DNA from: Planctomycetes bacterium UBA1662
GTDB taxonomy: Bacteria > Planctomycetota > UBA8108
Direction: 5' to 3'
DNA: 64,000 nucleotides
Assembly (NCBI GenBank): GCA_002320775.1
Contig: DCKY01000187.1
Coordinates: 7,161 to 71,160 of the forward strand
The notes under the pieces were generated by a model. The model did no database searches, had not been told where the DNA came from, and saw nothing but the letters and a program-made list of their open reading frames with translations. Below, piece after piece: positions 1-64,000 of the stretch (positions are counted from its first letter, which is position 1; every line of letters begins with the position of its first letter). A program made the translations under genes and the position numbers.

Positions 1-1507
1 GACCGAAGATCTTTTCCGTCTCGCTCAGCAGGTCAGCCCTGCTTGCAAGCAGCAGCCCCCAGTCCTGCCGGCCGGGGTCCAGGCCTTCTGTCTCGTTGAT
101 GAAAAGCAATTGGGGGTCGCAGATCGCCGCCAGGTTGTTGAAGCTGTCGGTCGTTCTGACCACATCGGCGGCGGCGCCCCAGGCCTCCGAGCGGTTGAGG
201 ATCTTCTCGGGCGGCGGGTTGTAGAGCTGATCAAGATCTATCCCCAGGCCGAAGAGATGTCCCCTGGATCGGATCTCTTCAGCGGCCTTCGACAGCTCCG
301 AGTTGCCTCCGCATTCTTCTGCCGCGTTCCAGCGAGTGAGCTGCCCGCCCTCTCCCGCTCCTGTTGCCAGCCAATCCTCCGGGATCACCAGGGCGCGGTC
401 GATGCCAAGCACCTCTTGCCAGTGGCGGGAGATCGCGCCAAGCTGCTTAAAGTCGTAGCGAACCTCCCGGCTGGCCAGGGGGCCCCTGGCATCAGCCGTC
501 ATCGAGGGGCGCCACATGGCCGCGCCGATGAAAGCCCTAAGGTCTTCTCTCTTCGAGGTCTTGAATCGCAGGGAGTCGAGATTCCTGCTGCTCTGCACCC
601 AATGGGCGTAGACCCTCGCAGTCTCCATGATCTCCATGTTGATCTCTGTCGGGACAAGGAAGGTCAGCTCGCCCGAGTGGCCGTTGAAATCAGCGCTGGT
701 GAAGATGCCTCGTCTGCCCGGAAACTTCTCATCGCCCACCGCCTCGCGTTGAATGGTGAGCGCGGCCTCCGGGTCGCTCCAGCAGAAGGCCAGGGTCCCG
801 GCGAGACGGCTGAGTCCGATGACCGGCAGGGAGTAGGCGTTTCCGGATGCCTTGCCGCCGGGGGCCAGGGGCCGGTCCAACCGAATCTCGAGCGGGCCGG
901 CCTTCGCGGCGCGATGGAGCTCTCCGACTCCACGCGGCAGGAGAATTTCTCCGTTGTCGGAGTCGCTGATCCAGAGAGACCTGTCCAGCAGCCGCAGCCC
1001 GGAGACCTGTGCCCGGCTCTCCTCGGGTACATCAAAGGCGAGCGCAAGCTGGCTCCCGTTCTTGATCTTACGCCACTCGAGCCAGATGGGCGGCAGCTCG
1101 CGGCTGCTCGATCCCGCGCGAAAGCGAATTCGGTCCGAGTTCGCATTCAGGTTTTCAACCTTGTCGACAGGTGCGGTTTCTCCATTCTTCAGCAGGATGG
1201 AGCAGAAGCCCTTGCGGTTCCAGGAGGAGTAATACCCGACATTCGATCTGCGAACATTCAACCGAAAGCTCGAGGTGTGCCGGTCCATGTGAAACACGTA
1301 GGCGGAATTCTCCAGCGAGACCGGTTCGAAGACCCAGCTGTCGAGCGCCTTACGCCGCTTTTCGAGCTCGGTCTCGCCGAGGTCGGATTCCTGGCCGTTG
1401 GCGGCCCACCCCGGCGCGAGGCAGAGGGCCTGCAGGATGAACAGGCCCAGGGCCAGGGGGCCTGCGGTGTGCGCGCGGACACCTGTTTTCGGATAGCAGG
1501 TCTTCAT
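1..1507 (-). CDS. Hypothetical secreted protein, 3' end truncated by the window edge. Its start overlaps the upstream acylase stop in an ATGA.
   Basis: I translated the minus strand from the ATG at 1507..1505. The product begins MKTCYPKTGVRAHTAGPLALGLFILQALCLAPGWAANGQ, which looks like a signal peptide, and the frame stays open for more than 500 codons to position 1. The ORF track omits it because it has no in-window stop. The + strand ORF 110..1687 is its antisense. Confidence 0.55.
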   Translation of the reverse strand, partial: MKTCYPKTGVRAHTAGPLALGLFILQALCLAPGWAANGQESDLGETELEKRRKALDSWVFEPVSLENSAYVFHMDRHTSSFRLNVRRSNVGYYSSWNRKGFCSILLKNGETAPVDKVENLNANSDRIRFRAGSSSRELPPIWLEWRKIKNGSQLALAFDVPEESRAQVSGLRLLDRSLWISDSDNGEILLPRGVGELHRAAKAGPLEIRLDRPLAPGGKASGNAYSLPVIGLSRLAGTLAFCWSDPEAALTIQREAVGDEKFPGRRGIFTSADFNGHSGELTFLVPTEINMEIMETARVYAHWVQSSRNLDSLRFKTSKREDLRAFIGAAMWRPSMTADARGPLASREVRYDFKQLGAISRHWQEVLGIDRALVIPEDWLATGAGEGGQLTRWNAAEECGGNSELSKAAEEIRSRGHLFGLGIDLDQLYNPPPEKILNRSEAWGAAADVVRTTDSFNNLAAICDPQLLFINETEGLDPGRQDWGLLLASRADLLSETEKIFG

Positions 1508-3729
1508 CGTTTTCCCCCGGTTTTATCGTTCTGGCGGCCGGTATCTCCAGCCTCTTCACCCGGATGGTACACCTGCAGAGAGTTTTTCTCGATCTCTTCG
1601 CGTGAGAAGAGGGCGGGCTTGAACTTTTTGCGGGCGAACAGTTTTGCCTGGTCCAGGTGGTGGGGCGAGTCCGGATCGGCACTTTGACCGAAGACGAGGA
1701 TGGAGCGGGCCCTTGTGGCCGGGCCAAAGTTGACGACACTCACGTAGGAGTGTCCGGCGATTCCGTAACGCTTCTTTTGTCCATCAACCCGGCGCGCGTA
1801 AAAATTGAAGACCATGCCCAGCCAGCCGGGCCCGCCGGCGATGGGCAGGCTGGAGGCGGAATCACTGAAGCCCGGCTCCTGGTCCGGCGGAATTCGTTGC
1901 AGCCGGTTGAGCTCGCCCCAGGGAACATGCCAGGTGCCGAAGTACCATCGCAGCCCGGCTGTTGCCCGGGCCAGGTTGCGCAGCGCTGTGCGCGGGTCTT
2001 TGCGCGGGTCGAGCTTGAACTTGCCGAGCTCGGCCCAGACGGTGAAGAGTGTCATTTCGGTGGAATCGATTCGTGCGACACAATCCCATTTCTTCAGCTC
2101 GGCGACCGGGAGCTCCAGCTTTTTGGCCAGCCTCCTGTCGCTTCTTCTTGCCAGCTCCCAGGCCCTGACGATTCCCGGTATCTGTTCCTCTGCAAGCAGC
2201 ACTGTGGTGTCGAAGCCGGCCTCGCAGAGGGAGTCGAAGGTGAATGTTTCCTTGCGGGAGAGCAGCCGTCGGGAGATTTTCGCCCGGAGATTGTCCTTCT
2301 CCGTCACCATATAGGGAGGGAACTCGCCGGGCCGGGGGTTGTCTCCAATGGTCGTGGTGAAGGGGGTCTGGTTGCAGTTCTGCAGGAATCCGCTGGGAGG
2401 GTTGAGGAGCTGGGGCAGCTCAGCGAGGGAGTGGTAGCCGCGCCACTCGGTGCCGGGGTCGCTGCCGTCCACGGGCTCGCTCCAGTTGAGCCCGGGATCT
2501 CTCCGGGGGACGGCCGCGTTGTAGACGTAGAAAATATTACCTTCACGGTCGGCGTACATGATGTTGAACATCGGGATGGCGAGCGGCTCGATAGCTTTCC
2601 TGAACTCTTCGAGAGATCCCGCCCTGCTCATGGCGTACCACTGGGCGACCTGCCCGCCCTTCACGAACCGGGAGAGCCTGAGACTGACGGGCTTTCCCTT
2701 GTGAGTTCCGACGATGGGTCCATGATGGGTTTTGCGGAACTGGTAGAGCTTTTCTCTGATGCCCTCCGGACCGAGAATCTTGAGTGTTTCGCTCCATTGC
2801 TCAGCCCGGCGGTGTTCTTTGCCCCAGCGATAGGCCAGTGGATCCTCGGGGTCGTCGAAGGTTTCTACGTAGAGATCGGCAATATCGGGATAATTGACCG
2901 TGTGGCTCCAGCCGAGCTTCTCATTGTGTCCAAGGGTCGGTACAAGAGAGCCGAAGAAGGCCGCCCCTGACATGTTAAGGCCCTCTTCGCTGTGAAGGTG
3001 CCCTTCATAGAATTGCCCCGGTCCGAAGTAGGGCTGATGGGGATTGATGAAGAGAAGGGCGTGGCCCGATTCGGTTTTCGAGGGAGCGACGGCCCACATA
3101 TTCGACCCCTGGCTGTGCTCAGGGGGCAACTCCTTCAGCGCCCCCTGGACCTTGCGGCCGCTGATTCCCTCCCTGCGCAGTATGAACTGTACGTAGAGTC
3201 CATAGCGGCAGAAGGCAAAGGCGTGCCAGGGTTCGAAGCGTTTCAGGAGCCTTGGCCTGACACCCGGGTTTGTCGCAAGGAAGTGATTGAGTCCCGCGGC
3301 GAAAGCATCGCAGAGCACCCGCAGGCGGGGAGCGGAGCGTTCATATTCCTCCACCGAGAGGCGCTCTATCTCAAGAGCTCGCACCAGGAGATCCCCCGGC
3401 AGCGCATCCTCTCCATGCACCTCGGCGCCGCGCCCGGTCGCGAGGATGAAGTTTTCTTCGATCTGCCAGAAGTTGTCCTCCGCCTGGGCGTAGAGGTGTC
3501 CGAAGACCACGCTCGCATCGGTCGGTCCGTAGATGTGAGGCACGCCCCAGGAATCCCGATGGATTGTGACGGAGCGAGCGACCGCGCTCCAGTCGGAGGC
3601 GCCCTCTTTCTCTTCGCAATGGGCGGGTTTCCAGCCGGTGATGGCGCAGGCCAGGAGCAGCTGCAGAAGAGCCCCCTTCAGCACTCTCGGCTGCCTGCTC
3701 GTCTTGTTTTTTTCCCGTACCCGGATCAT
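1504..3729 (-). CDS. Penicillin amidase / N-acyl-homoserine-lactone acylase family protein (S45 Ntn-hydrolase).
   Basis: The 741 aa product has an N-terminal signal or lipobox-like segment (LLLACAITGW). It contains GVPHIYG, and a GSNMWAV motif that matches the Ser nucleophile at the beta-subunit N-terminus of S45 acylases. The overall length fits the family. Confidence 0.8.
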   Translation of the reverse strand: MIRVREKNKTSRQPRVLKGALLQLLLACAITGWKPAHCEEKEGASDWSAVARSVTIHRDSWGVPHIYGPTDASVVFGHLYAQAEDNFWQIEENFILATGRGAEVHGEDALPGDLLVRALEIERLSVEEYERSAPRLRVLCDAFAAGLNHFLATNPGVRPRLLKRFEPWHAFAFCRYGLYVQFILRREGISGRKVQGALKELPPEHSQGSNMWAVAPSKTESGHALLFINPHQPYFGPGQFYEGHLHSEEGLNMSGAAFFGSLVPTLGHNEKLGWSHTVNYPDIADLYVETFDDPEDPLAYRWGKEHRRAEQWSETLKILGPEGIREKLYQFRKTHHGPIVGTHKGKPVSLRLSRFVKGGQVAQWYAMSRAGSLEEFRKAIEPLAIPMFNIMYADREGNIFYVYNAAVPRRDPGLNWSEPVDGSDPGTEWRGYHSLAELPQLLNPPSGFLQNCNQTPFTTTIGDNPRPGEFPPYMVTEKDNLRAKISRRLLSRKETFTFDSLCEAGFDTTVLLAEEQIPGIVRAWELARRSDRRLAKKLELPVAELKKWDCVARIDSTEMTLFTVWAELGKFKLDPRKDPRTALRNLARATAGLRWYFGTWHVPWGELNRLQRIPPDQEPGFSDSASSLPIAGGPGWLGMVFNFYARRVDGQKKRYGIAGHSYVSVVNFGPATRARSILVFGQSADPDSPHHLDQAKLFARKKFKPALFSREEIEKNSLQVYHPGEEAGDTGRQNDKTGGKR

Positions 3730-4547
3730 TCAGCTCCGGCCGCCTTGCGAAGGGTTTGAAGAGCGGCGGCCGCAACCGTCGCGGGGTCCGGCTTGTAGTC
3801 AAAGGGCTCGGTTGAGACCCAGCCGTCATAGCCGCTTTCCGCAAGCGACGAGAGGATCGGGGTGAAGTCGAGCTCACCCATTCCCGGTCCCTTTCCATCG
3901 GGTTCGTTCGCGTGAAAGTGACCCGCGTCTTTTCCGTGTCGAAGGATGGTCCCCTCGATACCTTCGGGCATCGAGGACATGGCCTTGCAATCGAGCATAT
4001 AGCCGATTCCGGGGCTGTCGATGGCCTCCCGCAGCTCGAGCACCTGTTCGATGGTCTGCAGAAAGTTGGTCTCGGTCGGGCTGAGGGCTTCCAGCAGCAG
4101 CTGGACCCCAAGGTCTTCACAGGTCTGGCCGACCTCTTTCAGCGCCTCTGCGGCCCGGTCAAAGCCGCTCCGCGGATCTTGTCCGTCTTCGAGATTCCTC
4201 TGCTTGGGCGAGCCGAAGATCATGACCTTGCCTCCGAGATCATTGCAGAATCGAGCCAGGTCCTGCAGGTAGCCGGTGGTGCGCTTGCGGATGGACGAAT
4301 CGTCGGTGGTCAGGTGTAGTCCCGGCGGCGAGACCAGGAGCCAGTGGAGGCCGACAATCTCGAGGCCGGCGTCTTCGGCCTGCCTGCGGAGCTCAGAGCG
4401 CTGCTCCGCGCTGACCTCCTCGACCGAGTCAGCTGCGTTGAAGGGAGCGATCTCAATGCCGTCAAAGCCTGCCATGGCGATCTGGGTTATGGTCTCGCTC
4501 AGCGGCGTGCTGAAAACCTCGCTGCAGAGAGCGTATTTGAAAGCCAT
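3726..4547 (-). CDS. Sugar phosphate isomerase/epimerase (xylose-isomerase-like TIM barrel) protein.
   Basis: The ORF runs 3726..4610. The likely start is MAFKYALCSEVF at 4547. The product resembles the AP-endonuclease 2 / xylose isomerase-like TIM-barrel fold, with HW and E motifs. Its stop overlaps the acylase start in an ATGA at 3726..3729. Confidence 0.65.
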   Translation of the reverse strand: MAFKYALCSEVFSTPLSETITQIAMAGFDGIEIAPFNAADSVEEVSAEQRSELRRQAEDAGLEIVGLHWLLVSPPGLHLTTDDSSIRKRTTGYLQDLARFCNDLGGKVMIFGSPKQRNLEDGQDPRSGFDRAAEALKEVGQTCEDLGVQLLLEALSPTETNFLQTIEQVLELREAIDSPGIGYMLDCKAMSSMPEGIEGTILRHGKDAGHFHANEPDGKGPGMGELDFTPILSSLAESGYDGWVSTEPFDYKPDPATVAAAALQTLRKAAGAE

Positions 4548-4716
4548 GGTCTGGAAGTCTCCTTGCCGCCTGCTGAAGGGGCTCCCCATCCTGCGTGGGA
4601 GCGTCCGCATTTGATGGGGTATTGTAGAGCGCCGGCGGACAAAGTGGAATGGCGAAGGGCAGGGGCCAGTCCTATACTGTTCTTTCTTCGCAGCTGTTCA
4701 TTGGTCCAGGTAACGC

Positions 4717-5877
4717 ATGTCTTCGTCTTCGCCATCTTCAGACGACACAAACCGAGAGGCGGGCCGGCAGGAATTTGATCCTGACGGGCCCACCCTGATG
4801 TTGTCCTATCACGGCGCCCTGGAGCGGCAGGCGGCTCCTGCCAGGATTGCCGAGCCCAGCGAGGAGATGAGCTGGAATGCCCGCTACCGCATCCTGCGGA
4901 AGCTGGGCAGCGGCGGCCAGGGGGTCGTGTACCTGGCGCTCAGGGAGGGAGTCGATGGCTACTCGACCAAGGTCGCCATCAAGCTCTATGCCCGGGATGA
5001 GTCGGTATCTGAGTCCAGGCACCTGAAGGAGATGGAGCGCATCGCCCACCAGGGCCAGAAGATCAGCGAGATCCAGCAGGACAACCTGGTGAACATCCGT
5101 GACTTTGTCGCTTTGGAAGATACCCGGGTCATGGTCATGGAGTGGGTCGATGGATTGGATCTTCGCCAGCTTCTCGCCGCGAAGCTCTACAGGGAATCCG
5201 AGGCGCGGGTCACAAAGGCGGATTGGGACCGCCTGAACGATGTCCTGGTTTCCCCCGGGGAGGATCACTGCATGTTGAGACCCGCGGCCGCCGTCGATAT
5301 TCTGCGAGGCTGCCTCGCGGGGCTGTCTTCCCTTCATCATCACGAGATCATCCACAGCGACCTGAAACCTTCGAACATCATGATCAAGCGGACAGGTACG
5401 AAGAAGCTGATCGACATGGACTCTTCCTGCGATCGCCAGGTCGATCTGCAGGCGGAGGTTCGCGGTACACCCTATTACATGGCTCCGGAGCTGATCAGGG
5501 AGAGGGATGTGCGCTATCGCTCCGACATAGCCAGTCTTGGCTATGTGCTGATCGAGATGTTGACGGGCAAGCTGCTGTTCAAGGAATGCAAGACCCTTGA
5601 TCAACTTCTCGAGAAGAAGCTGCGTCTACCTGATGAACTGGTTGAGTATATGCCTCGGTATGACCATCTCGATCTTCGTCTCGATCTTCTCGAGCTCTGT
5701 ACGAAGATGATCGCCACTGACCCAACAGAGCGGTTTCCCGATGCCGAGACGGCCGACCTGGGAAAGCTCGGCGCCGCGAGCTTTCACCGCCAGTTGGTGA
5801 AACACGACCTCTCGGCCGAGTATTCGCGGGATCTTGGCTGGTGGATCGATCTGGTTCATCCGGCTGAGGAAGGCTAG
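4717..5877 (+). CDS. Ser/Thr protein kinase (Hanks-type) with variant catalytic motifs.
   Basis: It has a glycine-rich loop (LGSGGQGVVYLA), a VAIK lysine (KVAIKLY), HSDLKPSN in place of HRDLKPxN, DMD in place of DFG, and the APE motif (PYYMAPE). Confidence 0.8.
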   Translation: MSSSSPSSDDTNREAGRQEFDPDGPTLMLSYHGALERQAAPARIAEPSEEMSWNARYRILRKLGSGGQGVVYLALREGVDGYSTKVAIKLYARDESVSESRHLKEMERIAHQGQKISEIQQDNLVNIRDFVALEDTRVMVMEWVDGLDLRQLLAAKLYRESEARVTKADWDRLNDVLVSPGEDHCMLRPAAAVDILRGCLAGLSSLHHHEIIHSDLKPSNIMIKRTGTKKLIDMDSSCDRQVDLQAEVRGTPYYMAPELIRERDVRYRSDIASLGYVLIEMLTGKLLFKECKTLDQLLEKKLRLPDELVEYMPRYDHLDLRLDLLELCTKMIATDPTERFPDAETADLGKLGAASFHRQLVKHDLSAEYSRDLGWWIDLVHPAEEG

Positions 5878-6045
5878 CGCATCAAAAACGGTTCTTTTAT
5901 CAAAAAGGTTCGGGGCGCTCCTGGCAGGCTATAAGATAGGGGGAGTGTTTACCTGGGGGGGCCGCTCGCGGCCCGGGTTCTCACACAGGAAGCCGCCCTG
6001 TGGAGCGCGGTGAATGATTACCTGTTTTAGCTGAGGAGTCTGCAG

Positions 6046-7068
6046 ATGCCGTGTCGTTTTTACCCGGGAGTCTTTGTTTTCCTGATCCTGGTGGCCGCCT
6101 CGCCAGCCATCAGCGCGCGCAGTTTCCGGATGGCGCAGCTTCCTAACGGTTTCGAGCTGGGCTGCATCTCCTGTCACGAAGGTTTTGGCGGAGGTCCGCG
6201 TAACGCCTTTGGATTGGATGTCGACAGAACCCTGGTCGATGGGGATGTCGATTGGCAGGCCATCTGCGACCTGGACTCCGACGGGGACGGCTACACCAAC
6301 GGACAGGAGCTCGGGGCGGGTTGTGACTGGACCGAGGGAGAACCGGTGCCGGACGGCGATGTCCCCAGCAACCCCGGCGAATCCGATTCGTTTCCCGCTC
6401 CTGACCTCGGAGTTACCATCGAGGCTTCGGAAGAGTCGGTGGCGACCGGGGGGAGCCTCTCCTATACGGTCGCGGTCTTCAACCTGGGATCCAGGGCCGC
6501 CGCTGAGGTGCGGATTGAGCTCCTGCTTCCCGAGGGGATGACGGGAGATATTCCTGGAGATGAATGCGGTGTAAACCCCGGCGGAGTGTCGTGCTTCCTG
6601 ATCGAGGACCTGCAGCCTAATTTCGGCTCGAACCTTTTTTTCCCCGTTCAGGTCATCCCGAATGCCGCCCCCGGAACCTACGTGGTGGTCGCTCGGGTGA
6701 GCTCCTCGACCGAGGAAACCGATGACGACAACAATACCGCCAGCATCGAGGTGGTTGTTACCGGCTCCACCTCCCGGACCGCCTTCCGGCGCGGAGATGC
6801 CAATGATGACGGTCAGCTTGGAATATCCGACAGCCTGTCGTTGTTCGGCGCGCTTTTTCTTGGCGGAGCCCTGCCGGTCTGCAGGGAGGCCGGGGATGCC
6901 AACAATGACGGTTCCATCGACATTACGGATGGGATCTTCGTCTTGTCCTATCTCTTCCTGGGAGGCCAGGCGCCTCCGGCGCCCGGGGCGCAGGCCTGCG
7001 GGACGGACTCCGATGCGGAGGGAAGTCCCGGAGACCAGGGATGCGAGGTCTATACCAGCTGCGGCTGA
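6046..7068 (+). CDS. Secreted CxxCH (heme c-like) / DUF11-like / dockerin-like protein.
   Basis: It has a signal peptide. The CISCH motif is followed by GFGGG..AFGLD, which matches the planctomycete-type cytochrome signature. It carries a thrombospondin-3-like Ca loop (DSDGDGYTNGQELG) and a DUF11/CARDB-like beta segment. The C-terminus has two DxNxDGxxDISD loops, each followed by YLFLGG. Confidence 0.6.
   Translation: MPCRFYPGVFVFLILVAASPAISARSFRMAQLPNGFELGCISCHEGFGGGPRNAFGLDVDRTLVDGDVDWQAICDLDSDGDGYTNGQELGAGCDWTEGEPVPDGDVPSNPGESDSFPAPDLGVTIEASEESVATGGSLSYTVAVFNLGSRAAAEVRIELLLPEGMTGDIPGDECGVNPGGVSCFLIEDLQPNFGSNLFFPVQVIPNAAPGTYVVVARVSSSTEETDDDNNTASIEVVVTGSTSRTAFRRGDANDDGQLGISDSLSLFGALFLGGALPVCREAGDANNDGSIDITDGIFVLSYLFLGGQAPPAPGAQACGTDSDAEGSPGDQGCEVYTSCG
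6786..6965 (+). other. Tandem dockerin-like Ca-binding module (two repeats) at the C-terminus of the 6046..7068 protein.
   Basis: The two repeats are GDANDDGQLGISDSLSLFGALFLGG and GDANNDGSIDITDGIFVLSYLFLGG. Confidence 0.55.
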
Positions 7069-7163
7069 TGGTCTCAATTGGCGGATTACCTGGGAACTCG
7101 TCCGGGAAATCAGGTGAACCTGCCTGAAATCTGGGCATACTTGAGGTTTATGGAGGGATAGAG

Positions 7164-9869
7164 ATGGTGTTCCCAGTCACCTGTTCCAGGTGTATTTTCC
7201 GCTTCGTTCGCCTCTCCTTCCTGTTGCTGGTATGGTTCGCATCCTGGCATCAGGGGAGTGTAGAGGCGCAGGAGTATTCACGGCCGGTCCGCGTTGGAAC
7301 GATCAGCGACCCAAGGATTGATGAAATCTCGGGGATGGTTCCCATCACCGGGCGCCGGGACTATTTCTGGGTCCATAATGACTCGAAGGACGCGGCGCGT
7401 TTGTTCGCGGTTCGCAAAGATGGGGCCCTGGTGGCTGAGGTGGACCTGCCCGGAGCCTCCAATACCGACTACGAGGATATCGCCACCGGCCCCGGCTCCG
7501 ACCCAACTCGCGTCTATCTCTTCATCGCCGATACCGGGAACAACGCGCTCAATCGAAACGAGCTGGTGATCTGGCGTCTGCCCGAGCCCTCTCTGCCGTC
7601 AGTGAACCTTAACCAGAGCCTGGTCGCGGAGAGGTCGGAGGCGATACGTTTTCGCTATCCCGCCGGGACCTATAATAACGAGTCCCTGATCGTTCATCCC
7701 GCCACGGGGATTCTCTATCTCATCACTAAGGTCAATGGTCCGGCCGGCGTGTACCGCTTTCCCAGGAGCACTCCGGGGGGTGCCGTACAGACGCTCGTTC
7801 GTATCGCCACCATGAATATTGGCGGCCTGGTGACAGCCGCCGACCTTACCGGTGACGGCCGCCGTATGCTGGTGCGAACCTTTCCCGCGGTCCAGGAATA
7901 TCGACTTCCGGATGGGGTTCCTTTCGAGAGGATCTTTACCCAGCCGCGGATCATTCTTCCAAATGCAGGCGCTGCCGAACCCAAGAGCGAGTCGATCTGC
8001 TTTGACCTGGATGACCGGGATTTCTTCACCTCCAACGAGGGGAACCCTGCTCCGATTCACCAGACCAGCCTGCTGCGGGAGCAGCCCTTCTGCGTTGAGG
8101 AGAATCCGCCGGTTCTGGCAGGAAGCTTTACCCGTGGAGACCTGGTTGAAGATGGTCCGAAGGGAGGCGAGGTCGACCTGAAGGATGCGATGATTCTTTT
8201 GAGGGTTCACCGGGAGGGAATTGCCCTGCCGTGTCCGGATGCGGCTGATTTCAATGATAACGGACTTCTTGACCGGGAGGATTTCGACGCTTTTATGCAG
8301 GCGTTGGCAGATGGCATCGCCCCCGCGCCACCCTATTCCATCCCGGGGATCGATCCGACCCCCGACGAGCTCGACTGTGGGCTGCAGAGGTCGGTCACCC
8401 TGGTGCCAGCCGGGGCCTCCTGGAGGTATTGGTATTCCCTCGATGCTCCGGGGGATGGCTGGAGCCGGGAGACATTCGATGACACATCCTGGCAAGAGGG
8501 CCAGTCGGGAATCGGGTTCGGCTCGGCGACAGTCCTGACCGCGCTCGACATGCTTCTGAGCCAGCGGAGAGTCTTCTATGCCAGGTGCCGGTTCGATATC
8601 TCAGACCCGGCCGCGGTGAACGCGCTTCTTCTGAGAATCGATTACAACGATGGATTCGTCGCTCATATCAACGGCCTGGAGGTGGCTCGCCGGGGGCTTG
8701 GAGATCCCGGCTTCGCCATCGCGGACTCCGCCTACGCCCGCTATCATCGCGGCGGAATCACTGAAGATGTTTTTCTTTGCCGAGAGCCGCTGCGGCCGGG
8801 TGAAAACATACTGGCTCTCGAAATCTACAACCGCTCCCGGCTTGACCGGTCGCTGTTTTTCAGCGCCGAGCTGATGGATGTGAGAGACAACCAGGCCTCG
8901 GCGCCGGTTCTTCCCCGTATCGAGGGAACCGCGGCCGTTCGCGTAGAAATGGAGCCGCCGCCGAATCTTGAGGGCCAGGGGAGCCTGGGGCTCTATTGCC
9001 GCGGAGATGTTCCTGTCCTGGCCGGCAGCCTCGCCCTCGGCTATTCGAGCGAGCATTTTGATTTTTTCGATCCGGGTACGGAGGCCGAATTCGACTGGTG
9101 GCGGCTTTCGGTGGATGATGAAGCTGGAACGATCTCCTGTGTTTTCGTCTGTGACACCGATGGCCAGGGCCCCCTGGGGCTTCCGTCCGGGGTGGATACC
9201 GAATTGGGAAAGCTCCGGTATACGGTCAGGGCTGAGCGCTCGGGGACCACCCGCATCCGCTTCCAGGAACGACCGGGAGAGCTCCCGCTGAATAATATCC
9301 TGCTGGGAGAGGGAGGGGGAGAGCTCGAACTGGCGACAGAGGATATCGAGATCGAGATCACCGACATTCGGCTGCCCTACATCGTCGATTACGTCAACGC
9401 GCGCGGCCGGCAGGGGGGGATCTTCTACATTGTCGGGCGGCATTTCAGCTCCGGGGTGAATTCGTTGCGCGTGTGCGGCCGGGAGGCGGAGTTTGAGCTG
9501 CTCGCTGATGGTCAGACTGTGCAGGCTATCGCGCCGGGCTGTGAGCTGGCCGGGCCGGCCAGCGTAGAGATTTGTACTGAGGCCGGCTGCTATCTCGATG
9601 AGGAGGGCTTCTTCTATACCGAGGGAAATGGGGCCTGGGTTCGCGGGGACTCCAACGGAGACGCTCTCCTCGATATCTCCGATCCCATCCTGATGCTGGG
9701 CCGCCTTTTCCTGGGCGAGCTGACACGGGAGACCTGCTCCTCTGCTCTCGACGTGAACGCGGATGGAGCCTTCGACATCTCCGACCCCATCATTCTGCTG
9801 CGATTTCTCTTCCAGGGAGATGTGACCCTCACCCCTCCCCTGGCCGCCTCCCCGGCGTTGTGTCCCTGA
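7164..9869 (+). CDS. Large secreted multidomain protein: N-terminal phytase/esterase-like beta-propeller-like region, internal EF/dockerin-like pair, jelly-roll module, cohesin-like segment, C-terminal dockerin-like module.
   Basis: The 901 aa product has a signal peptide. It contains the W..YDD..W..GFG...YNDGFVAHINGLEVAR module that also occurs twice in the 23650..29499 protein. The segment LAGSLALGYSSEHFDF ... AGTISCVFVCDTDG resembles cohesin signatures. The C-terminal repeats are GDSNGDALLDISDPILMLGRLFLGE and DVNADGAFDISDPIILLRFLFQGD. Confidence 0.65.
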   Translation: MVFPVTCSRCIFRFVRLSFLLLVWFASWHQGSVEAQEYSRPVRVGTISDPRIDEISGMVPITGRRDYFWVHNDSKDAARLFAVRKDGALVAEVDLPGASNTDYEDIATGPGSDPTRVYLFIADTGNNALNRNELVIWRLPEPSLPSVNLNQSLVAERSEAIRFRYPAGTYNNESLIVHPATGILYLITKVNGPAGVYRFPRSTPGGAVQTLVRIATMNIGGLVTAADLTGDGRRMLVRTFPAVQEYRLPDGVPFERIFTQPRIILPNAGAAEPKSESICFDLDDRDFFTSNEGNPAPIHQTSLLREQPFCVEENPPVLAGSFTRGDLVEDGPKGGEVDLKDAMILLRVHREGIALPCPDAADFNDNGLLDREDFDAFMQALADGIAPAPPYSIPGIDPTPDELDCGLQRSVTLVPAGASWRYWYSLDAPGDGWSRETFDDTSWQEGQSGIGFGSATVLTALDMLLSQRRVFYARCRFDISDPAAVNALLLRIDYNDGFVAHINGLEVARRGLGDPGFAIADSAYARYHRGGITEDVFLCREPLRPGENILALEIYNRSRLDRSLFFSAELMDVRDNQASAPVLPRIEGTAAVRVEMEPPPNLEGQGSLGLYCRGDVPVLAGSLALGYSSEHFDFFDPGTEAEFDWWRLSVDDEAGTISCVFVCDTDGQGPLGLPSGVDTELGKLRYTVRAERSGTTRIRFQERPGELPLNNILLGEGGGELELATEDIEIEITDIRLPYIVDYVNARGRQGGIFYIVGRHFSSGVNSLRVCGREAEFELLADGQTVQAIAPGCELAGPASVEICTEAGCYLDEEGFFYTEGNGAWVRGDSNGDALLDISDPILMLGRLFLGELTRETCSSALDVNADGAFDISDPIILLRFLFQGDVTLTPPLAASPALCP
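8930..9290 (+). other. Cohesin-like segment (tentative) in the 7164..9869 protein.
   Basis: By eye it resembles type-I cohesin signatures: LxLGY(S/D)xxxxx(F/V), and GTIS(C/F)(V/L)F(V/L).D...G aligned against NGTISFLFLD. It needs profile confirmation. Confidence 0.3.
9640..9820 (+). other. Tandem dockerin-like module at the C-terminus of the 7164..9869 protein.
   Basis: It has two DxNxDGxxDISDPI..L..LF.G repeats. Confidence 0.55.
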
Positions 9870-9884
9870 TGGCCGGCCCGTGGT

Positions 9885-10697
9885 TCAGGGAAGAAAGTCT
9901 CTGAGCAGGTAGGCTCCGAGACCGATGAGGCCGCCGAATACATTTCCCCAGACAACCAGCCAGCCGAGGTGTTTGCGAATCACGTCCTCGATGATGCATT
10001 TCACATCCTGCGGGCTGAGATCTTCGAGGCGCCGCTCGAGCAGGCTGTCGACCTCTCGGCGGATGTCGGCGACCAGGCGTTCGACGTCGAGTTCCAGTCC
10101 GAGCGTTGAGGGATTGGCCGAGAAGTCCCGGGCCGTCTCAAGAACCTTCTTCTTCAGCGAGTCGGTGAAAGATCCGACAAAGGTCCTGACGATATCGAGG
10201 ATCGTGTCTTTTCCCACGAGGCTGAGCAATCCGCCGAGTGCCGAGCTCTCAAAGATTTTCTCCACCTGCTCATCCAGCAGGGGGTCAAGAACCTCGGGGC
10301 GAGTCAGCTGGTCCCATTGCGTTTCGACAAAGGTAACGGCAGGGCTGCCTCCTCCCTCTCCCTTGAGATAGGAGAGGAGGTCCACCTCGGCGGTCTTCTC
10401 GCGGAGAAATTGATGCAGGTTCTCTTCGGTGAAGAACTGGTCGAGGATGAGGCGTCTGATCTCCTCCCGAATTTCGGCAAACCGGGACTGGATCACTCCT
10501 GAACCCGCGAGACCGGGTATCCGGTCAAAGAGCATTTTCACCGCCAGCGTGTTGGTGATGCCGCCGCTGAACGCGAAGAGGCCAATGGAGAGAATCATAG
10601 CGCCGGCTGCCGCGGCGGTTTCTGTCGCCGTCAGCAGGAGTCCTGTCAGGAGCAGGGTTCCGGAGGCCAGGTTGGAGAGGGTGCCTTTGTTGATCAT
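9885..10697 (-). CDS. Membrane protein, DUF445/YjiN-like (tentative).
   Basis: The ORF runs to 10820. The likely start is MINKGTL at 10697. The product has N-terminal TM helices followed by a long charged helical domain. The resemblance to the DUF445 family is by pattern only. Confidence 0.45.
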   Translation of the reverse strand: MINKGTLSNLASGTLLLTGLLLTATETAAAAGAMILSIGLFAFSGGITNTLAVKMLFDRIPGLAGSGVIQSRFAEIREEIRRLILDQFFTEENLHQFLREKTAEVDLLSYLKGEGGGSPAVTFVETQWDQLTRPEVLDPLLDEQVEKIFESSALGGLLSLVGKDTILDIVRTFVGSFTDSLKKKVLETARDFSANPSTLGLELDVERLVADIRREVDSLLERRLEDLSPQDVKCIIEDVIRKHLGWLVVWGNVFGGLIGLGAYLLRDFLP

Positions 10698-10849
10698 AGG
10701 GGCAGGACAGTGTAGCAGAGAGGGAGGCGGCTGCAAGAAGGGCGCCTTCGGCCTTCTTGCTCGCATGGACTGTCGCCTGCTGGTAACTTTTCCAGCAGGC
10801 TCCCCGGCCCGGTCGGTCATTCAGCCGCAATTTTCCCAGGAAGATCGAG

Positions 10850-11593
10850 ATGCTCCATTATTTCAAGTTCTGTTCGGAGGTTCCCTCTCCCGCCCCAGCC
10901 CGTGGTGCTTACCACAAGCGACAACCCGGCAAGGGGTGGCCTGAAGAGTGCCCTCCGATGCGGGCCGCTAATTCCTTTGGCTGGGACCTTCTCTGTCCGA
11001 GTGATCTGGAGTTCAGCCGGCACGAAGACGGCTGGCGGCTGGATACGCCTGTTACGCTGGAGAGTGATTGGGATTATGCCGCGGCCGCTGATGGGGAGGG
11101 TGTCCCCCTGACGCAGGAAAATGCCTGGTTCTGGGAGCAGGACCAGATGCTGCCGCACGTGATTACCCCGGAGGTCTATCCGGAGATCGAGAACCAGGTG
11201 AAGGTTTCGACGCTGCTTTTCATGCGAACCGAGAGCGACGAGCTGCTTTATTTCTGCGACATCCCCAATCTTTCGCGACCCTTCAAGGTGCTGAGCGCCC
11301 TGGTGGATACGGACTGGTACCCGTCCTCCTATCCCTGGCATTGCGTTCTCGAGCTTGACCCCTCGGCGGAGAAAATCCGTATCGCCCGGGGCGATCCTCT
11401 CTGCCGGGTTTTTACCGTTCGGCGCGAGCATTACAGAGCGCATGAGATGTCATTCGATGACTTTGGGGCCTATTTCGAGCGCGGCCAGCAATGGCTCAGG
11501 GAATACGGCCGCGCGGGAGATGCCGAATCGCTTGATATTACAGGTACCTATGGGAAGCAGCAGCAGCTGTCGAGGTTCAGCGTCGATTCATAG
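10850..11593 (+). CDS. Hypothetical protein.
   Basis: The 247 aa ORF has coding-like composition. I recognise no family. Confidence 0.4.
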   Translation: MLHYFKFCSEVPSPAPARGAYHKRQPGKGWPEECPPMRAANSFGWDLLCPSDLEFSRHEDGWRLDTPVTLESDWDYAAAADGEGVPLTQENAWFWEQDQMLPHVITPEVYPEIENQVKVSTLLFMRTESDELLYFCDIPNLSRPFKVLSALVDTDWYPSSYPWHCVLELDPSAEKIRIARGDPLCRVFTVRREHYRAHEMSFDDFGAYFERGQQWLREYGRAGDAESLDITGTYGKQQQLSRFSVDS

Positions 11594-11621
11594 GGGGGCG
11601 GCCTGGGGGCAAGCTTGATTT

Positions 11622-11658
11622 GTCCAGCCCATCGTCTCGGTGGGAGACAGCTTGATTT
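11622..11658. repeat. Direct repeat AGCTTGATTT x2, 27 bp apart, about 120 bp upstream of pckA.
   Basis: The copies are exact, at 11622..11631 and 11649..11658, in an AT-richer promoter region. Confidence 0.4.
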
Positions 11659-11772
11659 TCTCAGGCTAAGTCTATATGGTAGTTCATCTTCATGCTCTCT
11701 ACAGGAGAGAGAAGAGGACTATTCGGTAGGCATACAATCATATTATCAGGGAGCTGTGTTTAAGTTAGATCC

Positions 11773-13344
11773 ATGAGTGAGCAAGGCAACGAACTTGAGT
11801 TTAATGAAGAGTATATGAATCTGCGTCCGGCTCGTCTTTACGAGATTGGAACCTCTCTGGAGGGGGCGCAGATCAGTTCAACTGGCGCTCTCGCCGCCAA
11901 TTCAGGCGCCAAGACCGGCCGCTCTCCCAAGGACAAGCGAGTTGTCAAAAATTCCGCCACCGAGGGGGATGTCTGGTGGGGCTCGGTCAATATTGCCCTG
12001 GAGGAGTCGAGCTTCGAGACAAATCGCGCCGCGGCGATCGAGTTTCTCGCCGCCCAGCCGCGCCTCTACGTTGTAGATGGATTTGCCGGCTGGGATCCCA
12101 AGTACCGCCTCAAGGTCCGGATTGTCTGTTCCCAGGCCTACCATGCGCTCTTCATGTATAACATGCTTATCCGCCCGACGGATGAGGAGCTGGCAGCCTT
12201 CGGCGATCCGGACTTTACGGTCTACAACGCCGGCAGCCTGGCTGCAGATACCTCCATAGAGGGAGTCGACACGACGACGAATGCCGCGCTCAGCTTTGAG
12301 CGCAACGAGATGGTGATTCTCGGCACGGAATACGCAGGAGAGATGAAGAAGGGTGTCTTCACCCTGATGAACTACCTCATGCCCAGGGATGGCGTTCTCT
12401 CCATGCACTGCAGCGCGAATGAGGGTGCCGAGGGAGATGTCTCTCTCTTCTTCGGTCTCTCCGGGACCGGAAAGACCACCCTCTCAGCTGATCCCGGCCG
12501 TAAGCTTATAGGTGACGACGAGCATTGCTGGTCGGCCGATGGCGTCTTTAATATCGAGGGAGGGTGCTATGCCAAGTGCATCGACCTCACTCCGGAGAGT
12601 GAGCCCGAGATCTACCAGTCCATCCGCTTCGGCTCGATTCTCGAGAATGTTGTTTTCGACCCGCGCACTCGCGAGGTGGACTACACCGACTGCTCGTTGA
12701 CGCAGAACACTCGCTGCTCTTACCCGATCGAGTTCATACCCAACGCCAAGGTGCCCTGTGTCGGTTCCCATCCGAAGAACGTGGTGCTGCTGACCTGTGA
12801 CGCCTTCGGGATTCTTCCGCCGGTCAGCAAGCTTTCTCCCGCCCAGGCTATGTACCACTTCATCAGCGGCTATACGGCGAAGGTCGCCGGCACCGAGATG
12901 GGCGTGACCGAGCCCGAGGCGACCTTCTCGGCCTGCTTCGGCGCCGCCTTCCTGGTCTGGCACCCGACGAAGTACGCGGAGATGCTTGCCGAGAAGATCC
13001 GCGAATTTGGTTCCAACGTCTGGCTGGTCAACACGGGCTGGACCGGTGGAGGCTTCGGTGAGGGCTCCAGGATCAGCCTTCCCTATACCCGGGCGATTAT
13101 CGACGCGATTCACAGCGGTGATCTTGACGATGTCGCCTGCCAGGAGGATGAAACCTTCGGCTTCCAGGTGCCAACGGAATGTCCCGGTGTGCCAGCCGAG
13201 CTGCTGGTTCCCAAGAATACCTGGGAGGACAAGGAGGCCTATGACGCCGGCGCGGCCAGGCTTTCGGAGCTTTTCCGGGAAAACTTCAAGACCTACGCCG
13301 ATGGAGCCACCGACGAGATTCTCGCCGCCGGCCCACGCGGCTGA
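11773..13344 (+). CDS. pckA: Phosphoenolpyruvate carboxykinase (ATP).
   Basis: The 523 aa product has the kinase-1a P-loop [11 protein letters not shown], and PEPCK-ATP family blocks throughout. Confidence 0.95.
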
Positions 13345-13357
13345 TCTTAAAGAGGTT

Positions 13358-13930
13358 TTAAACCGGCGATCCGATAGCCAGCTGGTAGCAGTGGGCGAAC
13401 AGCAGGTCGAATTCGAGCTCCTGTAGCTGTTCGAGGTCGAGGCGGCAGTTTTCAAGCTGCCCGCGGACAGCCGTTTCACAGGCATCGGTGAATCCGAAGG
13501 GGTCCCAGGAGGGTGAGATGAATCCCGCCAGGATCTCGGCATCCGTTATCGATGGAGCGGCCTCGGCGAGCTGTTCGAAAATGGCGTGTGGTCCCACCCT
13601 GTTGAACCAGTACTTGGAGTTGGGGTAGTCCGGCTCGAGCCGATGCATGATGGCATGCCAGTAGCTGCCCTCGGCCGAGCCGAGCCTCTGGCTCAGGTCA
13701 TGAGATTCCTCCTGGAAATCTCCGCGGAGCAGCAGGCCGCTGCGAATGCAGGTGGCCATCCCGGGGTCCACTTGCTCAGCTCCCAGGAGCTCCTCGTCAC
13801 TGAGCCGGGCGATCCGGTCCGGCCAGGGCTCGCTCAGGTCATAGGCCGGGGTAAGCCCCAGCAGGGGAATGTCCTGGCGAATCCGGCCAAGGATCCGCGC
13901 CGCCTGGCAGTCATCGGGTAGGTTTTGCAT
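13358..13930 (-). CDS. Hypothetical protein.
   Basis: The 190 aa ORF is convergent with pckA. I recognise no family. Confidence 0.4.
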   Translation of the reverse strand: MQNLPDDCQAARILGRIRQDIPLLGLTPAYDLSEPWPDRIARLSDEELLGAEQVDPGMATCIRSGLLLRGDFQEESHDLSQRLGSAEGSYWHAIMHRLEPDYPNSKYWFNRVGPHAIFEQLAEAAPSITDAEILAGFISPSWDPFGFTDACETAVRGQLENCRLDLEQLQELEFDLLFAHCYQLAIGSPV

Positions 13931-14030
13931 GGGGGCGAGTTAAAGCTCTTCTGTGGTCCTGATTGTACCGGGCGGAAATCATAGCAGGATGAGGTGGGCG
14001 GGTCGAGGACCTGCGTGGCGGCCGTGTTCT

Positions 14031-15074
14031 TCAGGGAGCCTTCCTGAGTTTCTTCGAAGCGCTCTCCAGGAATCGGCGCTCCTCGGAGCTCAGGCTCCCC
14101 ATTCCTTCTTTGTGAATTTTTTCAAGCAGTCCATCAAGACGTTCCCGGTCCCGGGCTTCTCGCTGTTCTTTTTTATCTTCTCGCCGCTGTTGTCTCTTGA
14201 GCTTCCATCCTTCAAAGAAGCCCCGGCGTTTCTCTCCCGGTCCCGGGTGTTCGAGGCTGGTATAGCCTTGAGAAAAATCATGGCCGAAGGCGCCGCTGTC
14301 CTCGGTGTCGTAGAGCACCTGCTCGCGGACCTGCCTGGCGGTCATGAAGTAGAACAGCCCGCAGAAGGCGCTCACAAATCCAAGCTCGTCAAGGAAGGGA
14401 TGGGCGAATCTCCAATTCTCATCTGAGAAGCCCAGGACGATGGTGGCGCCCCCGAAGAGGAGGGCGAGTATGGCGGTGAACTTCGAGATTTTCAGGGTGA
14501 GCTCCAGCGCGCCGTGATGGGAGCCCATCCTTCTCCACAGCACGCAGTGCAGAAGCCGTCCGCCGTCCAGGGGGTAGCAGGGAAGAAGGTTCACCAGGAG
14601 GAGAACGAAGTTCCAGAGGAAGAGGTATTGCAGCAGGCGCTGCCAGAAAATCGGCTGGCCCGAAAAGGGCAGAAACTCAAGCTCCAGGAGAAGGCAGGCC
14701 GCTGTGACCAGCAGTCCTAGTCCCAGGTTGACGAGAGGCCCTCCTGCTGCGACCCAGAACTGCGCGCGATGGTCATGCGGCGCCTCGCATACCGCCAGGC
14801 CCCCAAGGGGCCAGAGGATGATTCTCTCCGTTCTTCCGCCCTGCCTGTGAGCGGCGTAGGCATGGCCGAGTTCATGCAGCAGGATCGTCAGCAGGAGCGC
14901 CAGGGCGAAGGCCGCGAAGGCCAGCAGGGGCGTTCCGTACTGGCCGTGATTTTGCAGCAGGATGTCGAACAGCTTGAGGCCGATGATCAACAGGAGGATC
15001 CAGTGCGCCCAGATGTCGATTCCAAACAGGCGGCTTACCCGCAGGCCAGAGTGACGGAAGGAGTTTTCTCTCAT
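14031..15074 (-). CDS. Site-2 protease family (peptidase M50) membrane zinc metalloprotease.
   Basis: It has the HELGH zinc motif, the LDGG motif (NLLPCYPLDGGRLL) and multiple TM helices. I trimmed the ORF start to MRENSF at 15074. The track's upstream extension to 15359 is low-complexity and overlaps the aminotransferase gene. Confidence 0.8.
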   Translation of the reverse strand: MRENSFRHSGLRVSRLFGIDIWAHWILLLIIGLKLFDILLQNHGQYGTPLLAFAAFALALLLTILLHELGHAYAAHRQGGRTERIILWPLGGLAVCEAPHDHRAQFWVAAGGPLVNLGLGLLVTAACLLLELEFLPFSGQPIFWQRLLQYLFLWNFVLLLVNLLPCYPLDGGRLLHCVLWRRMGSHHGALELTLKISKFTAILALLFGGATIVLGFSDENWRFAHPFLDELGFVSAFCGLFYFMTARQVREQVLYDTEDSGAFGHDFSQGYTSLEHPGPGEKRRGFFEGWKLKRQQRREDKKEQREARDRERLDGLLEKIHKEGMGSLSSEERRFLESASKKLRKAP

Positions 15075-15099
15075 CAGGCTTCGCCTTTGCGGTCCATTT

Positions 15100-16263
15100 T
15101 CATCGGGTCTTTCCAAGGAGGCCTTCGAGGCGCGCGATGGCTGCGCCCAGCTTCTCCATCGAGGTGGCGTAGGACAATCGAATATAGCCCTCTCCGCTCG
15201 AGCCGAAGGATGCTCCTGAGAGCACGGCGACCCCGGCCTCAACAAGGAGCTTAGTGGCCAGGTCGTCGGAGGACATGCCGGTCCCGGTGATGTTGGCGAA
15301 GGCGTAGAAGGCTCCGCCGGGCGGAGCGCAGCTGATTCCGCGGATCCCGTTGAGGGCATCGACGAGGAAATCCCTCCGCTGGCGGAACTCGCTGACCATG
15401 GCGAGGACGGAGTCCTGCGGGCCGCGCAGGGCCTCGACGGCCGCGTGCTGGCTGAAGGTGCAGGCGCAGGAGGCTATGTTGACGTTGTAAAGATCGAAGG
15501 TCTCGACCAGGGCGGGGGGGAGAATGGCGAATCCCAGCCGCCAGCCGGTCATCGAATAGGTCTTTGAGAAGCCATCGACGATGATGGTCCGGCCATCCGC
15601 GTTCTCAACGGAGGCGATGGTTTCAAATGGCGAGTCGTAGCAGAAGTGAAGGTAGATTTCATCACTGAGGATCGTGATGTCATGTTCGGCGGCCGCGGCG
15701 GCTACCGCCTCGAGGTCTTCGAGCTCGAGGACGCCGCCGGTAGGGTTCTGGGGCGAGTTGAGGATCACCAGCCTGGTGCGGTCGGATACCAGCGCGCGAA
15801 ATTCATCGGTATCGAAGCGGAAGCCGGTTTCCTCGCGAAGAGGCAGCGGTACCGCTCTGGCGCCGGAATGGGCTATCACAGACTGGTAGGCGGGAAAGCC
15901 GGGGTCGGGGTAGATGACCTCGTCGCCCGGGCCCGCGAGAGCGTTGATCGTATAGAAGAGCAGGGCCTTGGCGCCGGGGGCTACCACGACCTGGTCCGGG
16001 CTGAACTCAAGGCCTCGAAGGGCTCCAGCTTTTTCAGCGATGGCGGCGCGCAGTTCAGGCAGTCCCTGGGATGGGCCGTAGCCCGTATGTCCATCGGCGA
16101 GGGCTTGTACGGCGGCCTCTTTGACGTGGTCGGGGGTCGGGAAATCGGGCTGACCGATCTCGAGATGGATGATCTCCTGGCCGGCGGCCTCGAGTTCCTG
16201 CGCCCGCCGCAGTACGTCAAAAGCCGATTCACCGGCAAGTTGTCGCGCTCGTTCATGCAGCAT
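15100..16263 (-). CDS. Pyridoxal-phosphate-dependent aminotransferase, class I (aspartate/aromatic-type).
   Basis: The 387 aa product has the PLP-lysine block SKTYSMTGWRLGF, and the N-terminal IHLEIGQPDFPTP motif. Confidence 0.85.
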   Translation of the reverse strand: MLHERARQLAGESAFDVLRRAQELEAAGQEIIHLEIGQPDFPTPDHVKEAAVQALADGHTGYGPSQGLPELRAAIAEKAGALRGLEFSPDQVVVAPGAKALLFYTINALAGPGDEVIYPDPGFPAYQSVIAHSGARAVPLPLREETGFRFDTDEFRALVSDRTRLVILNSPQNPTGGVLELEDLEAVAAAAAEHDITILSDEIYLHFCYDSPFETIASVENADGRTIIVDGFSKTYSMTGWRLGFAILPPALVETFDLYNVNIASCACTFSQHAAVEALRGPQDSVLAMVSEFRQRRDFLVDALNGIRGISCAPPGGAFYAFANITGTGMSSDDLATKLLVEAGVAVLSGASFGSSGEGYIRLSYATSMEKLGAAIARLEGLLGKTR

Positions 16264-16365
16264 GAAAGTATGATAGCCAGCGGCGGGCAGACTCTACACT
16301 TGAAAGTATCCGGTCAGAGCATCAAACTGCAGCCCTGTAAGAGCTTCGGCCTGACCTGGTGAGAG

Positions 16366-17388
16366 ATGATGCAGACAGCGAAAAGTCATAAACCGCTCCA
16401 GTTGGGATCCAACCTGACCATCTGGCCCCCGGTCGTTCTTGCGCCCATGGCAGGGGTGACGAACTATCCCTACCGTAAGATCTGTTCCGAGCTTGGCGCC
16501 GGTCTCTGCGTCAGCGAGATGGTGAGTTCGAGGGGTATTCTCGAGGGGCATCGCGGCACCTGGAAGCTGGTTCATTTCGCTGAGACCGAACGCCCCCGCT
16601 CCATACAGATCTTTGGCGGCGACCCTGTGGCTATGGGCGAGTCTGCCCGCCGGCTCAAGGATGAGCTGCAGGTAGACCATATCGATATCAACTTCGGCTG
16701 CCCGGTCAAGAAGCTGGTCAACAAGGGGATGGGCGCCGCTGTACCGACGAATCCTGAGAACTGCCGTGCGGTGGTTCGAGCTGTCGTTGAAGCGGTCGAT
16801 CCCTTGCCGGTCACGATCAAGGTCCGGCTGGGCATCGATGATGAAAACCTCACATTCCTCGACGCGGGTCGAATCGCCCAGGAGGAGGGCTGCTCATGGA
16901 TCACCGTGCACGGCCGCACGGTGAAGCAGATGTACTCGGGAAAGGCCAATTGGGAGCTCATCGCGGAGCTGAACGACAAGATCGAGATCCCGGTGCTTGG
17001 CAATGGTGATATCTTCGAGGCCGAAGACGGGCTGGAGCGTATGCGCAGGGCCGGGGTTCCCGGTATCGTGATTGGCCGGGGCTGCCTGGGAAATCCGTGG
17101 CTCTTTCGTGAACTGAGGGCTCTCTTCGATGGAGAGGCTCCGCCGCCGAGGCCGGCAGTCGAGGAGATTGTCGAGATGGTTCGTGAACATTTCCAACTGC
17201 TCCTCGTTCACTATGGAGAATCCGAGAGGGCGGCGATTCTCAGGATGCGAAAATTCGGAGCCTGGTACGCCACAGGTTTTCACGGCGCGGCTGAATTCAG
17301 GCGCCGCTTCAACACGGTCCGCAGCGGCGAAGAGCTCGAGGAAATTCTCGGGCTCTGGCTGGCGGGGCAGTCGCAGAGGGAGGGCTGA
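16366..17388 (+). CDS. dus: tRNA-dihydrouridine synthase.
   Basis: It has PMAGVTNYPYRKI, an FMN-binding TIM barrel and the conserved Cys region. Confidence 0.9.
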   Translation: MMQTAKSHKPLQLGSNLTIWPPVVLAPMAGVTNYPYRKICSELGAGLCVSEMVSSRGILEGHRGTWKLVHFAETERPRSIQIFGGDPVAMGESARRLKDELQVDHIDINFGCPVKKLVNKGMGAAVPTNPENCRAVVRAVVEAVDPLPVTIKVRLGIDDENLTFLDAGRIAQEEGCSWITVHGRTVKQMYSGKANWELIAELNDKIEIPVLGNGDIFEAEDGLERMRRAGVPGIVIGRGCLGNPWLFRELRALFDGEAPPPRPAVEEIVEMVREHFQLLLVHYGESERAAILRMRKFGAWYATGFHGAAEFRRRFNTVRSGEELEEILGLWLAGQSQREG

Positions 17389-17392
17389 GCGC

Positions 17393-18673
17393 ATGGTCGG
17401 CAGGAAGAGCCAGCAACCGGACGAATTGCGCTACAGGGTGGTTCTGGGAGACTCGCGCTCGATGGCCGACGTCGAGGATGGCTCAGTGCACCTGGTGGTG
17501 ACCTCCCCTCCCTACTGGCAGTTGAAGGACTACGAGGCCGAGGACCAGATCGGCTTTCACCAGGAATACGATGAGTACATCGGCGAGCTTGACAGGGTCT
17601 GGGGCGAATGCGAGCGGGCACTCCACCCTGGCTGCAGGCTGGCGGTCAATATCGGCGACCAGTTCCTTCGCGCCAAGACCTACGGCCGGTACCGGGTCGC
17701 GGCGATCCATGCGGATATCATTCGCGGCTGTGTCGGCCGGGGTCTCGATTTCATGGGCTCGATCATCTGGCAGAAGGTGACGACGATGAACACATCCGGG
17801 GGCGGAGTGATCATGGGCTCCTTTCCCTATCCCCGCAACGGTATCGTGAAGCTCGATTACGAGCACATCCTGCTGTTCAAGAAGCTGGGCAAGGCTCCGC
17901 GGCCGGATCCCGCGCAGAAGGAGCTCTCGCGCCTGAGCACGGAGGAGTGGAACGAGTATTTCTACGGTCACTGGACCTTTCCTGGCGCCAGGCAGGAGGA
18001 CCATATCGCTGTTTTTCCCCGTGAGCTTCCCCGCCGGCTGATCCGAATGTTCACCTTCGCCGGGGAGACGGTTCTCGATCCCTTCCTCGGCAGTGGAACC
18101 ACGTTGAGCGTGGCGCGCGAGCTGGGCCGGTCCTGTACGGGCTACGAGCTCAACCCCGCGTTCCTCGCTACCATTCGCGAGAAGACGGGGTTTGGTGAAC
18201 AAAAGGAGTTTTTTCACGGGCAAGAGAAGTTGGAGGTGATCGACAAGCTTCCGTTCGCGGACGAAGAGAACGGCAAGGCGGGCGAACCCTCCGCCAGGGG
18301 GCCGGCTGGGAGCTTTGGTTCCGTCATTCGAAAGGGCGACAGCCGGCGGCGGGAGGAGTATCACCGGGTCCGGGAGGTTCTGGACGTTCGGACGATTGAG
18401 CTCGAAGACGGCAGGAACCTGAAGCTCCTTGGCCTGATCGAGGCCGGCGGAGCGGGAGGGGCGGAGCGTCTTCGCGAGCTGGTCGATGGGAAGCAGGTCT
18501 ATTTCAAGAACGATCCCGGGACAGATGGAGAGGATGGGGTCTATCTCTACCTGCGTAACAGGACCTGCATCAATTCACGGTTGATCAGGGATGGGGCTGC
18601 CGGAGTTGACGAGGGTCGTGAATACAGGATGAAGAAGCGGTTCCTGCGCTACCGGGCTGAGCTCGAATCCTGA
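17393..18673 (+). CDS. DNA methyltransferase, beta-class (SPPY motif IV then DPFLGSGTT motif I). Likely N4-cytosine/N6-adenine. It has a C-terminal SNase-like (degenerate) domain.
   Basis: I trimmed the start to the ATG at 17393, 5 bp after the dus stop. Motifs are VVTSPPYW and DPFLGSGTT. The C-terminal ~140 aa (VLDVRTIELEDG...LLGLIEAGGAG...GKQVYFKND...DGVYLYLRN) follow the staphylococcal-nuclease fold pattern, but the catalytic residues are altered. Confidence 0.75.
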   Translation: MVGRKSQQPDELRYRVVLGDSRSMADVEDGSVHLVVTSPPYWQLKDYEAEDQIGFHQEYDEYIGELDRVWGECERALHPGCRLAVNIGDQFLRAKTYGRYRVAAIHADIIRGCVGRGLDFMGSIIWQKVTTMNTSGGGVIMGSFPYPRNGIVKLDYEHILLFKKLGKAPRPDPAQKELSRLSTEEWNEYFYGHWTFPGARQEDHIAVFPRELPRRLIRMFTFAGETVLDPFLGSGTTLSVARELGRSCTGYELNPAFLATIREKTGFGEQKEFFHGQEKLEVIDKLPFADEENGKAGEPSARGPAGSFGSVIRKGDSRRREEYHRVREVLDVRTIELEDGRNLKLLGLIEAGGAGGAERLRELVDGKQVYFKNDPGTDGEDGVYLYLRNRTCINSRLIRDGAAGVDEGREYRMKKRFLRYRAELES

Positions 18674-18682
18674 GTCCCGCTC

Positions 18683-19510
18683 CTATCCGGCCTCCAGGTG
18701 ATCAAGGAGCGCCGCTCCCTCATCGAGGCCCGGGGCGAGGAAGTGAGCCCCCGCCTTCAGCAGCCGCTCGCGCTTGCCGCTGTTCATATGGTAGCGGTTC
18801 TTTTCCCGGGTGTGGATACCGAAGGCTACGGCCCCGGTTTCCCGGCCATCCTGGATCTCGACATAGCCATCTCCAATGACGATGAGCTCGGGACCGTCGA
18901 GGCCGTGGCCCGAGATGATTCGCTCGATCACCATTCGCTTCGAGAAGTTTTCGTATTGTCGAAGCGCTCCGAATATCCGGTCCTCGAAAAGATGCTCGAA
19001 GCCCAGGAGGGCGGCGTCTCTTCGAACCAGGTCCTCATCCGTTCCGCTGGCGAGGTAGCAGGTCACTCCGCGTCCCGCCAACTCCTCCAGGAAGGCAAGT
19101 GAGCCGGGGACCAGGAAATCTCCGGGCGGAAGCAGGCCGTCCTCAATCGCCGAGAGCCGGTCCGAGATGGCGGCATCGAGCCGGTCATTGTAGAGCGCCT
19201 TGTATTCAAGGGGCTCCAGCGGCGAGCCGCCGCGCCTCTTGATCTCCTCGCAGAGGCGGATCATCTGGTAGATGGTCTGCTTGCCGGTGAGCTTGTCTAC
19301 GAACCCGGTCACCAGCGCCTCGATTTCTTCGCGGGACTCGTCCCGTCCGCAGTCCTCAAGCAGGTCGACCATCAGGGGGACCATCTGGTCCTGCCATCCA
19401 TCCCTGAGCAGGGACAGGGTGCCATCGAGATCAAAGAGGGCGTAGCGGAGGGGCCTCCGCCGCGGCTCCTCTACGATCTCGATGGCTGTCCCGGGTATCC
19501 TGGGGAGCAA
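18683..19510 (-). CDS. HAD-superfamily hydrolase/phosphatase.
   Basis: It has motif I FDLDGTL. Confidence 0.7.
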   Translation of the reverse strand: MLPRIPGTAIEIVEEPRRRPLRYALFDLDGTLSLLRDGWQDQMVPLMVDLLEDCGRDESREEIEALVTGFVDKLTGKQTIYQMIRLCEEIKRRGGSPLEPLEYKALYNDRLDAAISDRLSAIEDGLLPPGDFLVPGSLAFLEELAGRGVTCYLASGTDEDLVRRDAALLGFEHLFEDRIFGALRQYENFSKRMVIERIISGHGLDGPELIVIGDGYVEIQDGRETGAVAFGIHTREKNRYHMNSGKRERLLKAGAHFLAPGLDEGAALLDHLEAG

Positions 19511-19516
19511 CCGCGA

Positions 19517-20032
19517 TTAACCGGCGGCAGCGCCTACGGCGGCGAGGGCCGCGTCGTAATCGGGATGATCGGTCATCTCCGGAACGACCTCGACATAGGT
19601 AATCTTGTTCTCGGCATCGACAACGAAGATCGCGCGGGTCAGGAGCTTGAGCTCCTTGATCAGCACGCCATAGGCGTTGGCGAAGGAGAGCTCACGGTGG
19701 TCCGACAGGGTCGTCATTTCGACCTCTTCGGCACCGCACCAGCGGCCCTGCGCGAAGGGCAGGTCGGCGCTGACGGTGAGAACCTCGACATTTTCCGGAA
19801 GTCCGGAGATTTCTCCGGCGAAACGCTTGGTCTGCTCGGAGCAGACGCCGGTATCGAGCGAGGGAACCACCGAGATCAGCCTTACCTTGCCGGCTGAGGA
19901 GGCAAGGTTTACGGCTTCTAGGCCGCCATCGATCACATCAAAATCAGGTGCCTGGTCGCCAGCCTGCAATACCGGTCCTACGAGGGTCAGGGGCGCTCCC
20001 TGGAAAGTTACTCCGCCTTCTCTTTCGCTCAT
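19517..20032 (-). CDS. tpx: Thiol peroxidase (atypical 2-Cys peroxiredoxin Tpx).
   Basis: The 171 aa product contains SLDTGVCSEQTKRF with the peroxidatic Cys. Its length is typical of Tpx. Confidence 0.85.
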   Translation of the reverse strand: MSEREGGVTFQGAPLTLVGPVLQAGDQAPDFDVIDGGLEAVNLASSAGKVRLISVVPSLDTGVCSEQTKRFAGEISGLPENVEVLTVSADLPFAQGRWCGAEEVEMTTLSDHRELSFANAYGVLIKELKLLTRAIFVVDAENKITYVEVVPEMTDHPDYDAALAAVGAAAG

Positions 20033-20220
20033 TGTTTTGAACCTTTCCGTTCTCTATAAATATGGCTGTCGCCGAGGTCAGCCTGAAATAAGACAGGCGG
20101 GGCATAATAACGAAAACTGGCGTGTACTTCAATGAGCGTGGCCGGCATCCTTGTACCTTTGAGACGGCAGCCTGAATCGTTTATCCTGAGCGGGATCTTT
20201 GTGGCTGGCCCGGTGAGAGC

Positions 20221-21561
20221 ATGAGCGCGGAAAAAACTGAAAAGACCCCATCGGTAGAGACCATCGCCCGGCGGGCGCGGGCCGCCGCCCTGCAGCTGGC
20301 GGCGCTCTCTACCGAGAGCAAGAATGCCGCCCTCGAGGCGGTCGGGAGCAAGCTGGAGAAGAGACGCGAAGACATCCTGGAGGCCAACCGTGCCGACAAG
20401 GCGGACTGCGAGGCTGAGGTTGAAGCCGGAAGCCTGAGCGGAGCCCTGTTCAAGCGTCTTGATCTCGAGGGGAGCAAGTTCGAATCCATGCTGGCCGGGG
20501 TTGGCGACGTCGCCCGGTTACCGGACCCGGTCGGACAGGTGACCCTCGCGACGAGGCTCGATGAGGGGCTTGATCTCTATCGGGTAAGTTGTCCGCTTGG
20601 AGTCATCGGAGTTATTTTCGAGGCGCGGCCCGAGGCGGCCGTGCAGATTGCCGCTCTTGCGCTTAAATCCTCCAACGCCGTCATCCTCAAGGGCGGCCGC
20701 GAGGCCTCCCGAACGAACGAGGCCCTGGTCTCGGTCATCCAGGAGGCTCTCGGCGAAGTCGATGGAGTGTCGCCGGATGCGGTTCAGCTCGTCTCGACTC
20801 GAGAGGAGGTGCGGGAGATGCTCGATCTGGATCGCTGGATCGACCTGATCATTCCCCGGGGCTCGAATGAGCTGGTGCAGTCCATCCAGGAGGCGACTCG
20901 TATTCCCGTTCTCGGCCATGCCGATGGGATCTGCTCGGTTTATATCGATCGAGAAGCCGATGAGCGTAAAGCGGTGGCCGTCAGCGTCGATGCGAAGACT
21001 CATTATCCGGCCGCCTGCAATGCCTGCGAGACGCTGCTGGTTCATCGCGAGCGGCTTGGCGACCTGCTTCCCGTCCTGGGCGCGGCCCTGCGCGAGGCCG
21101 GCGTGGAGATCAGGGCCGACGAAGAGGCCGCCGCGCATCTTGATGCATCCATCGCCGCCGTCCCCGAGGATTACGACACCGAGTTTCTGGACAGGATCCT
21201 GGCGGTCAGGACGGTTGCCTCGCTCGAGGAGGCTGTTGAACACATCAACTCGCATGGATCCCATCACACCGATGCGATCGTGACCGAGGATGCCGCCGCC
21301 GCCGAGTATTTTCTCTCGCGGGTTGATTCAGCGGGCGTTTTTCACAACGCCTCGACCCGCTTCGCCGATGGCTTCCGCTTCGGCCTCGGGGCGGAGGTTG
21401 GCATCAGCACCAACAAGACCCACGCTCGCGGCCCGGTTGGTCTCGAGGGGCTGGTCATCTACAAGTACCGGCTCTACGGCTCCGGGCATGCCGCCGCCGA
21501 CTACGATCCGGGCGCCAGCGCATTCCTCCACGATGAGATTGAACCCAGGGAGCTTCCCTGA
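20221..21561 (+). CDS. proA: Glutamate-5-semialdehyde dehydrogenase (gamma-glutamyl phosphate reductase).
   Basis: It has the ProA family pattern, including an ALDH-like fold and a catalytic Cys region. Confidence 0.9.
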   Translation: MSAEKTEKTPSVETIARRARAAALQLAALSTESKNAALEAVGSKLEKRREDILEANRADKADCEAEVEAGSLSGALFKRLDLEGSKFESMLAGVGDVARLPDPVGQVTLATRLDEGLDLYRVSCPLGVIGVIFEARPEAAVQIAALALKSSNAVILKGGREASRTNEALVSVIQEALGEVDGVSPDAVQLVSTREEVREMLDLDRWIDLIIPRGSNELVQSIQEATRIPVLGHADGICSVYIDREADERKAVAVSVDAKTHYPAACNACETLLVHRERLGDLLPVLGAALREAGVEIRADEEAAAHLDASIAAVPEDYDTEFLDRILAVRTVASLEEAVEHINSHGSHHTDAIVTEDAAAAEYFLSRVDSAGVFHNASTRFADGFRFGLGAEVGISTNKTHARGPVGLEGLVIYKYRLYGSGHAAADYDPGASAFLHDEIEPRELP

Positions 21562-21787
21562 GCTCTTTTCGGCTCTCCGGCGCTCTGCAAGGGTTCCTTC
21601 GGTCCTCAACTCTTGACCCCGAGATGGGCCGATGGCATACTCACTTTCTTGGTTGTTTCTCAGCCCGACCTGCCTGTGGGCCTTCCCTTGAAGGGCGGCT
21701 CCCGGTTGCTCTGGAGGGCTGGATTCCGCTTTTACGCGGCAGGATCAGTGCTGGAGCTCGAGAGTCATCGGCGTACCTATTTCACAG

Positions 21788-22912
<1,125 letters not shown>

Positions 22913-22924
22913 GGGGCTCCGGAG

Positions 22925-23359
22925 ATGCAGGGTGATGCTTCTGAGGCTGAATCCATTGAAGACGCCGATTCCGATGAGGCCGTCCGGTATGGCCGGGGTT
23001 TTTCCTGGGTCGAGGGTGAGCCGGGCAGCCTGGAAGAGATGGTCGAGATAGCTTTTGACTACCGCGGCGACGTGAGCATTCTGCTTAGAGACGAGGATGA
23101 CCTGGTCGGCTATCTTGCCAACCGCTCCATCTCTCAGCAGGCTCCGGCAGAGTCGTGGATCGAGGTTTTTCCTGCTGCCGGGGGGGCCAGGAGGAGGATC
23201 TCGCTGGCGGCTATTCGGGGGCTGATCCTGAGTGGAAAAGACGTTGCTTCCGGAAAGTCCTGGGAGAACTGGTTGAAAAAGTATACTGAACGTCGAGACG
23301 CTCTCGCCCGGGGGGAAGATGTGGAGAATATCGATCTCTTCCCCGATGAGCTGGACTGA
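22925..23359 (+). CDS. Hypothetical small acidic protein, 13 bp downstream of hpnH.
   Basis: The 144 aa product is acidic. I recognise no family. Confidence 0.35.
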   Translation: MQGDASEAESIEDADSDEAVRYGRGFSWVEGEPGSLEEMVEIAFDYRGDVSILLRDEDDLVGYLANRSISQQAPAESWIEVFPAAGGARRRISLAAIRGLILSGKDVASGKSWENWLKKYTERRDALARGEDVENIDLFPDELD

Positions 23360-23649
23360 GGGTTCCTTTCTGAAACTACCCCTCGGGGCTGTCTTTGCGC
23401 GCCGCTTTCTCTCTTTTTTCAGGCCCATGCCGCCGCTGTTCTATTGCGGTCTGAAGCTTACGGAATGCCCGATGGACAGGCTCCAGAACGATGTGGGCTT
23501 CCTTCCATGAGGCATCCACTTCGGGGCCACAATGTCATTAAAGGTCACCCTGATTTGTCAGGGTAGATATGGACCTATGCGGGGTTTAAAATATACGGAA
23601 GGCTTTGTGTGAGATGTTATATGTTCGTGGGGAATGGGGGATGTAAGAA

Positions 23650-26600
23650 ATGAGAGCACCGATGAAGATCTTCTGTCCTGTCGTCAGCCGGACGGCAGTT
23701 TTATTTTTTATAGCGGCTCTGCTCCTGGGCCACGCAGGCCTGCGCGCGGGTGAATTCGACATCATCATCAATGAGCTGAACTACAACGTCTTTGACAACG
23801 GCGGCGAGGACAGCCTGGAGTTCATCGAGCTCTACAATCGCGGAGGGACAGTCGTCGATCTAAGCGGCTGGGATTTCTCCCGCGGTGTGGACTTCACCTT
23901 TTCCGCGGGGACCATGGTCGAGCCAGGCGAGTATCTTGTCCTGAGTCCTGACCCTGCGGCCGCAGCGGCTCGCTATGGATTGCAGCGCGTCCTGGGACCC
24001 TATCTTGGTCAGCTGGATAATGGCGGCGAGATCCTCGAGCTTCTCAATTCGAAGGGGCAGATGATCAGCCGGGTTCATTATGACGACAGTACGCCCTGGT
24101 CAGGCCGGCCGGATGGCCGGGGGCCGTCGCTGGAGTTTACCGGCGTTGACAATGCCAATAGCCTGGCGAGAAACTGGAAGCCCAGCAAGACTCTCGGGGG
24201 AACTCCCGGACGGGTCAACTCACGCAGGGTGCTGCCCTCGCGCCTGAGCCAGCGAGGTCCGCGTCCTATCGTCTCGTCACAGGGTATCTGGAGGACTTTC
24301 GCCGGCCGCTCAAACCCTTCGGATCCGATAGATGCCTGGACCCGGCTTGACTTTGATGACGAGGATTGGGGCGAGGCCCAGGGAGGCTTCGGGTACGGGC
24401 AGCGGGTCGGCTTCAACTTTTCGACCCAGATCAGCAATATGCGCCGCGAGTTCAACACCTACTACATCCGCAGTAACTTTACAGTTACAGAGGACACCCT
24501 GGCGGCAATTACCGATGGGTCGATTGATCTCAGCCTGACAGTCTCCTATGACGATGCCTTTGTCGCCTACGTAAATGGTACGGAGGTGGCCAGGGACAAT
24601 GTTGGCGACCCCGGGGAACCGGTTGCCTTTGATGCCACCGGGGATGAGAGCCGCAACGAAACGGCTCGTGTTGAGCTCCCCGGCATTGCAGACCTCCTGG
24701 TTGAGGGCGAAAATGTTTTCGCGCTCCAGGGTGTCAATGCTACACGGAACAGCAGGGACTTCTATATCGCCGCCGATCTGCTCATGGCGGAGAACTCTCA
24801 GGATGAGAAGGAAGATGAATCGGCAAATCCCTACATCGGAAGAATTATCAACGAGCTGCTGGCCGGTGAAGGGGATGACCCGGGCTTTATAGAGCTCTTC
24901 AATCCCGAGGACGAGGAGCTCGACCTCAGCGGTAATGTCCTGCTCTCCAGTCGCGGTAATTTTCTCTACGAGATTCCCGGCGGGACCGTTCTTGCCCCGG
25001 GAGAGTTTGTAGTCTTTGACAGCAAGGTGTTGGCTCTTCCTGTTCCAGCCGGCGGCGCCCGCTATGTTCTGCTTGCGGCCGATGGCCGCACTGTTCTCGA
25101 TGACATCGATGTCGAGATCGAGACGCCTGGCCGAAGTGTGGGCCGTTTCCCTGAGGGGGATGAAGATGTCTACGTGCTGGACCAGCCGACCAACGGCGCG
25201 GCCAACACCTATGCGTACAGCTCACCGGTGGTCATCAACGAGATTCATTTTCATCCGCCCTATGTTCCCGCCGGCAAGGACTGCTCCCGACAGTGTTCGG
25301 ACGCTCGTCAGTGGGTTGAGCTGTTGAACCGCAGCGAGGAAGCTGTGGACCTTGGCGGCTGGAAGCTCACCAATGGAATCAGGTATACCTTCGAGCCCGG
25401 CACCATCCTGGCTGCCGGAGCCTACCTTGTCGTAGCCTCTTCACTGGAGGAATTTTCGGCGCTCCACGATGGTGTCGAAAATGTCGTCGGCGACTGGTCC
25501 GGGCGTCTCAACCACGCCACCGAGACGATCAACCTGCGTGATGGTCTCGGTAACCGTGTCGACAGGGTGATCTACGGAGACGGCGGCGCGAAGAATGACG
25601 AGGATCCCGATGATGGAGTGGACGATCGCACCTTCCGCGGCAGCACCTGGCCGATACTTGCGGATGGAGATGGCCCCACCATCGAACTCATCAACCCGGG
25701 CCTCGGCAACCGGGCCGGTGTTTCCTGGAGGGCCTCCAATGATGCCGGTGGAACTCCCGGTGTCCAGAACTCAGTTTTTGAGGCGGACCCCGCCCCCTCG
25801 ATCAGGTCGGTGAAGCATTCCCCCGCCGTTCCGCGCAGCGATGAGGCCGTGGTGGTGACCTGCTCGATCTCGGCTCTCGAGGCTCTGACCGAGGCCGAGG
25901 TCCAATGGTCGATAGCGGGAGGCCCCTCCGGCAACGCGAATCTTCGAGACGATGGCGCGGGTCCTGATGAGCTCGCCCAGGATGGCGTCTTCTCAGCCAG
26001 TATCCCGGCGCAGGATGATGGGGACATCGTTAGATTCTCGGTCGTTGCCGCGACTGGCGCTGGCGGCAGAGTTCGTCTGCCGCTTGAGCCGGAGGCGGAC
26101 CCTTTCCGCGGGTTCCAGGGGGTCTTCTATCTCTACGAGGTAGATAATTCGAATCCGCCGGATACCGGCGCTGCGGTCTTCCGCATCATCATGAATCCGA
26201 ACGACAGCGATGAGCTTGAGGACCGCGATGAGGACAGCAACGTTCTCCTGCCGGCGACGCTGATCTGCGATGGAGAGATCTACTATTGCGCCGGTGTTCG
26301 TTATCGAGGCGAGAACTCACGTCGATTGACCAACAAGGCCTTCAAGATCAGGCTCCCGCCGGAGAATTCCTGCAAGGGTATTGGAAATATCAATCTGCTT
26401 GCGGGTAATGGAAATGATTTCGGCACCTCGACCTTCAACGAGCTTCTCTCTTCCGATCTCTATCGAAGAGCTGGTGCGCCTTACCCCCAGGAATGGAACG
26501 CTGTCCTGCATTTTGCCGGAGTTGTGGGACGTAATTACGACACCCGCTACATTCGCAAGGAGGCCTATGACGATGACTTCCTCACGCGTTTCTTCGCCGG

Positions 26601-29499
26601 CAATTCAGGAGGTAACTTCTACCGCCCAATGGACCCGGGCGGCCGGGTAATGGGCAACCTGGAATACCAGGGGACCGACCCTGAAGACTACCGCCGTATT
26701 TACGACAAGAGGTCGAATGAGGATGAGGATGATTTCAGCGATGTCATCGAGCTGACGAGAATGTTTGATGCCGACGAAACTCCCCAGGCCGAATTCAGGC
26801 AGAGAGCCGAGGAGCTGATCGATGTTCGGCAATGGGCGCGCTTCTTTGCCATCATGGCATGTGTAACGAATACCGATGGGGGCATCTGGAACGATGGAGG
26901 GGAAGATTATTTCCTCTATCGCATGCCTGCCGATGCCGATCGCCCCGATGCCGGGAAATGGCTGATCCTGTGCTGGGACCTGGAGGAGACCTTTACCGGC
27001 AGCAATGAGAGGCTCTTTCGTCCGGAGGCCGACGGGCTCCAGAGATTTTTTGCCGTACCCGAGTTCGCTCGTCTTTATTACGAGGAGCTGCTGATTGTCA
27101 GGAGAGCGGTCTTCTCCCGGGCCCAGATGCGCCAGCGATACGGCTACGCCGAGGTGATGTTTCCACCCGAGGATGTCTACGATGTCGTCGATGAGGTCGA
27201 CACGACCGTTACCGAACGCCTTGGCTATTTCGATGCCAACATCACCCTGGGGGTCGAAGGCGGCGCGCGCCGCAACAACGATGGCGGCAGCCGGCTTATT
27301 GATACGGGAGAATCCTGGCGCTATTTCCGGGGTACGGAGGATCCCCCGGGAGACGGTCTCGCCTGGACGCGTCTCGGCTACGACGATGAGACCTGGGAGA
27401 CGGGTGAGAGCGGCTTCGGCTACGGGGATGGAGATGATGCCACCGTGCTCGGCGACATGCGGAATAACTATACGACCGTATTTATCAGGAAGACCTTCGA
27501 GCTCGAAGACCCGGCTGCCATCGAGGAGCTGACCCTCATCATGGATTATGACGATGCTTTTGTCGCCTTCATCAATGGAGAGGAGATCGCTCGATCGAAC
27601 AACGCTCCTGACGGAGCGGTTGACTATGAATCAACCTCGACCTCGAACCACGAGGCTGGAGATGACCTTGACCGCTTTAATATCTCCATGGACAAGATTC
27701 GCGCCGGCGAGAACGTTCTCGCTATATTGGGCATCAACGGCGACCTGCCCTCCAGCGACTTCTCCCTCATTCCGGTCCTGACCTCGACCCTTGCCGGAGC
27801 TGTGGCGGGTCCCACCGGCGGCTGCGGCGATAGTATCTACACCACGGGTTCAACGATCATTCTCGCGGGCCTGGCGGATCCGGTGAACACGAGGTCCGTG
27901 GTCGTTCGAGGCCGTGAGGCGGCGCTCGATATGGTGAGTGATGGCAATGGCCCTTACGGTCTGCGCTGGCAGGTGGAGGTCAGCGGCCTGGAGCCTGGGG
28001 AAAACCTCGTCGAGGTCATCGCCCTTGATGGAGAGGCAGGAAAAGGCGAGCCGATTGCCAGCTTCGAAGCCGTGATCCATCGATTTGAAGGCGATTTCCG
28101 CGAGTACGATGGAGCCCTCGATGGAGATGAGGAATGGACGGCAGAGGGAGGCCCCTACAGGTTGAGGGGAAATGTGAGAGTGCCGGATGGGACGACCCTT
28201 CGCATTCGCCCGGGAGCCGTGGTGCTGGCCGATGCGGGCGCCTCGATTATTGTCAGTGGAGAGCTTCGCGCTGAGGGCAGCGAAGAATCACCGATTATCA
28301 TGCGGGCCTTCTCCTGCGCCGATGAGTGGGGCGGAATCGCGTTTAACGAGACCGGTACAGATGAAGATGATCCGACTCACCTGCTGAGCTTCTGTGATAT
28401 CAGGGGAGGCTCGAATGCGGACGACTACGAGGGCTGCATCGCTCCGACGGACTCTCGATTGCTGGTGACCGACTGCCATCTCGAGAACATCCCGGGCAAT
28501 GCGATCGATGGGGTGGACGCTGTCCTCGAGGTTCGGCGGACGACCATTCGCAACATCTTCGAGGGGATCCACTGCGAGGACTCCGACACGATCGTGCTTG
28601 ATACGATCATCGAGAATATGACGGGTAATAGCGACGCGATTGATTTTGATGGCAGCGGCTCCGGACGATCCAGGATCCAGGGGTGCATTTTCTACGGCAG
28701 CTCCGACGATGGAGTTGACCTCGGCGAGGTGTCGGTCGATATCAAGGACAACATCTTTGTGGACATTGCCGACAAGGCGATTTCGATCGAAGATGTCGGA
28801 GACCAGGGACACCCGACGATCAGCGGGAATCTGATCGTTCGCTGCGGCACCGGCATGGCGATCAAGAATGGGATTACGATCTCGGAGGGGGATCACAACA
28901 CCATCACCGAATGCCAGGAGGGTATCGCACTTTTCGCTAAGGATGAGAGCAACGAGGGCGGGCACGCGACCTTCCACAGCGTCATCTGCTGGGGAAATGC
29001 CATCGATGTCATCGTCGATGAGCTCTCAACGGTCGCTTTCGATTTTTCGAACATCGGGATGGACGAGTGGCCCGGGGAGGGAAATCTCTCGGTCGATCCC
29101 CTCTTTCTTGACCCTGCCGGTCTTGACTACACTCTGGCCGCCGGGTCTCTCTGCATCGGTACAGGCAGGGAGGGCAGTGACATGGGGGCCTTCAGCTTTG
29201 AAGGCGGCGGGCCAGATCCCGAGGATACGGTTTTCCTGCGCGCCGATGCCAATCTGGATGGCGAGGTTGACGTCTCAGATGCTATCGCAACGCTCGATTA
29301 TCTCTTCCGCGGCGGACCTGGACCCGATTGTCTCGATGTGATGGATGCCAACGATGATGGACAGCCGGATGTTTCCGATGCCGTGTTCCTGCTGCGCTAT
29401 CTCTTCTCCGCGGGCTCCCCTCCGCCCGCCCCCTTCCCGGAGTCCGGGACCGACCAGACGCCCGATGGACTCTGGTGTCCTGCCGGCCCGGCCAATTGA
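23650..29499 (+). CDS. Giant secreted protein (1949 aa): 3x lamin-tail domain, 2x jelly-roll module, CotH kinase-like domain, right-handed beta-helix, C-terminal dockerin-like module.
   Basis: It has a signal peptide. LTD signatures are FDIIINELNYN...LEFIELYN, IINELLAGEGDDPGFIELFNPED and VVINEIHFHPP. The CotH block is FKIRLPPENS...LLAGNGNDFG...RNYDTRYIRKEAYDD...FYRPMD. The W..YDD..W..GFGYG...YDDAFVA(Y/F)(V/I)NG.E(V/I)AR module occurs twice. The beta-helix repeats include IENMTGNSDAIDFDG, GCIFYGSSDDGVDLG and ITISEGDHNTITEC. The C-terminal repeats are ADANLDGEVDVSDAIATLDYLFRGG and MDANDDGQPDVSDAVFLLRYLFSAG. Confidence 0.8.
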   Translation: MRAPMKIFCPVVSRTAVLFFIAALLLGHAGLRAGEFDIIINELNYNVFDNGGEDSLEFIELYNRGGTVVDLSGWDFSRGVDFTFSAGTMVEPGEYLVLSPDPAAAAARYGLQRVLGPYLGQLDNGGEILELLNSKGQMISRVHYDDSTPWSGRPDGRGPSLEFTGVDNANSLARNWKPSKTLGGTPGRVNSRRVLPSRLSQRGPRPIVSSQGIWRTFAGRSNPSDPIDAWTRLDFDDEDWGEAQGGFGYGQRVGFNFSTQISNMRREFNTYYIRSNFTVTEDTLAAITDGSIDLSLTVSYDDAFVAYVNGTEVARDNVGDPGEPVAFDATGDESRNETARVELPGIADLLVEGENVFALQGVNATRNSRDFYIAADLLMAENSQDEKEDESANPYIGRIINELLAGEGDDPGFIELFNPEDEELDLSGNVLLSSRGNFLYEIPGGTVLAPGEFVVFDSKVLALPVPAGGARYVLLAADGRTVLDDIDVEIETPGRSVGRFPEGDEDVYVLDQPTNGAANTYAYSSPVVINEIHFHPPYVPAGKDCSRQCSDARQWVELLNRSEEAVDLGGWKLTNGIRYTFEPGTILAAGAYLVVASSLEEFSALHDGVENVVGDWSGRLNHATETINLRDGLGNRVDRVIYGDGGAKNDEDPDDGVDDRTFRGSTWPILADGDGPTIELINPGLGNRAGVSWRASNDAGGTPGVQNSVFEADPAPSIRSVKHSPAVPRSDEAVVVTCSISALEALTEAEVQWSIAGGPSGNANLRDDGAGPDELAQDGVFSASIPAQDDGDIVRFSVVAATGAGGRVRLPLEPEADPFRGFQGVFYLYEVDNSNPPDTGAAVFRIIMNPNDSDELEDRDEDSNVLLPATLICDGEIYYCAGVRYRGENSRRLTNKAFKIRLPPENSCKGIGNINLLAGNGNDFGTSTFNELLSSDLYRRAGAPYPQEWNAVLHFAGVVGRNYDTRYIRKEAYDDDFLTRFFAGNSGGNFYRPMDPGGRVMGNLEYQGTDPEDYRRIYDKRSNEDEDDFSDVIELTRMFDADETPQAEFRQRAEELIDVRQWARFFAIMACVTNTDGGIWNDGGEDYFLYRMPADADRPDAGKWLILCWDLEETFTGSNERLFRPEADGLQRFFAVPEFARLYYEELLIVRRAVFSRAQMRQRYGYAEVMFPPEDVYDVVDEVDTTVTERLGYFDANITLGVEGGARRNNDGGSRLIDTGESWRYFRGTEDPPGDGLAWTRLGYDDETWETGESGFGYGDGDDATVLGDMRNNYTTVFIRKTFELEDPAAIEELTLIMDYDDAFVAFINGEEIARSNNAPDGAVDYESTSTSNHEAGDDLDRFNISMDKIRAGENVLAILGINGDLPSSDFSLIPVLTSTLAGAVAGPTGGCGDSIYTTGSTIILAGLADPVNTRSVVVRGREAALDMVSDGNGPYGLRWQVEVSGLEPGENLVEVIALDGEAGKGEPIASFEAVIHRFEGDFREYDGALDGDEEWTAEGGPYRLRGNVRVPDGTTLRIRPGAVVLADAGASIIVSGELRAEGSEESPIIMRAFSCADEWGGIAFNETGTDEDDPTHLLSFCDIRGGSNADDYEGCIAPTDSRLLVTDCHLENIPGNAIDGVDAVLEVRRTTIRNIFEGIHCEDSDTIVLDTIIENMTGNSDAIDFDGSGSGRSRIQGCIFYGSSDDGVDLGEVSVDIKDNIFVDIADKAISIEDVGDQGHPTISGNLIVRCGTGMAIKNGITISEGDHNTITECQEGIALFAKDESNEGGHATFHSVICWGNAIDVIVDELSTVAFDFSNIGMDEWPGEGNLSVDPLFLDPAGLDYTLAAGSLCIGTGREGSDMGAFSFEGGGPDPEDTVFLRADANLDGEVDVSDAIATLDYLFRGGPGPDCLDVMDANDDGQPDVSDAVFLLRYLFSAGSPPPAPFPESGTDQTPDGLWCPAGPAN
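26100..27150 (+). other. CotH (atypical kinase) domain within the giant protein.
   Basis: See the CotH motifs listed for the parent CDS. Confidence 0.6.
29236..29415 (+). other. Tandem dockerin-like module at the C-terminus of the giant protein.
   Basis: It has two DANxDGxxDVSDA...YLF repeats. Confidence 0.55.
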
Positions 29500-29502
29500 T
29501 CT

Positions 29503-30258
29503 TCAGCTCGTTTCGGCCTTCTCTTTCAGCAGGCGAATCCCGTCGAGGATTTTCTCCGCGGCCGCCTGTATCTGCTCTCGCCCGGGTTTTTTTCCGCTGT
29601 CTTTAAAATGGATGGGCTCTCCCACATAGAGTCGGCTGCGGGAGGGACAGATGATTCCCAGCAGGATGGAGTCAAAGGCGGGGGCTCCCTTGATATAGAC
29701 AGGGATCAGGGGGGCTCCGGACCAGAGGGCGAACATGGCGGCTCCCATCTTGGCGGCGTCATCGCTCTCGAGCTCTTCAGGAGATCGAATGCCGCCCTGG
29801 GGAAAGAGGCCGATACCCTTGCCTTCCTTCAGCAGCCTGAGCGCGGTGCGTGTCGCCCGCAGGTCGTTTCCATCGCGGTTGACGGGAATCGCGCCCATCG
29901 CGTTGAAGTACCAGTGCATGCCGAAGGTCTCATGGTATTCGCGCGCCATCAGGTAGTGCACCCACCTCTTGGTGAGACAGCCTACAAGCATTGGATCAGT
30001 TCCGGAGGTGTGATTCGCGACGAGGATGAAGGGACCGGATTCGGGGATGGACTCGTTCGTGGTGACGACCTTGAGCTGGTGGTAAATACGGCAGTAGATC
30101 GAGTTCAGCAGCCTTGAAACCGAAAGAAGGAAGGTGTCTTCCGGGCCGCGCAGGAAGGGGGCGAGAAGGCAGCATAGGGAGATCAGTGCGGCTGGCAGGA
30201 CGATGAGTACCACCGCGATGAGCAGGAGGATGTGATAGGCTCCTTCATTCATGCCCAA
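29503..30258 (-). CDS. 1-acyl-sn-glycerol-3-phosphate acyltransferase family (LPLAT/PlsC-like).
   Basis: It has the NHTSGTDP block, matching the NHxxxxD motif I, and an N-terminal TM anchor. Confidence 0.75.
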   Translation of the reverse strand: MGMNEGAYHILLLIAVVLIVLPAALISLCCLLAPFLRGPEDTFLLSVSRLLNSIYCRIYHQLKVVTTNESIPESGPFILVANHTSGTDPMLVGCLTKRWVHYLMAREYHETFGMHWYFNAMGAIPVNRDGNDLRATRTALRLLKEGKGIGLFPQGGIRSPEELESDDAAKMGAAMFALWSGAPLIPVYIKGAPAFDSILLGIICPSRSRLYVGEPIHFKDSGKKPGREQIQAAAEKILDGIRLLKEKAETS

Positions 30259-30341
30259 TACATTGCCTTAAAAGGGGTTCATCGGTCAATATGTCGGAAT
30301 TGCGGGGCCGTTTCTTCTGAGGCCGATCGCGGGTTGTCATA

Positions 30342-30935
30342 TTGGTCAGCAGGTTAAGTATGCGGATTATCTCCGGATCGCAGAGAGGTAGAAAGCTCCT
30401 GGGCCCTCGTGATGCGTCGGTTCGGCCAGCTCTCGACAATATCCGTGAGGCGGTTTTTAACATCCTGTCCGCCGGGGTGGAGGGGGCTCGCGTCCTGGAC
30501 CTCTTCTGCGGTGTTGGCGCCTTCGGACTCGAGGCTCTCAGCCGCGGCGCTCGACGAACTCATTTTGTCGATAATTCTTCCGGCTCGCTGGCGATCCTCA
30601 GCAGGAATATCGAGCTTCTGGGCTTTGACGCCTTCTCAAGCGTGGAGCAGGGAGATGCCTACGGGCTTTCCTCAGCCGATGCGTCGGCCTACGACCTGGT
30701 CTTTGCCGACCCACCATTTCCGGTGTTCAAGGAGGAGGCTGGAGCCGCGAGGGTCTTCGAGATGGTGCAGAGGGTTCTCTTCGAGGAGCCGGGCCCGGAA
30801 AGAGCGACCATGGTGTTGCGCCTGCCATCCTGGTTCAGGCAGGAGCCACCTTTCAAAGTAGAGGACCGCCGCGTCTACGGTGAGTCGGCGGTGCTGTTTC
30901 TCTCATCGTCCGGGGATGTTTCGGGCTCTTCGTAG
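30342..30935 (+). CDS. rsmD: 16S rRNA (guanine966-N2)-methyltransferase RsmD.
   Basis: It has the SAM motif DLFCGVGAFGLEALSRGA, and the DPPF motif (FADPPF). Confidence 0.8.
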   Translation: MVSRLSMRIISGSQRGRKLLGPRDASVRPALDNIREAVFNILSAGVEGARVLDLFCGVGAFGLEALSRGARRTHFVDNSSGSLAILSRNIELLGFDAFSSVEQGDAYGLSSADASAYDLVFADPPFPVFKEEAGAARVFEMVQRVLFEEPGPERATMVLRLPSWFRQEPPFKVEDRRVYGESAVLFLSSSGDVSGSS

Positions 30936-32170
30936 GGGGGCAGGATTTCAAGGTCTGAGGCGTCAAGCTTCTCAGGCTGGCCGGAGGACAGGGAGCTGGT
31001 CTTCTTGATTCGCAGCTCGAGCACGGCCGTGGCTTCCTTCTTCGCTATAAGATCCTGTCCTCTCAGGAGGATCCTGTAGTTTCCGGGAGCCAGGGTGTTG
31101 GGCAGCCTGTAGTCTTCCAGGAGAACGAATCCTCTCTTGCCCTCGAGAATGAGGTCTCGTTCCTCGGCGCTGTAGACGAAGTCCCGCCGCTCTTCTATGA
31201 CTTTCGAGTCGATGATCTTCGAGGCGGCATCTACCAGCTTCCAGTCAGCGCTGAACCGTCGTGCATAGCTTTCGTTTTGCCCCTCGTAGGAGGGCTCCTC
31301 CTTGAGGCCTTTCAGTTCGGCGTGGAACTGGATCTTTTCTCCTCGGTTGAAGGCGCCGTCGCCCGGGTCGTAGTCTCTGAGCCCCCGGAATTTATCGATG
31401 AAGGTTACGTCCGCCAGGCGGAAACCGGCCGGGGAGATACCACTGCGTACGGAGGGCTTCGCGCGCGGTTCCGGCGCGGCCGGGGGGGGCGCCTCCGGCT
31501 CCGCGATGGTTGCGGCCGGGAGGGTCTCGGCGGTTTCGATCGCTGCCGGTATGGGCGTGATTTTCTTCACTGCTCCCTCTTCCTGTCCGGGCGGGGTGAC
31601 CTTCTCGCTGGCGGGCTCATTGATCCTGTTTCGGATGATGATCGGGATAATCGAAGCCAGGATGATGTCGCGCTGATCCGTGCGGCCATCGAGCTCATGT
31701 CTTGCCGCGTCGAGCAACAGGCCCGCGAGTCCACCTCTCCCGGCGGGGGATGGATTCGATGTTTCGGGAAGACTCGATTCGCGAAGGCCGTCTGTCGCGC
31801 GGGCCGGGCTGATTGCCGGGCGGAGCCCCGGCAGGTTTCTTGAGCTGGCGTAGGCTGCCGGCCTTCGCGGCTGGGTGGTTGGAGTGTTCAGCCACCGCCG
31901 ACGCTCAGAGGCGCTCTTTTTTCCGTTTCCATCGAGGGAGACCTCCAGGCCGCCCTGGTTGTCAGAGGTGACATTCAGCTGGACAGCCACCGGGGCGCTG
32001 GCCGGGGGATTGCTGATGAGGTAGCTGAGACAGAATCCCAGTGTGAACGACGTGCAGAAAAGAAGTACCCAGGTTTTCATCGGCCAATATCCGAAAAGCC
32101 TTATTGAGTGATCCTCACAAGGTTTTATCGGCATGAAAGCCCCGGAAGATTGAGGAAGAATCGTCTTCAA
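30875..32170 (-). CDS. Hypothetical exported/membrane-anchored Pro/Ala-rich protein, translationally coupled to rluD.
   Basis: Its start overlaps the rluD stop in an ATGA at 32167..32170. It has a TM/signal anchor (KTWVLLFCTSFTLGFCL) and a low-complexity P/A-rich linker. The C-terminal domain is of unknown family and overlaps the rsmD 3' end by about 60 bp. Confidence 0.45.
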   Translation of the reverse strand: MKTILPQSSGAFMPIKPCEDHSIRLFGYWPMKTWVLLFCTSFTLGFCLSYLISNPPASAPVAVQLNVTSDNQGGLEVSLDGNGKKSASERRRWLNTPTTQPRRPAAYASSRNLPGLRPAISPARATDGLRESSLPETSNPSPAGRGGLAGLLLDAARHELDGRTDQRDIILASIIPIIIRNRINEPASEKVTPPGQEEGAVKKITPIPAAIETAETLPAATIAEPEAPPPAAPEPRAKPSVRSGISPAGFRLADVTFIDKFRGLRDYDPGDGAFNRGEKIQFHAELKGLKEEPSYEGQNESYARRFSADWKLVDAASKIIDSKVIEERRDFVYSAEERDLILEGKRGFVLLEDYRLPNTLAPGNYRILLRGQDLIAKKEATAVLELRIKKTSSLSSGQPEKLDASDLEILPPYEEPETSPDDERNSTADSP

Positions 32171-33228
32171 TCGGAGGAAATCTGGCCCTGGGGGCGATAT
32201 TTCCGCAGGTTTTCGACCAGCAGGCTCATATCGTCGGCCAGGGGGGCGCTGAAGCTCATCTCTTCGGCGGTGGCGGGATGGGTGAACCGGATGTTGGCGG
32301 CGTGGAGCGCGTGGCGCTCTATGAGCGGGGCTTCAGCCGCCGGCTTCTTTTTCCCTCTCAGCACCGAGGGGTAGATGGTTTTCTCTCTTCCGTAGAGTTT
32401 ATCGCAGGCGATGGGGAGGCGGATGGAGGCGAGGTGAACGCGGATCTGGTGGGTTCGTCCGGTATGCGGGTAGCATTCGATGAAGGAATACCCCTCGTAG
32501 ATTTCCTTCACCTTGAAATCGGTTTTCGCTTCCCGTCCTTCCCCCGGCGCGGCGATCACCATTTTTTTGCTGTGAGATCTGCTGCGTCCGATGGGGCCGT
32601 CAAGGGAGCCCTCCTCGTTTCGGACCTCACCCCTGGAAACCGCAAGGTAGGTTTTGCGAACCGTCCTCTGCTTGAATTGGTCGGACAGCCCCTGATGCGC
32701 GAGGTCATTCTTGGCGACGATCAGGACCCCGGAGGTTTCCCTGTCGAGTCGATGAACGATCCCCGGTCTCTCGACGCCGCCGATACCAGAGAGGTCATCG
32801 ATCCAGTGAAGGAGGGCGTGTACAAGGGTTGCCTCCTCCATGTGAGGTCCCGGGTGAACAGTGAGCCCGGCTGGCTTGTTGATGACAGCGAGGTGGTCAT
32901 CTTCGTGGAGAAATTCGATGGGGATCGCCACCGGTTCCAGCGAGATTTTTTTCGGGGGCGGCACTCCGACCCTTACCTTTGTGCCCGATGGGATCTTGAG
33001 CGAGGCCTTGAGAGGCTTGCCGGGAGGCGGGTCAAGCTCGACACAGCCGGTGCTGATGAGCTTTTGCAGGTAGCTGCGGCTCTGTCCCTCCAGATGAGCA
33101 GCGAGGAATTGGTCTAGACGGCGAGCCTCGCCCTCATTGACCAGCTCGTGGACCTCGACAGGGTCGGCCGCCTTTTCCGCCCCCGGTGCTTCCGCCGGTT
33201 CCCGGTATTCCTGTTCTGGACTGGTCAC
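32167..33228 (-). CDS. rluD: 23S rRNA pseudouridine synthase, RluA family (RluD-like, S4 domain at the N-terminus).
   Basis: It has the catalytic Asp block GIVHRLDRETSGVLIVAKND, and a downstream HQIRVH motif. Confidence 0.85.
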   Translation of the reverse strand: MTSPEQEYREPAEAPGAEKAADPVEVHELVNEGEARRLDQFLAAHLEGQSRSYLQKLISTGCVELDPPPGKPLKASLKIPSGTKVRVGVPPPKKISLEPVAIPIEFLHEDDHLAVINKPAGLTVHPGPHMEEATLVHALLHWIDDLSGIGGVERPGIVHRLDRETSGVLIVAKNDLAHQGLSDQFKQRTVRKTYLAVSRGEVRNEEGSLDGPIGRSRSHSKKMVIAAPGEGREAKTDFKVKEIYEGYSFIECYPHTGRTHQIRVHLASIRLPIACDKLYGREKTIYPSVLRGKKKPAAEAPLIERHALHAANIRFTHPATAEEMSFSAPLADDMSLLVENLRKYRPQGQISSD

Positions 33229-33303
33229 GGCATCTCTCGCAGAGGAAATCCTACGGGCTGCCCGGGTAGTCCGGCTATCTCTCCGATTTGCCGGGCATCG
33301 GTC

Positions 33304-33948
33304 TTATTTGGAGGAAGCCTTCTTTTCGGGCACCAGCAATCGATAGGCGCGAGGCTTGCCGAGCCAGCTCTTATCGGTGTCCTCGTTGACCATGGCCTGG
33401 ATTTTCTGATTCCATTCATCCAGGTCCGAGCCGAATCTTTCATTGGCCTCCCCGGCCAACTGTCCGGCCGCCGCGAGCAGTTTTTTCCTGCTGGTATCAC
33501 CGTCATCGTTCGAGTCGGCTGTGATGGGCGTGAGCGAGAAGGGGTTGGCGCTGGCGGCGACGGCGGGGTCGGCTTGTTCGAGAAGAGTGGCTACGATTTC
33601 GAGGTAGAAGCTCTTCTCCTGCGGCTGGCCTTTGACCGTTTGAAGAAGCTCCCTCATTGCGCTGACCCGGCTATCCTCCTGGCCCGCGGCGGGAGGGCTC
33701 GAGGTCAGCAGGTACAGGTTCTCCTGGAGCTGATCTTCCTGCCCCGCCTTGATCTCCTGGAAGAGCTGGACAGCCAGAATTGTCGCGAGTACGAGGACAA
33801 GGAGAACGATCAGCCGGGTTCGATTGCTCTTGACCGTGCTCTTGGTAGATGAGGCGAGACCTTCAACGGCTGAGACAACCTGGGACTTTTCCGCCTGGGG
33901 ATCAGGGCCGCCGCGATGGATTTTGTTATGCGTAAGTTTTTTCGACAA
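33304..33948 (-). CDS. Hypothetical membrane-anchored protein.
   Basis: The 214 aa product has a single N-proximal TM helix (LIVLLVLVLATILAVQLF). I recognise no family. Confidence 0.4.
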   Translation of the reverse strand: MSKKLTHNKIHRGGPDPQAEKSQVVSAVEGLASSTKSTVKSNRTRLIVLLVLVLATILAVQLFQEIKAGQEDQLQENLYLLTSSPPAAGQEDSRVSAMRELLQTVKGQPQEKSFYLEIVATLLEQADPAVAASANPFSLTPITADSNDDGDTSRKKLLAAAGQLAGEANERFGSDLDEWNQKIQAMVNEDTDKSWLGKPRAYRLLVPEKKASSK

Positions 33949-34067
33949 GGCTCTTGGCTCCAGCAGACCACCCCGCGGGGGGTCTCATTCTGTTAGGACA
34001 CTAAAAAATAGATATCCCGCCAGTCTACATTCCCCAGCGCAAGGTGCAAGCCTCTCGAGGTCAGGAC

Positions 34068-34721
34068 TTATTCAATTATCAATTCCTGCCGCGCTTCTTT
34101 CGGGTCTGTCGGCTCCAGGGTGCCCTTTACTGGCTGAATTGAGGGGGCCTCCTCGACTTTATCAGACGGTGAGGCCTGCGCGGGAGCCGGGGCGGCAGTC
34201 GTAGATTCCGCTGCCGTTTTTCCGGTGAGATGGCGGTAGTTTTCCTCCGGAGTGAAATGCTGCAACCCCAGAGTTCTAATCTCCGCTGTTAGAGAGCAGG
34301 CGTATCTTGAGGTCTTGCGGTCGAAGGTGCGCTTGAGGTAGATGGTCGCTCCCTCGGTATCCTTCACAAATTCGAGAACCTTGTCGCCGCTGATTTTCTC
34401 AATGATTCTGCGCAGGGTCCATTCTCGTGCCGTCATCTCGCGGATGTAATAGGGCACGTAGTTCTCAGGAAGCTGGGGTCCCTTGTAGTGACCCGTCCAG
34501 GTAGGCTTGAAATCGGTCCCCGCGAGGCCCTGGGGGGCGTATCGATAGCCTTTCTTGTATTCCAGCTCCGGGTGGACAGGGAAGTCCCCCAGCTCTTCAG
34601 GAATGTAAGGAGTGGGGGCTTTAGCCGCGCTGCCTGCGCAGCCGAGGCAGAAAGCTAATACGACGAAAACCGGAACGCTGGCCGCCAGGCGGCGCATCAA
34701 GTAACCACGAAAACTCTTCAC
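34068..34721 (-). CDS. Hypothetical lipoprotein.
   Basis: It uses a GTG start at 34721, with a GGAGGG Shine-Dalgarno about 8 nt upstream. The signal peptide carries a lipobox (VFVVLAFCLGCAGS). Confidence 0.5.
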   Translation of the reverse strand: MKSFRGYLMRRLAASVPVFVVLAFCLGCAGSAAKAPTPYIPEELGDFPVHPELEYKKGYRYAPQGLAGTDFKPTWTGHYKGPQLPENYVPYYIREMTAREWTLRRIIEKISGDKVLEFVKDTEGATIYLKRTFDRKTSRYACSLTAEIRTLGLQHFTPEENYRHLTGKTAAESTTAAPAPAQASPSDKVEEAPSIQPVKGTLEPTDPKEARQELIIE

Positions 34722-35047
34722 TTCTGATACCCTCCATGCTCTCCCATTGATGGGAATGCTAGTTTAGTTCTTCCCCCCGTCAGTTGTGTTACAAGCAGCG
34801 GTGGACTCCTCTTTTTCCCGCCTGAAAAGATCTGTCTCAGGGAATCTCCATCCCGACTGGAATGAGTCTTCCCCTGCAGGCAGGAAAGTCTTAACGCTGA
34901 AAGCACTTAGGAAGTATGCGGCAGATTTTAGTGTTTTTTTTATCGGTCGCAAGACAAATAGCTCGCTCCACTCCCAAGGAGCGGTCATCCACGCTTTCCA
35001 ACCGGCTGAAAACCCGCAGATTGACTGGCAATTGAGCCCATTTCAAG

Positions 35048-35301
35048 TCGGTAGCGCATTTGCGGGGAGATGTTACTCTTTAATAGACCGAGGGCCACGG
35101 TGGACGGGTATCCAGAGGGCCTGAAAGTATGTCGATAGCGCAGCTTTTTCATATCCAGAAGACGGAGCGACTGGCTTCGCCAGCCGCTCTGAGCTCCGTA
35201 GCGCAAAGTGCCAGCCGCGGTCACGGGAGAAATCTTGCCCGGGGCCTGGTTTTTCTCAGCGCCTATTTTTGCGTCTGGCTTTCGCTCAGCTCGGTAGCGC
35301 A
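35048..35301. repeat. Four dispersed copies of the 11-mer TCGRTAGCGCA (TCGGTAGCGCA x2, TCGATAGCGCA, TCCGTAGCGCA), spaced 84, 63 and 96 bp apart in a 600 bp intergenic region.
   Basis: The copies start at 35048, 35132, 35195 and 35291. They lie between the anti-sigma 3' end and the lipoprotein gene start. Confidence 0.6.
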
Positions 35302-35330
35302 CAGCTGAAGACCAGCGTCCGCGGATCGAC

Positions 35331-35798
35331 CTATTCGTCGAATCGGGGATCGAGCGGTTTGCGCTCTTTCTCTTCATCATCGTCATCGAGGGTTTTGATG
35401 CGAATCGGCTCCTCATCCGTGGTTTCCGCATAGTCCTTCCGCGGGTCGGCCGGTTTCTCCGAAGAGTTCGGGCCGGCGCTCAGGATGAAGAGTCCGATGA
35501 TGAGGATCGCCGCGAGGCCGGCCAGGGGAGCCAGCCAGCGCGGCCGGGAGCTGACGACAGCGAAGGGTTGGTTCGTTCCGCCCTCGCGGATTTCAGAGAG
35601 CATCTTTCGCCAGCGCTCCGCGCTGACCTCGGGCGGCCGGTCGTTTTTTGCGAGCCGGGTGAGCTCTTCCGCCTCGGCCGCCAGCTTCCGGTACTCTTCA
35701 GAGCCTGCGAGGTACCTCTCGACCGTTTCTCGCTGTTCTTCGGAGAGCTCTCCGTCGAGGTAGGGGCCCAGCAATCTGGTGAATTCTTCACGCGACAT
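35331..35798 (-). CDS. Anti-sigma factor (zf-HC2-like N-terminus lacking the Zn ligands, single TM).
   Basis: The block RLLGPYLDGELSEEQRETVERYL matches the anti-sigma N-terminal consensus. A TM helix (LAPLAGLAAILIIGLFIL) follows. The gene sits immediately downstream of the ECF sigma gene. Confidence 0.6.
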   Translation of the reverse strand: MSREEFTRLLGPYLDGELSEEQRETVERYLAGSEEYRKLAAEAEELTRLAKNDRPPEVSAERWRKMLSEIREGGTNQPFAVVSSRPRWLAPLAGLAAILIIGLFILSAGPNSSEKPADPRKDYAETTDEEPIRIKTLDDDDEEKERKPLDPRFDE

Positions 35799-35841
35799 AG
35801 TTTCTTCCTGGATTCTGTTTTTCTGGTTTTTCCGGGAGAGC

Positions 35842-36600
35842 TCAGCTGGGCCTGTAGCCCATGGAGCTGAGCGATTCCTGTAGTTTCTTCCGGGCGTAGA
35901 AAAGTCGAGACATTACGGTTCCAACGTTGCAACCCACGACCTCTGCAATTTCTTTGTAGGAGAGATCTTCAGATGTGTGGAGGACGAAAACAACCTGGTG
36001 TTTATCTGAGAGCGAGGAGATGGCTTGCTGCAGGTTCTCCCGGAGTTCCTGTTCCCGGGCATACTCAACCGGCGCCTGGGCCGGGGCTCTGCGAGCGGTA
36101 GGCTTTCCAAGGGCCTCCATGGCGGACTCTTCCATGCCGTGGAGGGGCCGGCTTTTGCGGCTGCGTGTAAAATCGATCGAGCGGTTGACAGTGATCCGAT
36201 AGAGCCAGGTGAAGAACTTGGAGTCGGTCTTGAATTTTTCGAGCGCCTGGTAGACACGGAGAAAAACTTCCTGCGCAACCTCGAGGGCGTCTTCCCTATT
36301 GCGTACAAAACGGAAAGAGATTCCGTAGACTCGCTGCCGGTATTTTTCGAAGAGAAATTCAAACGCGGCTTCATCGCCGGCAAGGAAGGCTTTCACCTTG
36401 AGAATGTCTTCGTTGTCGGAGGAGTCTCTCAATTTCTTTTTCCGGCGATCCAGGGCGGGTTGAATCGGGATGACAACGGCGCCACCTCGACGGAGTTCAT
36501 GGCGGACCTCCACCTCAACATGCGAGGGGGAATCAAAGGGTCCGCGCTGGCGTACCAACGTGCCGTCGATTGTAGCGGGGAGGAGTTGGGCTCTCATCAT
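35842..36600 (-). CDS. RNA polymerase sigma-70 factor, ECF subfamily.
   Basis: The region-2 block is FEFLFEKYRQRVYGISFRFVRNREDALEVAQEVFLRVYQ. The region-4 block is LSYKEIAEVVGCNVGTVMSRLFYARKKL. The N-terminal ~60 aa of the ORF may be an extension, or the true start may lie further in. Confidence 0.8.
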   Translation of the reverse strand: MMRAQLLPATIDGTLVRQRGPFDSPSHVEVEVRHELRRGGAVVIPIQPALDRRKKKLRDSSDNEDILKVKAFLAGDEAAFEFLFEKYRQRVYGISFRFVRNREDALEVAQEVFLRVYQALEKFKTDSKFFTWLYRITVNRSIDFTRSRKSRPLHGMEESAMEALGKPTARRAPAQAPVEYAREQELRENLQQAISSLSDKHQVVFVLHTSEDLSYKEIAEVVGCNVGTVMSRLFYARKKLQESLSSMGYRPS

Positions 36601-36723
36601 CTCTAATCTTTTGAAATATCAGTTCTCATTGAATACTGACGGATTTCCGCGGGTATTTATTCGATTTTCGGAAGGGGAAAATTCATCAGGGGGCCGATAA
36701 GAGATGACTCGGATCTTTTTTTA

Positions 36724-36752
36724 TTGACAGAAGGCGTACAGGCTTCTAATTT
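36724..36752 (+). promoter_or_regulatory. Canonical sigma70-type promoter: TTGACA, a 17 bp spacer, then TAATTT.
   Basis: The -35 hexamer TTGACA is at 36724..36729. The -10-like hexamer TAATTT is at 36747..36752, after a 17 nt spacer. No annotated ORF lies downstream before the terminator. Confidence 0.45.
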
Positions 36753-36758
36753 GCTTCT

Positions 36759-37139
36759 AATTAAACCGCTGCCCGAGAGGGCTAGTCAGGTTTTAGATAG
36801 AAGCGGGCTTTACTTAAGAGGAGCTTACGGCCCGTACGAAGAGAGGTTCGCGGTGGATGCGGACCCAGATAGAGAAGAAGAATAGAAGAGATGTATCCCT
36901 CGAAGACGGTTTTCACCGTCAGGGCCTGTGAGAGTGGTCGGTGGCTCGGTTCCTGGTCTCCAGTTGTAGGAGAACAGGCGCAGGCTCGAGGTGTTAGTTC
37001 ATAATCAATGTTAGTTAGATATTAGCGATTCAACCTACCCTTCCCTACACACCCCACTCGGTAGGTTCCTCCTTTTTCCTCGTTTATTTCAGACCCAAAC
37101 ACCTCCTCATCGAGTAGGGACGATGAGGAGTTTTTTATT
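36759..37139 (+). ncRNA. Candidate novel, unclassified ncRNA/sRNA of about 380 nt.
   Basis: The unit is bounded by the promoter above and the terminator at 37103..37139. No ORF of 60 aa or more lies inside. I checked by eye for RNase P, tmRNA and SRP/6S hallmarks and found none. Confidence 0.3.
37103..37139 (+). terminator. Rho-independent terminator.
   Basis: There is a perfect 10 bp stem, CTCCTCATCG / CGATGAGGAG, around an 8 nt loop, AGTAGGGA. It is followed by TTTTTTATT. Confidence 0.7.
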
Positions 37140-37211
37140 GCCCTCGTTTTTGCGGCCGGAGTTGCCGTGAGCACGAGAGGGCCTCTTTCCCGACGGTTTC
37201 CGTGGGGGTAG

Positions 37212-38687
37212 ATGATACGATACAGCCGTGGGCCAGCGGGGTTATTGCTCCGTAAACGTGGTCGAATTCTTGCGAATCCAACCCTCTGCGGAGTCCGGTG
37301 GATGCAGCTAGTGCGCCGCATAAAAGACGTCCTGTTTTCCGGTCCTCCCGAAGAGCTCACCGGTCCCAAGGGTGTCTTGGTCAAGGTTGGACGGGTGGTC
37401 TACCTCCTGGTGGGGAAATTTCGCAGGGATTTCTGTCTCGAGCGGGCGGCCAGCCTGACCTTCTATTCCATCATCTCGCTCATACCCATGACGGTGCTGT
37501 TTTTCAGCTTCGCCACCAAGTTCATGGGGGAGCGGGAGCGTATCAAGGAATGGTTTATTCTCAAGATACCGAAGCTGCTGGCGCCGGGGCAGGAAGAAAA
37601 AGTGAGCGCCTGGCTCAAGGAAGACATCGGCAGCGATGCCTTCCAATTGCCGGAGGACGCCAGCTGGCTGATGGATTTCACCGCTGTCTGCGGACTGGTC
37701 ATCATTTCGCTGGGAATATTCATCGCGGCCGAGAGGGTCTTCAACCACATCTGGCAGGTGGACAAGCGCAGGAACTATCTACAGCGGCTATTGGTTTTCT
37801 GGGTGATCCTGACGACGAGCCCTCTGCTTTTTGGAGCATCCCTCTGGGCTGAGGATATGTTGCCCACCGGCAGCCTGAAGTCTTTTTTCCAGGATTCACC
37901 ATACTTCGCGGCCTTTCTGGCCTTTCTCGCCTTTACCCTGCTGTACATCTTTATGCCGGCAACGAAAGTTCGGTTCCGCAGCGCCGTGGTCGGAGGGATC
38001 GTGGCCGCGATCCTCTGGCAGCTGGCCAAGTACGGCTTTCTCTACTACCTCGACCAGATTAATAACGTCACGAGGTTTTATAATAAGATCGCCGCCCTGC
38101 CGCTCTTTCTCATCTGGCTCTACGTTACCTGGATGGTGGTTCTCTGCGGCGCGCAGCTCAGCTTTGTTCATCAGAATCTTGCCGCCTTATCGCGAGCCAG
38201 GCGGACTCGTTTGGCTAGCGGAAAACGATCCCTCGCGCAGCTAGGCCTGCAGCTTCTCTACAGGGTCGGGGCCGCCTTCAGCTCCGGCGGCAAGGTCCCA
38301 TCTCTGGAGGCGGTGGCTACTGACCTCGGCCTCGAGGACAGCGAAGGTCTCGCAGAGGCCGCGTCTGTCCTGCTTCAGCAGAATGTATTATTAGGGGATG
38401 GATCGGGCGACGGCGGCTATGCCCTGGCGCGGGATCCGTCCCATATACGGCTCAAGCAGGTCATGGCGGGATTGCGAAAAGCTGAGTTTCCCGGAGAGAA
38501 GAACACGGTCGAATCGTCGGCTGGGAGTGATCGTGACCGGCCAGGCATCAACCGGCTTATCGCCTCGGCAAACGTTTCCTGGGAGGACACCTTCGAGTCT
38601 TTTACTCTGGCTGATATGCTGCCTTTAGAAGGGAAAAAGGCAGGATCGCAAATCATTTCTGTAGAACAAGATAGAGAGTCCGACTGA
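37212..38687 (+). CDS. YihY/BrkB family membrane protein with a C-terminal cytoplasmic extension.
   Basis: It has ERAASLTFYSIISLIPMTVLFFS and six TM helices typical of YihY. The C-terminal extension of about 190 aa is of unknown family. The likely start is the internal MQLVRRIKD. Confidence 0.75.
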   Translation: MIRYSRGPAGLLLRKRGRILANPTLCGVRWMQLVRRIKDVLFSGPPEELTGPKGVLVKVGRVVYLLVGKFRRDFCLERAASLTFYSIISLIPMTVLFFSFATKFMGERERIKEWFILKIPKLLAPGQEEKVSAWLKEDIGSDAFQLPEDASWLMDFTAVCGLVIISLGIFIAAERVFNHIWQVDKRRNYLQRLLVFWVILTTSPLLFGASLWAEDMLPTGSLKSFFQDSPYFAAFLAFLAFTLLYIFMPATKVRFRSAVVGGIVAAILWQLAKYGFLYYLDQINNVTRFYNKIAALPLFLIWLYVTWMVVLCGAQLSFVHQNLAALSRARRTRLASGKRSLAQLGLQLLYRVGAAFSSGGKVPSLEAVATDLGLEDSEGLAEAASVLLQQNVLLGDGSGDGGYALARDPSHIRLKQVMAGLRKAEFPGEKNTVESSAGSDRDRPGINRLIASANVSWEDTFESFTLADMLPLEGKKAGSQIISVEQDRESD

Positions 38688-38724
38688 TTAATTTTGACAT
38701 GATACTCAATGCCCAATTACTATC

Positions 38725-41700
38725 TTGGTTTCAGAAAAGAATCAGGAAGACAAACAAGTGATAAAGTCAGGAACCGGGCACGAAGCAACAGGCCCATTTC
38801 CATTTCCTTCTAGTTTCCAGTTTCGCGAAGCTGAAAAGGCCACGCTCGAAGCTTTTTTCGAGAAGGTGTTTTTCGCTCAGTGCTTTACTGACGAGAAGCT
38901 CAAGGCCATCGATCGCATGCGCTGGAGGCCTGGGAAGGCCGAGTCGACTGAAGAGGTTGAGGCCGTCGAAAAGAGTTCGGAGGCCGCTCCGGACGCATCT
39001 TCCGAGGATGTTTCGTCTGTTGAGAAGCGGCCGGTTGTGGCCACTCCTTATGTCATGCTCTGCCGCGGGGCGGATGGCATAGGGAAGACGCGAATCTTTC
39101 GCCACCTGCGCGAGCGTGCCCAGGAAAAAGAAGTTTCGGTTTACGAAACACACAATTACGAGGTCGAGGGGATCCCGCTCAAGCCCTTCCTCCATACGAT
39201 TCGACGGATCATGCGCGACCTTGACGACAAGTCGGGTCTCGGCCAGGCGAATCAACGAGTCGGCTCGTCGCTGATCAACCGCTACCGCCATGCGCTCGAA
39301 AGTCTGATTCCCGAAGCTTTCGGCGATGTCGGGGCTTCCGCCGAGAATAGCTTGCTCAATTCAGAGAATTGGGAGGACGAGAAGGTTCGGATTTTTGATG
39401 GCATCACCCAATTCCTCCTCGAGGTTTCGGTCCACAAGCCCCTGCTGATCCTGGTTCACGACCTGCATTGGGCTGACAGAGCGACGGTCGAGCTGCTCAG
39501 GTATATCGGGCGCAATCTTCAGCTGAGAAACGAGGCCCTGTCGGCGGAGCATTCTTCGGCGGAAGGAGTCGATGCGGAGCAGGTAACCGAAGATTGGGAG
39601 AGACTCTCGGTTCACACAGATCTTGCCGCTGCCGAGACAGGCCAACTGGAAAAAGCCGAAGCAGTTGCGGGCGACGAAGAGAGCCCCCCTGAGACCTGGC
39701 CTTCCCGGTTGATGCTGCTTGCGAACTATCGCTCAGTTGATGAAGACTCAGGCGGAGAGAGCGACCGCGCCATCGAAAGCCTCGGGCGGGAGGACTTCAG
39801 CTTTCACGGTGAGCTTCGGCCTCTGCATCGGCAGGAGGCGCGGTATTTTCTCGAGAAGTCAATCGAGGGAGTCCAGGTGGGAGGTGAGGGGCTGGAGATC
39901 ACAGCCGACGCGGCGGATGCGGTGTTTGAATTATCCGAAGGGTTTCCGAGCTTTCAGCAGGAGCTGTTCCGGGGAGTTTTCCTGGGCAAGTCGAACCTCG
40001 CCTGCTGGAGCAGTGAGAGCTTCAGGGAATACGTTGACAGCGCTACCGGCGCGGGCGGTCTCGAATTATTAGAAGATGCTCCCGCGCGTCATCGTATCCT
40101 GGTGCGCCGCCTTGAAGATTATTTCTCTTCGGGCGAACAAGGGCGTTTGTCCAATGAGGCCCGGGTTCTGCAGGTCCTGGCCCTGGCCCGTCGGCCCGTG
40201 AGGAGTGACCTGGTGGGTCATGTCCTTGCATTGCAGGAGACCGCCTCCGGTGACGCCGAAGAGATGGCCGCGGCGACCGGCAAGCTCGGCCGCTTTTCAA
40301 ACGCCGAGGGAACCGAGAAGGTCGAGGCGATCCTGAGAACTCTCGAGCAGCGTGGAATCACAGCCCTCGCGAGCCCGGGAAAGTATTATTTCAGGCTTTG
40401 GGATTACACCCAGGTCGTGGAGGCGACGATTGAGCCCGAGGTCAGGACGCTCATTCATCAACGAATTGGTGAGGAATACAGGAGGCGTCTCGGCGAGGGA
40501 AACGGTGAGACCATCTCTACAGGCGAGGAGGTCTACGAGGTCTATCATCATCTCAGCCGGGGCAAGGAGTCATCCTCGGCGATGGAATTCGGTCTCGCGG
40601 CTGGGAATCGCTTTGAGCGGACCTTCGCGCTTCAGAAGGCGAGAGACCTCTATACCGAGATGGTCTCCCTTCTCACGGCGGAGGAAGAGCTGCCGGAGCG
40701 CCTGACGGTTCTCGGGCACCTGGCCAGGGTCCAGGCCACCCTTCGTGAACACGATGGCGCTCTTGAATCGCTCACGAGAATCAACCAGGAGGAGGCGGGC
40801 AGCCTGGAGCCTGCCGTCCGGATTAATCTCTACCTTCTGGAGGCCCAGGTGGTTGCCGCCGCTGATCCAGGCAGGGCGCTCAAGGTCCTGGCCAGGGCGC
40901 AGAAGATCGTAACCGAGGAGCAGAGTATCGAGTCGATCAGGGTCCAGCTTGAGGTGACCCGCTGCAGGATGCTGCGGCAGGACTGGAAGCGGACCATCAA
41001 TTACGGGCTCAAGGGCGCGGAGCAGGCGCAGAAGATTCCTGGCTGCGTCGAGCTGGGTATGTTCTATCGTTATGTCGCCCTCGCCTTTTACCGCAAGGGT
41101 GATTACGCCCACTCCCTCGATAATTTCCAGAGGGGTCTCGCTGTTGCTGAAGATCTCCAGAATTACTCCCTCACGGTGAACATCCTGGATGACCTGGGAA
41201 GGGTTTATCTCGAGAGGGGAAATCACTTCCGTGCCGCGCGGTACCTCTACAAGGCCCTCGAGATGCGTCAGCGGCAGCAGGATGTCGCCGGTCTCTGCAA
41301 ATCGTATGACCAATTGGGGCTGGTCTACCGCCGTGATGGTGACTACCACAAGACGATCGACAATCTCAGCCGCAGCCTGAACCTCAAGCTTCGAACGGGT
41401 GATTTCGAGGGACTCAACCCGACGCTGGGAACCCTGGGGGATCTTTGTTTCCGCCTGGGAAATTACCAGGTTGCTATCGATTATTTCAGCAAAGAGGTTG
41501 AGAACAGCAAGAAGGTCAAGGAGATCGAGGCCGATGAGACCGGGGGCCTCGCGGATGCCTTCGTGCGGATGGGACGTGTCTACTTTGAGATCGGCGATCT
41601 GAAGCAGGCGGATAAATTCTGCAAGCAGGTCCTGATCCTCGCCTCCGAGTTTCAGCTGAAATCGTACGAGGCCGATGCGCTGATGCTGGATGGAAACATC

Positions 41701-43464
41701 AAGGCTTACCAGCTCGACTGGAATCTCGCGGAGAAGAGCCTCAAGCAGGCGGCTGATTTCTATGGGAAGCTCGGTCATAGAATTCGCCAGGCCTGCGCTC
41801 TGCTTGACCTGGCCGAGGCGAAACTCGCCCGTGAATATTACGCCGAGGCTCTCAAGCTCGCCTCCAGGGCCCAGGTGATAGCCGAGGATGTAAGGGCTCT
41901 CGATGTTCAGGTGCGAGTCCTGACGGTTAAGGGGAACGTTCACAGGCACCTCAAGGGTGGAAATCCCGAGAAGGTTCGCGAGCAGCTCGGCAAGGCGATC
42001 GAGCTGAGTCAGAGGCTGAGCGATATCAGGGTTCTCTTCGACCTTTACTACGCGCTGGCAAAGGTCCATCACACAGACCGTGAGTTTTCCGAGGCCGCAA
42101 CCTATTACGGTAAGGCGGATGCGATCATTAAGCGGATCACTGAGCAGATGCCCGAGGAGCTGCGCTCCAGGTTCTCCGATGATCCCCGGCGCAAGATCTT
42201 CGTGGAGGATTTTCTCCGCTTTCAGAAGGAATCTGAGGCGAAGGGGCCGACCCTCGAGGGCCGTGACCGGACGGCATCCCACGGAGATCTCAGGGAGCGT
42301 CCGGTGGGCTCCGATGATTACAAGGGCTTGCTGGAAAGCGTACTCTCGATCAATAGCAGGATGAACCAGCTGGACTTCCACCAGGCCTGTCTTGACGAGG
42401 CCCTGGAGCTGACCGGGGCCGAGCGCGGCCTCATCATGGTGGTTAATGAGCGTCAATACGCGACCGTAGCTTCAGAAGGCTTTGGAGATGACTTTGCCGC
42501 ACATCCAGAGGCCTCCTCGGCGAGCCAGCTTGCCGAAGAGACCATTCGCCGCGGCCGCGGGTCTTACAGCAGCGGCGGTGAAGAGGAAGGTCACGGCAAG
42601 ATGAGGCCCCTCAAGGTCCTGCGGGACCGCTCCGTTCTCGTGATCCCCCTGAAGACGGAGGACAGGGTCCTTGGCAGCATCTATCTCGACCGGCTGAACT
42701 CTCTGGGTTCTTTTACTCCCAGGCACCAGGTGCTGCTGGAGGCCTACGCTCTCCAGGTCGCTGTCGTTCTTCAGAACCGCCGCCAGCTTGATGTGGCGAT
42801 CCGTGAGCCGGTCACGGGGTTTTATACGCCCAGCTACTTCCTTGACCGTCTCCGCGATGAATACAGGCTCTTCAATCTGCATGACAAGTCCTTCTGCCTG
42901 GCGGGCTTCTATCTTCCCGTGCTTGAAGATTCCGTGGGGGAGACCCAGAGCGGTCTCGGGGACAAGCTGGCAAAAGAGATTGCCTCGGTCGCCAGCGGAG
43001 CGATCGTTTGCTGGGGTAACCCGGTTCTCTACCTGCTCTTTCGGGATACAGACCTGGGTATCGCGGAGCAATACACCATCAGGGTACAGGAGAGACTGCA
43101 GGACCTGCTCGGCGAGGATGTTCCCTACGAGGCGCTACCGGTCGAGCGCCGCTACCAGCTGGGTTCGGATATTTATTTTGATCTGCGCCGCAAGCTGCTT
43201 CCCGAAGAGTGCGATCACAAGACGCTCACGGATCTTCGCCAGATCCTCGCCAAGGATGTAAAGCTCAAGGAGGCCAAGAAAATCCTGGAGCGCCAGATTA
43301 TCGAGAGCACCCTGCGTAAGACCAACGGCAACATCACCCATGCCGCGCGGGAGCTGGGAATCCATCGTCCCCAGCTCTCCAACTATCTGAAGAAATACGG
43401 ACTGAACAAAGAGCGCTTCGAGAGCTCGATTGACACCTCACGCATCTCCCCGATAGAGAACTGA
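38725..43464 (+). CDS. Giant cytoplasmic regulator (1579 aa): P-loop NTPase (AAA/STAND-like), TPR array, GAF, degenerate GGDEF, Fis-type HTH.
   Basis: It uses a TTG or nearby start. The Walker A is GADGIGKTRIF. Multiple TPR repeats include YAHSLDNFQRGLAVAED and YHKTIDNLSRSLNL. The GAF domain is LELTGAERGLIMVV...VLVIPLK...LGSIYLDR. The GGDEF-like domain starts EPVTGFYTPSYFLDRL, but carries VCWGNP in place of RYGGEEF. The C-terminal HTH is ITHAARELGIHRPQLSNYLKKYGL. Confidence 0.8.
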   Translation: MVSEKNQEDKQVIKSGTGHEATGPFPFPSSFQFREAEKATLEAFFEKVFFAQCFTDEKLKAIDRMRWRPGKAESTEEVEAVEKSSEAAPDASSEDVSSVEKRPVVATPYVMLCRGADGIGKTRIFRHLRERAQEKEVSVYETHNYEVEGIPLKPFLHTIRRIMRDLDDKSGLGQANQRVGSSLINRYRHALESLIPEAFGDVGASAENSLLNSENWEDEKVRIFDGITQFLLEVSVHKPLLILVHDLHWADRATVELLRYIGRNLQLRNEALSAEHSSAEGVDAEQVTEDWERLSVHTDLAAAETGQLEKAEAVAGDEESPPETWPSRLMLLANYRSVDEDSGGESDRAIESLGREDFSFHGELRPLHRQEARYFLEKSIEGVQVGGEGLEITADAADAVFELSEGFPSFQQELFRGVFLGKSNLACWSSESFREYVDSATGAGGLELLEDAPARHRILVRRLEDYFSSGEQGRLSNEARVLQVLALARRPVRSDLVGHVLALQETASGDAEEMAAATGKLGRFSNAEGTEKVEAILRTLEQRGITALASPGKYYFRLWDYTQVVEATIEPEVRTLIHQRIGEEYRRRLGEGNGETISTGEEVYEVYHHLSRGKESSSAMEFGLAAGNRFERTFALQKARDLYTEMVSLLTAEEELPERLTVLGHLARVQATLREHDGALESLTRINQEEAGSLEPAVRINLYLLEAQVVAAADPGRALKVLARAQKIVTEEQSIESIRVQLEVTRCRMLRQDWKRTINYGLKGAEQAQKIPGCVELGMFYRYVALAFYRKGDYAHSLDNFQRGLAVAEDLQNYSLTVNILDDLGRVYLERGNHFRAARYLYKALEMRQRQQDVAGLCKSYDQLGLVYRRDGDYHKTIDNLSRSLNLKLRTGDFEGLNPTLGTLGDLCFRLGNYQVAIDYFSKEVENSKKVKEIEADETGGLADAFVRMGRVYFEIGDLKQADKFCKQVLILASEFQLKSYEADALMLDGNIKAYQLDWNLAEKSLKQAADFYGKLGHRIRQACALLDLAEAKLAREYYAEALKLASRAQVIAEDVRALDVQVRVLTVKGNVHRHLKGGNPEKVREQLGKAIELSQRLSDIRVLFDLYYALAKVHHTDREFSEAATYYGKADAIIKRITEQMPEELRSRFSDDPRRKIFVEDFLRFQKESEAKGPTLEGRDRTASHGDLRERPVGSDDYKGLLESVLSINSRMNQLDFHQACLDEALELTGAERGLIMVVNERQYATVASEGFGDDFAAHPEASSASQLAEETIRRGRGSYSSGGEEEGHGKMRPLKVLRDRSVLVIPLKTEDRVLGSIYLDRLNSLGSFTPRHQVLLEAYALQVAVVLQNRRQLDVAIREPVTGFYTPSYFLDRLRDEYRLFNLHDKSFCLAGFYLPVLEDSVGETQSGLGDKLAKEIASVASGAIVCWGNPVLYLLFRDTDLGIAEQYTIRVQERLQDLLGEDVPYEALPVERRYQLGSDIYFDLRRKLLPEECDHKTLTDLRQILAKDVKLKEAKKILERQIIESTLRKTNGNITHAARELGIHRPQLSNYLKKYGLNKERFESSIDTSRISPIEN

Positions 43465-43475
43465 GAGAGAGACTT

Positions 43476-44303
43476 TCAGTCTTCCCCCGGGTTCTGCCTG
43501 GGAAATAGGGTGCGGAGCTCTTCCTCACCGGGCTGGCTGCCGAATTCGGAGAGCTCAAAGGCTTCGGCGAAGGTGACCTCCGCTCCGTGCGCGCTTCCAT
43601 AGGTCTCGATCAGCCGCTGGCGGCAGGATTCGGCCGGTCGCTCGAGGAACTCACTCCAGGTGTTCTGCAGCCATAGAAGACGCTCATCGGCCCTGGTGGG
43701 GACGTTGTCTGTTCCAGGCCTCATATTGTAGGCAAGCCATTCGTAGAATTGAGATTCGTGACAGTCGAGCGCGCGCCATTTACGTTTGGCTACCGAGTCA
43801 ATATCTACTGTCACGTCAGCGCGGAAGGGCGCGGGCCGGGTAAATTCATCGAAGAGGTAGGCGATCACCGGGTTGCTTTCAAGATGGGGAACCTCGGGGC
43901 AGACGAGGGGAACGGTTACCATATACGCGGCATCCTGCACCAGGGTTGAGGTGTAGCGGTGGTCTGGGTGGTAGTCGTTTGGCCTGTGGGTGAGGATCAG
44001 GTCGGGGGCGAACTTCCGCACCCTGCGGATGAGGTCCAGGCGGTTCTCTAGGCTCGGAACCAGGCAGCCGTCATCATGATCCAGGATTTCGTAGCTCACC
44101 TTGAGCACGTCCGCCGCTCGCTCGGCCTCTTCGCGTCGGCGCTTCTCAAGCTTGTCCGGAGGCTCCCGGTGGTGTCCGGCGTTGCCATTGGTCATTGAGA
44201 TGAAGGAGACCTGGTCACCGCGGTCGCTCCAGAGCGCTGCGCAGCCTCCGGCATAGATGTCGCAATCATCCGGGTGGGCGCCGATAACGAGGATCTTTTT
44301 CAT
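43476..44303 (-). CDS. PIG-L/LmbE-family N-acetylglucosaminyl deacetylase.
   Basis: It contains MKKILVIGAHPDDCDIYAGG, which includes the HPDD motif, and a downstream HxxH region. Confidence 0.8.
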   Translation of the reverse strand: MKKILVIGAHPDDCDIYAGGCAALWSDRGDQVSFISMTNGNAGHHREPPDKLEKRRREEAERAADVLKVSYEILDHDDGCLVPSLENRLDLIRRVRKFAPDLILTHRPNDYHPDHRYTSTLVQDAAYMVTVPLVCPEVPHLESNPVIAYLFDEFTRPAPFRADVTVDIDSVAKRKWRALDCHESQFYEWLAYNMRPGTDNVPTRADERLLWLQNTWSEFLERPAESCRQRLIETYGSAHGAEVTFAEAFELSEFGSQPGEEELRTLFPRQNPGED

Positions 44304-44339
44304 GATGGTCTGGATGCCGTGGTAAAAGCCTTTAAGAAT

Positions 44340-45092
44340 ATGACAGCCATGATACCAGTAGACCGGTTTGAGCCGGCACCCCTTTACCAGCCGAGCGTCT
44401 ATCCCGGATTGAGCCCGGCGGAATCATTTCTCCACCTTGGTGACACGATCGAGCTCCTGGGGAAAGACCTGGACCCTGGCGGGCTGGAGCAGGAGCTCTC
44501 CGCGCGCGGGCACAGGGCGCTTGGCGAGCGCCAGGCGGTTCTCTGCAGCGGCTCGAACGCATGCCCGGCCCAGGTCCGGGCGAAGCTGGCCGATCTCCCC
44601 GGGGATCTGTGTGTCCCCTTTCTCCTTGTCGAGCTGGAAGGGGCGGCGCCTGTTTTCGCGGCCCACGCCTCGAGCTACGGTGTCATCCCGGCAACGCTCG
44701 ATGATGTGGGGGTTTCATCCCGCTGCCATCTCGCCTATTTCACCGAGCCGCAGCTCACCCGGGTGAATGCCAGCGAGGGAGGACGGTACGAGCTCTGCCG
44801 CATCGAGGGCCTTCGGCTTGGCTGGAACGGTCTCGAGCTTGAAGGCTCGCCCCTGGCGTATCTTGCGAAGAGCGGGGTGCTCTGTCTAGATGGAGCGCCC
44901 GCTCAGCTCGCGCATTACGACCAGCGGTCCCTGCTGGAGAGCCTGTTCAAGGAGCTTGGGTCCGACAGCCCCGTGGGCGAGCTGGAGGATTTTTTCTCTT
45001 CTCCTGGAGGGCTCTACAAGAACCTGGGGGACGAGATCCTCCGGGCGGGTCTCTGGCGTCCGCATCGGCTGGTCCAGACCCCCAGCCGCTGA
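44340..45092 (+). CDS. Hypothetical protein.
   Basis: The ORF runs 44274..45092. I set the likely start to MTAMIPVDRF at 44340, which avoids overlap with the divergent PIG-L gene. I recognise no family. Confidence 0.35.
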   Translation: MTAMIPVDRFEPAPLYQPSVYPGLSPAESFLHLGDTIELLGKDLDPGGLEQELSARGHRALGERQAVLCSGSNACPAQVRAKLADLPGDLCVPFLLVELEGAAPVFAAHASSYGVIPATLDDVGVSSRCHLAYFTEPQLTRVNASEGGRYELCRIEGLRLGWNGLELEGSPLAYLAKSGVLCLDGAPAQLAHYDQRSLLESLFKELGSDSPVGELEDFFSSPGGLYKNLGDEILRAGLWRPHRLVQTPSR

Positions 45093-45102
45093 CAGGAAAA
45101 GC

Positions 45103-46332
45103 TCAGCTGGCTCCCAGCTTCTCAAGACAGCCCAGCAGCCAGCGGTATTCCCGCGAGATGCCGTTGATCAGCTTTTCTCTTCGCTTTTTCCCGCCGGCGA
45201 GAATGGGCCAGGTGTAGGTTTCGAAGACGAGATGGGAGCAGGTGCGTTTTTTGATCACCTCCCGCAGTGCCAGCTCGGTATCATCGCGGGTCGTGTACAG
45301 GCGCCGGTACCGTTTGAGATAGAGCGGTACGTGGAAATGGGAGCGCAGCTCGGCAACGTCAGGGTGTGTTCCCCTGATGAGCCGCCTCGGCAACTGGCCG
45401 AGATCGGTGCCTCTCCACATGGCCTGCCCGGATTTGTCGGCGCCGCAGAACTGGTGGAAGTATTTTGGTTCGTCCATTCCCCGGAGGTCCTTGAAGGCTT
45501 CCGGTGAGCGGTAGGGGTTTTTGAGAGCGACCGCGTTGGTTACGTGGACCTTGCCAAGCTCAAGGCCCGCCTTCTGCAACTGGCGGAGGTTCGAGACCTG
45601 GTCTTCGAATAGAACCGAGAGATGGCAGGTGTCGATATTGACGGTAAAGACTCTCCTGAGATCGGCCTCGATTCGGCTCTTCTTTCCTCTCTTCTTCCAG
45701 CGCCGCAGAGCGAGCGGGCAGAGGTATTCTTCGAAGAAGGAGATGACATCTGCGGCCGTTTCGAACGTTGTCTCCGGCTCCGGCTCAACGGCCAGCACCA
45801 TGGACCTGCCGGTCGCAGCTTCGATATCGAGGAAGGCCTCCAGGGTGCTGAGGTAGTTGGCGGCAAGCTTTCTGAAGACGGCCGGTGTGTGGCCGTGCCC
45901 CCGGAAACATCCCCCGAGAGTGCTGATCGACACCTTGATTCCCTTCGGAGCGATCTCGTCAACGATGCGGCCGATCTTCGATGTCCAGCTGGCCCGCTGC
46001 GGGCTTCCCCAGGATGGCTGGTAGACGGTCTCCTTGACTCTTCGCGCATGAAAATCGCTGAGGGGATAGGCGTTTACCGAGAAGAGAACAAGGCCGGATT
46101 CCTCCAGGTAATCTCGAAATTCCAGCCGCGCCTTCCGGCTCGCGAGATCCTTTGCCGAACCGATTCCCAACCGCAGCTCAAGGCCGCAGGGTTCGGATCC
46201 GAAGACGCGCTTGCGAATTGGGATGGTGTATTCTTCCAGAGAGCGGTAGACCGCCTTCATGTCTTCGCCCGGATGGACATTTGTGCTGTAGCCGAGCTGG
46301 AGCGGGAGTTTTTTCTTACGGGTATTGGTCAT
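45103..46332 (-). CDS. Xylose-isomerase-like TIM-barrel family protein (tentative).
   Basis: The 409 aa product has the pattern LGYSTNVHPGE ... H..E ... D.CH typical of sugar phosphate isomerase/epimerase-like TIM barrels. The assignment is weak. Confidence 0.4.
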   Translation of the reverse strand: MTNTRKKKLPLQLGYSTNVHPGEDMKAVYRSLEEYTIPIRKRVFGSEPCGLELRLGIGSAKDLASRKARLEFRDYLEESGLVLFSVNAYPLSDFHARRVKETVYQPSWGSPQRASWTSKIGRIVDEIAPKGIKVSISTLGGCFRGHGHTPAVFRKLAANYLSTLEAFLDIEAATGRSMVLAVEPEPETTFETAADVISFFEEYLCPLALRRWKKRGKKSRIEADLRRVFTVNIDTCHLSVLFEDQVSNLRQLQKAGLELGKVHVTNAVALKNPYRSPEAFKDLRGMDEPKYFHQFCGADKSGQAMWRGTDLGQLPRRLIRGTHPDVAELRSHFHVPLYLKRYRRLYTTRDDTELALREVIKKRTCSHLVFETYTWPILAGGKKRREKLINGISREYRWLLGCLEKLGAS

Positions 46333-46612
46333 GGTGTGAGGAGAAGCATCCGGCTTCTCGTCCTATCGGTCATCGCATCATAATTTGCGGGTTCCCTGAT
46401 TTTACCTAGAAGCGATTCTGGCGCAAGCGGGGCGCTTTATTTCCTGCCGGGGCTTTTCGAATAGTTTCTGGAAACCGGCCGTCAAACAAGAAGTCGCCTA
46501 TCCAGCGGTTTTCGGGGGATAGAAGGGATTGCGAATATTCTCCAATTACTCAATCAGATGCCGGATTGGGTCGATAATGTGAGAGTGAGCCATATTTTCC
46601 GGAGCAGCTCGT

Positions 46613-47638
46613 ATGAAGACGGTCCTTGTTACTGGAGGGGCAGGTTTTATCGGTAGTAATCTGGTTCGGCTGATCCTCGCTGAGGAGCCGGACACCAGGG
46701 TGCTTACCTACGACCTCCTTACCTACGCGGGAAACCTCGATAATCTCAGGAATTGTCTCGAGGATCCACGGCATGATTTTGTCCGGGGAGATATCTGTGA
46801 CCGCGAAGCCGTCACGGCGGTGCTTGGCTCGGGCAACATCTCCGAGATCATCCATCTCGCCGCCGAGAGTCACGTTGACCGTTCGATTCTCGGTCCGCGG
46901 GGTTTCGCCGAGACGAATGTTCTCGGCACGGTAGTTCTTCTTGAGGCCGCGCGCGAGGCGGGCGTCGAGCGATTTGTCCAGGTCTCTACCGACGAGGTCT
47001 ACGGGTCACTGGACTCCGATGGAAGCTTCAGCGAGGAGAGCCCCCTTGTTCCCAGCTCACCCTATAGCGCCTCGAAGGCCGCCGCGGATCATTTCGTCGA
47101 GGCCTTCGGCCGCACCTTCGGAATGGAAGTTCTCATCACCCGGTGTTCGAACAACTACGGTCCCTGCCAGTTTCCGGAGAAGCTCATTCCTCTGATGATC
47201 CGTAACGCCATGAATGATAAGCCCCTGCCGGTTTACGGAGATGGTCTCCAGGTTCGTGACTGGATTCATGTGAGTGATCATTCAAGCGCTCTTCTTGCTG
47301 TGCTGAGGGGCGGCCGGCCGGGTGAGGTCTATAATATAGGCGGCGGCAATGAGAGGACGAATCTCGAAGTGGTCCGTTCGGTGCTCCGGCTGCTCGGTAA
47401 GCCGGAGAGCCTCATCAGCCATATTGATGATCGGCCGGGTCATGACCGGCGCTATGCGATGAATTCCTCAAAGATCCAGGCCGAGCTCGGCTGGCAGGCC
47501 GGGGTGAAGTTTGAGCAGGGCCTTGAAGACACGATTCAATGGTATATGGACAACGCAGGATGGCTTGATTCGGTTGCCACCGGCGAATACAGGGATTTTT
47601 ACTCGGCCTGGTATTCAGGCGGCAGGACGGCAGGATAA
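46613..47638 (+). CDS. rfbB: dTDP-glucose 4,6-dehydratase.
   Basis: It has the Rossmann motif TGGAGFIGSN, YxxxK, and YGDGLQVRDWIHVSDH. Confidence 0.9.
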   Translation: MKTVLVTGGAGFIGSNLVRLILAEEPDTRVLTYDLLTYAGNLDNLRNCLEDPRHDFVRGDICDREAVTAVLGSGNISEIIHLAAESHVDRSILGPRGFAETNVLGTVVLLEAAREAGVERFVQVSTDEVYGSLDSDGSFSEESPLVPSSPYSASKAAADHFVEAFGRTFGMEVLITRCSNNYGPCQFPEKLIPLMIRNAMNDKPLPVYGDGLQVRDWIHVSDHSSALLAVLRGGRPGEVYNIGGGNERTNLEVVRSVLRLLGKPESLISHIDDRPGHDRRYAMNSSKIQAELGWQAGVKFEQGLEDTIQWYMDNAGWLDSVATGEYRDFYSAWYSGGRTAG

Positions 47639-47714
47639 GACGGTGAGGGGCTTTTATTTGCCTCTTCTATAAGGAATTAGGGCCATTGCAGCTTCCTGTT
47701 ACAATCAGGTACCG

Positions 47715-49700
47715 ATGAAGAAAAGATCACTTCTTTCCAGATTCTTCCGGCGTGAGAGGCAGATACCTTTTTCCATCAAGAGCGTTCTGTCTTTCTACCT
47801 GAGCCTGATGGGCCGCTATTGGTATCTGCTGGCCTTCATGTCGATATTTACCCTGTTCTACAGCGCGATCACGGCGCTGCGGCTGGGTTTCATCTCGATC
47901 GTGGTGGATGGTCTGCCGACGGTGGAGGATGGAAGCAAGGGACAATTCGCCAAGTATCTCATCATGCTGTGGGATTGGGGCCTGCCGCAGGTGGAACGAA
48001 CAGACGATAACCTGCTGGTTTTTCTCGGCGCGATGATCTGTTCAATAGGTCTCTGCGCGGCGGCTTTTTATTATCTCAAGGAGATGATTGCCCAGCGGAT
48101 GGTCGTTCATATGCTTGTCGATACCCGCAAGGCGCTCTTTCGGCACCTGGCCGGCCAGTCAGTTTCGTTCTTTCACAACAGGCGCTCCGGAGATCTGCTG
48201 TCGCGTGTGACCAACGATGTCTCGATTGTTCAGCAATCTCTACTGGGAATCTTTACGGCCATGCTCCAGCAGCCCTTCCTGGTGGTGTCCTATATGGCGA
48301 CAGCCTACCTTGCCAACAGTCTGCTCTTCTGGTGCACGATCCCGGCATATTTCTTTATCATCTATCCCGTCATGAGGGCGAGCCGCAAGGTTCTGCGTCA
48401 CAGCCGCAAGAGGCAGAAGAAGCTTGGCCTGATCACAGATGCTCTTCAGCAGCTCTTCGGCGGCATCAGGATCGTCAAGGCCTTCGGCATGGAGGAGCGT
48501 GAGCTGGCTGAATTTGGAGAGAAGAATCGTGAGTTCAAGAGCTCGTTCCTCAAGAGCAAGAAGGCCCGGGTGGTTGGACGCACGGTGCAGGAGCTGCTTT
48601 TCAACCTCGCGCTTGCCGGGCTGCTGATTGGAGGGAGCTTCCTCATCACCAGCGGGACCCTCACGATCGGAGATTTCTGCGGATTCTGCATGGCTCTCAT
48701 CATGCTTTTCCAGCCGGTTAAGAAGATGTCCCAGTCCTGGAACGCCGTTACCGAGGCCCGCCCCGGGGTCGAGCGCGTCCTCGAGGTCCTTAACGAGACG
48801 CCTGAGATTCGAGATGTGAGTGACGCGGTCGCTTTTCCGGAGCGCTTTGAAAAGATCAACTTCTCCGGCGTTGGTTTTACCTACCGCTCGGCCTCCGCGG
48901 AACCGGAATCCGCGGGCCACCTCTCGGCCGCGCTCAAGGACATCGACCTCGAGGTCACGGAGGGGGAGGTCGTCGCCCTCGTTGGCCCAAGCGGCAGCGG
49001 CAAGACGACCTTTGTCGATCTCGTCGCCCGCTTTTACGATCCGACCGAGGGCGGGATCATCGTCGATGAGGTCGACATTCGCAACTTCCAGCATGCGTCC
49101 TACCTTGAGAATATCGCCATCGTTTCCCAGGAGCCGTTCCTCTTCAATACTTCCATCATGGAGAACATCCGCTACGGCCGTGATTCGGCTACCGACGGGG
49201 AGGTGATGCAGGCGGCGAAGGTGGCGAACGCGCACGAGTTCATCATGCTGCAGGAGGATGGTTACGAGACCGAGATCGGCGATCGCGGAATGAAGCTTTC
49301 AGGAGGTCAGCGCCAGCGCCTCACGATTGCCCGGGCTATGTTGAAGGACGCGCCGATACTCATTCTCGATGAGGCGACCTCGGCTCTCGACAGCGAGTCG
49401 GAGAAGGAGGTGCAGGCGGGCATCAACAACCTCATGCAGCGCCGGACCACCTTCGTTATCGCTCACCGTCTCTCGACGGTCACGGGTGCTGACAAGATTG
49501 TTGTCCTGGACAATGGCCGCATCATGGAAACGGGCTCCCATGAGGAATTGCTCAAGCGCGAAGGCAGGTATCATCGCCTCTATACATCGCAGAATCCGAA
49601 TTACGCGCTCGACAGGCAGTCGCCGATCGCCGCCGGCAAGGAGTCTTCCTCGGCCGCGGCGGCAACCGCAGCCGAGCGAGAGGAAGAGACTCGGCCCTGA
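47715..49700 (+). CDS. ABC transporter, fused permease/ATPase exporter (MsbA-like).
   Basis: It has a six-TM permease domain. The Walker A is GPSGSGKTT. The ABC signature is LSGGQRQRLTIARAML. The Walker B is ILILDEATSALD. Confidence 0.85.
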   Translation: MKKRSLLSRFFRRERQIPFSIKSVLSFYLSLMGRYWYLLAFMSIFTLFYSAITALRLGFISIVVDGLPTVEDGSKGQFAKYLIMLWDWGLPQVERTDDNLLVFLGAMICSIGLCAAAFYYLKEMIAQRMVVHMLVDTRKALFRHLAGQSVSFFHNRRSGDLLSRVTNDVSIVQQSLLGIFTAMLQQPFLVVSYMATAYLANSLLFWCTIPAYFFIIYPVMRASRKVLRHSRKRQKKLGLITDALQQLFGGIRIVKAFGMEERELAEFGEKNREFKSSFLKSKKARVVGRTVQELLFNLALAGLLIGGSFLITSGTLTIGDFCGFCMALIMLFQPVKKMSQSWNAVTEARPGVERVLEVLNETPEIRDVSDAVAFPERFEKINFSGVGFTYRSASAEPESAGHLSAALKDIDLEVTEGEVVALVGPSGSGKTTFVDLVARFYDPTEGGIIVDEVDIRNFQHASYLENIAIVSQEPFLFNTSIMENIRYGRDSATDGEVMQAAKVANAHEFIMLQEDGYETEIGDRGMKLSGGQRQRLTIARAMLKDAPILILDEATSALDSESEKEVQAGINNLMQRRTTFVIAHRLSTVTGADKIVVLDNGRIMETGSHEELLKREGRYHRLYTSQNPNYALDRQSPIAAGKESSSAAAATAAEREEETRP

Positions 49701-49715
49701 GACCCGGGTCTTTTT

Positions 49716-51032
49716 CTAAAGGTTGCCCAGGATGTCTTCCATCTCATCGAAGACCCGGTGGATTTCCTCATCGGTGATGATGTAGGGCGGCAGGAAATAG
49801 AGGACGTTACCCAGCGGTCTGAGGAGAATGTCCCTCTTGAGGAACTCGGTGGCGAGTCTCGGCCCGATGGAGTCAAGGTAGCCGCCGCCTCCAGCGTTCT
49901 CCGGTTCTACATCGAGGGCGGCAAGAGTGCCGATGCAGCGCGTATTGCTGACAGGGGGGAGGCCTTCAAGCTTCCGCAGCCGCTGGCTGAATAGCTCCTC
50001 GATCTCGGCGATCCGCGGGAGGATTTTCTCTTCTTCGAAGATGTCGAGGTTCTCCAGGGCGATGGCGCAGGCCAGCGCGTTGGCCGTATAGGAGTGACCG
50101 TGAAAGAAGGTCTTGCCCCTGTCCTCGCTGAGGAACGAATCGTAGATCTCGTCGGTCGAGAGCGTAGCGGCCAGCGGCATGTAGCCGGCGGTGAGCGCCT
50201 TTGAGAGGCAGATGATGTCGGGGACGATCGGTCCGTGTTCGCAGGCGAAGAGAGGCCCGGTACGGCCGAAGCCGGTGAAGACCTCGTCGGCAATCAGGAG
50301 TGTCCCGTGACGATCGCAGAGCTCCCGAATCTCGACCAGGCTGGCCGAAGGCCACACGATCATTCCCCCAGCCCCCTGCAGTTTCGGTTCGATGATGACG
50401 GCCGCGACCTTATCTCCTTCGCGCTGGAGTATCTCCTCGAGGCTTCCATCTCCGTCAGCCTCGAGGCTGGCGGCGGGGGAGGTATCGCGGGAGTCCTTTC
50501 GGACGCAGTTGAAGCGACGTGTCGGGAAGAAGAAGGGTGAGAAGTTGGTGTGGAATACCGGGGAGCCTCCAATCGCCATGGTTCCGAAGGTGTCGCCATG
50601 GTAGGAGTTGGTCATCGAGACGAAGAGGGTCCGGTCTTCCTGCCCCTGGTTTCTCCAGTATTGGGCGGCCATTTTCAGGGCGACCTCGACGGCGGTCGAG
50701 CCATCGTCGGAATAGAAGCAGTGGTCGAGCCCGCCGGGGGTGATGGCCGCGAGCCTGGCGGCCAGCTCCGCCGCTCCCGGATGGGTCGCCCCGGCGAAGA
50801 TGACCTGCTGGAGCTTTTCCGCCTGGCGGGCCAGGGCCCGGTTGAGCCGCGGGTTGGAGTGTCCGAGCGAGTTTACCCACCAGGAGGAGATTCCATCGAG
50901 GATCCGTTTCCCCTCGGAGGTGTGGAGATAGACACCCTCAGCACGCTCGATTCCAAGCGGCGGCGGGGCGGTGAGCATCTGGGTATAGGGATGCCAGGCG
51001 TGAGCCCGGTCGGCTTCTTTCCAATCTGTCAT
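49716..51032 (-). CDS. bioA: Adenosylmethionine-8-amino-7-oxononanoate aminotransferase.
   Basis: It has the class III aminotransferase pattern, with a PLP Lys region. It sits in the bio cluster. Confidence 0.85.
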   Translation of the reverse strand: MTDWKEADRAHAWHPYTQMLTAPPPLGIERAEGVYLHTSEGKRILDGISSWWVNSLGHSNPRLNRALARQAEKLQQVIFAGATHPGAAELAARLAAITPGGLDHCFYSDDGSTAVEVALKMAAQYWRNQGQEDRTLFVSMTNSYHGDTFGTMAIGGSPVFHTNFSPFFFPTRRFNCVRKDSRDTSPAASLEADGDGSLEEILQREGDKVAAVIIEPKLQGAGGMIVWPSASLVEIRELCDRHGTLLIADEVFTGFGRTGPLFACEHGPIVPDIICLSKALTAGYMPLAATLSTDEIYDSFLSEDRGKTFFHGHSYTANALACAIALENLDIFEEEKILPRIAEIEELFSQRLRKLEGLPPVSNTRCIGTLAALDVEPENAGGGGYLDSIGPRLATEFLKRDILLRPLGNVLYFLPPYIITDEEIHRVFDEMEDILGNL

Positions 51033-51107
51033 GGACCGGAGGATACCTGCACACGCCTGTTTTTTTCATCAAGATTTCGAGAAGAGACACCTCGAAGACG
51101 CACTTTC

Positions 51108-51776
51108 TCACGCCTCGAAGTAGCGTTTGAGCCGTCCCCGCGCATCAAATTTCCGGGCGGCCTTTTCGATCGAGGCTCGGCCGAGCCGAGGCAGCCACTC
51201 GAGCTCAGCGGTTACCTTGACGTCTCCATATTTCTCGATGGCGGCCTTGTTCTCCTTGTCCCTGGGACCGACCATGACGACCCCCGCGAGCTCCAGCTCC
51301 CGCTTGCGGAGCGCCTCAAGACTCAACAGGGTGTGGTTGATCGTTCCCAGCCCGCTTCTTGCAACCAGCAGGCAGGGCAGGCGCATGTCCTGGAGCAGGT
51401 GGGAGAGGAGGTAGCCCTGGTCCGTGATTGGCACGTGGAGGCCTCCGATACCCTCGACTACCAGGTTGCGGCGGGGATCATCGAGGGCATGCTGCACAAG
51501 CTTTCCAAGGACCAGCTCGGGGTCGATCGGCCTGGATGCCAGGCGCGCCGCGAGATGAGGTGAGACGGGAGGATCATAAAGGTAGGCCTCCTCGAGTACC
51601 TCGACCCGGTGCCCGACCCATTTGCGGACGAGCCCGGTGTCGGTGTCGCCATCGGCGCCGGTGGCCAGGGGTTTCCAGTATGCCAACCTGCGGCGCCGGG
51701 CGTAGCGGGCCAGCACAACAGCGCTGACAACCGTCTTCCCAACCTCGGTATCCGTCCCGACGACAACCAGGCTCAT
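51108..51776 (-). CDS. bioD: Dethiobiotin synthetase.
   Basis: It has the P-loop GTDTEVGKT. Its start overlaps the bioF stop in an ATGA. Confidence 0.85.
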   Translation of the reverse strand: MSLVVVGTDTEVGKTVVSAVVLARYARRRRLAYWKPLATGADGDTDTGLVRKWVGHRVEVLEEAYLYDPPVSPHLAARLASRPIDPELVLGKLVQHALDDPRRNLVVEGIGGLHVPITDQGYLLSHLLQDMRLPCLLVARSGLGTINHTLLSLEALRKRELELAGVVMVGPRDKENKAAIEKYGDVKVTAELEWLPRLGRASIEKAARKFDARGRLKRYFEA

Positions 51777-52912
51777 ATCGTCTCCTTCCAGGCGAGGAGC
51801 TCGAGCAGCGCCGAGGCCAGCCGGTCGATGTCGCCTTCGCTATGGTTCGCATGTACGGAAATCCTCAATCGTGAGCTTCCTGGCGCGACGGTCGGGGGGC
51901 GTACGGCGCGGACATCGAGTCCGGCCTGCTGGAGCCGGTCGGCGGCCTCCAGCGCATCCTCATTGCCGCCTACGAGCACCGGCACGATGGGGCCGCTGCT
52001 GCCTGAGCAGTCCAGCCCCCCGGCGGCGAGGGCATCCCGCAGTCTCCGGGCCAGCGAGTGAACCCGGGCACGGGGTTCAGGGTCGGCGCAGAGCTCGAGC
52101 CCCGCCGCCATCATTGCCAGCAGCAGGGGTGGTGTCGCGGTGGTGAAGATGAAAGGTCTTGAGCGGTTGACGAGCCACTTTACCAGGGTGTCTGAGCCGG
52201 CGACAAACGCGCCGAAGCCGCCGAGGGCCTTGCCGAAGGTCGAGACGATGGCGGTGCAGCGCCCCTCGATGCCGTATTCTTCCGCGAGCCCGGAGCCGCG
52301 TTTGGATCCGAAAAGGCCGGTGGCATGAGCGTCGTCGACCAGGAGCGAGGCGGAATATTCTTCGGCCAGGGCCGCGTAGCGCTCCAGGGGCGCGATATCT
52401 CCATCCATGCTGAAGTAGCTCTCGGTCACGATGAAAGTTCTGCCGCCAGGGTGTGGACGGGCTAATTCCTGCTCTATGTCGTCAATGTCCAGATGGGGAA
52501 AGATGTGTTTCCGGGCTCCGCTGAGGCGCAGGCCGTCGATGATGCTGGCGTGGTTGAGCTCATCGGAGAGGACCCTGTCCTGGGGGCCCAGCAGCGAGGT
52601 CAGCAGGCCAAGGTTGGCCTGGTAGCCGGTTGGAAAGATGAGGGCCGCCTCGGCGCCCTTGAACTCGGCTAGCTTTTTCTCGAGCTCGAGATGGGCAGGG
52701 TGAGTTCCGCGCAGCAGCCGTGAGGCAGGGGCGGACAGGTTGTCTTCATCCAGTCCCGCGCGGATTCTCTCCCTGAATCGTTCAGCGGTTGAGAATCCAA
52801 GGTAGTCATTCGAGGTGAAATCGATTCCTCCTCCGGGCTGGAGAGTTCTTTCCAGCCCCTCCGCTTCAATATTCTCCAGGGCGTCTTGAAGGGATTTTTC
52901 GAGGTCGCTCAT
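51773..52912 (-). CDS. bioF: 8-amino-7-oxononanoate synthase.
   Basis: It is an alpha-oxoamine synthase family member with a PLP Lys block. Both ends are translationally coupled to bioB and bioD. Confidence 0.8.
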
Positions 52913-53901
52913 GACTCGCCGGCGACGGGCGCGGCGGAGTCCTTGCGCGGACGCATCCCAAGGCTTTCGAGAAGTTTCTCATCTTCATTCTCGCTTGGGT
53001 TGGCCGCGGTCAGAAGCGTTTCTCCCGCGAAGATGGAGTTGGCTCCGGCGAGGAAGCAGAGCGCCTGGGCCTCGGTCGACAGGTCAATTCGTCCGGCGCT
53101 GAGGCGGACCATAGAGCCCGGCATCATGATGCGCGCGCAGGCGACAGTGCGGACCATCTCAAGGGCTTCGATGGGCTCCTGTTTTTCCAGCGGGGTGCCC
53201 TCGATCGCCATGAGCGCGTTGATCGGTACGCTCTCGGGATGGGGGTCGAGCTCCGAGAGTACGCAGAGCATCTCCAGCCGGTCGGAGATGCTCTCGCCCA
53301 TGCCGATGATTCCTCCAGAGCAGACGGTGATGCCTGCGCTGCGAACATTCTTGATCGTGTCGAGCCTGTCCTGGTAGGTCCTGGTGGTGATGATCTTATC
53401 GTAGTATTCCGGCCCCGTGTCGAGGTTGTGGTTGTAGGCGCTCAGGCCGGCCTCAGCGAGCCGCTCTGCCTGTTCCGGGGTGACCATCCCCAATGTGCAG
53501 CAGGCCTCCATGCCGAGTTCCCGTACGCCGGTGACCATCTCGAGAACCTTGTCGAAGTCTTCACCATCGGCGACCTCCCGCCATGCGGCGCCCATGCAGA
53601 AGCGGCTTGCTCCGTTGGCATGCGCTTTCTTTGCCGCGCTGAGGACCTGGTCTACCGCCAGGAGAGGTTCACGCTCGACCGCGGCCTCGTGGTGGGCGCT
53701 CTGAGGGCAATAGGCGCAATCTTCCGCGCAGCCGCCTGTCTTGATGCTCAGGAGACTGCAGATCTGGACTTCGCAGGGGTTGTGAAATGCGCGATGGATC
53801 GTCTGGGCCTGGAAAAGAAGCTCAGGGACGGCCTGTTCGTAGAGCTCCCGGGCTTCTTCCAAGGTCCAGTCATGACGTGTGGAGGGTTGATTTTCTGTCA
53901 T
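52909..53901 (-). CDS. bioB: Biotin synthase.
   Basis: It has the radical SAM motif [11 protein letters not shown], plus downstream Cys residues for the auxiliary cluster. Confidence 0.95.
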
Positions 53902-54023
53902 ATTTCCATGCCTCGTGGGGGCAGGTTAGCCCATAGGAAGCTGCAAAGCAGTCACCATTTTGGCCTTTTTGTGCCCTTCAGATAAACCTCTCGGGTGCCG
54001 ATAACCGAAGAGGAGGGAAGCGT

Positions 54024-55433
54024 ATGATGCGTGAAACAAAATCGGCACCAAGACTGCACCGATCGATCTGGTATATGGGCGCCAAGTCCCGTCTGATCCC
54101 GGGTTTTCTCGAGCGAGTGCTGGCCGATGAGCTTCCTCCCGGCGCTACCTTTGTCGATCTTATGAGCGGCAGCGGCGTTGTCAGCGCCTGGTGCGCCGGC
54201 ATGTACCGGGTCATCTCAAACGATGTGCAGAGCTATTCCGCCGTGATCGCCCGAAGTCTCATCGGTCATTCTCCCGGGACGCGGGATGATTTTCTTTCAG
54301 CGCTCGATCCCGAGGCCGATCTCTTGAGGGTCTACGAGGAGAACTATGCCCGGCTGGCGGGGTATTACGGGGCCGCTCTCGAAGAGGAGGCCGGCTTTCT
54401 GGACGCCTATGAAAGCGGGCGGGCAGATGAAGCCTGGGCGGCAGGCTACAGGGAGTATCTCCATGCGTCCGCGGCGCTCTATCCGGGAGTCGCTGAGGCG
54501 AGTGTCGCCGAGCCTTTTCGAAGCGCCCTGCCCCTGCTGAGGGACAGGAAGGCTGCAGCGGGAAACCCGGCTTGTCTCGCGGCCACCTACTACTCAAATG
54601 TATACTTTGGCCTTCACCAATCTCTGCAGCTTGATTCGATCAGGGCGGCTATCGACGCTGTCGATGAAGGGGACCCCTGGCGTGAGCTCAAACAGACCCA
54701 CTACCTGAGTGCCCTGCTGCATGCGGCCTCCGTTTCCACTTCGGGCACCAGCCACTTCGCCCAGCCCCGCCATCTCTCCAAGGATAGCGAGCTGCAGGCC
54801 ATGGCCAAGCGCCGCCTGACGGACATCCGGGAGTCGCTGTTGGAGTACAGCGCCGCGATCGCCCAGACCGTTCGAGAGACGGTATTTACCGAGGGAAACC
54901 AGGTCTTCAACTCGGATTATCGCGAGCTTCTCGATGAGGATGGTGTCTTTCAGCTTCCCGAAGGTCCCGGGCTGGTTTATCTCGATCCGCCCTATACGGC
55001 TGACAATTACTCGAGGTTCTACCATGTGCTTGAGGTGATCACGCGCTATGACTATCCCGAGCTGAAGCGGGGCCGTAACGGCAAGATCCTGCGGGGCCGC
55101 TACCCGGTGCTCGCCCACCGCTTCCGTTCGGACTTCTGCAGCCCGGCGAAGGTAGAGGGTGAATTCCGGATGGTCTTGCGGGCTGTTGCCGCCAGTGGAG
55201 CCAAGCTGGTGATCAGCTATTCATCACCAACCGGTCTGCTGCTGAAGGAGTTTGTCCGCCAGGATTCGAGCGAGCCGCTCGAGAGGTTGAGGCGGCTGTG
55301 TGAAGATTTCTTCGAGGGGGTCGAGATCCTGAAGCGGCCGACGATGCACTCCGGCCAGGGGGATTCGAATATCGCCATCGATGAGCTGCTGGTGGTCTGC
55401 AGCCGGCCTCACTCGCGCAGCCGGGCCTGGTAG
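54024..55433 (+). CDS. DNA adenine methyltransferase, Dam/D12-class-like, with an enlarged insert. Orphan.
   Basis: Motifs are WYMGAKSRLIP, FVDLMSGSG and VYLDPPYTADNY. At 469 aa it is longer than a typical Dam, which is about 280 aa. Confidence 0.65.
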   Translation: MMRETKSAPRLHRSIWYMGAKSRLIPGFLERVLADELPPGATFVDLMSGSGVVSAWCAGMYRVISNDVQSYSAVIARSLIGHSPGTRDDFLSALDPEADLLRVYEENYARLAGYYGAALEEEAGFLDAYESGRADEAWAAGYREYLHASAALYPGVAEASVAEPFRSALPLLRDRKAAAGNPACLAATYYSNVYFGLHQSLQLDSIRAAIDAVDEGDPWRELKQTHYLSALLHAASVSTSGTSHFAQPRHLSKDSELQAMAKRRLTDIRESLLEYSAAIAQTVRETVFTEGNQVFNSDYRELLDEDGVFQLPEGPGLVYLDPPYTADNYSRFYHVLEVITRYDYPELKRGRNGKILRGRYPVLAHRFRSDFCSPAKVEGEFRMVLRAVAASGAKLVISYSSPTGLLLKEFVRQDSSEPLERLRRLCEDFFEGVEILKRPTMHSGQGDSNIAIDELLVVCSRPHSRSRAW

Positions 55434-56527
55434 CCTGCCGCTTCGAGCTCTTCAAGGGCCTGCAGGGCCTGCTCTCGCGTGCCAAAGGCTATGCGGACAC
55501 TCCCGGTCTCTCCTTCACGAACCTTGACGACGCTCATGTCCTTGATGTTGAGGCCCTTGCTGTAGAGGTGTCCGGATATGTCGGCGATCATCCCGGGGCG
55601 GTCTTCAACGACCACCCTGAGGTCCCAGAGCCGTGTGAGGAAGCCCTTGGTGTCCCGGGGAAGAGCCGAGCGTGTCTTGCGAGCTTTTTCGAAGCTCTGC
55701 TCAAGGTCTTCGATATCAAAGTCCCCGATTCTCTCTGAGAGCCGCTGGTTGAATTTTTCCAGGAGACCGCGAATCTCCGCTGTATTACTGGAGAGAATAT
55801 CCTTCCAGATAGCGAAGGGACTAGAGGCGATTCTCGTCATATCGCGAAAGCCCCCAGCGGCCAGGTGGACGGCTTTCTCGCTGTCATCGCCGAGTTCATC
55901 GAGGGAGTTGACCAGCTCGACAGCCAGGATCTGCGGCAGGTGGCTGATGGCGGCGGCGATCAGGTCGTGCTTCTGCGGCGTCAGCACGATCACGCGGGCT
56001 CCGGTGAGCGAGATGAAGGCGCCGAGCCTCTGGACCTCGGGAGACTCTTCACCGCTGGGCGGGGTGAGAACGTAGATGGCATTTTCAAAGAGAAGCGGGT
56101 CGGAGGCCTGCACTCCCCGTTCCTCGCTCCCTGCGAGAGGATGCCCGCCAATAAAGTGAACGGTTTCAGGGAGCGCCTTCTCGGCGGTCTCCATGATCTC
56201 GCGCTTGGTGCTGCCAACGTCCGTGATGACCGTTCCGTCGCCGAGATCCCGGCCCATCTTCCCGAGCTCTTCGAGCAGCTCGATGATCCTGTTGATCGGC
56301 GTTGCCAGGATGATGAGCTCGGACCGCGCCGCGGCCTCACCCAGTCGTTCATAGGGAAGGCCTTCATCTATCAGGCCTTTGCGAAGGGCCTCTTCGATCG
56401 GTTCAGGCCGGCTGATACCGAGGATCCGTCCCTGGAAGCCGCGCTTGCGCAGGGCCATGGCGAAGGATCCGCCGATCAGGCCGACGCCGACGATGGTGAT
56501 GGTCTGGTAGTTTTTTGTTTCAGGCAT
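55409..56527 (-). CDS. tyrA: Prephenate dehydrogenase with a C-terminal ACT domain.
   Basis: It has the NAD-binding motif IVGVGLIGGSFAMAL, and a C-terminal ACT-like segment. Confidence 0.85.
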   Translation of the reverse strand: MPETKNYQTITIVGVGLIGGSFAMALRKRGFQGRILGISRPEPIEEALRKGLIDEGLPYERLGEAAARSELIILATPINRIIELLEELGKMGRDLGDGTVITDVGSTKREIMETAEKALPETVHFIGGHPLAGSEERGVQASDPLLFENAIYVLTPPSGEESPEVQRLGAFISLTGARVIVLTPQKHDLIAAAISHLPQILAVELVNSLDELGDDSEKAVHLAAGGFRDMTRIASSPFAIWKDILSSNTAEIRGLLEKFNQRLSERIGDFDIEDLEQSFEKARKTRSALPRDTKGFLTRLWDLRVVVEDRPGMIADISGHLYSKGLNIKDMSVVKVREGETGSVRIAFGTREQALQALEELEAAGYQARLRE

Positions 56528-56620
56528 GACAGGTATTCCCAGTCGGGGAGTCTACAGCCACGTTGGCGCGGATGGAAGGAAATGGCGATGCCTGTTCCGG
56601 ATCCTTTGCCGCGGGGGGAC

Positions 56621-59600
56621 TCAACTCAGCAGGGGACCGTCGAGACCTTTTTCTTCCAGCGGCTCCTCGAAACGAATGGAGTATTGGCCAGGCGCCTTGC
56701 GGGCAATCACCCTGGCGCGGATCTTCGTATCCGACTCAGCGAGAACGATCTTGAGGTCCTGTCCGGGGAGCAGGTCCTGCTTCGTGGAGACCATGGCGCC
56801 GTTGCGGCTGACGTTGACAACCATGGCCTCGAGGATCTCATCCTGCCTGAGAAGGGAGGCCCGCAGCCTGGGCTGGACGGTTCCGCCGGTGTTGGCATTG
56901 GCCAGCAGCTCGATTCCTCCATCCTGGTGCATTCGGACCAGGTCGCCGGTTTTGATACTGCTGGTGGCGTTCTCGACGCCAACGATCGCCGGAACGTTGA
57001 TCTCTCTGGCGAGGATCGCGGCATGGCTGAGCCGTCCGCCGACCTCGGTGATCAGGCCGGCCGCGCGGCTGAAGACGGGGGTCCAGGATGGATCGGTAAA
57101 CCTTGCGACCAGGATCTCGCCATCCTTGAACGATTCTATCTCCGCTGGGCTGTTCAGTACGCGGGCGGCTCCCAGCGCCCAGCTGTCACCGGCAACGACC
57201 AGCCCCTTGAGGTCGGCGGAGCTGGTTCGGAGCTGTTCGGATGCCGGGGCGGGATCGAGTTTTTCAAGGTCGGTCATGGAGAGCTTCGTCTTCAGGGTGA
57301 TTTTTGAGAAGAGCTCGCCTTCTTTCAGGCGTTTCGAGGCGAGGGCTCGCAGCGGGGCGCTCGCGGCAGCGGCATCGATGCCGTCGAGCTCTTCAAGCTT
57401 AAGCTGGAAGATCTTTCCATCCATCTCGAGGCGGTTGTCGAGCTCCAGCAGCAACCGGCGCAGGAGTGCGAACTCGCGCAGGCAGTGATGCTTCGCCTCC
57501 TCCTTGAGGCTCTGGAACTGGCTGGCCCGCTCGGCAGCTATCGAGGCGATGGAAGATGATGCCTCCCGGGCCTTGTTCCCGGTGCTGAAGGGGGAGTGGT
57601 CTTCGCTGGAGGCCATCTCCACCAGGCCGGCTAGCAGCGCCGGGTCTTCATTGTAGCGTGGGCTCGAGAGCTCATAGTCATGGATGGATCGATGGCCGTA
57701 GAGTTCGATGAAATCAGCGGAATCACGTTCGCCGCGCTTGATCGCGGGAAGCAGCTCAAGGGCTTGCCGGACGATGGTTTGCGGACCTTCTGGAAGCACC
57801 GGTACCTTGCCGCGGATTGCGCGTTCAGCCGAGCGCATGTAGAAATCCGCCGCGATGTTGATCAGCTCAACCTGGACATGTGTTCGTGTCCGGAGGTCCT
57901 CGCGCCATTGCCTGAAGAGTTCCAGCAGCTCAGATGTTTCGAGCCGGGACAGATCGATGGCTTCGCGTATTTTGAGCTCACGCAGGTACCCGGGGAGGAA
58001 GCCTTCCTGGTAGTTCTGCTTGAGCCTCCAGGCATCCCGGGTGAGGCGGAAGGAGGCGATAAGACCGGGTCCGCTTGCCGAGCGCCTCTTCTCCACCGGG
58101 CGGTTGATATAGAGGTGTCCGAATACCGAGATCAGCAGCTCGGCCCCCTCTTCCTCCGCCTCGTAGGGGATGCCGAGGATTCTGCAGGCAAGGTCTGTGC
58201 TGCCGCCAGGTTCCCAAAGCGATCGCATGAGGGAGAGGCTCAGGGGGGTAGGGCGGGGGAGCAGCTCGGACAGCTCGTTCTGGTAGAGGGCCGTTCCGGA
58301 TTCTTCCGGGGCTCCACTTTCCACAGCCAACTCGAGCAGGCGTCTGCGCTCGATCTCGAAGGCGGCCTGCGGCTTGCCTTCATGTTCGTTCGAGAGCCGG
58401 GTGGTTACGTCTCGGGCCTGGAGAATGGTGAACTCCCCGTCCCGGCAGGCCCACTCGATATCCTGCGGAGTTCCGAAGAGCTCTTCGATTCGGGTGCCGA
58501 GCTCGATCAGCGGAGTGAGATCGAGCGGGGAGCAATGTTTATCGAGCTTACGTCCGCTGAAGCGGCCGTAACGGAACGAGGATGGGTTGGCGGCGCCGCT
58601 GACAAGCGCCTCGCCAAGACCCTCGACCATTTCAACAAGCATGCTCCCCGTCTCTCTCGGGTGCTCGGTAAAGAGCACCCCGGCGTATTCGGCGGGAACC
58701 ATCTTCTGGACGATGATCCCGCCTCGCTCCCCGGCCCCGAGGCCGTAGGAACTCACCCGTCCACCGTTTATTGACTCTTTGACCTTCTTGATGGCCGCGC
58801 CGAGCTTCTTCCATTCGACGTTCAGAACGGAGTCGAAGATGCCCGCGTAGCTCTTGTCGGAGCCGTCTTCGTTCAGGCCCGAGCTGCGCACGGCGGCTTT
58901 ATCGATGTCGGCCTCTTTCCATGCCGCCTCAAGCTCTCGCAGCAGCGAGGGCTCCAGCTTCATGTCCTGGCCGAGACTCTCGAGTAATTTCGCGCTCAGC
59001 ACAAAACCTCCCGGAACCGGGAGTCCCGCCCGGATCATGATGCCCAGGCGGGCGGCCTTATTTCCGCAGCCGCCGTGATGGGGGCAATCGGAAAGCCTGA
59101 CCATCGCACCATTGTCTTCTTCGTTCGTTGCGGAAGCGCTTTCCTGGTTGCCTGATCCGGGTGTGTCGAGGACCGTCGCGATCAGCAGGGTCTGGAGCAG
59201 CCCGGTGCCGATGCTGAGAACGAGATAGAAGTTTACGGCGGCGCTGAAGTTGTAGCTGATGGCGCAGAGCAGGACGGCGAGGGCGGAGCCTGTCAGCAGC
59301 CTTTTCCTTCTCGAGCCGCCCGCGCTCAGAACAACGTGCGCCAGCACCGCCGCGCCCAGGCAGATCGGGAGGGCCAGGAGAGGGTCGGGAGCCGAGAGAT
59401 CTGGTATCCATCCGAGGGCATCATTATTCGAGGACCCTATGGCGGTGATCGCGTTGCAGAACAGCAGCATCAGGAAGACCTGCAGGCCTGTGGCCAGGAG
59501 GTTGCGCACCGGAGTGATTCCGTGCTTCTTACGCAGGGAGTTGATGGCTCGCAGGAGCCGGTCGGGGTCATCCGCCAGCTTCTTCTTCAGCCTGGAGATT

Positions 59601-61051
59601 TTCGGCTCGAGCTTCCTGGCGAGGGCCTGGTCTTTTTCGGTTTTCAGCGCCAGGGGCAGCAGCAGGACTCTCAGCAGCAGGACACTGAGGATGATAGCAA
59701 TCGCTAGGTGACCGAAGAGTTCACGCAGCCACCCAAGGGTGATTTTGAATGGAGTCGAGAGGTAGCCGAGGAGGTCTCCACGCTGGGCCTGCTGCCATTG
59801 CAGCACATGCGGCCTGGCAGAGCTCGCCGGGAAGAACTCGTGAGGAACGGTATAGCGTCCGACGAACTCGTGCCCCCGACGACTCAGCTTGAGTCCCATC
59901 ACCTGGGCGTAAAACGAGCTGCGCTTGTCGTAGCACGGAATGATGATGGGGGTCTCGTAGGGAACCCGGGTGTCGAGAATGTTTTCGAGTTCGGCGGTCG
60001 TCATCTTTCGGATGGGAATGTTGATGGCGTCCGGCAGGCTTCCCTGCTCGAAGTCGGCTGCATAGCGAACGTCGACAAAAACGGCTCCGCTGGAGCCGAC
60101 GAGCTCTTCGACGGCCGACGTGTCAAGAAGCTTGTTCTTGTTGGTGAAGCCGGGGAGTCCACGCAGCGTTTTCACTCTTTTTCCGTTGGGCTGCAGGAGA
60201 GGGTAGCCCTCGGCTATCCATTTCTCATAGCCGCCTACCAGGAACCGGCATTCGTATCCAAGCTTCTTGAACTCTTCACAGAGCTCGGAGCTGCGATTGC
60301 CTGAATAGCACAGCAGGACTGACGAGGTTTCCTTTCCAGGGAGCTGCCCCGGGTCGTCCCTGAGATCAGGATAGCGTATTGCGAGAGATCCCCTGATCGA
60401 CCCCATCTCGATCTCTTCGGACTCGCGCACATCGATCAGGACGGGTTTCGAATTCTTCAGCAGTCCGGCGAGCTCTCCAGTGCTGATTCCGAGGGAGTGC
60501 GCCTGTTGCTGGCTGAAGGACAGCGTCCTCAGGTCGCTGTCTTCCTTGGTCGCTCCATTTTCTATCGAGGGCCGCAGCAGGTTTCTTCCCAGGCGTTCAT
60601 TGTCCTGGTCGACCGTTCTGCAGTATTGGAGGATGTTGGCCGTGATCGAAACAACGAACAGCGCCAGGAGGATCTTCAGAGCCCAGGATGGTACCCCGGT
60701 TTTCAGACCCGCATTTTCACCCGCAAGGTGATTGCGGCGGCGCTTATGAGCGAAAAGAATCCCTCCGGCCGAGACCGCGAGAAGGCCCAGGATCTGGCCG
60801 ACGCTGGCGAAAATACCGATGACCACATCAGGCGAGGGTATGGCCAGCAGGGGACCGCCGAGAAAGAGATTCAGCGCCAGCGCCCATACGATCGTCCAGC
60901 TGCCGAGGCCATCGAGAACCCGCGGCCCGGCGCTCTCTCGCGCGGGATGCTTCACCGATGTTGTATTGAGGGCCGCTTCAGTCAAGGTCGCACCTTTGAT
61001 CCAAGGCCCGGGAGTCCAGTGCCTTCCAGGCACGTCCTCGAGCTCCCGCAT
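56621..61051 (-). CDS. Giant membrane fusion protein (1476 aa): N-terminal TM segment, 2x rhodanese, YidC/Oxa1 insertase core, PEP-synthase-like ATP-grasp (PPDK_N-like), PEP-utilizers His swivel domain, C-terminal PilZ.
   Basis: Rhodanese loops are LLCYSGNRS and IIPCYDKRSS. The YidC blocks are LLLPLALKTEKDQALARKLEPKISRLKKKLADDPDRLLRAINSLRKKHGITP and ALGWIPDLSAPDPLLALPICLG. The E. coli YidC equivalents are LLPL..KQ..S..KMQ..QPKI..L..KYKDDPQ...KLYKE.GVNP and [20 protein letters not shown]. The PPDK_N-like blocks are GGCGNKAARLGIMIRAGLPVPGGFVLS and SGLNEDGSDKSYAGIFDSVLNV. The PEP-utilizers His block is GGRLSHAAILAREINVPAIVG. The PilZ-like tail is ASLLRQDEILEAMVVNVSRNGAMVS...IRARVIARK. Confidence 0.8.
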   Translation of the reverse strand: MRELEDVPGRHWTPGPWIKGATLTEAALNTTSVKHPARESAGPRVLDGLGSWTIVWALALNLFLGGPLLAIPSPDVVIGIFASVGQILGLLAVSAGGILFAHKRRRNHLAGENAGLKTGVPSWALKILLALFVVSITANILQYCRTVDQDNERLGRNLLRPSIENGATKEDSDLRTLSFSQQQAHSLGISTGELAGLLKNSKPVLIDVRESEEIEMGSIRGSLAIRYPDLRDDPGQLPGKETSSVLLCYSGNRSSELCEEFKKLGYECRFLVGGYEKWIAEGYPLLQPNGKRVKTLRGLPGFTNKNKLLDTSAVEELVGSSGAVFVDVRYAADFEQGSLPDAINIPIRKMTTAELENILDTRVPYETPIIIPCYDKRSSFYAQVMGLKLSRRGHEFVGRYTVPHEFFPASSARPHVLQWQQAQRGDLLGYLSTPFKITLGWLRELFGHLAIAIILSVLLLRVLLLPLALKTEKDQALARKLEPKISRLKKKLADDPDRLLRAINSLRKKHGITPVRNLLATGLQVFLMLLFCNAITAIGSSNNDALGWIPDLSAPDPLLALPICLGAAVLAHVVLSAGGSRRKRLLTGSALAVLLCAISYNFSAAVNFYLVLSIGTGLLQTLLIATVLDTPGSGNQESASATNEEDNGAMVRLSDCPHHGGCGNKAARLGIMIRAGLPVPGGFVLSAKLLESLGQDMKLEPSLLRELEAAWKEADIDKAAVRSSGLNEDGSDKSYAGIFDSVLNVEWKKLGAAIKKVKESINGGRVSSYGLGAGERGGIIVQKMVPAEYAGVLFTEHPRETGSMLVEMVEGLGEALVSGAANPSSFRYGRFSGRKLDKHCSPLDLTPLIELGTRIEELFGTPQDIEWACRDGEFTILQARDVTTRLSNEHEGKPQAAFEIERRRLLELAVESGAPEESGTALYQNELSELLPRPTPLSLSLMRSLWEPGGSTDLACRILGIPYEAEEEGAELLISVFGHLYINRPVEKRRSASGPGLIASFRLTRDAWRLKQNYQEGFLPGYLRELKIREAIDLSRLETSELLELFRQWREDLRTRTHVQVELINIAADFYMRSAERAIRGKVPVLPEGPQTIVRQALELLPAIKRGERDSADFIELYGHRSIHDYELSSPRYNEDPALLAGLVEMASSEDHSPFSTGNKAREASSSIASIAAERASQFQSLKEEAKHHCLREFALLRRLLLELDNRLEMDGKIFQLKLEELDGIDAAAASAPLRALASKRLKEGELFSKITLKTKLSMTDLEKLDPAPASEQLRTSSADLKGLVVAGDSWALGAARVLNSPAEIESFKDGEILVARFTDPSWTPVFSRAAGLITEVGGRLSHAAILAREINVPAIVGVENATSSIKTGDLVRMHQDGGIELLANANTGGTVQPRLRASLLRQDEILEAMVVNVSRNGAMVSTKQDLLPGQDLKIVLAESDTKIRARVIARKAPGQYSIRFEEPLEEKGLDGPLLS
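56624..56956 (-). other. PilZ-like domain at the C-terminus of the giant fusion protein.
   Basis: It has an RxxxR-like segment (LRRQDE) and D/SxSxxG-like segments (NVSRNGAMV), with beta-barrel periodicity. Confidence 0.45.
59176..59779 (-). other. YidC/Oxa1/SpoIIIJ insertase core domain inside the giant fusion protein.
   Basis: See the motif comparison to E. coli YidC TM2-TM3 given for the parent CDS. Confidence 0.65.
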
Positions 61052-61366
61052 TGCCTCGGTAAATTCCCCTGGCAGATACGGCTGCCGGGGCCAGCTAATA
61101 AATATTGAGCTTTCAGTAAAGTTCCAAAGTCCTGAATGCCGATCCTGAAAACAAGGTCCGCGAACTCTGCCGTTTCCGGGCGTCCGCTGGCCGATCCAGG
61201 TTGCTTCTTTTCATTGCTCCCGTTTTTGAGCAGGAAGGTTAGTTGACCACAACCTTCGGCAAACGCGAAAATCGTTTCCGCAAACTCTTTAAAAAACAGA
61301 GTTTATGGGAATGCGAGGCGCTTTACCGGACCTCGGGCAGGCTGGAAAGGACGGAATCCCGTCATC

Positions 61367-62845
61367 TCAGCCGGAGATGCTGTCCTGGAGCAGAGGGCGG
61401 TTCTGGCTGTACTGCCTGGAGTCAAGGGGCAGCTGGATGGTGAAGGTGGAGCCTTTTCCGGGCTCGCTGGAGACGTTGATATCTCCGCCAAGCAGCCGGG
61501 CGAATTGCCTGCTGACGCTTAGGCCGAGGCCGGCTCCGCCGTATTTGCGAGTGGAGGAACTGTCGGTCTGGGTGAATGGCAGGAAAATTTCCTCGTTCTT
61601 TTCCGGTGGAATTCCAATGCCTGTATCGATGATCTCGATCCTGATCATGGATGGTTCGACAGCCCCAGGCTTGCTGGCCTCTATGCGAACGGAGCCTTGA
61701 CTGGTGAACTTGATGGCGTTGTCGACCAGGTTGTTCACCAGGCGCTGAAATTCATCCGGAGCGGTATACATCACGGTATCGAGCTCGGGCTGCAGACGGA
61801 GCTCCAGCTCAAGACCCTTCTCTTTCGCTTTTTCTCTCCACCGGCTCTCGAGCCGGGTGAGAGTGGTGACCGGGTTGAGCGGTCCCAGCTCGAAGGCCAT
61901 GCTGCGTGATTCGATTCGCGCGATGTCGAGGATGTCATCGACGAGGGTTAGCAGAGACCGCGCACAGTTGCGAGCCTCATCGAGGAGCTCCGCGTCCTGT
62001 GGGGCGGCCGTCTCGTCTGCCTCGAGCGCGAGCTCGAGACAACCCAACACTCCGTTGATTGGAGTGCGGATCTCGTGGCTCATGTTCGCGAGAAACTGGG
62101 ACTTGACCTTGTCCGCCTGCTGGGCGACCAGGAGGGCCTCGGTCTTCTCTTTTATCTCGCGTTCGATCTTCTCGTAGGAGTCCTTGAGGTTGCCGCGCAT
62201 CTCGTTCATGGCCATGGCCAGGCTTCCGAGCTCGTCATTGGTTGTCGGCTCGATGGGGTCCTCGAGATCGCCGCTACCGATGCGGGTCGCATGGCGGGCG
62301 AGGTCGTCGACCGGGTCCAGCACGCTGCGCCGAAGGACCTTGCCAAGAACCAGCGCCAGCATGGCGAAGGTCAGGGCTGCGCCCAGCAGCAGCTGCCAGG
62401 TGCTTGCCGCGAGGAGCTTCTCAAGACGCTCGGTCGACAGGCCAATCTCTACGTCGCCGAGGATCTCGGTTCGTGATCCCACCTCGCGCAGCTGGACAGG
62501 AGCGTGGAAGACCTCCACGCCTCCATCTTCTTTTGAGATTTTCTTTCCGTAACGTGCGACGAGTCGCCGCTCGCCATCCGCCAGCTGCCTGACCTCGATA
62601 TAGGAGACGTGTGGATTGTCCCTCGTGGCCTTTTCGATGTAGGTCTCGAGATAGGGGAAATCGTTAGAGAGCAGGGTCTCAAGGCAGACGGCGGCTACGG
62701 TCTGAGAGAGGGTCTTACCGTTGTGGTCGAGGTCCTCTTGCAGGATCTGGTGCTCGCTTTTCAGAACCAGGACGATGGTCAGGATCGATGTGAGCACAAG
62801 GCTCCCCAGCACCCCGGTTCTTATCTTATTGCTGAGCTTTTTCAT
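61367..62845 (-). CDS. Sensor histidine kinase (TM segment, HAMP-like region, HisKA, HATPase_c).
   Basis: The H-box is MSHEIRTPINGVLG. The N, G1 and G2 boxes are NLVDNAIKFT, DTGIGI and GGAGLGLS. It has an N-terminal TM helix. Confidence 0.85.
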   Translation of the reverse strand: MKKLSNKIRTGVLGSLVLTSILTIVLVLKSEHQILQEDLDHNGKTLSQTVAAVCLETLLSNDFPYLETYIEKATRDNPHVSYIEVRQLADGERRLVARYGKKISKEDGGVEVFHAPVQLREVGSRTEILGDVEIGLSTERLEKLLAASTWQLLLGAALTFAMLALVLGKVLRRSVLDPVDDLARHATRIGSGDLEDPIEPTTNDELGSLAMAMNEMRGNLKDSYEKIEREIKEKTEALLVAQQADKVKSQFLANMSHEIRTPINGVLGCLELALEADETAAPQDAELLDEARNCARSLLTLVDDILDIARIESRSMAFELGPLNPVTTLTRLESRWREKAKEKGLELELRLQPELDTVMYTAPDEFQRLVNNLVDNAIKFTSQGSVRIEASKPGAVEPSMIRIEIIDTGIGIPPEKNEEIFLPFTQTDSSSTRKYGGAGLGLSVSRQFARLLGGDINVSSEPGKGSTFTIQLPLDSRQYSQNRPLLQDSISG

Positions 62846-62912
62846 TGGTTCTGCCGTTTGTCCAGCGAGCCGGTGAAGGTCTCTCTGGGCTCATCCGGGA
62901 CAGCCGCGCATT

Positions 62913-63866
62913 TCAGGGCGCGGTGTTGGCCTCTCCGGCCCCAGAATTTCTGAAGAAGCCTCTCGAGCTCTCCATTCCCTCTCGCACAAAGTCATACTCG
63001 GAATCTTTGCAAGGGGCGAAGCCGGAGAGACTCTTCGAGAAGGTCTTCAGGATGTCGGGGTTGGTGGTTTTCAACAGGACATCCTGCAGGGCGATGAACT
63101 GGTTCTCGGCAATACCGCCGCGGGCCACCCAGGGCTTGGTGACGTTATCGAAGGCCTTCAGCTCGCGCAGCCCCTTCTCCTTGTACTTGGCGAAGGTACT
63201 CTCCTTGGCCGCGCCGGCATCGTACTTTCCATGGAGCACGGCGGCGACGACCTTGTCGTGGCGGCCGAGGTAGTCGAATTTTTCAAGGTCATTGGAGGTG
63301 ACGCCGGCCTCGACGAGCTCGGCCTGGGAGAGGTAGCGGCCAATGGTGCTGTTCTCATCGCCAAAGGCGAAGCTCTTTCCCCTGAGATCAGCAAGCGATC
63401 CGAAGGGGCTGTCTTCTCGAACGCAGATGATTCCATTGAAGCGCCGCTTCCCCTTGTTCTCCTCGATCGCCAGGAGCCGGACATCCGGGTTTCTATCCTT
63501 GGCGATAACGTAGGAGGCGGGGCCGAAGCGGACAAAATCGACTTCGTCGTTGATGAAGGCTCTCAGGGCGAGCTCGTAGGTTTTGTAGATCACAAGCTTG
63601 ATCTGCGGCGCGTCCTCGATACGGGTGGCGATCTCGTCCTCGATGTAGCGCAGCATCGGCTTGAATTTCTTGAACATTTCCGATGGCTTGTCGGAGGTGT
63701 AGACGCCGAAGGTCAGCGTCGGAATGCTCTCTGAGATGCTGGCTTCCGGCTTCGATTTCCCGGCCGAGCTGGGCTCGTTGAAGGCGAAGACGACCACCAG
63801 GATGGCGAGAACCGCGAGAACGGAAGAGGCAGTGGCAATATGCACGCGCGAGAGAGATTTAAACAT
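62913..63866 (-). CDS. PhnD/SsuA-like periplasmic substrate-binding protein (phosphonate/phosphate-type PBP fold), probable sensing partner of the adjacent kinase.
   Basis: It has a signal/TM anchor, then LTFGVYTSDKP...YELALRAF, which matches the PhnD-like pattern. The gene is 67 bp upstream of the kinase gene on the same strand. Confidence 0.6.
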   Translation of the reverse strand: MFKSLSRVHIATASSVLAVLAILVVVFAFNEPSSAGKSKPEASISESIPTLTFGVYTSDKPSEMFKKFKPMLRYIEDEIATRIEDAPQIKLVIYKTYELALRAFINDEVDFVRFGPASYVIAKDRNPDVRLLAIEENKGKRRFNGIICVREDSPFGSLADLRGKSFAFGDENSTIGRYLSQAELVEAGVTSNDLEKFDYLGRHDKVVAAVLHGKYDAGAAKESTFAKYKEKGLRELKAFDNVTKPWVARGGIAENQFIALQDVLLKTTNPDILKTFSKSLSGFAPCKDSEYDFVREGMESSRGFFRNSGAGEANTAP

Positions 63867-64000
63867 GGTCCTTCTTTCCTTAACTTTTCCGACCGTTGAA
63901 ATATTTTCCGTAACACGCGGCTTACAGACGCCTCTCGAGGCTCCGGGGGACTCGATTCGAGCTCTCCAAACACCTTCATCGGCGTGGTGCCAGCCGCAGA

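What the first reader, a model, noticed from the sequence alone, without database searches (positions are those of the whole stretch)
56621..61051. Unusual fusion: YidC/Oxa1 insertase core, tandem rhodanese domains, a PEP-synthase-like phosphotransfer pair and a C-terminal PilZ domain.
One 1476-codon ORF joins all of these. It has an N-terminal membrane segment and two rhodanese domains that each keep an active-site Cys. It has a membrane-insertase core that matches YidC TM2-TM3 nearly motif for motif, with the GWIxDLSxxDP..LPI..G block. It has the ATP-grasp 'PEP/pyruvate-binding' domain and the phospho-His swivel domain (GGRLSHAAI) of PEP synthase and rifampicin-phosphotransferase-like enzymes, but no TIM-barrel PEP/pyruvate domain. 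It ends in a PilZ-like c-di-GMP-binding domain. I know of no described YidC paralog carrying a His-phosphotransfer module and a PilZ domain. The architecture suggests membrane protein insertion, or sulfur transfer, gated by c-di-GMP and/or phosphorylation. It is the strongest candidate in this window for an undescribed system.
Basis: partly seen in the sequence, partly recalled or inferred. Interest (0 to 1): 0.85.

Follow-up and report, generated by a model that had tools for sequence, protein, structure and literature searches.

The report
Rhodanese–YidC–dikinase fusion protein family
This is a real, single 1476-residue membrane protein that puts two sulfur-transfer domains outside the cell membrane and an ATP-driven phosphate-transfer enzyme inside it, joined by a copy of the YidC protein-insertion core; the same design recurs in over 200 bacterial species, I found no paper describing it, and its function is unknown.

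Summary
ORF 56621-61051 (-) encodes 1476 aa. Pfam hits above gathering score are Rhodanese x2, 60KD_IMP (YidC core), PPDK_N, PEP-utilizers and PilZ.

It is not a chimera. The colinear architecture occurs in 228 species genomes (Planctomycetota, Gamma- and Alphaproteobacteria, a cultured cyanobacterium, Brocadiaceae). It forms about 156 clusters at 50% identity, and no genuine split form was seen.

New findings:
- The C-terminal half is a complete rifampin-phosphotransferase (RPH)-type small-molecule dikinase. Residues for both half-reactions are conserved.
- The YidC groove residues matching E. coli R366 and Y517 are invariant.
- Topology places both rhodaneses in the periplasm, where YidC normally has its P1 domain. 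The kinase is cytoplasmic.
- This copy's PilZ keeps NxSxxG but lacks RxxxR, so c-di-GMP gating is doubtful here. 53 of 74 tailed relatives have both motifs.
- 83% of well-flanked loci carry a PhnD/PtxB/AioX-type binding protein and a HAMP transducer beside the fusion gene. That sensory pair also occurs without the fusion.

No paper on this architecture was found. I read it as a signal-regulated, membrane-spanning enzyme rather than the housekeeping insertase. The substrate is unknown. Interest 0.7.

The parts
56621..61051 (-). Whole ORF: 1476 codons plus stop. Possible alternative TTG start at 60983-60985.
60629..60895 (-). N-terminal membrane segments, aa 53-141. They comprise a signal-peptide-like or anchor helix (53-71), the nearly invariant AIPSPD motif (70-75), TMb (76-94, with invariant Q86), a positively charged cytoplasmic loop (HKRRR), and TMc (123-141).
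60488..60616 (-). Conserved periplasmic juxtamembrane segment, aa 146-188. Mean pairwise identity is 0.56, as high as the catalytic domains. Role unknown.
60176..60487 (-). Rhodanese domain 1, aa 189-292. The active-site loop C248-Y-S-G-N-R-S is invariant across the family. Predicted periplasmic.
59822..60136 (-). Rhodanese domain 2, aa 306-410. The loop is C373-Y-D-K-R-S: Y374 and R377 are invariant, C373, D375 and S378 nearly invariant. Predicted periplasmic.
59147..59770 (-). YidC/Oxa1 core, aa 428-635. It contains the EH1-like amphipathic helix, five TM helices and the C1 coiled-coil loop. R461 matches E. coli R366 and Y609 matches E. coli Y517; both are invariant in the family.
58397..59086 (-). 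ATP-grasp (PPDK_N) nucleotide-binding domain, aa 656-885. K665, R722 and S741 align with RPH-Lm Lys22, Arg117 and Thr136.
57212..58396 (-). Central RPH-type substrate-binding domain, aa 886-1280. K1183-E1184-x-x-K1187 aligns with the RPH-Lm Arg666-Glu667..Lys670 phosphate-transfer site. C956 is invariant.
56897..57211 (-). Phospho-histidine swivel domain (PEP-utilizers), aa 1281-1385. The carrier His is H1343 in GGRLSHAAI.
56624..56896 (-). C-terminal PilZ-like beta-barrel, aa 1386-1476. N-V-S-R-N-G is present, but the RxxxR motif is absent.
61367..62845 (-). Upstream neighbour: a sensor histidine kinase of 492 aa. Layout is TM, a periplasmic domain of about 120 aa, TM, HAMP, HisKA, HATPase. 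No receiver domain, and no response regulator in view.
62913..63866 (-). Exported PhnD/PtxB/AioX-family solute-binding protein (PF12974). This is the neighbour conserved next to the fusion gene across phyla.
61282..61304 (-). Perfect 7-9-7 inverted repeat (AAACTCT-N9-AGAGTTT) in the gap between the kinase and fusion genes. It is 100% conserved in a relative whose fusion protein is only 71% identical. Candidate operator or hairpin; membership in the system is tentative.

Best explanation
Shown. This is one genuine gene for an eight-helix inner-membrane protein, and it belongs to a conserved, obligately fused family. The order from N to C terminus is:
- a signal-like helix and two TM helices;
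- two catalytically competent-looking rhodanese (sulfurtransferase) domains on the periplasmic side, where YidC normally carries its P1 domain;
- a complete five-helix YidC/Oxa1 core that keeps the two hallmark groove residues;
- in the cytoplasm, a complete RPH/PigC-type 'small-molecule dikinase' made of an ATP-grasp domain, a central substrate domain and a swivel His;
- a variable regulatory tail. Here it is a PilZ that has lost RxxxR. Elsewhere it is canonical PilZ, PilZ+GAF/PAS, or absent.

Inferred. It is not the housekeeping insertase. I read it as a regulated effector enzyme that works across the membrane. ATP would be used to load H1343 with phosphate (ATP -> AMP + Pi + His~P). The swivel domain would then deliver the phosphate at the K1183/E1184/K1187 site to a hydroxyl-bearing, probably membrane-associated, non-rifamycin substrate. 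That substrate would be held at or handed to the cytoplasm-facing hydrophilic groove of the YidC core. The periplasmic rhodanese pair would carry sulfane sulfur as a Cys persulfide, thiosulfate being the classic donor.

The usual neighbours are a PhnD/PtxB/AioX-type oxyanion-binding protein and a HAMP transducer whose output varies (kinase, GGDEF-EAL or MCP). They most likely sense the periplasmic cue that the enzyme responds to, or that it produces, and tune its expression or activity.

The substrate and the physiological role are unknown.
For: Architecture and family:
- Pfam and NCBIfam hits.
- More than 120 colinear homologs.
- 228 species genomes, including cultured Lusitaniella coriacea and closed chromosomes CP070634.1 and OZ245050.1.
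- 156 clusters at 50% identity. Every short hit I read stops mid-way through the ATP-grasp, so those are fragments and not split genes.

Topology:
- Eight hydrophobic segments.
- Across 46 sequences the TMb-TMc loop has net charge +5.5, C1 +6.5 and C2 +1.4. The TMa-TMb loop is -1.0 and P2 is -2.1.
- There is no hydrophobic segment between aa 141 and 437.
- An AxA-like site precedes the invariant IPSPD motif.

YidC core:
- It aligns with E. coli YidC from EH1 to TM6.
- R461 = R366 and Y609 = Y517 are invariant. These are the two key groove residues according to PMC8920935.
- Foldseek rmsd is about 3 A to 6AL2, and TM-score is 0.71-0.74 to B. halodurans YidC.

Dikinase:
- Full-length structural match to RPH-Lm, E 9e-29.
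- K665, R722 and S741 align with Lys22, Arg117 and Thr136. K1183, E1184 and K1187 align with Arg666, Glu667 and Lys670. H1343 is invariant.
- The roles of those RPH residues, and the description of the RPH superfamily as 'small molecule dikinases' with diverged substrates, come from PMC4844700.
- The central domain is 45% identical across phyla, which suggests one shared substrate.

Regulation and context:
- Tail variants: PilZ, GAF, PAS or none.
- A binding-protein gene lies within 3.2 kb in 61 of 83 loci, and in 38 of 46 loci that have at least 5 kb on both flanks.
- Gene order and strand vary, but adjacency is kept.
- The transducer is a plain or hybrid kinase, HAMP-PAS-GGDEF-EAL, or HAMP-MCPsignal.
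- Precedent for PF12974 binding proteins acting as sensor partners or domains: AioX/AioS and TtrS/ThsS for tetrathionate and thiosulfate.
Against: - No experiment exists for any family member, and no substrate is identified.
- The model coordinates and PAE were not available to me. I could not check that the kinase active site faces the YidC groove.
- The sensory pair also occurs without the fusion: 0 of 4 sampled binding-protein homolog loci had it. In locus L084 a sigma-like gene sits in the same syntenic slot. The link may therefore be only transcriptional.
- Eight of 46 well-flanked fusion loci lack the binding protein.
- Rhodanese 2 has an unusual acidic residue in its loop (CYDKRS).
- Arg666 of RPH is a Lys here.
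- A strictly conserved YidC core could equally mean that protein insertion is retained.
Confidence: 0.4

Rival explanations
1. It is a client-specific YidC paralog. The core still inserts one or a few membrane proteins, possibly the neighbouring two-TM sensor kinase. The dikinase and PilZ tail would regulate or energise insertion, or phosphorylate the client. The periplasmic rhodaneses would replace P1 as a client-handling or persulfidating domain.
For: - The complete YidC core is present, with EH1, the C1 hairpin and invariant equivalents of R366 and Y517.
- E. coli YidC has a genuine rhodanese-domain partner, YibN, that stimulates insertion.
- The conserved neighbour gene encodes a membrane protein.
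Against: - A module of about 840 aa follows TM6 directly, where Gram-positive and planctomycete YidCs carry a ribosome-binding tail (my background knowledge). This probably hinders co-translational docking.
- YidC insertion needs no ATP.
- RPH-family enzymes act on small molecules, not proteins.
- YibN's rhodanese is cytosolic, whereas these are periplasmic.
- The sensory pair is commonly found without the fusion.
Confidence: 0.2
2. It is a transmembrane sulfur/redox receptor. The periplasmic rhodanese cysteines would act as sensors, through persulfidation or oxidation. Through the helical core they would switch the cytoplasmic dikinase on or off, and the dikinase would make a phosphorylated soluble signal or metabolite. 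In this reading the YidC fold is only a rigid membrane scaffold.
For: - The layout resembles a receptor: an outside domain, TM helices, then an inside enzyme with a regulatory tail.
- It shows constant synteny with sensory proteins.
- PilZ, GAF and PAS tails are swapped among members, as is typical of signalling enzymes.
Against: - A pure scaffold role does not explain invariance of the groove Arg and Tyr or of the C1 hairpin.
- No known receptor uses a YidC fold.
- Both rhodanese loops are conserved like catalytic sites.
Confidence: 0.2
3. It is a sulfur (or selenium) acquisition device. The binding protein would deliver thiosulfate or a related oxyanion to the rhodaneses. Sulfane sulfur would be passed inward through the membrane core, and the dikinase would activate it or its acceptor. 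This is analogous in concept to PspE or YeeE/YeeD thiosulfate handling, or chemically to selenide,water dikinase.
For: - PF12974 domains sense thiosulfate and tetrathionate in ThsS and TtrS.
- Periplasmic PspE turns thiosulfate into cellular sulfane sulfur.
- The binding protein gives a weak hit to a putative selenate-binding family: 81 bits against a cut-off of 250.
- The binding-protein family keeps Tyr, Ser-Thr and His invariants of the kind I recall binding the oxyanion in PhnD (the mapping onto PhnD is from memory and was not tested).
- C956 in the kinase central domain is invariant.
Against: - The YidC groove is closed to the periplasm in solved structures, and no transport of small anions is known for it.
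- No ABC permease or ATPase genes lie beside the binding protein, which sits with a transducer. That points to sensing, not uptake.
- The taxa are not restricted to sulfur oxidisers.
Confidence: 0.1
4. It is an artefact: an assembly chimera or a frameshift that joins a yidC-like gene to a ppsA-like gene.
For: None found. Only the prior that fusions of 1400 aa or more in metagenome-like sequence can be chimeric.
Against: - The same colinear architecture occurs in 228 species genomes, including an isolate and closed long-read chromosomes.
- There are 156 clusters at 50% identity.
- Every domain is under conservation.
- No split form was found.
- Composition is uniform across the gene.
Confidence: 0.01

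Closest known systems
YidC/Oxa1/Alb3 membrane insertases (E. coli YidC; B. halodurans YidC2)
   Same: - Five-helix core with the EH1 helix, the C1 coiled coil and the WIxDLSxxDP..LPI block.
- The groove Arg (R366) and Tyr (Y517) equivalents are present.
- The predicted fold superposes at about 3 A.
- A large domain sits between an N-terminal anchor and the first core helix, like P1.
   Different: - P1 is replaced by two rhodaneses.
- Two extra N-terminal TM helices are present.
- About 840 aa of cytoplasmic enzyme follow TM6.
- It scores below the NCBIfam yidC_oxa1_cterm cut-off, 68.9 against 84.3.
- It is found in only 228 of 185,579 species genomes, so it is unlikely to be the essential housekeeping copy.
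Rifampin phosphotransferase RPH-Lm and the wider RPH superfamily (PigC/RedH prodigiosin ligases, 'PRK06241 PEP synthase')
   Same: - Three-part layout: ATP-grasp, central substrate domain, swivel His.
- Residues for both phosphotransfer steps are conserved.
- Full-length structural match.
   Different: - It is far below every equivalog cut-off, for example 183 bits against 999 for rph and 211 against 1350 for RedH.
- The N-terminal part of the central domain has no detectable sequence similarity to RPH.
- Arg666 is replaced by Lys.
- It is fused to a membrane core. The substrate is almost certainly not rifamycin.
PEP synthase / pyruvate phosphate dikinase
   Same: ATP-grasp domain and phospho-His swivel domain, with the ATP -> AMP + Pi + His~P chemistry.
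   Different: No PEP/pyruvate TIM-barrel domain. An RPH-type domain takes its place.
E. coli YibN-YidC pair (a membrane-anchored rhodanese that binds YidC and stimulates insertion)
   Same: A rhodanese domain is physically associated with a YidC core. Here the two are fused in one chain.
   Different: YibN's rhodanese is cytosolic and single. Here there are two, predicted to be periplasmic. The fusion is therefore only a loose 'Rosetta stone' for that interaction.
Binding-protein-dependent sensor kinases with PF12974 partners or domains: AioX/AioS (arsenite), ArrX, TtrS/ThsS (tetrathionate/thiosulfate)
   Same: An exported PhnD-like protein is encoded beside a kinase that has a periplasmic domain and a HAMP.
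   Different: - The ligand is unknown.
- No response regulator is adjacent in the window.
- The transducer's output domain varies between lineages.
- The pair is coupled to the fusion gene only in a subset of genomes.
PilZ-regulated membrane enzymes (e.g. cellulose synthase BcsA)
   Same: A C-terminal PilZ barrel on a membrane-embedded enzyme. Many orthologs have both c-di-GMP motifs.
   Different: This copy lacks RxxxR. The regulated enzyme is a dikinase, not a glycosyltransferase.

Membership tests
YidC/Oxa1/Alb3 insertase family | Five-TM core matching the 60KD_IMP model | tested here: met
   Pfam 60KD_IMP scores 76.2 bits (GA 35) over model positions 2-161 of 163. Five hydrophobic segments lie in aa 449-628. 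However, NCBIfam TIGR03592 scores 68.9, below its cut-off of 84.3.
YidC/Oxa1/Alb3 insertase family | Strictly conserved positive residue in the hydrophilic groove (E. coli R366), plus the adjacent Y517 | tested here: met
   R461 aligns with R366 and Y609 with Y517. Both are invariant in 46 family members. Their significance is taken from PMC8920935.
YidC/Oxa1/Alb3 insertase family | YidC fold, including the cytoplasmic C1 coiled coil | tested here: met
   The AF2 model has pLDDT about 85-95 in the core. Foldseek gives 6AL2 rmsd 3.0-3.3 A over about 200 columns and 3WO6/3WO7 TMt 0.70-0.74. The C1 loop has net charge +6.5.
YidC/Oxa1/Alb3 insertase family | Membrane-protein insertase activity, or complementation of YidC depletion | not testable with these tools
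   This needs an experiment.
YidC/Oxa1/Alb3 insertase family | Being the genome's housekeeping yidC (rpmH-rnpA-yidC context, one per genome) | tested here: inconclusive
   The context here is binding protein, sensor kinase, fusion, tyrA, and not rnpA. The window holds no second YidC-like ORF. The rest of the genome could not be searched. The family's rarity, 228 of 185,579 species, argues against a housekeeping role.
RPH-type small-molecule dikinase superfamily | N-terminal ATP-grasp with the ATP-positioning Lys, Arg and Thr | tested here: met
   PPDK_N scores 114.6 bits. K665, R722 and S741 align with RPH-Lm Lys22, Arg117 and Thr136. K665 and R722 are invariant and S741 nearly so.
RPH-type small-molecule dikinase superfamily | C-terminal swivel domain with the catalytic His | tested here: met
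   PEP-utilizers scores 86.1 bits. H1343 in GGRLSHAA is invariant and aligns with the RPH-Lm His domain.
RPH-type small-molecule dikinase superfamily | Central substrate domain with the Arg/Glu/Lys phosphate-transfer motif | tested here: met
   K1183-E1184-x-x-K1187 aligns with R666-E667-x-x-K670, with Arg replaced by Lys. There is a full-length Foldseek match to 5HV1 at E 9e-29. Relatives carry a PF27448 Rph_4th hit.
Rifampin phosphotransferase proper (rph equivalog) | Score above the equivalog cut-off, and a conserved rifampin-binding site | tested here: not met
   NF041857 scores 183.3 bits against a cut-off of 999. NF000283 scores 126 against 1700. The N-terminal part of the central domain shows no sequence similarity to RPH.
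PEP synthase / PPDK | C-terminal PEP/pyruvate-binding TIM barrel | tested here: not met
   No such Pfam hit. TIGR01418 scores 178 against a cut-off of 739.75.
Rhodanese sulfurtransferases | Rhodanese fold with the catalytic Cys at the start of a six-residue active-site loop | tested here: met
   Two Pfam stretches. C248-YSGNR-S is invariant. In the C373-YDKR-S loop Y374 and R377 are invariant and C373, D375 and S378 nearly invariant. pLDDT exceeds 90. Foldseek matches thiosulfate sulfurtransferases and single-domain rhodaneses. Activity was not tested.
PilZ c-di-GMP receptors | RxxxR motif preceding the barrel | tested here: not met
   The aligned position reads NTGGTVQ in the window protein. 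A regex census puts the window protein and its closest relatives in the 'only [DN]xSxxG' class, whereas 53 of 74 tailed relatives have both motifs.
PilZ c-di-GMP receptors | [D/N]xSxxG motif and the PilZ beta-barrel | tested here: met
   NVSRNG is present. Pfam PilZ scores 29.5 bits (GA 22.5). Six beta strands are predicted in aa 1396-1461.
Binding-protein-dependent two-component sensors (AioX/AioS type) | Exported PF12974 protein encoded next to a kinase that has a periplasmic domain | tested here: met
   Phosphonate-bd scores 170 bits, and the protein has an N-terminal hydrophobic leader. The kinase is laid out as TM, about 120 aa, TM, HAMP.
Binding-protein-dependent two-component sensors (AioX/AioS type) | Cognate response regulator in the same cluster | tested here: not met
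   No receiver-domain gene lies between 51.7 kb and the end of the window. The window ends 134 nt beyond the binding-protein gene.

The most novel reading that the evidence does not exclude
The YidC fold has been recruited to handle a non-protein substrate in a 'phosphorylate, flip, thiolate' pipeline.
1. The cytoplasmic dikinase phosphorylates a hydroxyl on a membrane-resident amphiphile such as a lipid, isoprenoid or quinol-like molecule. This both activates it and gives it an anionic head.
2. The Arg-lined YidC groove moves that head group to the outer leaflet, as it does for acidic tails of small membrane proteins.
3. The periplasmic rhodanese persulfides then attack or exchange the activated group, which installs sulfur.
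4. A dedicated oxyanion-binding protein and transducer monitor the released or consumed oxyanion.

If true, this would be the first Oxa1-superfamily member working as part of an enzyme on a small molecule. It would also be a new kind of trans-membrane metabolic coupling.
Probability: 0.12. Interest if true: 0.9.

Novelty: new variant of a known kind. Interest (0 to 1): 0.7.

Why it matters
YidC/Oxa1 proteins are regarded as stand-alone or Sec-associated insertases. A conserved paralog welded to an ATP-driven dikinase on one side of the membrane and to sulfurtransferases on the other is unexpected. It implies either a regulated, client-specific insertion route or a use of the YidC groove that does not involve proteins.

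It also gives the RPH 'small-molecule dikinase' superfamily, most of whose substrates are unknown, a member with a fixed cellular address and a fixed sensory partner. That narrows the search for its substrate.

The family is present in a cultured cyanobacterium (Lusitaniella coriacea) and in abundant marine groups (Granulosicoccus, pelagic Planctomycetota). Genetics and biochemistry are therefore feasible.

The recent finding that E. coli YidC works with a rhodanese-domain partner, YibN, makes a natural rhodanese-YidC fusion of direct interest to that field, even though the compartment differs.

Tried and rejected
1. Assembly chimera or frameshift. Rejected: colinear homologs occur in 228 species genomes and 156 clusters at 50% identity.
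2. Naturally split versions (rhodanese-YidC alone next to a separate kinase). All short database hits I read end inside the ATP-grasp domain, so they are fragments.
3. A clean Rosetta-stone link to YibN-YidC. Weakened, because YibN's rhodanese is cytosolic and these are periplasmic.
4. Downstream genes as partners (tyrA-ACT, D12 methyltransferase, bioB/F/D/A). They are syntenic only within the closest Planctomycetota relatives and are unrelated housekeeping genes.
5. Two apparent 'conserved neighbour' clusters (c3, c15) from my own ORF caller. These are antisense artefacts of high-GC genes. Cluster c4 is DNA polymerase I.
6. An exclusive link between the binding protein and the fusion. Rejected: four binding-protein homolog loci at 47-61% identity have the HAMP kinase but no fusion. 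L084 has a sigma-like gene in the same slot.
7. A sequence search of the N-terminal part of the central domain against PDB found only noise.
8. Foldseek against AFDB50 was not available. Model coordinates and PAE are not exposed, so inter-domain geometry could not be examined.
9. Rfam and tRNA scans of the window found nothing.
10. A second YidC-like, rhodanese or dikinase ORF in the window: none.
11. Literature searches for the architecture found nothing relevant.

Full report
**1. The observation**

The window has one uninterrupted ORF at 56621..61051 on the minus strand, encoding 1476 aa. Its GC content (0.59-0.62) matches its flanks.

Pfam gives five families above their gathering scores:
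- Rhodanese, two stretches, 74.9 bits.
- 60KD_IMP, aa 450-624, 76.2 bits.
- PPDK_N, 114.6 bits.
- PEP-utilizers, aa 1308-1374, 86.1 bits.
- PilZ, aa 1394-1467, 29.5 bits against a cut-off of 22.5.

There is no PEP/pyruvate TIM-barrel hit. One small open point is the start codon. The 92%-identical database protein P0002 starts at the position of a TTG at 60983-60985, not at the ATG at 61051.

**2. Not an artefact, and not unique**

A protein search returned more than 120 full-length proteins with the same colinear domain order at 41-92% identity. A scan of one genome per species found relatives in 228 species. These include:
- Planctomycetota.
- Gammaproteobacteria: Granulosicoccus, Chromatiales, Ectothiorhodospiraceae, Methylothermaceae.
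- Alphaproteobacteria: Rhodospirillales, Afifella, Rhodoplanes.
- Brocadiaceae.
- The cultured cyanobacterium Lusitaniella coriacea.
- Closed chromosomes CP070634.1 and OZ245050.1.

A filter-free search with the N-terminal half (aa 60-650) found 156 clusters at 50% identity with E <= 1e-30. Nearly all are 1260-1620 aa long. The short hits I read all run into the ATP-grasp domain and stop mid-domain, so they are fragments and not split genes. The fusion is therefore old and obligate. Source databases name it only generically, as 'YidC/Oxa1 family membrane protein insertase' or 'PEP-utilizing enzyme'. Seven literature searches found no description of it.

**3. Anatomy: the cytoplasmic half**

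NCBIfam's best matches to the C-terminal half are RedH/PigC prodigiosin ligases, 'PRK06241' PEP-synthase-like proteins and rifamycin phosphotransferase. All align from the ATP-grasp to the C-terminal His domain, and all score far below their equivalog cut-offs. The best solved relatives are the Listeria rifampin phosphotransferase entries, by sequence and by fold. The AF2 model of aa 430-1476 (pLDDT 83.7, pTM 0.77) matches 5HV1 over about 900 columns at E 9e-29.

Profile alignment to RPH-Lm can be read against the mutational study in PMC4844700. Both catalytic sites are kept:
- K665, R722 and S741 align with Lys22, Arg117 and Thr136 at the ATP site.
- H1343 is the swivel His.
- K1183-E1184-x-x-K1187 aligns with Arg666-Glu667..Lys670, the site of the second phosphotransfer.

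K665, R722, K1183, K1187 and H1343 are invariant in 46 diverse family members; S741 and E1184 are nearly invariant.

So this is not a bare 'phosphotransfer pair'. It is a complete RPH-type dikinase with its own central substrate domain of about 390 aa. That domain is 45% identical across phyla, which suggests a single conserved substrate. The substrate is not rifamycin: the equivalog scores fail, and the N-terminal part of the central domain has no detectable similarity to RPH.

**4. Anatomy: the membrane core**

E. coli YidC aligns from the EH1 amphipathic helix through TM6, aa 428-635. R461 corresponds to R366 and Y609 to Y517. PMC8920935 singles out these two residues as keeping the substrate groove hydrated. 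Both are invariant in the family. Both AF2 models place the core at pLDDT about 85-95. Foldseek superposes it on E. coli YidC at about 3 A rmsd and on B. halodurans YidC at TM-score 0.70-0.74. It is a divergent member: it passes Pfam, but scores 68.9 against the 84.3 cut-off of NCBIfam's yidC_oxa1_cterm model.

**5. Topology**

Hydropathy analysis finds eight hydrophobic segments: 53-71, 76-94, 123-141, 449-467, 518-536, 558-576, 588-608 and 610-628. There are none between 141 and 437.

In most homologs the first segment ends in an AxA-like site directly before a nearly invariant IPSPD motif. This looks like a signal peptide or signal anchor.

Averaged over 46 sequences, net loop charges are as follows:
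- TMb-TMc loop +5.5, C1 loop +6.5, C2 loop +1.4: cytoplasmic.
- TMa-TMb loop -1.0, P2 loop -2.1: periplasmic.

Given the canonical YidC orientation and an ATP-using C-terminal enzyme, both rhodanese domains (aa 189-410) and the conserved juxtamembrane segment (aa 146-188) must lie in the periplasm. This is exactly where YidC carries its P1 domain. It is an inference from sequence, not an experiment.

It also weakens an attractive link. E. coli YidC has a genuine rhodanese-domain partner, YibN, but YibN's rhodanese is cytosolic.

**6. The rhodaneses**

Both domains model at pLDDT above 90. They match thiosulfate sulfurtransferases and single-domain rhodaneses. The first loop, C248-x-S-G-N-R-S, is invariant. 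In the second, C373-Y-D-x-R-S, Y374 and R377 are invariant and C373, D375 and S378 nearly invariant. The two domains are among the most conserved parts of the protein, at 0.49 and 0.58 mean pairwise identity. Such loops are typical of sulfurtransferases rather than Cdc25-type phosphatases, which have a CX5R loop (my background knowledge). Periplasmic rhodaneses that use thiosulfate are known, for example PspE.

**7. The PilZ tail**

Pfam's match starts at model position 10, which is after the RxxxR element. In the family alignment the position of RRxxxR reads NTGGTVQ in the window protein, while NVSRNG ([D/N]xSxxG) is kept.

A census of 123 family proteins gave the following:
- 74 have a tail of at least 70 aa.
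- 53 of those have both motifs.
- 7 have only [D/N]xSxxG. These are the window protein and its closest relatives.
- 14 have neither.

Alpha-, gammaproteobacterial and cyanobacterial members mostly lack the domain, and some members add GAF and PAS. The tail is the least conserved module, at 0.23 identity. It is therefore an exchangeable regulatory add-on. c-di-GMP control is plausible for many orthologs but doubtful for this copy.

**8. Conserved neighbourhood**

In the window the fusion gene is preceded on the same strand by two genes:
- A sensor kinase at 61367-62845, laid out as TM, about 120 aa periplasmic, TM, HAMP, HisKA, HATPase.
- An exported PF12974 solute-binding protein at 62913-63866.

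The binding protein's nearest solved relatives are PtxB, PhnD, ArrX and AioX, all at sub-family scores.

Among 83 related loci, a homologous binding-protein gene lies within 3.2 kb of the fusion gene in 61. Among the 46 loci with at least 5 kb on both sides, it does so in 38, which is 83%. This holds in Planctomycetota, Gamma- and Alphaproteobacteria, Brocadiaceae and the cyanobacterium. Order and strand vary: 33 upstream on the same strand, 12 downstream on the same strand, 14 divergent and 2 convergent.

The gene beside the binding protein always has the membrane-sensor layout, but its output varies: plain kinase, hybrid kinase, HAMP-PAS-GGDEF-EAL, or HAMP-MCPsignal. The associated binding proteins form a tight family with many invariant residues, including Y56, Y97, S173-T174, H203 and K244-P-W246. 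PF12974 proteins or domains are known sensor inputs: AioX/AioS for arsenite and TtrS/ThsS for tetrathionate and thiosulfate.

The association is asymmetric. Four binding-protein homologs at 47-61% identity sit next to HAMP kinases with no fusion gene within 8 kb. One of them, L084, has the same synteny as the window (polA, binding protein, kinase, X, tyrA-ACT, D12 methyltransferase, bioB). In L084, X is a 225-aa sigma-factor-like protein instead of the fusion. The sensory pair is thus a general cassette, and the fusion is one of its optional partners.

The genes downstream in the window (tyrA, a methyltransferase and bioB/F/D/A) are unrelated housekeeping genes.

**9. How it most likely works**

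Shown: the architecture, the conservation of catalytic and groove residues, the family distribution and the synteny.

Inferred: the topology and everything about function.

My best reading (confidence about 0.4) is a regulated effector enzyme that spans the membrane:
- The cytoplasmic module uses ATP to load H1343. It then transfers phosphate at the K1183/E1184/K1187 site to a conserved, non-rifamycin, probably hydrophobic or membrane-associated hydroxyl substrate. Characterised RPH-family substrates include rifampin, and the closest NCBIfam models are the prodigiosin ligases PigC/RedH; these substrates are hydrophobic.
- The YidC core keeps a working hydrophilic groove that presents or passes the polar part of that substrate.
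- The periplasmic rhodaneses carry sulfane sulfur.
- The neighbouring binding protein and transducer, together with the variable PilZ/GAF/PAS tail, set when the enzyme is made or active.

Rivals:
- A client-specific insertase (0.2).
- A rhodanese-based redox/sulfur receptor that uses the YidC fold only as a scaffold (0.2).
- A sulfur or selenium acquisition relay (0.1).
- An artefact (<=0.01).

I could not examine inter-domain geometry, because model coordinates are not exposed and AFDB50 was unavailable.

**10. Novelty and verdict**

Every domain belongs to a known family. I found no described system that couples an Oxa1-family core to a dikinase and to periplasmic sulfurtransferases, and no paper on this family. 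I class it as a new variant of known kinds. I give about 12% to the possibility that it is categorically new, with a YidC groove acting on a small molecule in a phosphorylate, flip, thiolate pipeline.

Its interpretation is partly supported: right on the domains and on the lack of a described precedent, but wrong or incomplete on uniqueness, on c-di-GMP gating of this copy, on compartments, and on the nature of the kinase module.

Interest is 0.7. A YidC or RPH specialist would be surprised, and cultured hosts make the question testable. No function is yet demonstrated.

Noticed in passing
window 61282-61304 (gap between kinase stop at 61367 and fusion start at 61051): A perfect 7-9-7 inverted repeat, AAACTCT-N9-AGAGTTT, lies in a block of about 45 nt. 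The block is 100% conserved even in L006, whose fusion protein is only 71% identical. Several further conserved blocks follow it. The 315-nt spacer folds more stably than shuffled versions (z -2.7), and the repeat occurs once in the window. It may be an operator for the (unseen) regulator of the fusion gene, or a terminator/UTR hairpin.
   Followed up: partly
L084:12244-12921, compared with window 56621-61051: A related contig keeps the window's synteny: polA, binding protein, HAMP kinase, X, tyrA-ACT, D12 methyltransferase, bioB. In place of the fusion gene it carries a 225-aa protein with a sigma-factor region-4-like HTH. The slot after the sensory pair seems to hold alternative 'output' genes.
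   Followed up: partly
window 61367-62845 (-): The sensor kinase has no receiver domain, and no response-regulator gene is visible between 51.7 kb and the end of the window. The window ends 134 nt beyond the binding-protein gene, so the partner may lie just outside it.
   Followed up: no
window 60983-61051 (-): Start-codon ambiguity. The ATG at 61051 has GAGG only 2 nt upstream. The near-identical database protein P0002 starts at the TTG at 60983-60985. The first 50 or so residues are not conserved in the family.
   Followed up: partly
window 23650-29496 (+): A 1949-aa ORF combines three Lamin-tail domains, a CotH kinase domain and a NosD-like beta-helix region.
   Followed up: no
window 38725-43461 (+): A 1579-aa ORF has AAA_16 ATPase, TPR repeats, GAF and a Fis-type HTH_8. 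It is a large STAND-like transcriptional regulator.
   Followed up: no
window 37212-38684 (+): A BrkB/YihY-family membrane protein carries a C-terminal stretch that resembles an Rrf2-type regulator (29.5 bits, just under the 30-bit cut-off). This is an odd pairing if real.
   Followed up: no
window 49719-53901 (-) and 54024-56527: A biotin operon (bioA, bioD, bioF, bioB) lies downstream. A 469-aa D12-class adenine methyltransferase (+ strand) converges on tyrA-ACT and overlaps it by 25 nt. This block is syntenic only among the closest Planctomycetota relatives.
   Followed up: partly
protein P0170 (859 aa): One family member switches, after the ATP-grasp motif, into an EAL-domain-like C-terminus (…DDFGTGYASLSYL…). 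It is either a chimeric or frameshifted contig or a rare variant that links the family to c-di-GMP turnover.
   Followed up: no
window 1-64000: No tRNA genes and no Rfam family at gathering score anywhere in the 64 kb.
   Followed up: yes
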